DNA of 64,000 nucleotides from NCBI GenBank assembly GCA_964016885.1, contig OZ024742.1, positions 144,646,001 through 144,710,000 on the forward strand, read 5' to 3'. The DNA is from Eledone cirrhosa (lineage: Eukaryota). Of the stretch, positions 1 through 64,000 are shown piece after piece. The notes beneath the pieces are model-generated. The model made no database searches, was not told the origin of the DNA, and saw nothing but the letters and a program-made list of their open reading frames with translations. Numbering within the stretch: the stretch's first letter is position 1; every line of letters begins with the position of its first letter. Both the position numbers and the translations under genes were made by a program.

Positions 1-1100
1 AAATGTGATATGGTATCAGATGCCTAATACACTGTTTCTCTTCTCTCAATTGATTGCATTAAGAATATTAACATTTTTAACGAGATATTCGACACTTGAT
101 ACTTTCTAAGAAAACGCCTTAACTAAAAGAGGAACGTAAACGTACTTAACAACCGAAATTATATATCTGGTGAGTTAATCAACTCTACGCAAACATAATA
201 TTCACTGAGGGATTTATATCACACCCACTAAACACCGATGAATTCGAATATATATGTTGCTTCAATGAAAAGAACGTCCAACCTTATCTAAGGCAGTTAC
301 GAATATATTCAAAAGAACTGCAATATGAACTTAGCAAAATAGTTATGCAACACTTTAGTTTCGCCTTTTTGTCCAAAATATTTTCCTCTTTCCTTCTTTT
401 ATACTTTTATAAATGCTACATGTATTCAGCCATCCTCGTACCATTTCTATTAGATAGAATGGTATTGGAAACTATTTTCGTTTTACGTATACAAATTTAA
501 TTTCAGGTAAATGCAATCTGTTTCTACTCCTTTTACCCCAATTAGCTTATGTAATTTTGTTGATGACGAGTGATTTTGCTAGTTTCATCCAGAAGCGGCT
601 TTTATATAATAAGGAACAGCGAATGTTATTAGAATTACTACTGTGTTTATTTATTTTTTCTTATTATTGAATCACATCATCGATGGCTGTTTTCTGCATC
701 ATTTTTATTGTACTTTGCTTTTTGTTCTTTCAAGTTCCGCCTGGCACTATACAAGAATGTTATGTCAATCAAAGTAAGAACTTGTTCTCAGGTTATTCTA
801 CGCCCGGTTAATATTCTAGCAATGCTATCTAAAAAAATATACATTAAGAAAAATATATTTCATCACCTGAAGAGCTTTTTGCAAATATCCCCTGTATATT
901 CCGTATCTGTCTTATTGTACATTCTAATGTATAAATACGTGTATACATACGAGTGTGCATTGTTTTTTTATATGTCTGCAAGTAGACATATAGACATATG
1001 TATATATATAATTGTTTGTGGTTTTAGCAAAATACAACAACAATGACTCTTATATTTGCAAAGATTTTATGTATACGCATATGTACAATTGTGCATGAAT

Positions 1101-1168
<68 letters not shown>

Positions 1169-1379
1169 TAAATATGTGTGCAATACAGTTGGAATCCGTA
1201 TTGTATCAATCTATATATACTTATATATGAATATATTTATATGCTTTTAGGTAGTAAAGTGTTGTAAATCATGTGTATCTGTAGGTGTATGTACATCAGT
1301 GTATGAATGTATTCTATTGTCAAACAGCATATGTATTTATTCACAAGTATTTCTCTGAGTAATTGTGAGCATATATATG

Positions 1380-2400
1380 TATTTCGGGCATTCTGCCACG
1401 AATGCTCTTTCTTTTCATAATAGCTGTATATTCAATCAAAATTCTATGTTTCGATTTTCCTTACGGGTAAGCCCTCTATGGTACTTGCTTCGATATCATT
1501 TCTGAAAAGAAGATACTCATGGTTAGATAGATTTGGTGGAGTTGCCTTTTGTATTATATGGATTATTCTGTGAATGGGGATACACAGTAATTGTATTGTA
1601 GTTGTTTACCAGTATCTTTCTGGTTTCTGAGGAAGTTTGGTTATTTCCAAAACAAATCATACTAGTTTTAAAATGTTGACGGTCGAACGAAATCGTGAAT
1701 CCATAGAGAATAATAATCTGTGAATCAAAGACTAGAATATTCGAATACAGAATTTTATCATCTTTGACAAAATATAGCAGCAGTAGCAGCAATATAAAGG
1801 ACCTCCAGCTGTTGCGATGTCGGTACCATTTCATGTAATAGCAAATTCTAAAATATATTATTCAAACTTGTGTAAGGTGGCGCTTTGATGAGAATTATTT
1901 TACAACTGTTTGTGCATGTTTTTTTTTAATAAAGAAAGGAACAAAAAATCCATTCATGCTGTTTCAGGCATTGTTCATACTTTTTCAAGTTAAAAAAAAA
2001 TGCGCCAAAGTCTTTCGTTAAATCATATAAAATTTTAAGTAATCTTTAGTAATTTGTTACCATGTCTGGCTAATGAATCGTTGGTTATAGCCTTCAGAAT
2101 GAAAAGGAGATAATTGCCCATTACAAGATCTGACAAAATCAACTGAAACCAATATAACGTGATACTGCACCTGAATCTGTGTTAGGAAAATTTATTAGTT
2201 ATAAATCTAGAAATACGGCTGATTAACCGAGACAGTGTTAATTAGCTCTTGGTTACACAAGATTATTGAAAAAACTTAATAGGGAAAAATTATTACCTTT
2301 GGATAGTGTTCAATGGAGTTTTTGTTTGTCTGAGTAGCGATGTGTGTTGGGAGTTTAATTTAGTGCTCTCGGGAGTCGATTTTAGTAATTTAGATTCGAT
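1380..2400 (-). pseudogene. Highly decayed Penelope-like reverse transcriptase remnant
   Basis: Broken minus-strand frames give GTDIATAGGPLY (cf. PLE GTAMG..AP.Y), HSQNNPY and RGLPVRKI in PLE order. Many stops and frameshifts. Confidence 0.35.
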
Positions 2401-2438
2401 AATAGTCCAACAATAACCATTTATCACGAATAGAAAAG

Positions 2439-2553
<115 letters not shown>

Positions 2554-3419
2554 TAATTTGAAAAAAGTGAAGTTAACAAGATACAACTTCGAGTAAACAT
2601 CGTCCTTGAGTAAATATAAACGATAGCGATTTGAGTCTACAACTAGATTTATTTCTATTCATGGTTGTTGCTAATTACTTTGAGGAATACACGAATCCTT
2701 ATATAAATCTGAAATATTTCTAAAAAGAAGCTGACAATCACTTAAAAAATTCATTAAATGACCATTTATTATTCAAGACGGTATAGCTTGGTGTAAATTG
2801 AAGTAAATTTGGCTGAGCTTTCTAGCAGGTTCAGAGATCACGTAGAGGTTTCCTTGTCTGTTTGTTAAAGAAAAGGCTCTAACTATGACTGCGTTACTGA
2901 TTAAACTACAGAGAAGCGGTCCTCAGTTTTTTAATGATTAGTATACTCAACAAAGCTTCCTTCAAGTCAATGATATATTAATTTGTTTTTATAATTTTTG
3001 TACCGCTTTTTTGTGAAGAATACTGTGGTTAGTTACAGAATACCAGCATATCGATAATTTGATTATTCCATTTATGACAAGGAAAGTGAAAAAGAGGATT
3101 TGCGCAGCTCGCGGGGAAAATATTTCAAGGGTCATTTTGTTTGAAAGGACCATCTTATTGGATTTTCTTGCTGATGTTTACATCTTTCGCCGATATATAT
3201 CTGCGAATTATGTACACATACGCACAAATATGTATATAATTGATGGTTTTCCAAAAGGGTTCGGAAAAATCAATATGCGAATGAAACAGTTCTGAAATAG
3301 AAATAGAAGGCTTCACCGTAACATTTGACCAAATGAAATAGTCTAATGACGTGTCATATAAACCCACTGAACAGAAAAAGATGGGTATCAGCACGTATAT
3401 ATATATGTATGTATGTGTC

Positions 3420-4490
3420 TATTCCGAGTCCCTACATTAAATTATTAGAATTTTCTCAGTCCCTACGCCTAAAAGAGTATGCACTCTGGGTAAATCTAAT
3501 ATTAAACTCATTAGTTGTTAAACCCGTATAATTCCTCTGGATATCATCTGTTGGTACGAGGGCGGCTGTATAAAACTTTGAAAGGTACGATCCTTTCAGA
3601 GGAGAATTGACAGGGTCTCACCAGTTACTTGTGTGTGTGTTGTGTGGGTGCGTCATTTTTTCTGTTATACCAAGCGAAATTGAAAGTAATCCTATCTAGA
3701 CAGGAGTAGCTAGCTTTACTCTTGTGCAAATTGAAGAGTTTATGGTCACTGTGGCTGTGCGGGTAATGTCTGCTAAGTAGGTACAAGAAGCTGTTAGTTA
3801 TATTCGTAAATAGTATACATCTAGATTAAATGTAGGGTTGAACCAAGTTAGATTTCTCTTACTAACTCACTTTGGAGTGGATGGGTTGTTCTCCATGTAT
3901 ATTAGTTTATCCTTAACCCCACGCCCTGTTAGAGCCTCGTTGTAATGAATGCAGCCTCCTCAACGATTCTTTTGTCGGATGATAAGCTACAGATTATTTT
4001 GTTAATCTCAAGGTTCCTAACAATTGCTGAGGGCTTCCTTCTAACAAATTCTACTTGAAGAATATGACATTAGAATCGATTCCGGAGCCACGTAGTTCCG
4101 AAGATAGCTTCTGAAACACACATCTGTGAATGCGTCCATTCTTATTCATATTTCACCTGCTTTTGTTCTTCTTTTATAATTTTCAGTCATTGGACTGTAT
4201 TCTAGTCGACTCCAGAATATATTTTCACTCTGGTACTTATTTTAATAAATCTATATTTGTAATCAATTGTCTAAGGTATCATTTTTACACAAAACTGTTT
4301 TTTTTATATAAGCATGAGTGTTGTGTAAAACACATCAACGCGTACAAATACAGTGTTAGCTATCATTTTCCAGTTTGCAAGGAACAATGTTTAAATGACA
4401 TAGTGTGAGCTCTGCCAATATATCCAGTATATTTGAAATCATACTCGATAGTATTACATTCAAAAGAAATCTTTTTTCAACTGTCCTGAT
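3420..4490 (-). pseudogene. Decayed Penelope-like RT/GIY-YIG remnant
   Basis: Minus-strand fragments resemble DV..LYT.IPH, S.HP and C..C...Y.GET...L.ER motifs. No intact ORF. Confidence 0.4.
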
Positions 4491-4719
4491 GAGGTTTTCT
4501 CCCGTTTTGGTTCTTTCTATTATATTATAATTATTGCCAATTGTAAAATAAGAAATATATCTAAAAATGTTCTTCCTCTTCTTTTTCTTCTGTCTTTTTT
4601 TTTCTATTTCTATTTATGCTTTTCATTTTCTATTTTGTTCGTCTGGTTTTCCCGGTATTCTTCTATTTCTCTTCTTCCAGTCATTGTTATTCTCCTTCCT
4701 CTATCATTCCTCCACCTCC

Positions 4720-5545
4720 CACCCTCCTCCTCCTCCTCCTCCTCCTCCTCATCATCATCATCTTCATCATCATCATCACCCTGACCCTGTTCTACCTTCT
4801 CTTCTTCTCCCTCCCCCCCCAACTACTTCTCCTTCTCCACCTCCTCCTTCTTCTTATCATCATCATCATCATCATCATCATTATTATTATTCCATTTCCC
4901 TCATATGTATTTTTTATCTTCTATTTTGTTTTCCCACCCACTTTCGTTTTCTGTCCGTTCCAAATTTTCTATATTTTTTCTTTCTTTTCTTTTCTTTTCT
5001 TTTCTTTTCTTTTCTTTTCTTTTCTTTTCCTTTCTTTTCCTTTCCTTTCCTTTCCTTTCTTTTCCTTTCTTTTCCTTTCTTTCCCCATCTTTTACCGTTT
5101 TCTTCCCTTTACTATCTTTTCTCGCCTTATGTATTTTAAACGTATCCTTTTGTTCACATATCCTCCTCCTCCTCCTCCTTCTCCTCCTCCTCCTCCTCCA
5201 CCACCTCCTCCTCCTCCTCCTCCTCCTCCACTACCTCCTCCCACCCTATCCTTCTCTCCTTCTCCTACACCTCCTTCCTCCTCATTATCATCACCATCAT
5301 CGTCATCATAATTATGGTCGTCGTCATCATCATCATCGTCATCATCATCATCACCATCATCATCGTCATCATCATCATGGTCGTCGTCATTATGATCCTC
5401 ATCATCATCATCATCATCATAATCGTCATCATCATAATCATCGTTATCATGTATCATCATCATCATCATCATCATCATCGCCATCGTAATTATCATCACC
5501 GTAATCATCATCATCATCATCATCACCTCATTCAACTTCATTTGT
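4720..5545. repeat. Compound simple repeats (CCT)n, (CAT)n, (TTTTC)n
   Basis: Directly visible; source of the poly-P/H/I pseudo-ORFs. Confidence 0.95.
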
Positions 5546-5575
5546 AACACACACACATAATATATATATATATAT

Positions 5576-6345
5576 ACTAGCTGAATTACCTGGCGTTGCC
5601 CGGGTTATTGCTGTTCTTATTCAGATTAGTAAACAATAAATATGAAGATAGATATTTTGAAATAATTATAAGAAAAAATACATATTTTATGAAAAACAAA
5701 AATCAAAATTGTAATGATAATTGAATTTAGAAATGAAAATCTGTCAATCTTGAAACACCTTAGGGTAAACAATATTCATTGTGTAATTTTCTTGTTGGTG
5801 TCCAAATGAATAAATTGCTGCTACACACTCACACACATACACTTTCACATACACTTTCCCATACACTCACGTACATATACTAAGACAGACACACACAGGC
5901 ATACATTCACGCACACATATTACTTGTCTGTCAACACATATGTATCTGTATGTGTAGATGTGTGTGTGTGTGTAATTGTCCGTGTTTGAAGATAATGTGT
6001 ATGCAACTTACTAAGGCTATATTTCTGTGTAGATGTGTGTGTGTGTGTGTGTTTAATTCTCTGAGGCCTAACGTACGTAACGAACTCGCAAACACACACA
6101 CTCACAGACACATACACACTCATATACAAAATGTGACGTCGTAGTCGTGGTGTACTATAGTCGACTATAGAAATATTACTTTAGATAAAATGATATTTTG
6201 TTTTAATCCAAATGAAAATAAAAATTGCATGTTGATACTCCGGGGGTTTAATACTATTACCTTGTAAAATTTGATTTGATTTGGTCCAGCCGTTTGAGAA
6301 TGCATAGTAACAGACAGAGAGACAGAGAGACAAAGACATGACAGA
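5576..6345 (+). mobile_element. Non-autonomous Helitron-like (Lep1-type) element
   Basis: Starts ACTAGCTG..ACCTGGCGTTGCCCGGG (small 5' hairpin) and ends AAATTTG...TGGTCCAGCCGTTT...ACAGACAGAG repeats, resembling Lep1-like rolling-circle derivatives (from recall). Confidence 0.5.
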
Positions 6346-8357
6346 ATTGTTAAAATGGAATGTAGTTACGGTTGTTACGTTTGAAGTTAAAATCCAACTG
6401 AGGCCAACTTAAGGGGCCGATGAAATAGAGTATCAGTCAAGTAATGGGTCTAACCCTACCCCATCTCCCCAAATAACTTCAGTTCTTATGTCAAAATTAG
6501 AAGCTATACCCACGCACAAATTTAGGTCCACACTGTTTTATTCTGGAGAGTTAAGTTTTTTCACCTTTCCGACTTCGGTAGCCAAAGTTGTCATTACTGT
6601 GTCTCTAAGGTAATCATCTAACCATCGGTGATTTATTTTTTCCGCGCTCACTTCGGAATGCCCCTCGCTTATCTCCCCTCCCTCCCCAAAGCCTATAACA
6701 ATTTCACAAATTCAAAAATAGCGAATCAAATATGTGAAAGAAACACGTCTTACTAGATTTTGATCTGTTCCCACTGTCATGGCAGTGAGACCAATACTGT
6801 TCGTAGCCATAGCATTTTGGTTACTTCAATTGTCTGGGCAACTGTGACAAATTCGACAATGACAACAACAATAACATCAAACACGACGACAACAACTACA
6901 GGAGTGATGGTATACTTATAACCTTCAAAAGAAGTCACTTCCCTATAGGAAACAACAGCACCCGCAGCAGCAATGAAAGCGCTAGCAACAGCAACAGCAA
7001 CAGCAACAACTAAAACTTTAGAAATAAGAACACTAACGGCACAATTGACAGACGGAAACAATTGAAAAAGACCAACAGTAACAACAAAAGCAGCAGTAAC
7101 AACAGCGACAACAACAACGATGACCAGTACACCAATCGCAAGTTTGAAATACCACCAGCAGCAACTGCAACAACGTTTTCAAAATGGCAGCGAAAAGGTT
7201 TAATAAAAGTTTGAACCATATCGACATTACAATTATCACGGAAGTTACACATACACGTGCAGTTTGCCCCTCCATTCTGTCGATCAGCAGCAACTTGACG
7301 ATATCATTAAACCCAGCTTGAACGCAGTTAATTACTGGAGCTGGAGCTGGAGTGAGGGGGTGGAAAAAATATGGGATGGCATTACAATCTCTCTGTAAAA
7401 TGTGACCTACAGCGATAATTTCGCCAGCGGCAATCTGGGAAATCCGTGTCAGACACAGGCTTTGTTACCTCACAAGTTGGTAAAGTACAGGCTTCTCTCC
7501 GATAGGTTTCTTGTCGATCGCATTGTGATAAAAACATCTGGTTTGACAAGCCCTAGAACCACATCTATACTCATTTTGATCGGAATGGAGATGGTCATTC
7601 GCAAGAACAAGTCTTACAAAGTAGACTGGTTCTTTCAGCGCATCTCTCTCACCATCATTTGAAGCGATGCATTCGCCCTTTTGTCCACCGTGACAATGAA
7701 ACACGAGAAACTATGCTTCCTTTCCTTTATTGTATTCATGAAATAAAAATTTCGTATTCTATTAAATTAATGACTTTTGCAACAATATAAAGAACTTTCT
7801 GAAAACGACTTTCTCAGAATTCCTGAATGATAAATTGATGTCTTACAACAACGAAATCTCTATATGGTCGATCGGACCGGCTAGAAATACTCGCTAAATC
7901 CTGCACAGCCTGCACATTAACATATTAAAAAAGAGGACACATTGGGAAATACAATTATGAATCGAAAAAAAGATAAAACAAATAAAAAGACGGATTTTTT
8001 TAATCATGGTGCTGTCTGCGCAATCAGAACAGATTTGGTGGAGAGAGTTAGATAAAAAAAAAACAACAAAAAAAAAAAACAACAGCAGCAGAAGTAGCAA
8101 CAAGAAAAACAACATATTGAGAATAATAGAGAATTCCTGATGATAAATTGCAATCTGATATAGGTTGATAAATAGAAATTTCAGATTACAGAGCATAATA
8201 GACAGACTGTGCGAATTAAATTAAATTAAATTCGGTGCATGTAAACATATCTAGTTATATTATCTCACAGAGAAGACAAATCGGAGTTCAAAGAAATTAG
8301 TTAAATGTGAAATCATATGTTTGTACACACACACAATCAGTCACCACGCGCGTGCAA

Positions 8358-8442
<85 letters not shown>

Positions 8443-8499
8443 TATATTCAGAGCCATGTATGTTTTATGTATATATGTATATATATATTATAAATTTGT

Positions 8500-9600
8500 G
8501 AAAGTTTGTCAGTGTGTGTGTCCAACGCTTTCCCCATATTGCATGGAGCTACCATCTGTTTCTCTACTGCCACTACGGCTTTTATTTCGCTATTTTCCAT
8601 ACTCTTGATTTAAAATCTCCTAAGATTTGTTGGTCGATGGTACTGTGTCCAGGTAGCTAGACAGTGAATCGTAGAACTCCCCTTTCGTAATTTATTCGTC
8701 TGCTATTGTAGGACTATAAGCACTGAAAACAGTTATACTTCGGTTTCTATTCAGGGTTAGTCTCATCTCTATTAGCCTGGCAGATACAGTGACAAAAAAC
8801 GAGATCACGTTGGCCAGATCTACACCAACTTTATTCTGTACTGCATTCTCATATCCTGACCAGAAATTGTAGTTCCGCTTTCTTAACACCCTTTCTCCTC
8901 CTAGTTATGTCGTCGGCAGTGAAATAGTGTGATCCATAACACATAAATTCCCCATCTACTATAACAGATCTTCGCTCTGACTTCCCAGAATTGGCTCCAC
9001 CCAGTACCATTCTGAAATTCAAAGTTTTAAGATTAAACTGTGCTTACTTCTTTATTCTTTCTTGCATTTTGACTACAGTAATGGAGAGCCACCGAGTGTG
9101 GTAGCCTAGTTAAGTTACGTTCAAATAAGCGGATGGTTTTTATTCGCCTTTTATTGGGATGTTCAGGGTTCGGGGATTGCATTGCAATACTTAAATGTCT
9201 GTTCATTTCAGCTGCACCATGGGCAGCTGTCACTATTTAATCTATCCATGGTCATATCACACAAGTCCCAAGTGTGCAGATTTCTGGTTAGAAGCTGCTA
9301 GCATTTCAAACCTGCCACTGTCAGCCGTTATCTATCGCTACTGAACTTTCTATTCATACTCTATGCCTTCGCTCCAGTTTTAGGGGCCAATAAAATCATG
9401 AGCAGACATAGACATCCACTCGGCCCTTGCACCCTTTGCCTAGGGAAACATCAAAGATATGGCTGCTGAAGGAAGAAAGGGCTGCATCTTTTTAACCTGT
9501 AGATGGAAACCCGATTGATTCGAAGGCTACCTTTGTCCGCTATCGTCATAGGGTATGCACAGCTTTTTAGAGGACCGACAATGTTAAAGGTTGGGTCACG
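8500..9600 (-). mobile_element. Decayed RTE-clade LINE, 5' part (UTR plus APE endonuclease)
   Basis: ORF 8692-8889 SARLIEMRLTLNRNRSITVFSAYSPTIADE matches the RTE APE motif S.RL..MRL...T.ISAYAPT...E. Confidence 0.65.
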
Positions 9601-9762
9601 GCACTCAAGTGAATGTTGTCGATATTGTTTTTTAATTGCTTATTAGGCATCAAGCTGATTTATTCGCAACCAGTTTCAATATCTAGAAGCCGTTCCAATA
9701 TAAGTTACGCGTGGGCGTGCCCTATACCAATACAGCTCTGCAAATAACTATAGAAGTAGTTG

Positions 9763-9803
<41 letters not shown>

Positions 9804-10287
9804 ACACGCACATATGTATGTAGGTATGTACGTATTTATGCCTGTATGTGTTTACTTAAGTATATATGTATGTGAATGCGTGTGCTTGTGGGCACGTGTG
9901 CTCGCTACTCGCCTGCGTATGTATGCATGTGTGTCATTTTCGACCAGTACATGTAAGTACGCGTGTTTATAAGCGAACCTTTTACTTGATTCACGAGCTT
10001 TTGTATATGAAATATTACATTTAGTGATTAGAATGATATTTTCGTACGTATGCTAATCTATATTGTCGACCAATTTGGAATTCAAAAATAAATTAAAGAC
10101 GGAATCTAAAATTAGAGAGCGTCCGTTCTCTTCATTGACTTTCCAATACTATTCTCCCAAGAAATTCTGAAAATCGTGTGCTTCAAAAGATATCACAATA
10201 GACTTTTTATCTCTCAATCTCTGTTCTAAAAAGAGTCAGGATCAAAAATACTTTACGTAGGTGGCGTTGGTGTGCGTATTGTGCTTA

Positions 10288-10325
<38 letters not shown>

Positions 10326-10409
10326 GTTATTCCGGGTTGAATCGGAGGTAACCACAGTAAATAATGTACTCAATACATAGCAGAGTATAAATGTTTTAAT
10401 ATACATGAG

Positions 10410-10456
10410 ATTCTACAGGACTAGAACTGTTTCATTCTTTAGAAATCATCAGGAAT
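10410..10456 (-). ncRNA. Type I hammerhead ribozyme
   Basis: Reverse complement reads ATTC-CTGATGA-TTTCTAAAGAAT-GAAA-CAG ttctagtc CTG-TA|GAAT: stem I ATTC/GAAT, stem II TTC/GAA, stem III ACAG/CTGT, GUA site. Confidence 0.8.
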
Positions 10457-10464
10457 CATCAGGA

Positions 10465-10511
10465 ATTCCTGATGATTTCTAAAGAATGAAACAGTTCTAG
10501 TCCTGTAGAAT
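10465..10511 (+). ncRNA. Type I hammerhead ribozyme
   Basis: ATTC CTGATGA(10469-75) T-TTC TAAA GAA-T GAAA(10488-91) CAG..CTG, GTA(10505-07) GAAT. All core nucleotides and three stems present. Confidence 0.8.
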
Positions 10512-10525
10512 CTCATCTATATTAA

Positions 10526-10590
<65 letters not shown>

Positions 10591-10667
10591 ACGAAGGAAA
10601 TGTGGTAAGGAACCAGATGGACCACAACGCACCAAAGTACTCAATAGTTAGGGTAGTAGAGTGGGTA

Positions 10668-10784
10668 ATAGGAACGAGTAGGACCCCGACGGCTGAGGTC
10701 AAGCCGTTTCGACGGCTAATTCTGGACTAGAATTAGCCGTCGAAACGGCTTGAGCTCAGCCGTCGGGATCCTACTCGTTCCTAT
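10668..10784. repeat. Near-perfect 117-bp palindrome carrying the 3' half of a hammerhead in each arm
   Basis: About 56-bp arms around loop GGACT. Each arm has GAAA-CGGCT...AGCCG-TC-GGG but no CTGANGA. Confidence 0.8.
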
Positions 10785-10823
10785 ATATATATAAAAGTCT
10801 AAAGTCTGTCTGAAGCCAGAAGA

Positions 10824-10885
<62 letters not shown>

Positions 10886-10893
10886 GCATTATG

Positions 10894-10949
<56 letters not shown>

Positions 10950-11269
10950 CATATTTATATATATATATGTGTAGGTATAGATGGATGTTTGTATGTATGT
11001 ACATATATGTGTGAGACGTAAGTATATTTGTGTATACCTATACACACGTATACATAAACATAAACAGACACACACACAGACACACACATACATAAATGGT
11101 TTACGATGCTTTACACCTTATACTTACAATGTCTTCTTCATATTCTGACATTAAAGAAATACTAATGACATTTCCATAAAGGAGGGTCTGCAGGGTATCA
11201 ATAGATGGCGTTGTTGTCAGGTAAGTGACACGAAGGAATCCAAAGGAAAGGTTTTCAATGGCGTGACAC

Positions 11270-11329
11270 AACTACTACTACTACTACTACTACTACTATC
11301 ACAACTGCTGCTGCTGCTGCTGATACTTA

Positions 11330-11404
<75 letters not shown>

Positions 11405-11452
11405 TACTACTACTACTACTACTACAACTGTTGCTACTGCTGATGCTGCTGA

Positions 11453-11529
<77 letters not shown>

Positions 11530-11535
11530 ATACTT

Positions 11536-11604
<69 letters not shown>

Positions 11605-11605
11605 A

Positions 11606-11642
<37 letters not shown>

Positions 11643-11656
11643 GCTGCTGCTGCTGA

Positions 11657-11688
<32 letters not shown>

Positions 11689-11702
11689 ATAATAATAATA
11701 AT
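11270..11702. repeat. Compound (CTA)n/(CTG)n microsatellite ending in (AAT)5
   Basis: Directly visible. (AAT)5 at 11688-11702 abuts the LINE 3' end. Confidence 0.95.
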
Positions 11703-11955
11703 GATTTCATTTATTGGCCACAAGGGCCGACATATAGGGGACAACACAATAGACAGGGACAGTGGGGGTTTACATAGAGATCGAGTAAGTATAAATAACA
11801 AAAAAACAAAATAACAATAAAAATACAACAATGAAAGTTCCCCAATAAGAGGGATCACCACCCAGGGTTGACTCAAGCACCCCACCAGTCCTGAGCCACC
11901 CGACGCTCCTAGGGCACCCGGGAAGGGCACCCCTCTCCTTCTCGAATTCACCAGC

Positions 11956-14900
11956 CTACAGGCGCATGATCAGAGTAGGCCCACTCACGCGGGCCATTCT
12001 CGCCACATTCACCCACCTTTCAGTAAATGTACTGGGGGGCAGCACTTCTCTCTCCACCCTCACCTTCCTTTCCAAGTGAAACTTGAAGAAGTTGATGAGG
12101 GATTGGCCGAAGAGAAAAGTGTCTGTCTTCAGTCCTTTCAACCTGGTCCACCATGCAACCTCTTTCGCTACTGCCACCAGGCAGAGGAAAATTGCCTGCC
12201 CTTCCTGACCAAAAGAAGGCGGCGGGTCAATCTTCACTATGGACTCGGACGATAGCCGGATCCGTTCTACACGCGACAATAGCTGTTCGACATAACCCCA
12301 CAAGTCAGCAATGCACGGACACTGGACGAGTGCGTGCAGAACGGTTTCGTCGCTCTGCGCGCATCTCGGGCAGGTTCGTCTGACAGCACTTCCGTGCCTG
12401 TAGAGTTTATCCCGAACCGGCAGCGCCCCCCGGTAGCACTGCCAAGCGAGGGATTTCTGGAAGTTATCCATCGTCCCCGGCTCGAAAGTCCTCCGGAACA
12501 TACTGGTCAGTTCTACTTCGTTGACGCCCAGAGCCTCTCCTAGTACGTCATCGCACTTGCCCTCCACTAATCCTCTATAGAAATCTTGAGTGGAAGTTCC
12601 ACTGACCGCATTGCCCACCTTGCAGAGTGCAGTGAGCGCCTGGCAACATTCCAGATGCCAGTCGCCCAGTCTCGGTCTCTTCTTGACCCAGGACTGCAGC
12701 TCAGTCAAAGAGATGAGCTGCGGAAAGGCCCGTCTAACAAACGGCGACCACACCTGTTCACCGTTTAGGCAAAATATCTGGAGATGTCGCAGCCTCAGCG
12801 CATGTCTGCGCATCATTAGCCACGGCATGCCCAGCCCTCCACGAAGAGGGTGCTGGCAGCAGATGGACCGCCTCACCAACGGGACCCGTCCCCTCCACAA
12901 AAATTTGAAAAGGAGCCGTTCCAAATTGGCGAGGCGTGGACGGGGGCAAGGCACGACGGTCAGGCGGTAGTAGATGACGGACGCGATGTACGCGTTCGCC
13001 ACCTCCGCCCGCCCTTTCAGTGATAGCTTTCTCTCAGCCCATTTCTGGGTGAGGTTGGCTATCCTGCTCGTCACCTCGTCCCAATTCTTATCCACCTGGA
13101 GGTCTGGTCCGAACCAAACCCCGAGCAACTTTACCGGTCCGTCTGTCCAGCGCCCAACGACGCTGTTGGACGGCATGGACTTGCCTCTCCAGGTGCCGAG
13201 CTGCAAGCCCACCGACTTTTCCGGGTTAAGTTTTGCTCCCGTCAACCTTTCATATTCCTCCAAATGGGTGCGGATCACCTCGATTTCCGAGGTGTCCGAC
13301 ACCATCACGGTGATGTCGTCCGCATAAGCGGACGCAGCCTTTCTACGTCCCGGTTCGAGCGGGATGCCCTGCAACAACTCCAGCTTCCGCAGTAGAGGCT
13401 CAAGAGTCAATACGTACAGAAGTGAGGAGAGAGGGCACCCTTGACGGACCGATCGAGAGATCTGAAACGGTTCCGAGAGGTGGCCATTAACTTTGACCAC
13501 CGAGCGGATGCCGCTGTACATTGCAGCGATCCAGCTTCTGAAGACGGGGCCGAAGCCAGCCGCCTCGAGGACAGCCTCCAAGTACCGATGGTCGACCCTA
13601 TCGAATGCTTTCGATTGATCTAAATTGATCAGAGCCCCACCGAAGCCAGGTTTGCACCCAACCCTCTCTATGATGTATCGCATGAGGTGGAGGTTGTCGT
13701 GTATGGACCTGGTCGGGATTGCGCAAGTTTGCGCCTCCCCAACCAAATCTTTGACGACAAGCGCCAACCTTTTCGCTAACACCTTGGCCAAAATCTTAAA
13801 CTCTGTGTTGAGCAGGGTTATGGGCCTGAAATTATCTAGTGTGTCCCTCTTGTTCTCGTCTTTCCTTATCAGCGTCACTACGCCACGGCTCACAGAACTG
13901 GGAATGCTCCCGTTCTGCTGCCAGTTGCAGTAGAGCGCTTCGAGGAGATCGGAGAACAAGTCTGGCATATTTACGTAAAGCTCGTAGGGCAGACCATCCA
14001 AACCGGGTGACTTGCGACTCGAGCAGCCGACAAGGGCGTCCTGAATTTCGGCTGATGTTATCGGCTCTTCGCAGCGCTCAGCGTCGGCCGTCGAGAGGCG
14101 TGGCAAGCCGTCGAGGTAGGGACTGAAGTCCGCCGCCGTCTCCGACTCACCCATCCTCCCGAACAATCGAGCAAAGTGCTGGCGAAAGGCCTCACACATC
14201 TGCTTGGAATCGCTCAGTTCGTGTCCATCTCGATCCGTCAAAGACCGAATTGTGGTTTTATTTCCACGCTGCGTCTCTGCAAAGCGAGCCCATCGGGCAG
14301 CTTTGGTTCCCTCGTTCCTCAGAGCACGCGCCTTAGCTCTGACAATGCAACCTTCGTGTTTCGCATTGAAGAAATGGTCTAGTGCCATTCTCGCCGCTAG
14401 CACGTCTGTTGCAATGCCACTACAAATAGCCTCGTCTAACTTAGCTATCAGCCCCTCCTCCTTTCTATTTTTCTCTATTGCTACTTCTTTGCTAAATCCT
14501 ATCGAGGTTGCTCTAATCTCTCTTTTGAGTGCCCCCCACCACCTGTTGTTGACAACCCCCCCTGTCAACTTTTGCTTAACTAAGTTGTTGACCCGGTCCC
14601 TGTAAGCTTTACGTGCCGGAAACGACATGTTTAGCTTCCAGTAGCTAGGTCCTAACCTACGTGTCTTATCTAGGTCGACCATACAGATCACAAGCTTGTG
14701 ATCTGAATAGGCAACCGTTTTAAAATGTGGACATCCTACACTATTTCTATCTCTTTTCCTAATGAAAATCCTATCTATGTACGATCTAGATGACCCTATG
14801 CGATTGGTCCAGGTCCATACTGGCGCATTAGGGAAATCTAGTCGGTACCTGTCAGACAGTTGAAACTGGCTGATCAGGTACTTGAGGCTTTTGCACCCCC

Positions 14901-15375
14901 CGCTCCTATCAGATACTCCCACACAATCCCAGCGTGCTTCTAAGATGCCATTCCAATCCCCTATTAACAGTAAAGGGCGAGACGTAAGCAGAAAGTTTTC
15001 CAGGCGCCTAAAGAAGTCCGGCCGACCGGCCCCAGTAGGGGCGTAGACGGCCACCAGTCTAAAGGCACCACCTTCGCTATTGCTCACGTCCAGGACCACC
15101 AACTTTCCGTCAGGATCCCGGAAGATTGACCTTACCTCGAGATCCAGACATTTCCTAAACAGCACAGCCACTCCACCTCCCATTCCCGGCCGACTAACAG
15201 ATGCAAAGATCTGATAATCGTCGAAAATCGGCGCCAGTGCGCGTGTGTCGGAAATTCTGGTCTCGCTGATGGCAATTACATCCATTCCTAGTGACCTGAG
15301 GTCGTTGAGCAAGTGACCTTGCTTCCAGGGCGACCCCAGGCCACGAACATTTAAACTTCCTACTCTTATGGCCAT
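11956..15375 (-). CDS. LINE ORF2: APE endonuclease, reverse transcriptase and C-terminal Cys/His zinc motif (1139 aa)
   Basis: APE: LNVRGL, ISET, GDWN, IDRI, SDH. RT: KSPGLDG, FRPITLLN, DQSKAFDRV, RQGCPLS, YADD. L1/Tx1-type LSLKGR and GGLG motifs. CPRC-x8-H-x4-C near the C-terminus. Confidence 0.97.
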   Translation of the reverse strand: MAIRVGSLNVRGLGSPWKQGHLLNDLRSLGMDVIAISETRISDTRALAPIFDDYQIFASVSRPGMGGGVAVLFRKCLDLEVRSIFRDPDGKLVVLDVSNSEGGAFRLVAVYAPTGAGRPDFFRRLENFLLTSRPLLLIGDWNGILEARWDCVGVSDRSGGCKSLKYLISQFQLSDRYRLDFPNAPVWTWTNRIGSSRSYIDRIFIRKRDRNSVGCPHFKTVAYSDHKLVICMVDLDKTRRLGPSYWKLNMSFPARKAYRDRVNNLVKQKLTGGVVNNRWWGALKREIRATSIGFSKEVAIEKNRKEEGLIAKLDEAICSGIATDVLAARMALDHFFNAKHEGCIVRAKARALRNEGTKAARWARFAETQRGNKTTIRSLTDRDGHELSDSKQMCEAFRQHFARLFGRMGESETAADFSPYLDGLPRLSTADAERCEEPITSAEIQDALVGCSSRKSPGLDGLPYELYVNMPDLFSDLLEALYCNWQQNGSIPSSVSRGVVTLIRKDENKRDTLDNFRPITLLNTEFKILAKVLAKRLALVVKDLVGEAQTCAIPTRSIHDNLHLMRYIIERVGCKPGFGGALINLDQSKAFDRVDHRYLEAVLEAAGFGPVFRSWIAAMYSGIRSVVKVNGHLSEPFQISRSVRQGCPLSSLLYVLTLEPLLRKLELLQGIPLEPGRRKAASAYADDITVMVSDTSEIEVIRTHLEEYERLTGAKLNPEKSVGLQLGTWRGKSMPSNSVVGRWTDGPVKLLGVWFGPDLQVDKNWDEVTSRIANLTQKWAERKLSLKGRAEVANAYIASVIYYRLTVVPCPRPRLANLERLLFKFLWRGRVPLVRRSICCQHPLRGGLGMPWLMMRRHALRLRHLQIFCLNGEQVWSPFVRRAFPQLISLTELQSWVKKRPRLGDWHLECCQALTALCKVGNAVSGTSTQDFYRGLVEGKCDDVLGEALGVNEVELTSMFRRTFEPGTMDNFQKSLAWQCYRGALPVRDKLYRHGSAVRRTCPRCAQSDETVLHALVQCPCIADLWGYVEQLLSRVERIRLSSESIVKIDPPPSFGQEGQAIFLCLVAVAKEVAWWTRLKGLKTDTFLFGQSLINFFKFHLERKVRVEREVLPPSTFTERWVNVARMARVSGPTLIMRL

Positions 15376-15404
15376 GCTGGCAGGATGAATGGGAGAGGAA
15401 AGGT

Positions 15405-17267
15405 TTACTTACCTTCCGGGGTCTTGTGAAGGTCGGGTGGTTCGACCTCCATGGTTTGTGGGGTTTCTTTTGGGAACCCCTTTAATAGTCTTGACGTGGG
15501 TTTTACGTTCGGGGTTCCCACATCCCGAGGAAAGCTCTTTCGAATTTCTTTGTATGAAGCGAGCGACATTCGCATCAGAAGCAAATTATCTGGTACGCGA
15601 AATGTGCTCGCTTCAAATGTTTCCCCGTCTTTTTCGATGTTTGTGCTTCGTGCTACATGGGCCATCAATTCCTTGTTGGCCCTTCTGGCAAGCACGAAGT
15701 TTTTAATGTTTTGTTGCTCGGGTTTTATTTGTTCGTGTGATTGTGGTGGTGATAGCTTTGTTAGTGTTGTTTCTATTGTGTCTGCGTTTGTTGTGGGTGG
15801 GGTGTCTGTAGTTTCTGATGTTTGTGTGTCTATTTGTTCTTGTGTCTGTTTAGCTTGTTTGCGTTTGGGGGATTTTGGTGGTTGTGTTGGTGATGCTGTG
15901 GGGAAAATGTTTGTGTGGGTGGTGTGTGTATTTTTTTTTGTGGGGGTGTTTGTGCTTTGTGGATTTCTTTTTTTTTTGTGTTTTGTTTTTTGTATTTTGG
16001 GGGACTTTGGTTTTCCCTCATCTTCACTGCTGGAGGATGAGGGGTCTGTGGCTGTGAGCGTGTTTGTGTCTGAGTGAGTGTTTATGTTCTTGTTCGTGTG
16101 TGTATTTTGGGGGGGAGGGGGAATGGGAGAGCTTTCCTCGTTTCCCCCCTGGGTGTGCAATTTTGGTGGTTCCATTGTTGACGGTGTTGCTGGTGGTCCT
16201 TGTCCCGGCGTCGCCAGCAGTGGAATCTTTCGACCCCTTGCGCTTTTCGGCAGTTGAGGGCAGAAGGCTCGCAAGTGTGTCGTTTCCCCACAAAGGAAAC
16301 AATGCGGCCTTTTGCCCTCAGTCATTATATGCAACACCCTCCCGTTTTGGAGGCGGATGTGGTCCGGGATTGTTTTTACGTTTTCGGGTCTGATTTGGAG
16401 CAGTATCTCCAGATCAACCCCGGACCAGTCGTCCCTGGCAGTTCTCGTTGCCTCTACCGGGACTGTATCCGTTCCTTCCACGATTACGCAACCCAGGAGC
16501 CACCACATATCAAGTCCTGGTGGAATCCTGGGAATGCGCACACGTGCTATTCGTTTTCCCATGTGGGAGGGGTACATTATGACCTTGCTGGTTTTGCAAG
16601 GGGTCATTGAATGCTTCACAGCGAGGGCTTCAGACTTGAACAGCACCGAAACGGTGCCGTATTGCCTGCCCCTCTCTATGAAGTCTGTGTCCTCTCTGAT
16701 GTGTTTCAGTGCGGCTTCTATGTCAGCTTGGGCGATTATCGCTGCCCTCTTTGTCTCTACTGAGATGCATCTGAAATGCACCGTTCTTTTTTCCACTGCC
16801 TCAATGGCTTCTGCCGGGACAGTTAAGTTTGCCCAGGTCTGCTCTTGATTTATGATTTTCCAGGCCTGGGCCAACTTTTCCTCTCTGTTGGTTAAGTCGA
16901 TGCTGTAGCATGGTCTCCTTTTAGCCGCTGCCACAGCAGCGAAAGTGTTCTTGTTGGTGTTGTCACTGTTGTTGTTCTTGTTGGTGTTGCTGCTGCTATT
17001 GCTGTTGTTGTTCTCCCCTGTGTCGTGGTTACCTTCTGTGCTGTTGGCCTTGTTGGTGCTCTCGCTATTACCACCTTCTGCGCTGTTCGGCTTGTTGGTG
17101 TTGGTGTTGTCGCTGTTACCACCTTCCGCGCCGCTCGGCCCGTTGGTGCTGGCACTGTCGCTGCTCACATTCGTGCTGGTGGCGCTCCTCGCCTCACCTC
17201 TCCTCTCAACGCTCAAGTCGCCGTTGCACGACAGCAGACCCGCCTCTAGGGGGCGTGGCTCCGCCAT
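15405..17267 (-). CDS. LINE ORF1 (gag-like nucleic-acid-binding protein, 620 aa from the first ATG, MAEPRP)
   Basis: ATG in aaacATGG context at 17267 (the ORF track extends to an upstream TTG). TFAAVAA motif, single zinc knuckle CFLCGETTHLRAFC (C-x2-C-x4-H-x4-C), low-complexity N/S-rich and T/P/K-rich flanks. Confidence 0.92.
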   Translation of the reverse strand: MAEPRPLEAGLLSCNGDLSVERRGEARSATSTNVSSDSASTNGPSGAEGGNSDNTNTNKPNSAEGGNSESTNKANSTEGNHDTGENNNSNSSSNTNKNNNSDNTNKNTFAAVAAAKRRPCYSIDLTNREEKLAQAWKIINQEQTWANLTVPAEAIEAVEKRTVHFRCISVETKRAAIIAQADIEAALKHIREDTDFIERGRQYGTVSVLFKSEALAVKHSMTPCKTSKVIMYPSHMGKRIARVRIPRIPPGLDMWWLLGCVIVEGTDTVPVEATRTARDDWSGVDLEILLQIRPENVKTIPDHIRLQNGRVLHIMTEGKRPHCFLCGETTHLRAFCPQLPKSARGRKIPLLATPGQGPPATPSTMEPPKLHTQGGNEESSPIPPPPQNTHTNKNINTHSDTNTLTATDPSSSSSEDEGKPKSPKIQKTKHKKKRNPQSTNTPTKKNTHTTHTNIFPTASPTQPPKSPKRKQAKQTQEQIDTQTSETTDTPPTTNADTIETTLTKLSPPQSHEQIKPEQQNIKNFVLARRANKELMAHVARSTNIEKDGETFEASTFRVPDNLLLMRMSLASYKEIRKSFPRDVGTPNVKPTSRLLKGFPKETPQTMEVEPPDLHKTPEGK

Positions 17268-17507
17268 GTTTTTTTTGAGAAAAAAATTATTATTTTTTTC
17301 AAAATAAAGTTCAAATATTTGGGCCAAAAGGCCCAAATATTATGAGTTATTCCTTCACAGGATACAAATTAATGTCTTATAATGCTTCAGCGGTACAAAA
17401 AATAAACAATTCTCTACAATTAATCCTCAAAAATTGCTTACTCACGGAGCTTCAAAAAACGTACATCCACTTTCGTCAATAATAATAATAATAATAATAA
17501 TAATAAT

Positions 17508-17720
17508 TTCTACTTTAGGCAGAAGGCCAGCAATTTTGAAGTGGAGGGGAAAGTCAATTAAATCGACCCCAGTGCATTACTGGTGCTTCATTCTATCGAC
17601 CTCATAAGGATGAAAGGCAAAGCTAACCTCGGTGGGATTTGAAATCAGAACGTAAAGGGACGTAACTATGCTGGAAAGCATGGCGTCCGACCCTCTACCG
17701 ATACTGCCAATCCACCGCCC
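17508..17720 (-). mobile_element. tRNA-derived SINE (dominant family in this window)
   Basis: A-box-like TGGCAGTATCGG, B-box-like TTCAAATCC, central GCCTTTCATCCTTA.G.GGTCGATA, tail GCCTAAAGTAGAA(ATT)n. More than 10 related copies in the window. Confidence 0.9.
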
Positions 17721-17738
17721 AATAATTAAAATAATAAT

Positions 17739-18600
17739 GGTCTTTTTTATTAGCCACACAGGGCTGACATTGAGAAAGGATGAAAATGATGGTAACAAAA
17801 AATACGTAAAATTAATCAAACAAAAGAAATTTCCTCAATAAAGAGGAGTCTTTCGAGGGTCCATCGTAGAGAGAGAGCCTACAAAATGCTATTGTCATCC
17901 TAACCGCTAGGGAAAGTGCCACCTCCCAGTTGTCCTCCTCTTATCTACAAGTTCATACTCATAGCAGGCTCGTTCCCTTGAAACATGTATGCCATACATT
18001 CCCCCTCTCGACACTGATTTTCCTCTATAAATGAAGCCTAAAAAAACGAAGAGAAAAGTGCTTGTGCTCAACCCTTTCAAGCACATCCATGGCTACCGGG
18101 TAGATAAAAACAGTCTTCCATTCCTAGCTAAAGGAAGGCGACTGGGTGATCTTCACAATGAAATCAGAAAGGATCTCAGAGCAGCGATCACGTCTACTTA
18201 TGAAGTGGATTTGGAGCCTAGATGGTTCTGATATTGGTCGGAGGTTTTCAGTGCATCAGACGGAGAGCGGTTAAGGCATCGGATGTGGGTCAGAGGACCA
18301 TGTCAGACATTTCAAATTAATGCAGTCATGGAGACATCTTGTATCTTTCATTGGAAACTAGGTACTAAGTGTCAGTGCATGTGGAAAGTTGGAGAGATCT
18401 GAAAGGCTTGTTGAAAGAGGCTGGCAAAGGGAAGCAATATTACTACTATGCATCGATGCAAGAGAAGAGATCAAATCCTTCTTAAACACTGGAATCTCGA
18501 GTGCAAATGTATCAAAACAGACGAAATGGCGCCAATCTTCCTGACTGTTAGAGTTAAGCGTCTGCTTCTCATAAAGACCTATTCTTACCGACAAGTGTAT
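17739..18600 (-). mobile_element. Old 3' fragment of a LINE related to the intact Tx1-like element
   Basis: Translates VKITQSPSFS*EWKTVFIYPVA versus ORF2 VKIDPPPSFGQEGQAIFLCLVA. 3' end GTCAGCCCTGTGTGGCTAATAAA matches the intact 3' end. Confidence 0.75.
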
Positions 18601-18698
18601 GTGTATGTCTCAGAATGATATCCCTCCTTCTCTATCCCCCCCCCACTCTCTCTCTTACAAACACATTCTCCCTCCCCTTTCTCTCTAAGTGACTAAAC

Positions 18699-18989
18699 CA
18701 GGCATGGGCAACCTTTTTCAAGAAGCGGGCCGTATGCGATATGGTTCATCATCAGGCGGGCCGCAAGCGCTAATTTACATTCGTGCACACATTTAAAAAA
18801 AGGGCGGTAACTCAGGTTGTTTTGATTTGTTTCTTCAGAATTCGTACACGTTGTTTTCCTCGATCGTAAAAATGATAGAAATATAAATTACGACTGAAAA
18901 GTAGGGGTAAAAAAATCAGAAAGATTTCACTTAGGTCACTTAGGTGAGCCATTCAGAAACCTTCGCGGGCCGCAGGTTGCCCACGACTG
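18699..18989. mobile_element. hAT (Charlie-like) MITE
   Basis: TIRs CAGGCATGGGCAACCT / AGGTTGCCCACGACTG, subterminal GCGGGCCG motifs, perfect 8-bp TSD GACTAAAC (18691-98, 18990-97). Confidence 0.9.
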
Positions 18990-20369
18990 GACTAAACTAT
19001 CCACTTCCATTCAACATTTCTAGTATAGTTTAAGAAATCTAGTCATAAGTAAGTTGTATTTCAGCATCTTATATAAACATGTTTATTGCTTATTTCATTT
19101 TAGTAGTTCTATAAATCTTCAGATCTAAATGTGATAGTTCCACTTACAATGTGCCAAGGCAATGAGAGACTTTCTACAGAGTCTCTAAAAATAGTAGCCG
19201 AATCCCTCTTTAATCAAACCTTATTCTTGAAATTAGAATGACCTGCTGAATAATATAGTCCCGTACCCACCCCGAATGTAAAATAAAAGACAGGATAATT
19301 CTGAAGTGAATATCTTCAACTACAATTTTACTCAATCAGATCTATCCTGGGCTTAACGGCAAGAACAACATTAACAGGAAAATTCATTTTAAGAGGGGTG
19401 TATCTTAGAATTAGCAGTGTTGCGGAGAAAATACTTCGCGATATTTAGTTAAGTCTTTTAGGTTTTAAATTCATCAAAATCTGCCAGATTCGAATAGCAA
19501 GCTGATAGGCAGAAATGATCGGTTAGTGGATAGCGTAAACGCTAAAATGAGACTCTTTAAGACCTTCCTAAAAAGACTTTAGCATTAATTCAAAATCCAA
19601 GAAAGATCACTGTTGCTGAAAGATATATCTGTCGAAATCTCATAAAGACAAAAGTCATAGTGTCGCAGCAAACTAAAAGCGCACGAGCTGAATAGAAGTG
19701 GTAGAAGAGAAAGCCTAGAGCCACTAATGTATAGGCAATGAAAAGATTTGACAATCACTTCTGGAAATATCCATGGACGAATGAGGACTGCAAATGTCAA
19801 AAATTAAGATTTTTTGGGTGATAAAATCGATAAATCGACAGGAAATATATAACGTCTTTGTATATTCTGAGTTCATCAAACCCCCCTAGGTTAGAATTGT
19901 CCTTTGATAGTCAAGTGTTAATTCAATTAATTCTTCCCTCCTTTTAAAATGTGTAGCTTTCAGCCAATGTCAGAGATTAATATTTTGTTCCATCCCTAGC
20001 TTTTCTGCCACCCCTTGTTTCTTGACTCGAAGCATTCTCTATATGTTTCTCTCTTTAACATTCTGTTCCTGGAAGCTAATAATAAATCTCTTGCACTGCT
20101 ACACATTTCCTCTCTTGTACCTTTTCTCTCTCTCACTTTTAGTATTTATTTCCAATCTTTCTATGATTGTTGTTCTCTATCTCGCATCCCCACTTTCAAT
20201 TTTCCTTTCTTTAATTCAATGTAACAATATATGAACAGTCTTATATTAAATATGCTTTTATTGAATTAATTAATTCATATATTCTGCAGCCTGTTACGTG
20301 ATTTCTTCCATTCTATGCATTTCTTATTTCTAAGAATGTATGTTTTCTTAATATATCTGCCTGTCACCC

Positions 20370-20750
20370 TCTTATCTCTCTCTCCCTTTCACTCTCTACC
20401 TAACTCTCGCTCTCTGTCTTTCACTCTCTGCCTAACTCTCACTCTCTCTCTCCCTTTCTCTGTCTTTCACTCTCTGTCTAACTCTCGCTCTCTCTCTCTC
20501 CCTTTCTCTGTCTTTCACTCTCTGTCTAACTCTCGCTCTCTCTCTCTCTCTCTCTCTCCCTTTCTCTGTCTTTCACTCTCTGTCTAACTCTCGCTCTCTC
20601 TCTCTCTCCCTTTCTCTGTCTTTCACTCTCTGTCTAACTCTCGCTCTCTCTCTCTCTCTCCCTTTCTCTGTCTTTCACTCTCTGTCTAACTCTCGCTCTC
20701 TCTCTCTCTCCCTTTCTCTGTCTTTCACTTTCTGCCTAACTCTCGCTCTC
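20370..20750. repeat. Pyrimidine-rich minisatellite, about 50-60 bp unit, about 7 copies
   Basis: Repeated TCTCTGTCTTTCACTCTCTGTCTAACTCTCGC(TC)nCCTT. Confidence 0.9.
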
Positions 20751-21735
20751 CCTCTCTCACTGTTCCAAACGTTTTCTCCCTTCACCTCTATTCCAATTCC
20801 TTTTTTCCACTTACTTTTGCAAATCTCCCCTCCTCGCCCCCCCCCCTCTCTTTATGTATACCATTATTGTGTTCACGAGTTTATCTGTCACCCTTCACTC
20901 TTATATACTGTGCAAACTATTGTTTCAGCTCATGTTTGTCTGATCTATTCACTCACTTAAACTATTCATCCCCACTCTCTCACCCACACTTTCACTCACT
21001 GTGTCACTATGTCTGGCTCCCATTCCGTCATCTGTATTCATCTCTCTGTCTACCTGCCTGTATGTGCCATCCTCCCCCCCCCCTTCATGTTTATTCTCTT
21101 ATAGTTTCTACCGATTCCCCGTCTCTACCACATATATTAAACAAAAACATGTGCACTTATATACACACACATTACCCCCCTCTCTCATTCCTACACAATA
21201 TACTCCTCTTTATCACATTATAACCCACATTTTTTTTTATCACATCGTCTCGAAAATCACTGCCAAGTAATTTTCTTGCATTCTGTTTGTGACGTTTCTT
21301 ATTATTGCGTATGCACAACATTACACACATATACAATTACACCGACCCATGTCCACAAATGATCAATGCGTTCATAAAACACAAATCCTACACACAATAT
21401 TACTTTTCCAGAGACATGTAAGATACTAGAAGCTGTATCCGGCCTTGCCTAGATTTATTTATACCTAAAATAAATATAACCAAATGAATTCACTATATTT
21501 TAGATCGATTGATTCAAAAGGATGCTGATAATATCCAGTTGTTCCAGGAACGTTGACCGACTTCGAATTTTTGCAATGAAGCATTTCTATTTTTTTTTTA
21601 AAGTATCAGAAAAAGACACATAACACACGACCTTCTCATTGAAAAGATGTGCTCCAATGCAAAACATACAGTACCTAGATATAAAACTAACTGCCACCAA
21701 CAATTTGGAACAGACGTGCATACATGCATACATAC

Positions 21736-22592
21736 ATGAGGATGATGGCTGCCCCCTCGTTATCGAGTATGGCCATTGCACGATATAACATTATCAATAA
21801 TTATTAATTAATGCTATGGTGCAATGCCTGTGCGTGAAGATATTTTTTAAAGTGAGGAAACACTGTGCACTGAGCCAATCCCACTCTCTGAGAGACAGTA
21901 GCTATAACTCGAAAAGAAGTAAAGATCAACATCATCGGTAATTACTGAGTCGCAGATTTTATGTCGGAGTTATCCCAGTTTCCTGAGTTGCCTTCTACAT
22001 ATATACATACATGATGATGGCTGCCTCCTCGTTATCGAGTATGGCCATTGCATGATATACCATTATTAATAATTATTAATTAATTCTATCGTGCAATGCC
22101 TGTGCGTGAAGATATTTTTTAAAGTGAGGAAAAACTGTGCACTGAGCCAATCCCACTCTCTGTAGCTATAACTCGAAAAGAAGAAAAGATCAACATCATC
22201 GGTAATTACTGAGGCGCAGGTTTTATATCGGAGTTATCCCAGTTTCCTGAGTTGCATTCTCCTCGAAGAATGCCCTGACAAAACCTAGGAGTCCTTCACG
22301 CCCAGTGGTTTTACCGCGCGATCGAGTGTCCAGCACGACTATTTCTATGTCCTCGCGCATATACATATGTACATGTGTATATACATATTTACACACTTTT
22401 GGATGGCCGTTGACTCTTGTGAGTTCTTCCGCCCTTTGTCAGGTTTTGTTTTTTGTCCTGCAGGGTGTCCAAAATCACCCCCCTCATCAAGTAAACTTGG
22501 TGGCGTTGCCGGTTTAGTCGCCGACGACCCGACCATGCGACAGGTTGTACTGGGTTACATGTTACCAGTAGCACTCAAGAGTGACCCGTCAT
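21736..22592 (-). mobile_element. Non-autonomous RTE-tailed retroelement (22011-22592) with tandem duplication of its 3' part (21736-21995)
   Basis: 3' tail GCAATGGCCATACTCGATAACGAG....CAGCCATCAT resembles the RTE 3' end at 53041-53078. The 5' 200 bp recurs at 57612-57807. Lies in (ATAC)n. Confidence 0.7.
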
Positions 22593-22787
22593 ACATATAG
22601 ATACATATATACATACATACATACATACATAAATACATACATACATACATACATACATACATACATACATACATACATACATACATACATTAATATACTG
22701 GACGCTGTGACCCCGGATGGACGAGCAGTACGGTTGGTAGGGTTCGAAACTGCCAAAGTCCATTCCACAAACATATATATGTATATA

Positions 22788-24020
22788 TATTGGGTGAAAC
22801 AAAAAGTTCTTTCGATTTTTTAAGCAAAAAAAAGACATGTTTTAAACACAAAGCGATTTATTCAATCAATGATACAATTACCGTTTGGCTACATTATCTT
22901 CTGTCATCTTATGGACAGATTCATTATTCCCTGCCCAAAGAACTTCCTGCCTTTATTGGCGTAAAACTCCTCCAGATGAATGTTTACAACCTATTCAGAG
23001 TTGAAGGTCTGTACATTCAATGAATTTTGTAGAGACCAAAACAGGTGGAAATCTCACGGCGCAAGGTCATGCGAATATGGAAAGTACGGCAAAACTTCCC
23101 AGCCAAGACACAGTAACTTCTGTTGCGTCTGCAAAGATGTCTGTGGTCTTGCATTGTCATGATGAAAGACAATGCCCTTATGATTAGCAAGTGCTGGGCT
23201 CTTCTGGGGGATCGTTATATTTAATTTATTCACAGTACACATCCGAATTGAGAGACCTGTCCGTGGGAAAAACCTCGCAAAAGACAACACCCTTCCAAAC
23301 CCACCAATCTGAAAGCATAACCTTCTTCAAGTGAAGTCATGCGTTGGAGGTTGTTTGTGGTGACTCACTGCATTGTCCCCGTGAGAGTTTATGATTTACA
23401 TTGTTATAAACAATCCATATTTCATCTCTTGTCGCCATTATCTTAAAAAAGGAACGTTTTCTTCAAGTTTTTGCAAAGAATCGCCGATTAAAATCCGTTG
23501 GGCCAAGTTAGCCCCATTCAATAGACGTGGGATACGAACAGCAAATCTGCTGACGTAACCAAGTTGATGGAGATGGTTTTCAATATTTGTAATCATTCTG
23601 GTCGTATGGTGCGGGTTAATGTCGACTAACTCATTGATTTTGTCATTGTTACTCTCGTTTGGCCAGCCAGAGCGAGGTGCACCATGAACAAAAACAACTG
23701 CTGATCAAAATCGTAAAAAACACTTCTGCCGCACACACTTCATAGAAACAGTCTCTCCTTACACCGCACATGTCTTTCTGTAGGTTTCCGCCTCTTTCTT
23801 GCCTTTTTTAAAAATAATTAAAAAAATCATGTTTATAATGTTCTTTTTCGTTCTCCATTTTTAGGATGATTAAAGCACACAAAATAGAACTTATTTTGTC
23901 GTAAGTTTGCGTCGAGCTCCGCTAAATTGTCAAGTATCTAACGAGTGCAGATGCAGTTACTTAGAGTGCTTGACGTCTAGTGTTGACAAAAACGGAACAG
24001 ACGTTTTGGCTTACATAATA
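22788..24020 (-). mobile_element. Decayed mariner (Tc1/mariner) transposon, about 1.23 kb
   Basis: GIVFHHDNARPQ...LGWEVLPYFPYSHDLAP matches mariner HDNARPH and YSPDLAP. Degenerate TIRs TATTGGGTGAAACAAAAAGTT.. / TATTATGTAAGCCAAAACGT.., TA flanks. Confidence 0.9.
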
Positions 24021-24041
24021 TACCTATATATACATATATAC

Positions 24042-24141
<100 letters not shown>

Positions 24142-24351
24142 TACATATATATATATATACAGTACATATACATATACATATACAGTAGGGTGAAGACACT
24201 GCTTCTTTGCTTAAACTTTAATCTGTTCTTATAGTAAATATTTGCTCTACGGGTTTATATAAATATATATATATTATATATAATCCTTGTGTGCGTGTGC
24301 GCGCGCGCGTGTGTCTGGGTGTGTAATATGGATTTATACATGTGGCTTCAC

Positions 24352-24420
<69 letters not shown>

Positions 24421-24514
24421 TAGATAGGGAGGGGTGCGTGTGTGTGTAATATATTCGTATGTGTATCTATAAATGTTTGTGTCTGTACAATTTGTATATA
24501 TCGACCACCATATA

Positions 24515-24546
<32 letters not shown>

Positions 24547-24741
24547 CCAAAGCATGATTGGGCGAATGAAATGTGTTGTAATTGGCAGTGACCTAATATA
24601 CATTCTTACTGCAACAGCCTAAGTTCTGGAAGAGAAATAATATGGTTCCTAGCTCTGTTAGTGTTTTTCGCTTTGAAGTCCTACATTGGGATAATTGCAT
24701 TTATTAAGGTTCATTTAGATTTCCAGCCTTGCTTTTGTACA

Positions 24742-25105
<364 letters not shown>

Positions 25106-25163
25106 TTTTGTGTAATTTAAGCAGAGTCAAAGCTTTAGAGAAATATCCAGTGTCCCTAATATG

Positions 25164-25263
<100 letters not shown>

Positions 25264-25623
25264 AGTGAGTGAGAGAGAGAGGAAGAGCATTATGCAAAAC
25301 TGTTGCTTCGTCGAAGCATGATGAAAGCGCCAACCATTAGATACAGATTCCCTATCACGCATGATGAAATACTATAAAACTATCTACCGGAAAGTATTAA
25401 TATTCTCCAAACTATATCTCCTAGTTATTAGAAAAAGAACCATATATATATTTATACATACATGTGTGTGTGTGTCTGTATGTATGTATATATATAATAT
25501 ATATAAATGAATATCTCTGTCTATCTCTATATATATGTATATATATATGTATATATATATATATATGTATGTATATATGTATATATATGTATGTATATAT
25601 GTATATATATATATATATATATG

Positions 25624-25727
<104 letters not shown>

Positions 25728-25733
25728 TAAAGA

Positions 25734-25783
<50 letters not shown>

Positions 25784-25863
25784 CATATATCTTTATTGTA
25801 TATATAGTAATGACTTACTTCTACAAGACTAGGGAATCTATATATTAAATATATATTTGTATG

Positions 25864-25895
<32 letters not shown>

Positions 25896-26178
25896 ATTAT
25901 ATAGCGACATATATATGTGTATGTATATATATATGCTTACATACATGTTTATATACGCACCCCCAGCCCCACCCCCACCCCCACACAAACGCACACACAT
26001 ATATATAGAATACATTAAACTTAAGCCAACATTTCTCTCTTTCTATGTATGTATATATATATATTCTATGTATGTATATATATATATACCAGTATATATA
26101 TATATATTCCAACTGTTGAGTGCTACTTATCTGATATATGCATAGTTTTATTGTTCTACAATATTACTCACATTCTAC

Positions 26179-26216
<38 letters not shown>

Positions 26217-26266
26217 CAGATTATTATTATTACTATATATGTATATATATATACATACATACATAC

Positions 26267-26310
<44 letters not shown>

Positions 26311-26870
26311 AATACAATATAGCAAGAAAGGGGACCGTAACAAAATGAAAATGAACTTGTATCTTGCTCTAAGTTTCGCTGCATCAGTCAAATTTATTCT
26401 GGTTCTTATATATCAATAATATGATTTGAAGAAATTGTTATATAATAGTGATAGTGAATGCACAAATCAAATAACTAATCATATATACAGATATAGACCA
26501 GAATCGGTAGAAAAATTATATGGAATAAAATTTGGAGAATCCCAGATTCACCTCACATTAGATATCCGCAAAGGTAATGCATCATAATATAAATTCTTGA
26601 TGCTATGGGCCAACAGGAAACCATCAACGAATGTATACGCTGTCATGCTATCTACTAAGACTAACAGTTAAATTTCACCTTGTCCCTTTAAAGAGCAATG
26701 GGGACATTGAATAATGTATGAGGCTCAGCTGAAAACACCACCTTGGTATTCTATAGTAATGAGCAAAAACGATGACTTCTAGGGGAAACACTGGGCGTCG
26801 GCGGAAGCCAACTAGCCAGTCTCTTCCGTGGGATGACTTATTATTATTATCATCATTATTATTATTATTA

Positions 26871-27195
26871 GGGTGGTGGATTGGCAGTATCGTTAGAGTG
26901 TCGGATAACAAGCTTTGTGGCATGTTACGGCCCTTTACGTTCTAAGTTCAAATCCTACCGAGGTTAACTTTGCCTTTCATCCTTACGGGGTTGATGAAAT
27001 AAAGCACCAGTAACGTACTGGGGTCATTTTAATCGACTTTCCCTTCCCCCAAAATTGCTGGCGTTGTACCTATACTAGAAATCATTATTATTATTTTTGC
27101 CTTTCATCCTTACGGGGTCGATAAAATAAAGTACCAGTAATGTACTGGGATAATTGCTGGCCTTGTGCCTATAATAGAAACAATTATTATTATTT
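26871..27195 (+). mobile_element. tRNA-derived SINE plus 5'-truncated second copy in tandem
   Basis: Same family as 17508-17720. Preceded and followed by (ATT)n. Confidence 0.9.
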
Positions 27196-28020
27196 TCAAA
27201 CGAACTGTATATGATTTTTTTATATCTAGTTAGAAGACACTACAAAAATGTGCCAAAATGTACTAAAAAATTGCTAGAACTAAAATAGTATGACCTACTA
27301 ATCTATAATGTATGTGTTAAACGCTGCTAAAACGCGTCAAATCTAGTCCGTTTTCCGCTAAATTGGCAACTCTGAGATTTACATAGGCACGCATACAATT
27401 TTATTCTAACTCATGCCCTCGATTGCATATTTTTTGTCGACATAGATCACTACCAGTTTCCTTTGACACAATCAAAAGACAGTGTTCAAAGCCTAAATTG
27501 TCTTCAAAAGGAACTGAAATAGTGAAAAAGAAACTTATAAGAAATGATAAGAGGGAAAATTAAGAAACTGACCGCACAAAGAAATGTACAGGAATATATG
27601 AATACTAATATCAATGAGCAGGAATATATGAATACTAAAATGAGTTTGCACAATTAAACTTTCAGCATTCACCTCTGTTTTCATTGCATTTACTCCTCTA
27701 TCATTTTAGATTTTGCCATCTAGATTTTCGGAGGGGATAGAGCTCAGCTTTTGAGTTATAACGTGTCTTTATGAAGACAGAATTATTTTATTACATACCT
27801 TTATTACTTTAACTTCAGTGAAGCTTAACTTGTAGTTCTACTCAACAATATGAGCATAACTGGGCAGTAAACATTATTAACATAACAAATACCTTTCAAC
27901 GCTTTCAATTTGCGGTATTTTTAATTGTAATGTTCTATTGATATTTATGGGTTTTGAAACTTGTAAATACATTTAGATTAGTATGAATGTTATACGTTGA
28001 CATTATTTAAAGTATCATTA

Positions 28021-28347
28021 GGCGGTGGATTGGCAGTATCGGTAGAGGGTCGGACGCCATGCTTTGACGCAAAGAGTTACGGCTCTTTCCATTCTGAGTT
28101 CAAATCCTGCCGAGGTTAACTTTGCCTTTCATCCTTATGGGGTCGATGAAATAAAGTACCAGTAATGCACTGGTGATTGCTGGCCTTGTGCCAAATGTAG
28201 AAACAATTATTTAAAGTATCATTATTATCTGAGTTCAAATCCCGCCGAGGTTAACTTTGCCTTTCATCCTTACGGGGTCGATAAAATAAAGTACCAGTAA
28301 TGCACTGGGTATTTGCTGGCCTTGTGCCTAAAGTAGAAACAATTATT
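28021..28347 (+). mobile_element. tRNA-derived SINE with 19-bp TSD plus truncated tandem copy
   Basis: TSD ATTATTTAAAGTATCATTA at 28002-20 and 28206-24. Second copy 28228-28347. Confidence 0.92.
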
Positions 28348-28503
28348 AATACAGCCACTGTTGGGGGTTGCTTATGCTACTGTTGTTGTTGTTGCTGCTG
28401 CTGCCGCTGCTGCTACTACTACCACTACTACTACTGATGATGATGATGTTGTTGCTGCTGCTGTTGATGATGATGACGACAACAACGATGAAGAGGATGG
28501 TGA

Positions 28504-28536
<33 letters not shown>

Positions 28537-28753
28537 CGATGATGACGACAACGCGTGACGATGATGATGATGTTGATGATGATGATGATGAGGAGGAGGA
28601 GGAGAGAAGGAGGCGGAGGAGGTCGATGAGGAGGAGGAGGAGGAATATGCTTATGCTTATTATGCTGATGCTACTGTTGATGCATGCTACACTTTTCACA
28701 CCAAGCTGGCATAAGCAGCAAAGCATTTTCTATGGGTGTTATTAATGAAATAA

Positions 28754-29208
28754 GGGCGGTGGATTGGCAGTATCGGTGGAGGGTCGGACGCCATGCTTTC
28801 CAGCATAGTTACGTCCCTTTACGATCTGAGTTCAAATCCCGCCGAGGTTAACTTTGCCTTTCATCCTTACGGGGTCGATAAAATAAAGTACCAGTAATGC
28901 ACTGGGTAATTGCTGGCCTTGTGCCTAAAGTAGAAACAGTTATTTTAATAAAGGGCGGTGGATTGGCAGTATCGGTAGAGGGTTGGACGCCATGCTTTCC
29001 AGCATAGTTACGTCCCTTTACGATCTGAGTTCAAATCCCGCCGAGGTTAACTTTGCCTTTCATCCTTACATGGTCGATAAAATAAAGTACCAGTAATGTA
29101 CTGTGCCAACAGTAGAAACAGTTATTAATTGTTTCTACTTTGGGCACAAGGCCAGCAATTACCAAATGCATTGCTGGTACTTTATTTTATCGACCCCGTA
29201 AGGATGAA
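28754..29208 (+). mobile_element. Two tandem SINEs plus an inverted 3' fragment
   Basis: Copies at about 28754-28943 and about 28952-29127, inverted fragment about 29128-29208, all bracketed by GTTATTA.TGAAATA (28738-52, 29216-30). Confidence 0.9.
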
Positions 29209-29648
29209 AGAAACAGTTATTACTGAAATATTTACATGCTGGATAAAATATCAATGAACGTATGAAGTTGATATAACAATCGTTCTATCAAGCTAATCAT
29301 TTCCCTTTGTTGCTATTGTAATCATTATCCAACATAAAGGATACTGTTATCTTTTATTGATATGCAGAATACTTCTCAACCAGATCCCCAATGGAATACG
29401 TTCTTCTCTATTCATAACTAAGGTCATTTAAAATATCACCATACACTGATTTTTTATGTCAGTATGTATGTATGCATGCATACGTAAATGTGTTTTTGTA
29501 TATATATATATGTAAGCATTTAACTCTGTATATATGTATTATGCAGGCAGGCATATATGTATGTATGCATGTATGCAGGCATATATGTATGTATGTAGGC
29601 ATATATGTATGTATGCATGTATGCAAGCATATATGTATGTATGTAGGC

Positions 29649-29681
<33 letters not shown>

Positions 29682-29699
29682 TGTATGTATGTATGTATG

Positions 29700-29730
<31 letters not shown>

Positions 29731-30699
29731 GATAGTATTATGTACCACCATATGTGTGTATGTATATTACTATATTTGTATGCATGCTACGTATGTAGCA
29801 TACATACAAGATATTGCATTAAGTTATTAAATTATGATCGGTGAAATCACTTGGGTGATTTGGTCAAAAGCAGCAATTATTCTAACAGTCTCCCAATGCG
29901 GTATCATACATGTCATTTCGTTGTAAGAAATGACATACAGTAATGATTATTCCAGTTTTCCATATTACGAAAGTTAGACAAAAACCGCTCTTTCAGGTCT
30001 CCAATGACCATTCAAAGAATTCTGATATTGTCAGCTAAGCTGCTTTCACGATATTTTTCAAAGATTTCGTACTTTCATCAAAATGTCATAAAAGCTATCA
30101 ACCATCTTGACAACGTTATAATTTAACATCATTTACTCGAGATAGTGAAATTATAAATCTAAAGAAAATTTGGCACAATTTATTAATAATTATAATAATT
30201 ATCTTTATTAATCATCAAAATACAACTAGGGTTTCTTTTATTAAAAAATAATCAAGCACGTCTTGGAACACTCTAGGTTAACAATTGCTGTTTAAAAATT
30301 CCCTAAGAATATTTGAAGATCCTAGTATTGTTATTCTTTTACAGGTATGTTCCCAAATTTATTATCAAACCGATTGTGTATCACTCACGTTGAACTGGTT
30401 ACAAATGACACATATTTAATAATAGATATATTACTTTATATCAGTATATATCCAGCATTTTTCCTCGTGTTGTAGTTATGGCAGCTGCTTTTATTATTAT
30501 TGTTGTTGTTGTGTTTAATGCTGTTCTATTGTTTTTCTATGTGTTTTTATGTGGCTTTTATATCTGTGAATGTTACTGTTATTTATCTTCTTGTCAGTAT
30601 TCTTACCCATGTTCTTGTTGTGGTTGTTCTTTCTAATTGTGGTGGACGTCTGTGTTTCTGTTTCTGCTCTTGTTGGTATGGAAGGTAACTAGCTGGTAG

Positions 30700-31900
30700 A
30701 TTCCTGTGTCTCTTATCTCTATTCTCTATTACCTTCGGTACACACAGCTTTGGAATTTTGTATGACTGGAGGGCTAATCTTGGTTGTAATTCTCCTCTTG
30801 GACAGCATCACTTTATCCCCATCTGCCTCTCCTTTTTCTCTTTACTGAAGACGGAAGGGACACATCCCTGTATTTGAATGTGGGCATTTTCATATTTATG
30901 GTGACATTGGCCTTGTTTTAAGAGGATGGGCACTCTCTAAAGGTTCCCTTAGTCGGTGGTTGTACTATTCCTTCTCTGCGTTTTTTGGAATTGTAGTGAT
31001 TGTTTTTGGCATATTTGTTGATGTGGGTGCTGTTATTGTTGACTTCATTGACATTTTGATGTTGACAGGAAGAGAAACACCCTCTTATTTTGCTTTTACT
31101 AGAGAGAGAAACATTCGAGGTGGACGATGCTACATATATGACACGTGTCTTCTACCTGAGACGCTAGAAGCCTACATTCTATGGTTTGTCCGGCAGTTCG
31201 TTTTATATTCCAGAATTTGATATTCCTCTCTTCTTCTGCCAACCTTAATAAATCAAACTCATGTGACGCATTTTTAACTGTCACCTTTGCAACGTGATGT
31301 CTCTTGGGGGTAGACAGGAGGACATACACCTTCTTTGTGCAGGATTAATGGAGTGTTTAGAGTCATGTTATTCTGAGCAGGATTGTGGTTCTTCCGATCC
31401 GTATTATTGCCATTCTTTCGTGTACTCGAGGGCAGCTCACACGCCTCTTAAGTCCGTTTTTTCTCAGCCTGTGTAGAATTTAGATTCTTCTGTTGGTACT
31501 GTTGACGCAGCAGTAGATTATCGTCCAACATTTGCTACTTTTTAACCACCGTTTCTTGGTTTACTGTTATTCCCCGTTTTCTTACTTCTCTTAATTTTCT
31601 CTTTATGTTTCGGGAGATCTGCTTTCAGCTAATTATGATGCTTATATAGGTGATTATGTTCTGTGGTATTGGTTTTGTTGTTGTTATTCTTGCTGCTGGT
31701 GCTTGTGTTGGCAATGGTAGTAGCTGTAGTAATGGTGGTGATGGAAGTGTTACTGCTGTTGCAATTGATAGCTTTTCAATTTTCTTCACTAGAATGTTTT
31801 GGTTGGAATAAATCAAGATGTCTATCGGCATGTATAGGTTTTCAATCCTGCCTTTGATTTTGGTATCTAGCCTGTTCGTTTTGTCAATCTGACCAGACAC
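30700..31900 (-). pseudogene. Decayed ORF1 of a Tx1-like LINE related to the intact element
   Basis: KHSINP...HVAKVTV versus intact KHSMTP...RIARVRI, followed by a degenerate knuckle CHICSIVHLEC. Confidence 0.55.
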
Positions 31901-33131
31901 ATTCCAGAGTATATATTTAGTAACTGTGTTTTTGTCGCATATTCGTCTGTTATCTGCTTATACCACTTATCAATTTTTTACGTTAGATGTTTGCATATTA
32001 TCCAATAGATATAGTTACCTACAGGTCACGCCAGTGGATATATAGTCAATCTTTTCCCAGAACTAGCTTTCCGTAAATGAGATAGTCGATTGTTTCTTAT
32101 GTCGATTACAGTTAATTTTATTAGACTTTTATTATATAATTTTACTTTGGTAGAACTTTATGTATTGTTAGATATTGATATTCTGTAACTAAAATCGGAC
32201 TTTCCATTTCTGCCTCGAGTCTTTTGAACCATTGCAAGCTTTCATATTGACTTTTATTTTGGTTGATTTCTTTTCTGTCCAGTCTGGCAACATATTGACC
32301 ATCGAAAGATTATTCTCTCTAATGCTTATTAGTGATTTATTTTTGAAATTCAGTTGTGATTATAGTTTTTGTGTCTTTTAACCATTTCTGTTGCCTTGAC
32401 TTTATCTACCTTTTTCTCGTCGGTCTAATTAGTTTCTTGCATTACATTATTGTTTTATTTTGTACATAAAAGAAAGTTTTGGAGTTATTTTCGTGTTTTC
32501 ATATTATACTGACCTGTGTATATTTGTTAGACAGTAAATATTTTCTGCATCTACCCTGGTGTGTGTGGTGCGGTAAATAAATATATGTATATACAGGTTC
32601 AAACACAAAGGAACCAAATACCCACTGTCACTGCCTCCATCTGTCCCGCTCTCCCCAACTCTCACTATCATAAGGAAATGGGGGCCCACGCTCTGGCCAC
32701 TTCGCGGCCCCGACGGATAGAATAGAGAGCCCGTGGTTACTCTGCAGTATTTTTTTACCTGTATCAGATCCTTTCCCCTTTGTGTGAGTGGTAGCTCTAA
32801 TTTATCTATAAAATAACATCTTTAAGAATGGTAACTTTGAAATGCAGAAAGTAGTTTCTTTTGTTTACTTTTTCAGGCTCTCCACTTCATTTAATTTCCA
32901 ATTTATTAAACTGACCACTGCATTTTATATGATATGATATGACTAGCGTGTTTATAACTATAATATAACTTCGGAAATTGATTTCGTTTTTTTATATTAT
33001 TCTCACTATACTAACGTAGTAATCTTTTTTTTTTCTGTTGTTTTCTTTTTTTTTGTGTTTCTGTATACTTCGTTTTTTCGATTTAATTTACACCTAAGTA
33101 AATGTATATGTTCTATTATTTTGATATATAA

Positions 33132-33511
33132 GGCGGTGGATTGGCAGTATCGGTAGAGGGTCGGACGCCATGCTTTCCAGCGTAGTTACGTCCCTTTACG
33201 ATCTGAGTTCAAATCCCGCCGAGGTTGACTTTACCTTTCATCCTTACGGGGTCGATAAAATAAAGTACCAGTAATGCACTGGGTAATTGCTGGCCTTGTG
33301 CCTAAAGTAGAAACAATTATTTTGATATATAAGGGCGGTGGGTTGGCAGTATCGGTAGAGGGTCGGTCGCCATGCTTAGAAGCATAGAGTTACCGTCTGA
33401 GTTCAAATCCCGCCGAGGTTAACTTTGCTTTTCATCTTTTCGGGGTCGATAAAATAAAGTACCAGTAATGCACTGGGATAATTGCTGGCCTTGTGCCAAA
33501 AGTAGAAACAA
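33132..33511 (+). mobile_element. Two tandem SINEs sharing one triplicated target site
   Basis: ATTATTTTGATATATA(A) at 33115, 33316 and about 33511, bracketing copies that start at 33132 and 33333. Confidence 0.92.
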
Positions 33512-33559
33512 ATATTTTGATATATATACTGTATATCACTTATTCAATATTTCGCTGTT

Positions 33560-33690
33560 ATGCAAAATACACAACCTAAAGTTATCCCTATATGTATAGC
33601 GAGAAATTATTGCCACTATTAAATGTTTGTGTTCAGATGTGTTTTGTAATGTGTTGTATTTGCGGGTCATTGTGGCAAATAAATATCATC
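33560..33690 (+). mobile_element. Probable 3' UTR remnant of a Tx1-like LINE
   Basis: GGGTCATTGTGGCAAATAAATATCATCAT resembles the intact 3' end GGCCCTTGTGGCCAATAAATGAAATCATTAT. Confidence 0.45.
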
Positions 33691-33949
33691 ATCATCATCA
33701 TCATCATCGTCATCATCACCATCATCATCATCATCATCATCATCAGCAGCAGCAACGTCATCATCGTTATCAGTGGATGACAAAACTGATAGAGTATAGT
33801 TGCTACCACGTTGTAGGACGGCCACGGCTATCAGCTGAGTCCATTGTGCAGATCACACACCCGCATTTCTTTGGCCAGAAAAACCAGGCAGTGTTTATTT
33901 GCCTGTTGGTCATAACGAAATAGGTTGTGTGAAGGACAAAACTTTCCTC

Positions 33950-34400
33950 TTTAGCCAAGTACTAATAAACTTTTTAAAGTTCACTTGACAAGAAAATTGA
34001 GGGTGGAGTGGGAAGTACTGTACTTCAGCATATTTGTTGAAAGATGGATGTGAATGTGGAGGATGGTCTGAGTAAACGGGCCTGCTCTGAATATAGATTT
34101 GTAGATTGGAGGAGGGCAAAAGGAAGAAGGTGCATGCTTTAGTTTTTAGAGTGACCGTCTTTTGAGTGCCTTTTCACAAGTAGCCCTCGGATGTATCCCT
34201 CGTATTGTGGGATTTTCTTTGTTTCATTTTATTGTTACCTATTTTGTTTTTATTTCTTGTTTTAACTTCTCTCGTGTAAACCCATACTGTATCCACCTGT
34301 ATCATCCTGTGTCGCCCTCCATCTTTATGTAGACATATATGGGCCCCAAGGTCTAAATCCAACCCTGCCTCTTGAGAGACCTGTACTTAAAATTCCCACG
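33950..34400 (-). pseudogene. Further decayed Tx1-like ORF1 remnant
   Basis: GGRHRMIQV and LKTKACTFF resemble RGRQYGTVSV and CKTSKVIMY of the intact ORF1. Confidence 0.35.
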
Positions 34401-34435
34401 TTTCCAGGTGAAGACACTCTCTACCTATCTATTTA

Positions 34436-34478
<43 letters not shown>

Positions 34479-34484
34479 CACACA

Positions 34485-34530
<46 letters not shown>

Positions 34531-34690
34531 CTCAATAACAACAACAGCAACTAACTAGCATTATAGTGAAAGTCTTTTTTTGAAGTCTGTGTTGCGTTGT
34601 CTACATGTTGAAGGACATACAGAAACACACACACACGCTCTACTATATGGAGAGCGTGACGGACGGACTGACACACACGGCTCTTATAAT

Positions 34691-35250
34691 ACTAGCTGGC
34701 AAACATGACGGTTTACATAATATAAAATAAGTGATACAAACACACAAATATACAGTCAATGTGTGTAGCCAAATCGCTACACATACACACACACACAGCC
34801 GTGACGAATCTTAGAACGGTGGACTACGAGAGTTTCTCACCCCTCTTTCCTCACTCATCACATAGATGTGTGTATGTAATAATTATGTTTTCTAAGTTTC
34901 TGTTTACATATATGTATGTGTAGATTCGTGTGTGTTTGTAATTCTATTGTTTGTGTATTTTTCTAAATAAACACACACAAACACATATACACTCACACAA
35001 ATATTATATATAAATATGATTTACACAAACACACATATACACACACATAATCATAACAGCCAATGTGTGTAGCCATTTCGCTATACATATAGACACACAC
35101 AGATGTAGTGAATATTGGATGTCGCCACCCCTTCCTTCCTAAGTCGATGTTATCACCCCCTCCTTTCTCAGTTTGTCACCACCCCTTCCTTCCTCAGTCA
35201 TCTCTTGTGACGGACAAATACACAAGCGTATTATATATTAGTAGATAGAT
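34691..35250 (+). mobile_element. Non-autonomous Helitron-like element
   Basis: ACTAGCTG start, GTGACGGACA...TATTATATATTAGTAGATAG end. A shorter similar unit lies at 34554-34695. Confidence 0.45.
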
Positions 35251-35271
35251 TATTATAATTGTTTTTGTTGT

Positions 35272-35302
<31 letters not shown>

Positions 35303-35781
35303 AAGAAACAGCTTCAGTTTTAGTATTCTATTATAATTTCATTCACATACAAGATCCTATATATAGATACTAAATCGATCCCAGTGCCTGATCGAACCTT
35401 TATTTTATCGACATCGGAATGAAGAAAGGCAAAGTTGATTTCGGTTGATTTGAACTCAGATTGTAAATGGCTCTTACGAAAAACTACAGATATTTTGTCC
35501 GATGATCTAACGATTCTGCTAATCCACATACAGTCTAACAGTAGCAATGTTTGATGACCAGAAACGAGCAGTAAAGAACTATTGAATTATGTCGAGACAC
35601 TTATTCGCTCAGTTCTATAAAGTTGGAATTATACATTAAGCTTAACATGGTCGCACGAACTCCGGAATTATAATGTCCTCACATAAAAAGCTGTTGCTCT
35701 GTGCCAGTAGCAAATGTCAATTATCATTCAAGATTTTATTTATATCAATCTTCTGTTTTTGCTCCTCTCTTCTTCTCACTC

Positions 35782-35846
<65 letters not shown>

Positions 35847-36779
35847 TCAGATTACACAACAATTGCTCTCTTACATCTATTATTAGTTACTATTATCTAT
35901 GCACCATTAGCTTCTGAAAATAGCCATGGATTTATTTATTAAAACAACGAGAACATTAGGTTAGTTTAGATCACAGTCTTCAGCAAGTGTCTGGCATTTT
36001 CATATCACGTAACGGTCATAAAGCAACCAACCAACAAAGGAAGATAGATACATATAGAGAAAGGGAGAGAGAGCGAGAGAGAGAGAGAGTGAAAGAGAGA
36101 GAGGGGGGGGAGAACAAAAGAAAGAGAGAAAGTGAAATAAAGAGATGGAGAGTGAGACAATGCCGTGTATGGAACTTTCTTGACGTACTTTTCGACAGGT
36201 GTTTCTTTGTTCTTAACTGTAAGAGTTTGTTACCGCAGCTGCTTAAAAATATATTTCGGGCTACTGTGTTTAGTTTCTGACTATCTAAACTTGTTATGTC
36301 AGCTGCTTCAAATTATTTTGAGCATCTAGTTATACGTTATACATATTCACAGGGTTCTTAATAGGAAATTGATAAAACTCAAGTAAAAGAGACGGATGTA
36401 GGCGCAGGGGCTGGGGTCAAAAGAAAACAACTCTGAATAATTTAATACTCCTCATATCAATTGTATCGTCAATAAATTTTAAGTGAAATATAAATGATTT
36501 TATGTGTAGTGTTATATATACAAAATTACAAGAATACTTGACAAAAAATATTTTACCGCTTAATCATCAGAGAGGGTAGGTAGTTCCCATAAGCCTGTAT
36601 TTTCTAGGTTCTACTAGATTTGGAGGAGGAGGAAGGAAGGAGGACAATATCTTGAGCCGGAGAGCTAGCTAAAGTATTGTGATAGTATTAATTTCGTTAA
36701 GGACATCCAATAACTAGATGGTTGCCTTTGGTGACAGATTAAGTCTTCCACCTAAGAATTCAGAATGTAATGAGCCATA

Positions 36780-38300
36780 ACTAATGCTGCAAAGCCTCTC
36801 ATCCGTCAGTTTAACAATTTTTTCCAGCAATGCACTGTCCTAAACAGAAGAGTAGCGATGAGGTGACAATAGTGAAACTGCCAAAAGTAGGAAATACAAC
36901 CGATTGTAACAACTGGCACGGTGTTACATATTTGTCAGCCCCAAGGAAGGTCCCTTGTAGTGTGCTACTAGGGTGACCTTGTAGCGCCATTGATCCATGA
37001 CTACGAGAAGAACAAGCAAGATTCAGGAAAGGTTGATCCGATATTCCGAATTGTGAAGATTTGTTCACAATACATCATATCATCGAGCAATTTCTAGAGT
37101 TCCGGCGTCAATTTCCTCGTTGTTGCTTCGTTTTCACGAATTTAAACTGAGTACCAGATTGGCGGCTATGTTTTATCAATTTTCAGTTGAAGTTATTTCA
37201 TAAATGCAATCACAAATTCTATCGTGATAGATTCTTCCCTCGCATATCTCGTCTATGAAATTTTCTCCCGGCTTCTTTCTTTCCTGACGACTACAATTTA
37301 CCAAAATTCAAAAGCAACATCAATCACCATCTCTCTCCTTGAATTATGTTCTCTCTGTCTTGTTCTTTTCCCTTCTCTGTCAACCCGTGCATTTTAGTGG
37401 TTTGAGACTTGCTTAGGTTGAGTTAATTAAATCAGTTATTGATTTCAAAAGAGCTTTCCGTAGCGTTTATCAGGACTCCTGATGAAACATTGCAAAGTGC
37501 TACGGACTCCGGAGAACTAAATTGAAAACTTTCAAAATGTCTAGTTTAGTTTCTATGTGAAGACGAAAAATGAAAATACTATGCGCCACCATTGGTATTG
37601 GTTTGTGCTACATTCTGTCGTCTGTCCTCTTTCTACTAACCATCGATTTCATAATAAGAAACGCAGCCGACAACACTAAATATAGTATCCAGCAGAAAGA
37701 TCAGAGGCGGTTGAATGACCTGGACCTCATTGAAGATATGTTGGAGCAATCCATGGATATTCCTCAGTAACCGAATGAAGTAGTGAAGAAAATAGGACCG
37801 AGAATAAATGCATAAAAAAATATAGATCGACCAAAAAACAGACAGCCTCCAGTTTATGACTGCAAAACAGGTTGTTGAAGGTGTGAGTCGACTTTCATTC
37901 CTTGTCAGGTTATCCGTGCGATGATGGAGATGCAAACAACGATGTCAAAAGCAGAATCGGAAAGGCGACAGCAATAGTTCAGCGAATGTACAAAATCTGG
38001 TCTGTCAACACCCTAGACAACAACATTAAGATCCGCATGTACAGTGCAACGTGGAAGGAGAATGAAAATCATCAATATTTTTTATATCTTTCACCAAATC
38101 TGATCGTGGAAAATTCCAAATATTTCCTACTATGAAAATCTTAGGACGCGTGTCGTTACAAAGTCTCCAAAAATTAGTGACGGAACAAAGATTCAACTGG
38201 CTAGTTACGTTCTAGGCAGATCATTAGTATGTAAAACTAGCCTTATGACGGAGAGAGAGAAGTCGAGTAGATCGCAGTTACATGGCATCGAACTTTTCAT
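36780..38300 (+). mobile_element. Decayed RTE-clade LINE RT region, interrupted at about 37110-37430
   Basis: IVKLPK.G...DCNNW.G, LREEQA.FRKG, IDFKRAF, DVKSRIGKA motifs in broken frames. Confidence 0.75.
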
Positions 38301-38789
38301 GTGAACATGAAGGTCTCAACAAATACAATGTAATATACAACACTCAGCCAATCGAAAATATTAAAGGACAACTGATATTTGTTGTACGGGCTTGCACGAA
38401 ATAGACTGATTGAAAGGGTGAAAAGCAAAGTTTAACTCGGTGGCTCTTGAAACAAAAGGCCCTAACAAATGTAAGGTATGTTGCCCTCCACTTTAACGAT
38501 TCGGCCAATTTTCCGTCTTTAATTAAATTCTCGTTAATTTGATTGTACACGCCATAAAGATAATATTGATTTCTTGCTATGATAATAATCTTTTGAGTTG
38601 TCACAGTACTTGTTTCTTGTATTTCTTCTTCTTCATATAAATCTCGATAGATTATGCAGAAGCTGAAACGTTTGTGATACTAAACTGTCTAAAACAGCTC
38701 ATCCCTTTTCTTGTGTGTATAACCATCACACCGGCTCTTTGAATATTCTCAATCTCCTAACACAGCAGTTATTCAAATAATGCCGTACC

Positions 38790-40360
38790 TTTATTAATAT
38801 ATCTTTCTGACCCTAATCCACTCCATCATTACAAAACAGCACATCAATATAGCAAACAAGAGCTTCATTTGACAACTCCATAAATGTCGAAATCTTTCTC
38901 TATATAGTGCTTTCTCTCAACAAATACTGAATGCGAATATATGTACTATGCAAGGACAATCAACTGTCTTAGGTTTATGGCTGTCCTTGAACTGCATGCT
39001 GCAGATAACAAACAACTGGATACCTTGCTTCATGCTGTGATCAACTTCATAGGAAAATCTAATATGAAATTTCGTTTGGAAAAACACGTCAAAGGAGTGA
39101 TGACAAATAATAAATACCAGTTAATATCATGTACATAAAGAAACAAACTTGAACATATTTAAGAAACATTCAATTTCATAGTATACAGATGTAAGTACAT
39201 TTTAAGGAGGAGTGTTATAAACACATTAAATAAATAATTTAAAATTAAGCGAAATGCCAAAACAATAATCTAATGTGTATTAATACTGTAAATGCTTAAT
39301 TAATAGATTACAGTTAAGATATCTTTAACTGGAAGCTGAATGAATTAATCAGACGAGATAAAAAAAAAACAAATAAAAAATAACAAAACAAAACAATAAA
39401 TTAATGATAACCTTTAGAAAACACCACCCAAAACTCGAAATAGAAAATATATATTTAGGTCAACACACACAGTTAGAAAGGTCTTTTGTAATTAGATACC
39501 TTATCGAATATCTACTATAGGACGAAAAAATTAGCTAGCAAAAAATACAACATAAAACTAATGTAAATTACTACAAAGTCTTTACAAAATAAAAAGAAAA
39601 GCTGCTTTTTATGAGGGTGGAGTAACAATAACAAAAACTTACAAACTACAAACTGTACTGAAAATATGCTAAGACGTTACCGAGAAAAAAACCCTCTAAA
39701 AGGCCAAATCCCGACGCGACAGCAAAATAAATGTAATCAATAAAAGATCACATGTCTTAGAGCTGAGGGCAAATGGTTTATGATTGTAGAGCAAAATAAA
39801 AGCCTTCCCACTGAAAAGACCTATGTCAAAGAAAATGGAAAAAAGTAACTGTTGTATGTGTGGACGTTGTGAAGAAACAACAAATCACATTCTTTCTGAT
39901 TATTCGGTCTTGAATAAAACAGACAGGGCACAAATGTTTCAGACATTCGAAACTATGGAACTTACACAGAAAATATATAAACCCACATTGGGAAAGATCT
40001 CGAGGAATTTCAAAGTAACCCCAATCCGGGATATGCCAATTCACACAGGCAAAGAGATTAAGGCAAATATACAAGACACTATTGTTAAGGACCGCTAGAA
40101 AAATATCCTTAGTGACGTAGCAATTCCAACAATACATATCTGAAAGAGTTATATACAAATATAATAGCTTCGAACTAGAAATAATTAGGATGTGGAGAAT
40201 AAAAACATCAACAATCTCTATAATAGTGAAGGATTTAGGAATAGTAAAAAAATGGTACAGTTATATCTATAAATAATATTCTCAGAAATTACATACATAC
40301 ATAACATGTAGTAAATAGAACTGTTAAGCCCTATATATTGATAACGTAGAGACATAAGCG
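38790..40360 (+). mobile_element. Decayed R4/Dong-like non-LTR element (RT C-terminus, CCHC and restriction-like endonuclease)
   Basis: INCLRFMAVLELHA...NMKFRLEK (cf. HLLYMDDLKLYA...MxFGLDK), CMCGRCEETTNHILS, DMPIHTGKEIKANIQDTIV (cf. WD..I.TD..I.ANRPDIV). Confidence 0.75.
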
Positions 40361-40526
40361 AATACCTAATTGAAAAATCTATGCTTCTGACATATAAATC
40401 TCGCACGTATAGATCTGCACTTGACAAGATACCTTCCTCAGTGACTTACAAATTGTTTGATGATATAGATAACAAAGTAGGGACTATCGTTATTCAGGAA
40501 AGACAAAATGGACTGATATAAACAAC

Positions 40527-40950
40527 GGGTGATTGGCAGTATCAGTAGAAGGTCGGACGCCATGCTTTGCAGCATAGAGTTACGCTCCTTTATGGTCTGA
40601 GGTCAAATACCGCCGAGGTTAACTTTGCCTTTCATCCTTACGGGGTTGATAAAATAAAGCACCAGTAATGAACTGGCATAATTGCTGGCCTTGTGCCAAA
40701 AGTAGAAACAATTATGTATTTTATTATGTGATGACAGAAGAGTAGTAGACTGTCAGAATCGTTAGAGACTCAGACAAATTGCTTTGTAGTATTTGTTCCA
40801 TCCCTTTATGTTCTGGGCTCAAATCCCGTTACGGTCAATTTTGACTGTCATATTTCAGAGGATCGATAAAAGAAAGTACCAATCATGTACTAGGATTGAA
40901 TTACTCCTCCCTTCAAATTGCTGGCCTTGAACCAAAATTAGAAATCAACA
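40527..40950 (+). mobile_element. tRNA-derived SINE followed by an older diverged copy
   Basis: Family motifs at 40527-40715. Diverged copy at about 40740-40950. Confidence 0.85.
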
Positions 40951-42208
40951 TTTGATGTTAGAACTGCTGACGAGGTTGCGAGGTGGGAACAGAAGTGATT
41001 CCTGAGATATCAGGTAACAGGTGATATATCTGGAAGTAAATGATCTTTACCTCTAACACATCTGACGCAGCGAAACGAGTGAGTGATATTATGCTTAAAG
41101 ACATTTCTTACTACATGGCCAACATAACGAAATCCCAGAACCATTCAACCCTCTGCATTTCATAGGCATACACGCGCCTGGAATCTCTTTCTCTACTACT
41201 CCTCCCTCCCTACAACGTGCACACAGGTTGCCAGGTGCAAGGCAAATGCACTGGCACTCCAATTCAAAGTCACTAACTCTCATGGTATCTGTTACAATAC
41301 TTGCAAAGAGTGCACTATCGATTAGCTCCTATCCTCATCAAACTTCCCCGGAATCGTTTAACTTTCTATCCTAGTCACACAAAAGGAAATTTCTTTTACT
41401 CAGCTTTCTACCAGCTTATCACTCTCATTTCCAACATCTCAAAGGCGAGGAAGACAATTGTGGAATAAACAACTGTTTCTTATTGTAATGGATCTGCAGT
41501 CTTCGTCATATCGCAATGATCTCTAGTTCATGGGAATTTAGGCAAAAGCAATATTGTGAACCACCTCATGCAAGAGTTAGTTTAATTGTTAGGACGTTTC
41601 GTTATGGCATTCGCCAACAGGCTCTCTTCATTCCGTAGTATACCAAATCTAGTGCATTTTAAGATTCAGTTATATATTCAACATTTTGCCGTGTGTATAT
41701 TAATAGTCGATACACTATGCGTTTTAAGAAACCTCATTCACATGCAAAAGTTAGTTTTTTTCCTTCGATAATCTTTCGCACACAGATGTCACCCATCACC
41801 TCTTCATCAACTCACGCAACTTTGTGCGATACCCAAGAACAGAAACCATGGAAATATTCTCCAATTGTTTAGTGCATTACAAAATCAATTTTTATAGATT
41901 TCATCGATACAATTTTTCGACAACCCCTTCCTGTGTATGAATAACACAACTAAAACCTTAAACTATTCTACAAATGCTCGGCCTTGTAATCTCTGGTTAT
42001 ATTACATGGCGGCCAAACATCCTAAATGTTAGACTTCTATAAAAAGAAAATACTGCAGCCCTGATGAGTTCAGAATCATTAGCTAAAAAAATACACATAT
42101 TGAAATACATCTCACATATATGGGACACTGTTGTTGCTTTACAGACAGACACACACACACATACACACACACACACACATACACACACACATACATTCAC
42201 ATACATGC

Positions 42209-42258
<50 letters not shown>

Positions 42259-42259
42259 G

Positions 42260-42420
42260 GAAACAGATTAAATCTCTAATCTGTCCGAGAGATGAAATAG
42301 TTATTGAGACGGTCTGTATATATATTCTATATCTTCCGTTTGCTTCAGGTTAAATTTATCAAACCAATGTGGTATTTCAACCCTCGTAATTTTAGACACA
42401 CAATTTACTGTGTTTATTTC
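42260..42420 (+). mobile_element. PLE-pLTR-like fragment beginning at a hammerhead 3' half (second copy at 54250-54406, minus strand)
   Basis: GAAA-CAGATTA aatctc TAATCTG-TC stem III/GUC. Clear similarity to the reverse complement of 54250-54406. (TA)n flanks. Confidence 0.6.
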
Positions 42421-42440
42421 TATATATATTATTATATAAT

Positions 42441-42615
42441 TGTTTCTACTTTAGGCACAAGGCCAGCAATTACCCAGTGGATTACTGGTACTTTATTTTA
42501 TCGACCTCGTAAGGATGAAAGGCAAAGTCAACCTCGGCGGGATTTGAACTCAGACCGTAAACTATGCTGGAAAGCATGGCGTCCGACTCTCTACTGATAC
42601 TGCCAATCCACCGCC
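42441..42615 (-). mobile_element. tRNA-derived SINE with 16-bp TSD
   Basis: TATATTATTATATAAT at 42425-40 and 42619-34. Confidence 0.92.
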
Positions 42616-43699
42616 ATGTATATTATTATATAATGCTCAGTATTTATACTTTGAGCTTGTTAATTACAGGGTATCAATATGAGTTAGAAACTCTGTATTT
42701 TATTTGTATATACATACATACATATATATACACTAACATTCTAGAGATCACTTCTTTAAAAAGGCCTTGAGATTCAAATTAACTCAGTACATTCAATAGT
42801 CCACAAACAGGTGGCTGTCTTTCTCGGTGCTAGCTATTGTAAACCCATTAGTATCAGTTCTTCTGAAAGCAAGCTGAATCCCCATTAATCTCCCATTAAA
42901 TCCTATCCGATATTTTTACTGACTCTCACCTAACAGATCGTGCACTAAATATACTTTCCTTCGTCAGCCCATCCTGTATTCATTCACTGCCCGAAACCTA
43001 ACCGGCTCAATAAGTAAGAGAGGTTTTTCAGAAGATTTAGATTACCCCACGACGATTAAACTGATACTACAAACAGGCAGTAAAAGGTTGGTGGTGGGTT
43101 AAATAACCTGTAGATAAAATGACTCGACTATTGAAGACTCACATGGCATGTTCCATCATTTTTGCATTCTAGACTCGAAAATAATTATTTCACCAAACCT
43201 GATGTTTTGGTGAATCAAATCGTCATATAGTCAAACGATTTATTCCCCTTTTTTCCTATCGTTATTACATTGGCTTACGCTGCATACTATTTATTCTTCA
43301 TAGAATAATATCTCCACTGAGTTTCACCTTCTTTATCGTGCATCAAACACTTTGTTCAAACTGAGTTAAAGTGATTATTGAAATTGATCATTTCTAAGAA
43401 AAATCGTTATTTATAAATGCTTCTAAGATACCATGTAACCATAGTGATAATGGTGTTTTTCTTCTTTTAACTAACCCACAGGTCAGCTCTGATCAAGCAG
43501 AGCTATGATCAAAAGCATTCCAACTATAGCCATCTTGTCTTTTTATGGATATCTAGGACTACATTACGCAATTTTATTTTTTAAACAAGGTCGTCTGATA
43601 TTTCAAGCTCCTATTTTTAGCAGGTCAAGCGAATACGAAGGAGCACCATTTCATATCTAAGGCTGGATTTAAATTCAATATTGTTTATTAATAGAAATC

Positions 43700-44240
43700 T
43701 GAGTCACTTCTGTGTTGAAGAGGACCTCACTGTTCTCTAGTATGCAGCCTACAAACGCAACTGGGACAACATCAAATACAGTTTAACTAGGACGAGGATC
43801 TAGACTTTCCTAGATCAACACCGTCTCACTGCCTTCCGGTGTGCATCGAAGCCAAACTGCGGCTCGTGACACAATTTGGTGGCCTCTTCAATCTTTTTTT
43901 TATGATGAGTGCACCTGCATCGGAATAGCCTTGTGGCATGGCCTCCACGTTTGTGAGTCATACAAATGAAGTTACAGAACCACTGTTTACCAAGTGGAAC
44001 AACCGCCTCAACGCAGGTCGATTCCTTCAGCACGCTCTCAGAATCCTTGATGCGACCGGTTTCTCACCACAAATAGAGTCTTTCGGCTTCGACTGCAGTA
44101 AAGGTAGTGCCTAGACTGGATAAACATTTTCCCGCTTGAAGGGTTAAGTCGTCACTCATCGTATGTATACACCATATATATTTTCTGCTTTCGCTCGCTG
44201 GAAAACTTTAACTAACGAGCGTATTGTTCCCTAACTGCGA
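43700..44240 (-). mobile_element. Decayed RTE-like LINE fragment
   Basis: Weak similarity of broken frames to the RTE post-RT region (F.YLGS and N.EVL-like motifs). Confidence 0.35.
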
Positions 44241-44449
44241 CACACACACACAAACACACACAAACACACACACACACACACACATATATATATTGTAGCA
44301 CCCCACCAAACACATGCATACACATACATACATACTGACAGACGCACAACAGCCCACACATATACAAAAACACATAAACACACACACGCATATTTATATA
44401 TATTTATTTATTTATCTTGAAAGACTTTTCTTTGTCAGGATAAATTGTC

Positions 44450-44496
<47 letters not shown>

Positions 44497-44519
44497 TGTA
44501 TATATAGTGTATTTTGCAA

Positions 44520-44921
<402 letters not shown>

Positions 44922-46813
44922 AAAATGAGGTTTTTTCAATGAAAAAAAAACGAGATATCCTACACGAGTGAAAGAATAAGGAAAAGAAATCGATAATGCA
45001 ACTGGAGTCTTTTTAAGAATATTTATTTGTATATATTTATTTAAGCTATATTTTCTTGATAAATTCATGAAGTATATATAAACTAGTCTTGTATTATATT
45101 GTGAAGAGGCGCCGTTTAGCCAGTAGGTGTTAGTTTCTATGCAACATATAGAATAAAGCATTTCAGAACATAATAAAGCGAAATGACCCCACTCTTCTAT
45201 CAACTTTCGTTAGTACGCTGAACTTATTTTTTAAAACACCGGTCCGTACTGAAATGCATGAGGATCTGATTTTGAGCTCAGAAAGCAAGAAGCCGGAAGA
45301 GGTACCACAAAGCCCCTCCTTCGATGCTTTAACTGTTTCGCCAATCCACTGCCAAACTTAAGTTCAGCGAGTGTGAACTCAGAGAGCGGGAACAAATACT
45401 CAAATCATGTATTCTATCTGAAGTTGTAAAGCCCATTCGCCACCTTTAGGTGATAATTTAAAGTTGATTATCACAATCGTCAATCAGGGATTAAATTCCT
45501 TCTGTTCACCAGTGAAAGATCGAAAGGTTATAATAGTTATTAGTATATACATCAGTCGCGAATGGATGAAAGACAAAGTTAATCTCGACAGGATTTGAAC
45601 TCAGAGCACAGACAGCTGGAACAAGTATTATATTCTATCCGACGATCTAAGGACACCACTTCAAAGTGATAATTTAAAGCTGATTATCCATAATTTTCTC
45701 TTAGGAAATTAACCCAAACTCCTTTTGTTTACCAATAAAATATGAAAAGATTAGTACTCCATTACGTTACTATGCCGAAAGCTGATGTTCTACAATTGAC
45801 AGAGAGAGAATTGAAGTCTCATTGCTGGATATTTTATGATTGTAAAGAAAAACAAAAACAAAAAGCTCACACACTTTCACCTAAATTATTCACTCTTCCA
45901 TTCAATATCTATTCCAGACATTACTTGCCTATATTTCTCTCTCCTCTCTATCTCCCGCTCTCTCTTAACATCTCTACCCCTCCAGCTATTTACGGTCTCT
46001 ATCCCCCCCTCCCTCTCTCTCTCTTTCTCTCTCACTCTCTCTCTAGTCTCTACGCTTTTCTTCTCCTTTCTCCGTGGCTTCTACTCTTCTCTTTCTTCCT
46101 TTACGGTCTCAACTCTTTTCTCCCTTTCACTACGGCCTCTACTCTTCAATCTCTCTCCCTCTCCCTACAGCCTTCAACCCACTCTCTACACCTTCTAGTA
46201 TCTCTCTCCTCGCCCTCAATCTCCTTTCATTCTTTCCCGCTCACTACTCACTCTACACTTTCTCTCTTCTCCCTTTTCTACCTATATTTGATTCACCAAC
46301 CCCGCTTCTCTCATAGTACCATCTCTTTTCTTTCTTAACTCTCTCATTCTATCTCCCTTTCTCTATCGCCCTCCTTCTTTCTTTCCTTTTTTCTCTCTCT
46401 TTCTTTCTTTCCAATTTCCAAAAACAAAGAACATCGACTGAGTAGCCTATTCTCTTCAAATAAATGTCTTGTCTTATAAAGTAAACTTTGTTGGATGTTC
46501 TTACAATACTACTGCTACAATTGATATTCTTAATCACCATAATCTTCACCACCATCATCATCATCATTATCATTATCACCATCATAATCTCATAATCAGC
46601 AGCAGTAACAGCAACATCAACATCGTTCTTCTTCTGATACACGTCCAATCCCACTTTATATCTTTATCACTTTCTCACTCTTGACATCAGGCTTAAGAGT
46701 TGTTAAACGTTTGTTTCAAATACTGAACCATTTCATTTTCCCTGTTCCGGAGCGTGACATCTTATCGAGACGTCATATCAACATCACATCATAGTGTTCC
46801 TAGAAGTTTCTTG

Positions 46814-46845
<32 letters not shown>

Positions 46846-47236
46846 GGTGGTGGAGGTGGTGGTGGTGGTGTTCTTCTTCAGTAAGAATAAAAAAAAAAAA
46901 GAATGAAATGGAGTAGAAACAACAAGAAAGAAAGAAGGAAAGAAGAATAAGCCCCGTTTATTACACCGTGGAAAGAAAATTTAAAGATTATTTGCTTCCT
47001 GTTTCCTTGTCTCATGACGTCTTGGAACTAGAACGAGAGAAGAGACAAACTTCACGATAGAAGAAACTTAAAACATACATAGCAACCTCCCCAAAAGAAA
47101 AGCAAAGACAGTAAAAAAATTCCCATCCATCGAAAAAATAGTATGAAAAGCAGAAGAATGACTCTATATCTGTCTATCTATCTATTTCACTTTCACACTC
47201 TCTCTTTCTCTCTCCTGCCTCTCTCTCTTACCCACA

Positions 47237-47341
<105 letters not shown>

Positions 47342-47409
47342 CATACATATATATATATATAAATACATACACACATATATATATACATACATACATACAT
47401 ACATACATA

Positions 47410-47451
<42 letters not shown>

Positions 47452-48051
47452 CATACATACATACATACATACATACATACATACATACATACATACATAC
47501 ATACATACATACATACATACATACACACACGCACAAGTATATTTGGGATTGCGTTCTGATTTTTTGTAGCTTTTGGATATGTGAGAACATATAGACAACG
47601 GAGAACTAAGTTATTGGTAAAAGTCCAAAAAATGGAAAATAAAAATGTCAGCCATTTGAGTAAATTAACTTTATGGTTGCGAATGATTTCTGTTTACTTG
47701 CATTTACATACTTAGTTGGAAAAGCTGTGTATTTGAGGAAGAGATGCTTTATAAATGGTGGTTGTGGTGGTTGTGGTGGTTGTGGTGGTGGTTGTGGTGG
47801 TGGTTGTGGTTGTGTTGGTGGTGGAGAGTCAAGTTGCATTTTTACTGCAATGCGTTGTGATAAGTAGATTGTTTCTGCAGCTATGGGATGCAGCATAGTC
47901 CAGTGTTGCTATACAAAGAGTGATGAGGGAGAGAAAGAGAAAGAGAGAGAGGGATGGGGTGAAGGAGAGAGAAAGAGAGTGAGGATACATGTTTCATTTA
48001 TGTGTGTGTATATATATATATATACATACATACATATATATATATACATAC

Positions 48052-48142
<91 letters not shown>

Positions 48143-48308
48143 CACATATATATATATATACACATATATATATATATACATATATATATATACACACACA
48201 AATGTATATATGTGTGTGTGTGAGTGTGTGTGTGTGTGGTGTGTGTTTGCGTATTTGTGTGTGTGTATTTGTGTGTGTGTATTTGTGTGTGTGTGTGTGT
48301 GTGGGTGT

Positions 48309-48350
<42 letters not shown>

Positions 48351-48618
48351 GTGCATTGTTTTATTGGTGTGAAAATATGGAAAGAGTGGTGGGGAAACAA
48401 GAAATGTGGATTGACTTATATAGCGAGAATTAGATTCTAATGGAATCCCACTGAATCATAAAATAAATTATCTTATTAGAGATAGAATGCAAGAAATGCA
48501 GATATGCGTACGCACACACACACACGCGCGCGCCCGCGTACACACATATATAGTATATATAGTTATATACATACGTATAATTCACTCCCTACATATATAT
48601 GTATATATATATATATAT

Positions 48619-48675
<57 letters not shown>

Positions 48676-48953
48676 ATGCATACATAAGTGTATAAATCTG
48701 CAACGTGGACTGCAAGACAAATGAAATATTAACCACCATTGCCAACTTCCACATCAACATTGACATTAACAGGTCCTATCATAAACACAGTTAGGGAGAC
48801 GAAAGCGTAAGTTTGTACCAAACAGTTTCTGAGTGCTGTTGCATCGTGTTTAACTGACATCTTCTGAACAGCAAGGCAGAAATGGGAACCAGATATTTAG
48901 TCAGACAAAAAGAATTAGTTCGCTCTCACAAATAGAGAGGTAGAGATAGAGAT

Positions 48954-49001
<48 letters not shown>

Positions 49002-49147
49002 TGTGTGTGTTTGTGTGTGTGTGCGGGTGTGTGTGTAAATAAATAAATTAGTGTGAGAGAGATAAAGAACGAGAGAGACGAAGAGAGAGAGAGAGAGAGA
49101 GAGAGAAAGTGTAAGGGAAAGAGAAACAGGGGAAGAGATAAAGCTTT

Positions 49148-49196
<49 letters not shown>

Positions 49197-49292
49197 CACA
49201 CAAATATATATATGCATATATATATGTGTGTGTATATATATATATATATACATACACACATACACATACAAATATATATATGTATTTATATA

Positions 49293-49342
<50 letters not shown>

Positions 49343-49364
49343 AACACACATATACACAAATATA

Positions 49365-49422
<58 letters not shown>

Positions 49423-49836
49423 CACACACACACACACACACACTGGTTATAATCTAAGTGGCAGCATTGTGCTGATTTACCTGAATATAAATTTGGAATG
49501 AGAATCTCCTCTTATATCGTTAAATGATTCTGCATGGTTACATATCGTGGAAATGTTAAGATGACAGTTCTATCGCTGGGAAATGTCACATATCATGGTC
49601 CAACGAAACATATATTATATTTCATCCAGAAAGATAGGCGTCGACACATCAGCCACAGTAATACATTCGCCTCACTACCACGTAGTTCCGATTCCGATCC
49701 TAGTGCGAGGTACCGTGGGCAAGTGATTTCTATTGTGTAAGTGAAATTTGTTAAAGGAAATTTGTGCTGAAGCGCTTCGTACTTAGATACACACACACAC
49801 ATTATATATACATATATATATATATATATGGAGCTG

Positions 49837-49945
<109 letters not shown>

Positions 49946-50136
49946 CTATGTTAATAAAAGAACAAGCTATTAATTTATTGATTTACGATCGTTTCGACGA
50001 AGTGGAAAAAGTACAAACCTTATCTCCTGGTACAAAACGCAAGATCGATCTACCGGCCTCAAAAGACGTATGTTATTCGCTGGCCTCGTTCAGAAACACC
50101 GGAGAAAATGGTGGTCATTTATTAGATAAAGAAATA

Positions 50137-50262
50137 GGGTGGTGGATTGGCAGTATCGGTAGAGGGTAGGACGCTATGTTTTGCAACATAGAGTTACGGC
50201 CCTTTATGATCTGAGTTCAAATCCCGCCGAAGTTAACTTTGCCTTTCATCCTTACGTGGTCG
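50137..50262 (+). mobile_element. 3'-truncated tRNA-derived SINE
   Basis: Family head and start of the central domain. Confidence 0.85.
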
Positions 50263-51073
50263 TAGTTTTTATTTTTTTTTTATATTTAGATTCCATCAGT
50301 ATTACTTTTAGCCACCAGTCTCATTTGATTTGATTATCGTTTTCCATAATGCATTCTAGATCGTTCTATATATTACATCATGCCTAATGGGGAGGTAATA
50401 ACGAGAAATTATTCTTTCGCAAAAATCTGGCTAACATCTTCAATCTTTGTTTTGCACAGCCTACATTTATTGTCAACTGATGACCCCCTTTCGTGCCGTA
50501 CGTATTTGGTGAGTATTTCTTGTTCCTGCTTTGCATGGAGATATCCTTCAAGGTGGGATTTTATGAACTTGTCGGAACTCCATGTCAAGGATTTAGTATG
50601 GTTTTTCCCTTCTGTGGTCCGTGTTTTTCTCTCAAGTACCCATGTACAACCTTATCAGGGAATTGATTCATTTTTTTAAATTTTGTTCGATCATTCAGTC
50701 GCGTTTTCCCATGCTCCCAAGAGAGAGATTTGTAGCAGGTTTTATTTCATGTCTCTCTTCTAGATCAGTGGCTCCCCTAACAATATTATTATTTTCATGC
50801 TCATAAACCAGGACAAGATGGCTGCTGACCTTTTTTCTTCTGATGAAGATGTTGCTTCAGTGCTATTATACGGGTTTCGTATGATATTAGTATGGATTTT
50901 AGGTTCCGGCTATCCTCCTTACGTGAGAAATATAGCCTATGTATATATGTATGTGTGTGTGCACGTATGTATGTATGCATGCATGCATGTATGCATGTAG
51001 ATAGATATATGTGTGTGTGTATGCATGCATGTATGATTGTATGTATGTATAAATGTATGTATGTTTACATATA

Positions 51074-53078
51074 GGTTGATGATGATTTCATTTGCTCCAT
51101 TCCTATTGAACCAGTGAAGCATGAGATGGCTGATGTACCTTCTCTTGCAGAGGTGACTTCTGCTGTGTATAAGCTGAACTGTGGTAAGTCTCCTTGTATG
51201 GGTGGTCTGGGTGCAGTGATTTTGAAGAGCGGTGGTGAAAGCTTCATGCAGCGCCTGACTGACCTCACGAAAAAGGTGTGGGAAAATGAGAATGTCCCCC
51301 AAGATTGGAAGGATGCACTCATGGTGATTCTCCATAAAGGAAAGGGTGGGAAAGACAAATGTGCCAATAATCGTGGCATATCCTTTCTTTCAGTAGTTGG
51401 TAAAGTCATGTGTCGAATTTTGATGGATAGACTGATCTCAGGGGTTGCTGTGAATGAGTCGCAGGGTGGGTTCAGAAACGAAAGAGGAACAGTGGATATG
51501 ATCTTTTCTGCTCGGCAGCTGCAAGAAAAGTGTATCGAACAATGTATGGACCTTTACCAGGTCTTTGTTGACTTGACAAAGGCCATTGTCACATTCAATC
51601 GAACTGCGTTGTGGAAAATTTTGGAAAAGCTTGACTGCCCGCCAAAGTCTGTGAAGATTCTGTATTTTTTCATGGTGACATGAAGGCTTGGGTCAGTATT
51701 GGTAGTAGCATCTCTTAACCAATATCAGTTGAAAATGGAGTGAAGCAGGGGAACATTCCGGCTCCAACTCTGTTTTCCTTATATTTTACGATAGTGTTTC
51801 TCATGGTATTCTGGAAGAATTGTTCGCATGGTGTTTACATCAGGTATCGCACTCCAGGAAGGTTGTTCAACACCAGGCGCTTTGGTACAAGCACAAAAGT
51901 ATTAATAGCTATAATCCGAGAGTTTTTGTATGCAGATTACTGCGATCTTTTTACACACTCACAAAGAGACATGCAGCATATTATGAACTCCTTTTCTGAA
52001 GCTTGCAGCGCTTCGGGCCTCACAATAAGCTTGGAAAAGACTATTATGATGTATCAGCCAGCACCTGGAAAAGAGTACACTACACCAAGTGTGTACGTCT
52101 ACGGAAAGAGGCTAAAAGTTGCTGGCAAGTTTGTTTACCTTGGTAGTACGCTGAACAACTTATGCACACTGGATGATGAAGCATCGTTAAGAATCAAGAA
52201 AGCCAGTGATGCTTTTGGACGGCTGCATGAATGTTTATGGTCCCGACGAGGTATCACTATCGAAACCAAGGTGAAAGTGTAACTGACTTGTGTCGTCTCC
52301 TCTTTGCTTTATGCTTGCGAAACGTGGGTCACATACAGAAAGCACCTCAAGGAACTGGAAAGATTTCACCAACAATCTCTTCGTAAGTTACTTGGGGTGC
52401 GATGGAAAATGTTCGTCAGTGATTTGGAAGTTCTCGAACGGAGCAGGTGCGTGACTATAGAGAGCATGATCTTTCGGCACCAGTTGAGGTGGTGTGGACA
52501 CGTGGTCCGGATGTCTGATGATCGCATTCCAAAACAACTTCTCTACGGAGAACTGTGTGAAGGAAGGTGACCACCACACAAACCAAAAATGCAGTACCGG
52601 GACTGTGTCAGGGACACATTGGCTTTCGCTGGAATTCATCTGACGAATGGGAGAAAATGGCTGAGGAGCGAGTGAAGTGGAGACTTTTGATCAAGTCAGG
52701 TAGTGAACACTTTGAAACTCGTCGGAGAGAACACCTAACACTGAAAAGGAAGGTAAGGAAAAGAGACTGTTCTGAACTGCCTGCTGTTGAACAACATTTG
52801 GTTTGCCAGCACTGTGGTCAAGTCTGCCTGAGTAAAGCTGGTTTGACTAGACACGAACAAAGTCATATCAGTAGACCTCATGTAGATTATGATCTGAAAA
52901 GGTGTAAGCAATGTGGCAAGGAATGTGCTAGCATGGGAGATCTTACAAGCCACAATAGAACACGCAGCCAGAACAAAGCAATGGAAAGTCCCGGTTTAAA
53001 GAGCCACATTCGTGCCTCACATTTTTTAGCATTTTATTAGGCGATGGCAATGCTCGAACACGAGTTTACAACCATCAT
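51074..53078 (+). mobile_element. 5'-truncated, mildly decayed RTE (BovB-like) LINE with C-terminal C2H2 fingers
   Basis: ORF pieces 51114-53040: WKDA, NRGISFLS..GK, ESQGGFR..RGT.DMIF, FVDLTKA, KQG..APTLF, LYADY (YADD mutated), FVYLGS, LYACETW, QLRWCGHV.RM...R.PKQLLYGEL. Stops and frameshifts present. Confidence 0.95.
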
Positions 53079-53160
53079 GTATATGTATCTATGTGCATAT
53101 GCACGTATAAATGTATGTATATATGCATGTATGTAAGTATGCACACGCACGCACACACAC

Positions 53161-53255
<95 letters not shown>

Positions 53256-53280
53256 AACACACACATATATATATATATAT

Positions 53281-53685
53281 TCAGGTTTGAGGTTCACCAC
53301 TGTATAGAGCTGGTCTATTCCGTATGGTCAATCGTAATGCAATAATATAGAGAGTACTCAACGTAAGGCAGTTCAACCGTCTTTGTTTTTGTAGTTGGTG
53401 GTGCTATTACGGAGTTAAATATTATATCTGACCGGTAGTAGCATACTATAAACTTTAGCCACGTCACTCCAGGGCGACCGGCTGAGGTTGAAGGAACAGA
53501 ATAGCGGTCACCCTCGGGTCCTCGATTTTCAGTCCCATGGATTTTATCTATTACATTCACGTATTATATTTCGAATACCTGATGATGTCACCGGATTCAT
53601 ACGGAACCCGGTCATTGAAATGATCATAGTATAATAAACCTTTCAAGGATTTACACAAATCCAGCCTCTTGTCATTTCATTGTAT
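53281..53685 (+). mobile_element. About 400-bp non-coding PLE-pLTR/retrozyme-like element between (TA)n tracts
   Basis: Hammerhead followed immediately by AATAAA near the 3' end. TA repeats on both sides. Confidence 0.65.
53575..53632 (+). ncRNA. Type I hammerhead ribozyme with palindromic minimal stem III
   Basis: ATAC-CTGATGA(53579-85)-TG..ACCGG/CCGGT-CA-GAAA(53617-20)-TGATCA-TA|GTAT. Stem III ATGATCAT is self-complementary. AUA site. Confidence 0.82.
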
Positions 53686-54060
53686 TATATATATATATAT
53701 ATATATATATACCGTGGCGGACTGGCCAGGTTGCCAGGTTGCCTAATGGTAAGTGGGCCCAGGAGTCCACCGTAGCATTGCAAGAGCCTACAGTAGCATT
53801 GCAGGGCCCACTGTAGTATTTTAGGGGCCAATGGTTTTGCTTTAAAAAAATACCTGAAATCTAAGAGACCTGAAATCTAAAAAAAATTAATTAATTAATT
53901 AAGCAAAGCATTTGGTCAACCAATCCTCTGGGAATTACTAGAAATCAAAATATACGATAGTGCAAATAGCTGGAATCAGTGGTTGTACATTCTACTAAAT
54001 CTAAAGCTTAGTGTATTCATGCATGCATGCAAACATACATATATAGACACAGACACACAA

Positions 54061-54142
<82 letters not shown>

Positions 54143-54194
54143 TAAAATAACAGATTGAAGTTTAAGCAAAGAATCGCTTCAAATTTATTATTAT

Positions 54195-54244
<50 letters not shown>

Positions 54245-54677
54245 TAGTAATAAAGACAGTAAATTGTGTGTTTAAAATGACGAGGGTTAAGATACCACGT
54301 TGGTTTGACAGATTTAACCTGATGCAAACGGAAAATACAGGATAAAGAGTACAGACCGTTTCAATAACTATTTCATCTCCCGGACAGATTAGAGATTTAA
54401 TCTGTTTCGCCCTGAGAATTGTGTTTGTAACAATCTCCTTAGAATATTTATCCTTTCTTCAATACACAGTCCACAAGACGGATTGCCCCTTGCGTATGGC
54501 TTGGACTTAGCGATGGCTTTCCATTGAATGAAGTAGTCTATACCTAAGACCTTAAGGGACCATACGTGACTCGCGAGTTTCGTGATCACATAGGATTTGT
54601 GGGTATGGCGGAGAGCCAATTTAAGAAAAGCTTCCTGAACCATCAGTAGACCTTTAGGTGCCCGGACAAACGTCATC

Positions 54678-54927
54678 CACGAAACTCGCGAGCCACGTAT
54701 GGTCCCTCAAGGACTCAGGTGTAGACTACTCCATTCAATGGAAATCCATCACTAAGTCCAAGCCATACGCAAGGGGCAATCCGTCTTGTGGACTGTGTAT
54801 TGAAGAAAGGATAAATATTTTAAGGAGATTACGCAATAGCGATTGCCTAAATTCAAGAAATGAAATCTTCTCACGTTGTCCACATGTCTGGAAACACCTC
54901 TTGAATAACTACAAAGCTCTGGATTGA
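54678..54927 (+). pseudogene. C-terminal part of Penelope GIY-YIG endonuclease domain
   Basis: TKLASHVWSLK..GVDYSIQW..I.K.KPY......CGLCIEE...I........LNSRNEIFSRCPH fits the PLE C-terminal pattern (W.LK, C.LC..E, LN.R.E...C.H). 5'-truncated. Confidence 0.85.
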
Positions 54928-55100
54928 AGAACAATAACATTCCAATTTTCTAATCAACCCGAACATCTTTTCCGGACTTTCGTAGTTATCTCCCTTACAC
55001 CTTTCGCCCGTGGTTTTGTATCGCTTGGGTGAAGTGACCGTTTCTGCGCATGTGCGTTCATACGATTGTTCTTCCTGTTCCGTATAACCATGACCAGTCC

Positions 55101-55137
55101 GAGTTGATGATCCGCATAAGGTGAAACAATTGTTCTC
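55101..55137 (+). ncRNA. Minimal type I hammerhead, C3U variant, in PLE 3' UTR
   Basis: GAG-TTGATGA-T CC gcataa GG T-GAAA-CAATTG-TT|CTC. Palindromic stem III ACAATTGT. The U3.G8 wobble may reduce activity. Confidence 0.7.
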
Positions 55138-55228
55138 AGTATGATGAACTAACTGTTGTGTTACTACCTAACTCGTTCCATGGACTGAGTGCTCTACCAC
55201 TACGGATATTACCTTCCAGTGTTCTACC

Positions 55229-55336
<108 letters not shown>

Positions 55337-55411
55337 GGGGGGTACGGGATGAGGTGGAACAGAGATGAAAAACAAAACGTGGGTGTAGTTTATGGAACAC
55401 CAAAATCATTT

Positions 55412-55834
55412 AGAAGTCGACCTTAAGTAGGAGCAATAACATTAAGAAAGACATGAACGACACCACATCATTTTGTTCTGAAAATTTTGAAAGTAGGTTT
55501 ATAAGTATGAATTTTCATAAGACTTTCGTAGTTGTCTCTGTGGCCTAGCGGTATCTACTTGAGACGATGGAGATTCTGGCCTTGGATTTTTATTTTACAA
55601 AACCCATAGAAAAAAAAAATGAAAAGGCTTACGGGGAACCCTACTCCCGACCAGGATCGAACTTCAGACCAGAATCACCATCGTCTATGATTCCTCCAAG
55701 TAGGCCACCGAGACAACTCGAAAAGTATTAGGAAAATTTATAATTGTAAACCTACTTTCAAAATCAAAGTTTAAAAGATGTGGTGTCGTTCATGGTTTTC
55801 CTAGAGCTATTAGTAATATTTAGGGTCGACTTCT
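55412..55834. mobile_element. Imperfect long inverted-repeat element with tRNA-like heads in both arms
   Basis: Arms of about 170 bp (AGAAGTCGACC..CATGAACGACACCACATC.. / ..GATGTGGTGTCGTTCATG..GGTCGACTTCT). A-box-like TGGCCTAGCGG at 55541. B-box GTTCGATCC on the minus strand at 55654-62. Confidence 0.7.
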
Positions 55835-56296
55835 GATCGTTATTGAAAGTCTCTGGATTTCGCAAAATAGATTATATTTTTTATTGGAGAAGGTAAGATA
55901 TTTTCCCGCAAAATTTTAATTTCACTCTTTTTTTTTCCACATGTATTTTTCTTAAATGTTATTTATTCATTATAAAAATTAAATGATAGCATTCTATACG
56001 TACATACATGCATACATACATGTATGTATGTATGTATGTATGTATGTATGTATGTATGTATGTATGTATGTATGTATGTATGTATGTATGTATGTATGTA
56101 TGTATGTATGCCTTTTATTTTTTATTGAACTAAGGCCGTGCTATGACACCTCCTTGAATTCTAGTCCAACATATTCACCTCAGTAATTGTTTTATCGACC
56201 CCGCTTTGTCGAACCACTCATTTACAAGTTATAAAAAACACATCTTCATTGACACAAACACAGGCATATATATATATGTGTGTGTGTGTATTATAC

Positions 56297-56331
<35 letters not shown>

Positions 56332-56448
56332 TTAATTGAGACAATTATCACGATACATAAAACTGGTTATAAATACTAAAATAATGGCAGTAGACAGATA
56401 TAATTTTAATGTAACATTTATTACAACAAAAACATTTATCAATTAATA

Positions 56449-56488
<40 letters not shown>

Positions 56489-56613
56489 TTGAAATAAAAT
56501 GAAAACGAAATTTCATTTCTCACTCTTAGTACGGCACTTACTTAAATGTAAGTATGTATGTATACGTATGTATGTATACGTATATACATATATGTATACA
56601 GACGTACAGTAGC

Positions 56614-56686
<73 letters not shown>

Positions 56687-57119
56687 CATACAGGTACACA
56701 TACATATATGCACGTATCAGTTTAGCGGACGCTTATTATAACGCCGCTTTGTTCGTTTGTAAACAAACTGAACAGCCTGAATTTATGCCATACGGTGTTA
56801 AGGCAACCACGTGACCTTTTTGTTCAACACTGACACAGGAACGATGTACTAGTTTCAAGCTTGTTAGCTATCATTAGCACCGTATACCCTTCTGTCAGAT
56901 AGTTGAACGTTCGAAAGTATATACTTTCCTTATGAAAATTAACGGCTGAGCAGCCTAATTTGCATATCGAGTGAGTTAAATCGGTCAGGCATACCGAAAA
57001 CGATAAGTTGAAATAAAATGAAAACGAAATTTCATTTCTCACTCTTAGTACGGCACTTACTTAAATGTAAGTATGTATGTATACGTACATACATATATGT
57101 ATACAGACGTACAGTAGCA

Positions 57120-57183
<64 letters not shown>

Positions 57184-57395
57184 CAGGTACACATACATAT
57201 ATGCACGTATCAGTTTAGCGGACGCTTATTATAACGCCGCTTTGTTCGTTTGTAAACAAACTGAACAGCCTGAATTTATGCCATACGGTGTTAAGGCAAC
57301 CACGTCACCGTTTTGTTCAACACTGACACAGGAACGACGTACTAGTTTCAAGCTTGTTAGCTATCATCAGACAGAACTATCTGACAGAAGGGTAT

Positions 57396-57438
57396 ACGGT
57401 GCTGATGATAGCTAACAAGCTTGAAACTAGTACATCGT
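57396..57438 (+). ncRNA. Minimal type I hammerhead ribozyme
   Basis: ACGGTG-CTGATGA-T AGC taacaa GCT T-GAAA-CTAG-TA|CATCGT: 6-bp stem I, palindromic ACTAGT stem III, GUA site. Confidence 0.85.
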
Positions 57439-57611
57439 TCCTGTGTCAGTGTTGAACAAAAAGGTCACGTGGTTGCCTTAACACCGTATGGCATAAATTC
57501 AGTCTGTTCAGTTTGTTTACAAACGAACAAAGCGGCGTTATAATAAGCGTCCGCTAAACTGATACGTGCATATATGTATGTGTACCTGTATGTATATATA
57601 TATATATATAT

Positions 57612-57807
57612 ATGTCAGGTCACCAGTTGGTGCTACTGGTAACATGTATCCCAGTACAACCTGTCTCATGGTCGGGTCGTTGGCGACTAAACTGGCAACC
57701 CCACCAAGGTTTCTTGGTGAGGAGGGTGACTTTGGACATCCTGCAGGACTAAAAACAAAACCTGTCAAAGGGCAAAGGAGCTCTTAAGAGTCAATAGCCA
57801 TCCAAAA
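57612..57807 (+). mobile_element. 5' part of the RTE-tailed non-autonomous element (second copy)
   Basis: Strong similarity to the reverse complement of 22397-22592. Confidence 0.8.
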
Positions 57808-58471
57808 TCACCGGGAGAGATGACCCCTTAGCCTTTGTCAAGGCAGAATTCTAGGAGAAGGAAAACTCTGATATAACACCTGCAACCCTGATGGTATCCA
57901 ATGATGTTGACTTGTTCTTCTTTTTGGTAAATATCATCTTGGTTAAGAGAGTGGGACTGGCTTTGTGCAGTGCCTTTGCTCACTATAAAAGCTTCACGGC
58001 ACAGGCATTGCTTTATATCTGGAGATCTCTCTGCACTTGTCCTCACATGGTACCATGGGCCCAGCACTATGTGTCAATAATTGTCACAAGTATAGTGTTT
58101 GTACCAGAGTTTTCAAGTCGCTGGCTGGACTAAAAAGTCACACTCGTTCAGCGCTTCGGTAGGGCTTCTCCTACATGGATATAAAGTAGTGGCCGTACTC
58201 GAAATCGAGTTGGCAGCCACCATATATATATATATGCATGCTACTGTACGTCTGTATACATATATGTATGTACGTATACATACATACTTACATTTAAATA
58301 AGTGCCGTACTAAGAGTGAGAAATGAAATTTCGTTTTCATTTTATTTCAACTTATCGTTTTCGGTATGTCTGACCGATTTTACTCACTCGATATGCAAAT
58401 TAGGCTGCTCAGCCGTTAATTTTCATAAGGAAAGTATATACTTTCGAACGTTCAACTATCTGACAGAAGGG

Positions 58472-58509
<38 letters not shown>

Positions 58510-58562
58510 TGCTACTGTACGTCTGTATACATATATGTATGTACGTATACATACATACTTAC

Positions 58563-58631
<69 letters not shown>

Positions 58632-58878
58632 CAAGTAAGAATATGTTCGAAACAGCGAGCGGGTTTGAAATTATTATAAATGTAAGCTATCGCCGTATTT
58701 TGACTAAAGAAATTAATGAAATTATTTAGCCTGATAGTGGGGTTAAGAACCCTCGGAGAAATGGAAAAAGATGAGTATTGACGTACATGGGATATATATA
58801 TAATTGGTGTTGGATGCTTAAAGCGTCCGTTTGCGGTAGGCTGTTTGAGCACTCGATGCTCTCATAGAGCAGAGTATG

Positions 58879-58968
58879 ATATCACAGAAAAAAAGAGAAT
58901 CTGTGTTGCGACGAATGAAATTTATTGGACATATTACAATCGCTGCAACACTGATTCTCTTTTTTTCT

Positions 58969-58975
<7 letters not shown>
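58879..58975. repeat. Inverted repeat with about 31-bp arms abutting (TA)n
   Basis: ATATCACAGAAAAAAAGAGAATCTGTGTTGC / GCAACACTGATTCTCTTTTTTTCTGTGATAT. Confidence 0.85.
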
Positions 58976-59019
<44 letters not shown>

Positions 59020-59318
59020 AAGTATTTCACCAAGGAAAATATAAACATCGGTGAGAAAGGAGATTAGGAATTTATTTGCTTTAACCTCTGTCTCTGTGTC
59101 TATTATTATTGTCTATATATACTGACTACAATATATATTGTTCCATAATATGCAATAGTTAATTATTTATCACACTTCGTGATCTCTTCTGGACCTGTAT
59201 ACCATATTCCCCTGCTTGGATAGTTATGCTATACCGTCGAGTGAAACTGTCTGGTAAGCAGTTTTCTTGTTTAAGCATTCCTTCCTGATATACATAAACA
59301 AAACTTTATCTACCTTCA

Positions 59319-59396
<78 letters not shown>

Positions 59397-59404
59397 CACA
59401 TATA

Positions 59405-59571
59405 TATAATAACTAGAGATTGATTAATCATATTGTAAGGTATCTATTTTTGAAGTTCTGGTCAACTTTATTTAGTTACCCACCTAGCTATGTGTGATTA
59501 CACACTTGTAAAAATTATCTCCTGTGATTATTCATGTTTATTTATATGTTAATCAATCTCTAGTTATTATA
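59405..59571. repeat. Inverted repeat with 23-bp perfect arms abutting (TA)n
   Basis: TATAATAACTAGAGATTGATTAA / TTAATCAATCTCTAGTTATTATA. Confidence 0.85.
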
Positions 59572-59693
59572 AAATGCTCGGACCTACTCGTTAGAATCTT
59601 AGAGCTTATTTTGCGGGTGATATGGCACATGTCTTTCTGGCATGACACCCATAATTTTGATTTAGATTAAATTCATTTGATTTATCTTAATTT

Positions 59694-59753
<60 letters not shown>

Positions 59754-59963
59754 AATACACACAGATATAGTGAATATTTATGCTAGAACACACCGTGTAT
59801 TTGAAGAATAAACTTAGAGTAGATGGATATATATACATATATATATATATATACATAGCTACACTTTTTTTTATTAGATGCCTTAGCTCTGAAAAGAATA
59901 AGTTAGAAACTGTAAACACTTTCAAATATTCCTCCGTACACAGAAATAGATAACACATAAGAT

Positions 59964-60015
59964 ATTATTTTATGCCAACATTTCAATAATCTTTGCCGTC
60001 TCATCAGAGAATAAT
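59964..60015 (-). ncRNA. Decayed type I hammerhead
   Basis: ATTATTCT-CTGATGA-...-GAAA-TG ttgg CA-TA|AAATAAT. Core intact, stem II poorly paired, stem I bulged. Confidence 0.5.
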
Positions 60016-60095
60016 TGCCCCTATAATACCGTGTACGAAGGAATATTGTTATAGCAATAATAAATATGTCTCATACATTATACAGAATATAATTG

Positions 60096-60150
<55 letters not shown>

Positions 60151-60275
60151 TCTGTGTGTGTGTGGGTGTGGGTGTGTACATGTGTGTGTGTGTCTAATAT
60201 GTATGTATCTATATATATATTACATACATATTACACACACGCGCACGCACGCACACACACACACACACACACATA

Positions 60276-60321
<46 letters not shown>

Positions 60322-60323
<2 letters not shown>

Positions 60324-60637
60324 GAAGACGTTTGGCTTAGTGGTTAGAACAAGTGGGATGTTGTGAGCTTGATTCTCGGACCGGGTGATGCGTTGTGACC
60401 TTGAGCAAGACACTTTATTTCACGTTGCTCCAGTTTATTCACCTGTAGAAATGAAATGAGTTGCGACGTTACTGGTGCCAAGCTGTATCGGCCATTGCCT
60501 TTTCCTTGGACAACATCGGTGGCGTGGAGAGGGGGAGGCTGGTATGCATGGGGGTGACTGCTGGTCTACCACAAAGAACCTTGCCCGGACTTATGCCAGG
60601 CGAAATCCTGTAGTCATGAGTAACCGATGTGGGTCTT
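60322..60637 (+). mobile_element. tRNA-derived CORE-type SINE
   Basis: A-box TGGCTTAGTGG and CORE-like TTGTGACCTTGAGCAAGACACTTTA...CTCCAGTT...CCTGTAGAAATG. Confidence 0.75.
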
Positions 60638-61018
60638 TATTCTTTATATGTAATAAGATACATGTCTTCATTTATCCATGCTCGGTGTAAAACAAGACGT
60701 AAAAATTTGTTAACAGTTTTATGTTGATTTATTCGTACTTTGTAATGATTCGCAGTATTACTAGGGATATGAGACATGTGTATATATATAATTGCACTTA
60801 GGTCAAAATCTTGGCTGTCCACCTTTGTATTTCATATATTTAAATGCTCTTATTTAAGCTGCAAACCGTTAGACAATTGCTACATAATTTAGAAATCGAC
60901 GACTCTCTCTAGAATATTTACCGCACACATAGAGGACGAAACATTTAATATCTACACCTTCACATTTATCCCTAAACGTATATATAGACATACTCACGCC
61001 CATACACACACACACATG

Positions 61019-61094
<76 letters not shown>

Positions 61095-61492
61095 ACACAC
61101 ACACCACACACCACACACACATATATATATATATATTCAATATATAAATCCTTGCTAAAGAATACCATCATTGATTCATCGCTGATCAAAGAGCTTCGAT
61201 GGAATAGCTAGAAACCTATCCACGCTCATACAGATCATTATCGATAATTAACACACATACATAGATTAACACTCATAAATAGAACAGTATACAATTATAT
61301 AGACACAAGTATATATAAATATGTATATATAATATATGTGCGCAGGCATGGTTCTCTGGTTAGGATGTTCGTTCCACAATTACATGTTTCCGTGTTCAAT
61401 ACCGTTGCATAACACCATACTAACTCAGCCATCTGATAAATTTTGATCGATAAAATTAGTTCAGTTGTTTAAACTAACTTTCTTTTAATGCT

Positions 61493-61887
61493 GGTATGTT
61501 TAGGAAGCCGTACAATGCAGGTGAGTTTGAAATACCAAGGCGACGACAAGATTGGGGTTGGGGGATAGAGAGAGGTGAGGTAGAATTAAAAAAAGTGGAA
61601 GGAGGAAAATAAAAGGACTAGAATGACTCTTTGTTTATTACCTTAGTAGTTTATTAATCCCAATATTTCGGATCTACCATCCATTATCAAGGGAGATCCA
61701 TGGGGGAGATGGTAAATCTGAAATATTAGGATTAATAAATTACTAAGGTAACAATCAGTCATTTTTATCCCTTTATTTTCCTCCTTCTTCCCCCTTTTGC
61801 TTTCTACCTCACCTCTCTCAATTCCCTTGCCACTTGTAGCCTCGGTATTTCAAACCCACATGCATTATACAGCTTTCTAAACATACC
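61493..61887. repeat. Old imperfect 395-bp palindrome (pLTR-like fold-back)
   Basis: Arms of about 190 bp. Centre is a stem followed by GAAATATTAGGATTAATAAA. Confidence 0.8.
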
Positions 61888-62098
61888 CACTTGTCATTTT
61901 ATTCCACAATGCTTCAAGCAAACTACACCACTCTATTTTCTTTACACACACAAAACAAAACATAACCATACAGTGAGTAGATCATAACCAGTGGATTAAC
62001 TCCAGATCTCTGGACCTTTCACACTTGTTGATTATCAACTGGCATTGAGTTAAAATTTACTTTGCCAAACATATTGTTGTTTTCTAAACTTGTCTGAA

Positions 62099-62161
<63 letters not shown>

Positions 62162-62230
62162 TATGAAGAGAGAAGAAACATTTAGATATAATTAGTAATA
62201 AAATGTATCATACCTAAACTGCTCCTAGAT

Positions 62231-62320
62231 TCCTCGACTACGTAGTTTCGTGGCATAAACAAAAACAATACATCATAAAGATATAGAGTCCTTGCGAGGT
62301 CTGCCGACTTATCAAGAGGA
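62231..62320 (-). ncRNA. Type I hammerhead, U3-A8 variant (mirror copy)
   Basis: Exact reverse complement of 62443-62532. Confidence 0.75.
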
Positions 62321-62442
62321 TACCTCAAACAGGCTTAGCTCTGTTTCTCGACCGTTATATCGCGTGACTATCTCCCCCTCCGCCTTTTGGGATTCTTTCT
62401 CACGTTGTGGAGACGCGTTCTTGAGACTAGTAAAATGAGGTA

Positions 62443-62532
62443 TCCTCTTGATAAGTCGGCAGACCTCGCAAGGACTCTATATCTTTATGATGTATTGTTT
62501 TTGTTTATGCCACGAAACTACGTAGTCGAGGA
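62443..62532 (+). ncRNA. Type I hammerhead, U3-A8 variant with long stem II loop
   Basis: TCCTC-TTGATAA-GT(C)GGCA...TGCCAC-GAAA-CTACGTAG-TC|GAGGA. Palindromic stem III ACTACGTAGT, GUC site. Confidence 0.75.
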
Positions 62533-62771
62533 ATCTAGGAGCAGTTTAGGTATGATACATTTTATTACTAATTATATCTAAATGTTTCTTCTCTCTTCAT
62601 AATGTATTTTTAACTCTGATACTGGTTCAGTCTGGTTCAACCGGATTGGTCTGTCCCAGTCATTCATTGAGCAACATCGGTGAAGTTGGCACCCTTAACT
62701 CATGGTTGGGTGCGGATGCATTCATGTATATGTGTGTGTCCGCATGTATCTGTGTGTTTCTAAATATATTG

Positions 62772-62810
<39 letters not shown>

Positions 62811-62824
62811 TTCAGACAAGTTGA

Positions 62825-62861
<37 letters not shown>

Positions 62862-63399
62862 CAAACCAGAGTATATATATATATAACGCACCAGAGTACT
62901 CGGGTAGTAAAGTTAGGGTAGTAAAGTTTTTCCTATATATATATATATATATATAATTTGTGCGTATGTGTATATGTATGGATATAATGCATCTCCACGT
63001 ATGACCACAAGGGTATGTACCATTTTATGAAATGATTATTTTTTTAAATTGTGTATTTGTATGAAGACCAAGTGAAATCCACTCAAGCCCACCATCCCTC
63101 CTCATGCCATTAAGTACAATCAGAAACGAAACAACAGATAGAAGGAATAAGAGAAAGGAATTAGTCAGAATCGAACCCACTTCACTTAATTCGCATGCTG
63201 AAATCTTGCCAATACACTACAAAGTTCACACACAAGTAAATGACCTTAGAACATATCTGGCAAATAGTATGTTGCATTTATGCTAATACAGTTATATATC
63301 TATTTACATGCATATATTCATATAAATACAAACACTTGTCCATTATGGTAAATCTAAATATATATGTAGTTGCATAACACAGACTTGTATTTATACAAA

Positions 63400-63487
<88 letters not shown>

Positions 63488-63511
63488 ATATTTGTATATA
63501 TGTATAATATT

Positions 63512-63549
<38 letters not shown>

Positions 63550-64000
63550 AATATTATACATAAGCATAAATACATGCATACATACATACTTACGTACATA
63601 CACACCACCATCTGTTAACGACATCAATGGATCAATTCTGTATACACGAGGAAAACAGTATCATTCTAGTTAGAAAGGAACTCTTTGCAAAACATTCCCT
63701 TACTGGTAACAAAAAATACATACCAGAGAAGATTTTCTGCTTATCAGCAGAAGGTCAATACTATGTTCTCTGAATACTGCACAATGATAGTAATAGAGAT
63801 ATTTATAGTAATCTTTCTTTGATCAACAACTTGTATATTACCTCTCACTTTGACGTGTATTCTTTTATATTAAAAGAACAGGAAACAACAACAAAATACC
63901 TGATGTACAAAAGGGATAAAGATATGGCATCTGATGCAGGCTCATATTATAAACAGCTGTCCGAAAATGTTATCATTATCTACCTGTGAAGCCTGATGTA

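What the first reader, a model, noticed from the sequence alone, without database searches (positions are those of the whole stretch)
11690..11735. LINE 3' stem-loop shared with the dominant SINE: candidate Tx1 LINE/SINE partnership
Seen: the LINE ends TGTCGGCC-CTTGT-GGCCAATAAATGAAATCATTATT. The SINEs end TGCTGGC-CTTGT-GCC(A/T)AAAGTAGAAA(CA/TC)ATTATT. Both form a short stem with the same CUUGU loop. The older LINE copy (17750) shows a compensatory AGCC/GGCT stem, and 33665 has GTC-ATTGT-GGC. Established: stringent LINEs recognise a 3' stem-loop shared with partner SINEs (e.g. eel UnaL2/UnaSINE1), whereas mammalian L1 relies on poly(A). Inference: this Tx1-type LINE is the mobiliser of the most abundant SINE here and uses stringent 3' recognition.
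Basis: partly seen in the sequence, partly recalled or inferred. Interest (0 to 1): 0.82.

Follow-up and report, generated by a model that had tools for sequence, protein, structure and literature searches.

The report
Octopus Tx1 LINE shares SINE tail
An intact jumping gene (Tx1-type LINE) in a likely octopus genome ends in about 30 letters that resemble the end of the commonest short repeat (SINE) nearby, and both sit at ATT-starting sites, so this LINE lineage likely copies the SINE, a kind of partnership we did not find described for animal L1/Tx1 elements.

Summary
The sequences are as described. An intact L1/Tx1-type LINE (11703-17477, minus strand; nearest named protein from Argonauta) ends in a 4-bp CUUGU hairpin, a 13-nt spacer and ATT. 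The dominant tRNA-type SINE ends with the same loop and spacing. Identity is 19-20 of about 30 nt: above chance when ends are anchored (71 of 121,858 positions score as well; 2 of 5,000 shuffles), far below known pairs.

Added here:
- The shared ATTATT is largely target DNA. Five of 13 SINE ends have perfect 12-19 nt duplications starting there, the L1-clade size range.
- In public runs the LINE's last ~45 nt are far more widely shared than the UTR before them.

- The SINE stem is only 3 bp and rarely forms in prediction (P<=0.26 in 11 of 12 copies).
- The one compensatory pair sits on a CpG.
- 33665 is not shown to be this LINE.
- CR1 and Dong ends were not testable.

Verdict: a Tx1-lineage partnership is likely (~0.65), probably through a sister family. 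Recognition of the terminal segment is less sure (~0.45), and the hairpin's role is unproven.

The parts
11703..17477 (-). Full-length, intact L1/Tx1-type LINE. The 5' boundary is inferred from the end of the flanking (ATT)9, not proven.
15405..17267 (-). ORF1, 620 aa from the first ATG, with a CX2CX4HX4C knuckle seen in the translation; no Pfam hit
11956..15375 (-). ORF2, 1139 aa from the first ATG: APE endonuclease, reverse transcriptase (YADD), zf-RVT
11736..11955 (-). Family-variable part of the 3' UTR (low read depth; 110 identities with 57 mismatches and 65 gaps to the old relative)
11703..11735 (-). Conserved terminal segment: 4-bp hairpin 11728-11716 with CUUGU loop, AATAAA, ending GAAATC; resembles the SINE tail
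11688..11702 (-). (ATT)5 after the LINE: probable 15-nt target-site duplication and/or tail repeat, followed by (AGT)n
17478..17504 (-). (ATT)9 tail of a SINE, into which the LINE appears to have inserted
17505..17720 (-). Long-tailed SINE copy, itself inserted at the ATT end of the older LINE
17739..18330 (-). Decayed 3' part of an older relative of the LINE; last 34 nt 25/34 identical to the young end; AGCC/GGCT stem with 6-nt loop
26871..27182 (+). Long-tailed SINE (ends 27083) plus a 5'-truncated SINE (27096-27182) nested in its ATT tail with a 14-nt duplication
28020..28341 (+). SINE (ends 28205, 18-19 nt duplication) plus a truncated SINE inserted in its downstream duplication
28754..29210 (.). 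Two tandem SINEs on + (ends 28938, 29120) and an inverted truncated SINE (29130-29210, minus)
33131..33510 (+). Two tandem SINEs sandwiching a 16-nt target duplication that starts ATTATT
33654..33683 (+). Unassigned end motif (GGTC-ATTGT-GGCA, AATAAA) followed by (ATC)n; matches the SINE tail as well as the LINE does; parent element unknown
33812..34330 (+). Decayed 3' fragment of another relative of the LINE (67% DNA identity); no recognisable hairpin or AATAAA at its end
40523..40946 (+). SINE (ends 40710) and an old long-tailed SINE (ends 40946); no duplication found for either
42441..42616 (-). SINE with a 16-nt perfect target duplication starting ATTAT

Best explanation
The LINE at 11703-17477 is an intact L1/Tx1-type element whose last ~30 nt resemble the SINE's last ~30 nt, and the ORF2 protein of this lineage (likely a sister family rather than this exact one) likely copies the SINE in trans by recognising that inherited terminal segment. 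Shown: intact EN-RT-zinc finger ORF2; end-anchored tail similarity with the same loop and a 13-nt spacer; ATT-starting insertion sites for both; 12-19 nt duplications around SINEs. Inferred: the SINE took its tail from an ancestral member of the lineage. ORF2p would bind the terminal segment, nick at ATT-starting sites, prime on an AUU-ending RNA paired to the nicked strand, and leave a ~15-nt duplication. Because each insertion leaves ATT at its end, later copies would land in earlier ones, giving the tandem and nested stacks seen. Whether the CUUGU hairpin as a structure is the signal is untested; it is well predicted in the LINE and poorly in the SINE.
For: Tail similarity
- End-anchored score of the SINE tail at the LINE end is reached by 71 of 121,858 background positions, 4 of 3,643 ATTAT-followed positions and 2 of 5,000 shuffles; RTE ends score at background.
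- Within 450 nt after the ORF2 stop, the best SINE-tail match (24.0) falls at 11702, one base from the end; 0 of 17 distant relatives reach 24, best 21.5.
- Two of the 3 older long-tailed SINEs end in GAAATC like the LINE.
- The young subfamily lacks ~30 nt just upstream but keeps the terminal 31 nt.

Target site
- 12 of 13 SINE ends are followed by ATTAT with <=1 mismatch (8 exact); background is 3.0% and 0.23%.
- Perfect duplications of 12, 14, 16, 19 and 19 nt in 5 of 13 ends. L1-clade duplications are 7-18 nt, mostly 13-15; RTE 7-15, mostly 10-12 (PMC6007223 passage).
- The LINE sits in a SINE's ATT tail, and that SINE sits at an older LINE's ATT end.

Reads
- Summed depth in run X1 is 467,483 at 11707-11722, 3,923-7,160 at 11787-11914, and 175,850 or more at 11963-12138. 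X24 shows the same dip.
- Loose ends show other upstream sequences joined to the same terminal segment, and (ATT)n beyond it (88 contigs, agreement 0.61).
- Of the 40 substitutions shown, only one lies in 11710-11733; it turns a stem G-C into G-U.
- Young vs old LINE: 25/34 identical at the end, much less in the UTR before it.
Against: - Only 19-20 identities over 29-31 nt. Known pairs are closer: the tobacco TS pair is 'nearly identical' over ~100 nt (PMC3747384).
- Unanchored, the LINE end is only one of several non-SINE peaks at 24-27.5; three of the others lie inside the LINE's own ORFs.
- The SINE hairpin has P<=0.26 in 11 of 12 copies, and its inner pair is broken in 2 of 3 long-tailed copies.
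- The alignment fold pairs the SINE tail with its own head instead (covariation term only -0.31).
- Six of 13 SINE ends gave no perfect duplication and two gave only 6-7 nt.
- The unassigned 33665 end scores as well as the LINE (20.5 vs 20.0).
- The 33812 relative has no recognisable hairpin.
- Depth sums are not copy numbers. 5' truncation and RAD sampling raise terminal depth, the dip is only 2-8 fold in X4, and 372 substitution rows were hidden.
- No CR1, L2 or intact Dong end was available for comparison.
Confidence: 0.45

Rival explanations
1. The Tx1 lineage does mobilise the SINE, but recognition is relaxed: an AUU-ending RNA pairing with the nicked ATT target is enough, and the shared 30 nt are a drifting leftover of tail capture.
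For: Tail identity is only ~65%. The SINE stem is 3 bp, mostly unformed and broken in old copies. The crocodilian SINEU/Tx1-Mar link rests mainly on shared targets, with poly(A) tails and no shared 3' end found for SINEU-1 (PMC4494074). Distant Tx1-type loci end in A-rich tails without this hairpin.
Against: The terminal segment is more conserved than the UTR among LINE families. The young SINE subfamily lost upstream DNA but kept this segment.
Confidence: 0.2
2. Another endonuclease-type LINE clade (CR1, L2 or an unclassified family, possibly the parent of the 33665 end) is the true partner, and the Tx1 likeness is a convergent 'short GC box, A-rich spacer, ATT' ending.
For: Reported mollusc SINE partners are CR1 and L2 (PMC4758252, PMC4824008). 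CR1 covers 62 Mb in 169 families in O. vulgaris, against 56 Mb in 80 for L1-Tx1 (PMC13282606 supplement). The 33665 end matches the SINE tail equally well and has no Tx1 homology upstream.
Against: SINE duplications of 12-19 nt fit the L1 clade; CR1 and L2 usually leave short or no duplications (recalled, not checked). Two proven Tx1 ends both match above chance. RTE ends in the window do not match.
Confidence: 0.2
3. A microsatellite-targeting Dong-R4 element mobilises the SINE, which would explain the ATT/TAA target without Tx1.
For: Dong-R4 is the second largest LINE group in O. vulgaris (93 Mb) and has 1,129 recent insertions. Dong is recalled to target TAA repeats. A decayed element of that general type lies at 39200-40400 (type assigned from recalled motifs).
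Against: Recalled Dong ends read TAA on the sense strand, the reverse of the ATT seen here. The 39200-40400 remnant shows no SINE-like tail among the top 40 peaks of the window scan. Many SINE targets are not microsatellites, only ATTAT-starting AT-rich DNA.
Confidence: 0.08
4. The resemblance is chance: two AT-rich ends with a short GC box, found after the fact, plus a general tendency of retroposons to land in AT-rich repeats.
For: The match is short. Unanchored, it does not exceed the best chance peaks in 128 kb. Folding z-scores are near zero. The comparison was chosen after it was noticed.
Against: Ends, loop and 13-nt spacer all align. The old LINE repeats the match (56 of 5,000 shuffles). 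RTE ends in the window run into (TATG)n-type repeats, not ATT.
Confidence: 0.07

Closest known systems
SINEU / Tx1-Mar of crocodilians (PMC4494074; passages and sections 15-16 read)
   Same: A Tx1-clade LINE inferred to mobilise a SINE from a shared target preference; tandem SINEs sandwiching a duplication.
   Different: SINEU has snRNA heads and poly(A) tails, and no LINE sharing the SINEU-1 3' end was found. Here the head is tRNA-type, the terminal 30 nt are shared, and the target is ATT-starting DNA rather than a Mariner element.
ZmSINE2/3 with LINE1-1_ZM, and SINEX-3_CR with L1-1_CR (PMC3747384; sections 7 and 21 part 1, passages)
   Same: L1-clade LINEs with a conserved last ~45 nt shared with tRNA SINEs; a hairpin was proposed.
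   Different: Plants and green alga only. Their hairpins are -10.8 to -17.7 kcal/mol with several compensatory changes; here the stem is 3-4 bp with one doubtful compensation, in an animal Tx1-type lineage.
UnaL2/UnaSINE1 and zebrafish ZfL2-1/ZfL2-2 (PMC4176376 passages; UnaL2 paper seen as listing only)
   Same: The proposed mechanism: ORF2p binds a 3' stem-loop, and a 3' repeat follows.
   Different: L2 clade, tested by assay, loop-specific. Here nothing is tested and the SINE hairpin is weakly predicted.
Keno, Kibi, Koshi (target-specific Tx1 families; described in PMC4494074 and PMC4640811 passages)
   Same: In an RT tree the element's group is sister (support 0.97) to a clade holding five U2-flanked, APE-encoding loci. 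Target preference is typical of Tx1.
   Different: The target is ATT-starting DNA, not U2 or (TC)n/(TTC)n. Only ~29% protein identity to those loci, which end in A-rich tails without the hairpin.
Octopus tRNA SINEs OK/OR1/OR2 (Ohshima and Okada 1994; not seen, known from citations in PMC4824008 and PMC4758252)
   Same: Abundant octopus tRNA-derived SINEs; the SINE here is probably one of them or a relative (inference).
   Different: No sequence was available to compare. No LINE partner is listed for an octopus SINE in the 58-pair table.

Membership tests
L1/Tx1-type non-LTR retrotransposon | ORF2 with APE endonuclease, RT and C-terminal zinc finger | tested here: met
   Pfam Exo_endo_phos, RVT_1, zf-RVT; best solved-structure match human L1 ORF2p, E 1.8e-57, against 3e-22 for R2
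Tx1 clade | RT groups with known Tx1 families | tested here: inconclusive
   Sister (0.97) to U2-flanked Keno-type loci in a 77-sequence FastTree rooted on an RTE remnant (92 extracted, 15 dropped as near-duplicates), but no named Tx1 or L1 reference was in the tree
Tx1 clade | ORF1 with a CCHC knuckle (feature recalled) | tested here: met
   CX2CX4HX4C read in the ORF1 translation; no Pfam hit
Tx1 clade | Target-sequence preference (common, not universal) | tested here: inconclusive
   Young and old ends and read loose ends are followed by ATT; tail and target cannot be separated for the LINE because both flanks are (ATT)n
tRNA-derived SINE | Pol III A and B boxes in the head | tested here: met
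   7 copies match an A-box/B-box pattern, 0 in 100 shuffles; a stricter pattern found none and was loosened after seeing the copies; ARAGORN and Rfam found no tRNA
tRNA-derived SINE | Short, dispersed, non-coding, with target duplications | tested here: met
   ~185-215 nt, 15 copies aligned; duplications in 5 of 13 ends
CORE/Deu/Nin/Meta SINE superfamilies, OR1/OR2 | Central conserved domain | tested here: inconclusive
   Short body motifs gave no matching family in the supplements searched (file 1 of each paper could not be searched); no Repbase or SINEBase sequences on hand
Stringent SINE/LINE pair | Shared 3' terminal sequence | tested here: met
   Above chance when end-anchored, but only 19-20 identities in 29-31 nt
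Stringent SINE/LINE pair | Conserved stem-loop with compensatory changes in both partners | tested here: not met
   No compensation among 12 SINE tails; low pair probability; one double change, at a CpG, in the old LINE; a G-U variant in reads
Stringent SINE/LINE pair | No other LINE of the genome matches the tail better | not testable with these tools
   No genome held; only RTE ends could be scored as rivals
Stringent SINE/LINE pair | 3' tail needed for mobilisation in cis and in trans | not testable with these tools
   Needs a retrotransposition assay

The most novel reading that the evidence does not exclude
An octopod Tx1 lineage uses stringent recognition of a minimal ~30-nt end (CUUGU hairpin plus fixed 13-nt spacer) together with an ATT-starting target, and it drove the expansion of a dominant octopus tRNA SINE. 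That would be the first shared-tail SINE/LINE pair for an animal L1/Tx1-type element in the papers searched. It would also be a self-feeding system in which every insertion makes a new target.
Probability: 0.4. Interest if true: 0.7.

Novelty: new variant of a known kind. Interest (0 to 1): 0.5.

Why it matters
SINEs are 11.7% of the O. vulgaris genome, mostly unclassified (PMC13282606), and no partner LINE for an octopus SINE turned up in the papers searched. A 2013 survey of 58 SINE/LINE pairs found only 3 SINEs with L1-clade tails, all in plants or algae (PMC3747384). It left open whether stringent or relaxed 3' recognition is ancestral in the L1 group. An intact animal Tx1-type element with a conserved end and a natural SINE substrate makes that question directly testable in a cell assay, and may name the engine of the octopus SINE expansion.

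Tried and rejected
- No whole genome is held, so copy numbers, age profiles and rival LINE ends could not be surveyed.
- Pattern scans for SINE or LINE-end DNA: viral contigs gave one chance phage hit and then none; genome contigs gave none. A protein scan of viral contigs found no relative.
- Metagenome relatives (80 loci kept of 362) were mostly 25-35% identical, too distant for covariation. The 21 reaching the C-terminal region show no such hairpin end by eye. They served only as controls and tree anchors.
- No RNA holder listed.
- Run X7 laid only 6 records and says nothing about the end.
- Rfam on the window gave only microsatellite noise. ESM Atlas gave unnamed EN-RT clusters. ARAGORN found no tRNA beside 51 of the loci.
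- Earlier findings: nothing returned.
- MAFFT misaligned the LINE and SINE hairpins, so pairs were counted by eye, not with the pair-count tool.
- Rejected: ATTATT as evidence of tail homology, since it is duplicated target in the copies where this could be resolved.
- Rejected: 33665 as the end of the 33812 fragment, since the order is wrong.
- Rejected: RTE as partner, since its ends score at background.
- Rejected: my early label of the SINE as CORE/OR1, which rested on recall and was not confirmed.

Full report
What is at the locus. The finding marks the 3' end of a full-length LINE on the minus strand, about 17477 to 11703. ORF1 (620 aa, CCHC knuckle) and ORF2 (1139 aa) are open. ORF2 has an APE endonuclease, RT and zf-RVT, and its best solved-structure match is human L1 ORF2p. 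The nearest named protein is from Argonauta hians at 70% over the RT region, so the window is likely octopod; the species was not determined. In an RT tree the element's group is sister (0.97) to a clade holding five U2-flanked APE-type loci. Insertion in U2 is the mark of Keno, a Tx1 family (PMC4494074 and PMC4640811 passages). The tree had no named references, so 'Tx1' is probable, not proven.

The SINE. The commonest dispersed repeat in the window is a 185-215 nt element with A- and B-box-like motifs. Fifteen copies were aligned, at 67-99% identity to their majority. A young subfamily lacks about 30 nt that three older copies carry just before the tail, but keeps the last 31 nt. I could not match it to a named family.

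The tail likeness. The LINE ends with a GGCC/GGCC stem, loop CTTGT, then 13 nt ending GAAATC. SINE tails have GGC/GCC, mostly the same loop, and also 13 nt, ending GAAATC in two of three old copies. Identity is 19-20 of 29-31 nt. With both ends anchored, 71 of 121,858 non-SINE positions, 4 of 3,643 ATTAT-followed positions and 2 of 5,000 shuffles score as well. The older relative ending at 17739 gives 248 of 121,858 and 56 of 5,000, and two RTE ends score at background. Without anchoring, the LINE end is only one of several chance-level peaks. The signal therefore comes from the alignment of the two ends, and it is modest.

The stem-loop claim is weaker than stated. The LINE hairpin is well predicted (pair probability 0.86-0.98). 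The SINE hairpin reaches at most 0.26 in 11 of 12 copies, and the old LINE's is 0.01 in a 120-nt context. None of eight ends folds better than shuffles. Among 12 SINE tails there is no compensatory change, two old copies break the inner pair, and the fourth pair is T-T in 7. The consensus fold pairs the SINE tail with its own head. The old LINE's A-U pair needs G>A at a CpG plus C>T. That C>T is a common family variant: 37% of depth in X1, 56% in X24, 0.2% in X4. It is one weak data point. The 33665 motif has no LINE homology upstream and scores as well against the SINE as the LINE does. It may be a divergent Tx1 end or a rival family.

Target sites add independent support. In 5 of 13 SINE ends the sequence after the tail is a perfect repeat (12, 14, 16, 19, 19 nt) of the DNA just before the element; the 19s may include 1-3 letters of the head. 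Two ends gave 6-7 nt and six gave none under the strict rule; one of those six has a longer repeat with one mismatch. In 156 cross-pairings, the 9 matches of 9 nt or more were all between adjacent copies or (ATT)n flanks. Twelve of 13 ends are followed by ATTAT within one mismatch, against 3.0% background. L1-clade duplications are reported as 7-18 nt and RTE as 7-15 nt (PMC6007223 passage citing Ichiyanagi and Okada 2008, which I did not see). The LINE itself lies between (ATT)9 and (ATT)5, inside a SINE tail that sits at an older LINE's end.

Public runs. On 11691-12150, run X1 has summed depth 467,483 over the terminal hairpin, 3,923-7,160 in mid-UTR and at least 175,850 over 11963-12138 in ORF2. 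X24 shows the same shape, X4 a 2-8 fold dip, and X7 laid only 6 records. Loose ends show different upstream sequences joined to the same end, (ATT)n beyond it, and tandem ends. Only 1 of the 40 substitutions shown lies in 11710-11733, but 372 rows were hidden. This suggests several families keep the last ~45 nt while the UTR drifts, as expected for a recognised end. Depth is not copy number, and truncation and RAD sampling also raise terminal depth. X1 records span 99% to under 90% identity (874/1694/2364/2208), so LINE and SINE ages can overlap.

Mechanism. Most likely the SINE took its tail from an ancestral member of this lineage and is copied in trans by its ORF2p. The protein would bind the terminal segment, nick at ATT-starting sites, prime on an AUU-ending RNA and leave a ~15-nt duplication. 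All of these steps are inferred. At 65% identity the closest partner is probably a sister family; O. vulgaris has 80 L1-Tx1 families, 13 recently active (PMC13282606). I put the lineage-level partnership at about 0.65 (0.45 with sequence recognition, 0.2 relaxed), CR1/L2/other at 0.2, Dong-R4 at 0.08 and chance at 0.07.

Against what is known. The 58-pair table lists no octopus and no Tx1 pair, and only three SINEs with L1-clade tails, in maize, sorghum and Chlamydomonas (PMC3747384). SINEU is tied to Tx1-Mar mainly by shared target, with no shared 3' end found for SINEU-1 (PMC4494074). Eight literature searches listed no paper on an octopus Tx1/SINE pair. The library lacks most subscription papers, and Repbase, Dfam and SINEBase entries could not be searched, so a database note may exist. 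One unsearched supplementary file each of PMC4824008 and PMC4758252 may bear on the SINE's family.

What I saw of each paper. PMC3747384: passages, section 7, section 21 part 1. PMC4494074: passages, sections 15-16. PMC13282606: first third of the text and the whole supplement. PMC4824008 and PMC4758252: passages and supplement searches. PMC4176376, PMC6007223, PMC3531059, PMC5786205, PMC8967140, PMC4640811, PMC5804259: passages. Recalled, from no call: Dong's TAA target, short CR1/L2 duplications, the CCHC knuckle as a Tx1 trait, the A/B-box consensus, and the RTE and R4-type labels for other remnants.

Verdict. A real, modest tail likeness backed by a shared insertion signature. A new variant of a known kind of partnership. 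The stem-loop mechanism is not shown. Interest 0.5.

Noticed in passing
window 51075-53080 (+): Decayed LINE with RT and C2H2 finger hits, RTE-type by recalled features. Its 3' end runs into (TATG)n-type repeats and does not match the SINE tail.
   Followed up: partly
window 21730-22640 and 57560-58010: Repeated non-coding pieces that look like RTE 5' and 3' ends joined without the coding part (bipartite non-autonomous element; label recalled).
   Followed up: no
window 39200-40400 (+): Decayed element with a weak zf-RVT hit and restriction-like endonuclease motifs (R4/Dong/Hero-like, recalled).
   Followed up: partly
SINE copies ending 17505, 27083, 40946: Older copies carry ~30 extra nt with a self-complementary stretch before the tail; the young subfamily lacks it.
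   Followed up: partly
SINE alignment A4, columns 22-37 with 192-206: Predicted long-range pairing of the SINE head with its tail, competing with the CUUGU hairpin; little covariation.
   Followed up: partly
window 26871-27182, 28020-28341, 28754-29210, 33131-33510, 17478-17740: Repeated nesting of one retroposon in the ATT end or duplication of another, as reported for SINEU-3.
   Followed up: yes
L011 1-123, 782-896, 5806-5947; also L002, L008, L009, L014, L015; L018 5892-6010: Metagenome LINEs flanked by U2 snRNA pieces (Keno-type), and one beside 5S rRNA.
   Followed up: partly
window 10407-10514 and 10650-10785: Two long near-perfect inverted repeats between (TA)n tracts, seen by eye.
   Followed up: no
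window 54400-54870: Long inverted repeat, one arm related to the repeat at 42260-42438.
   Followed up: no
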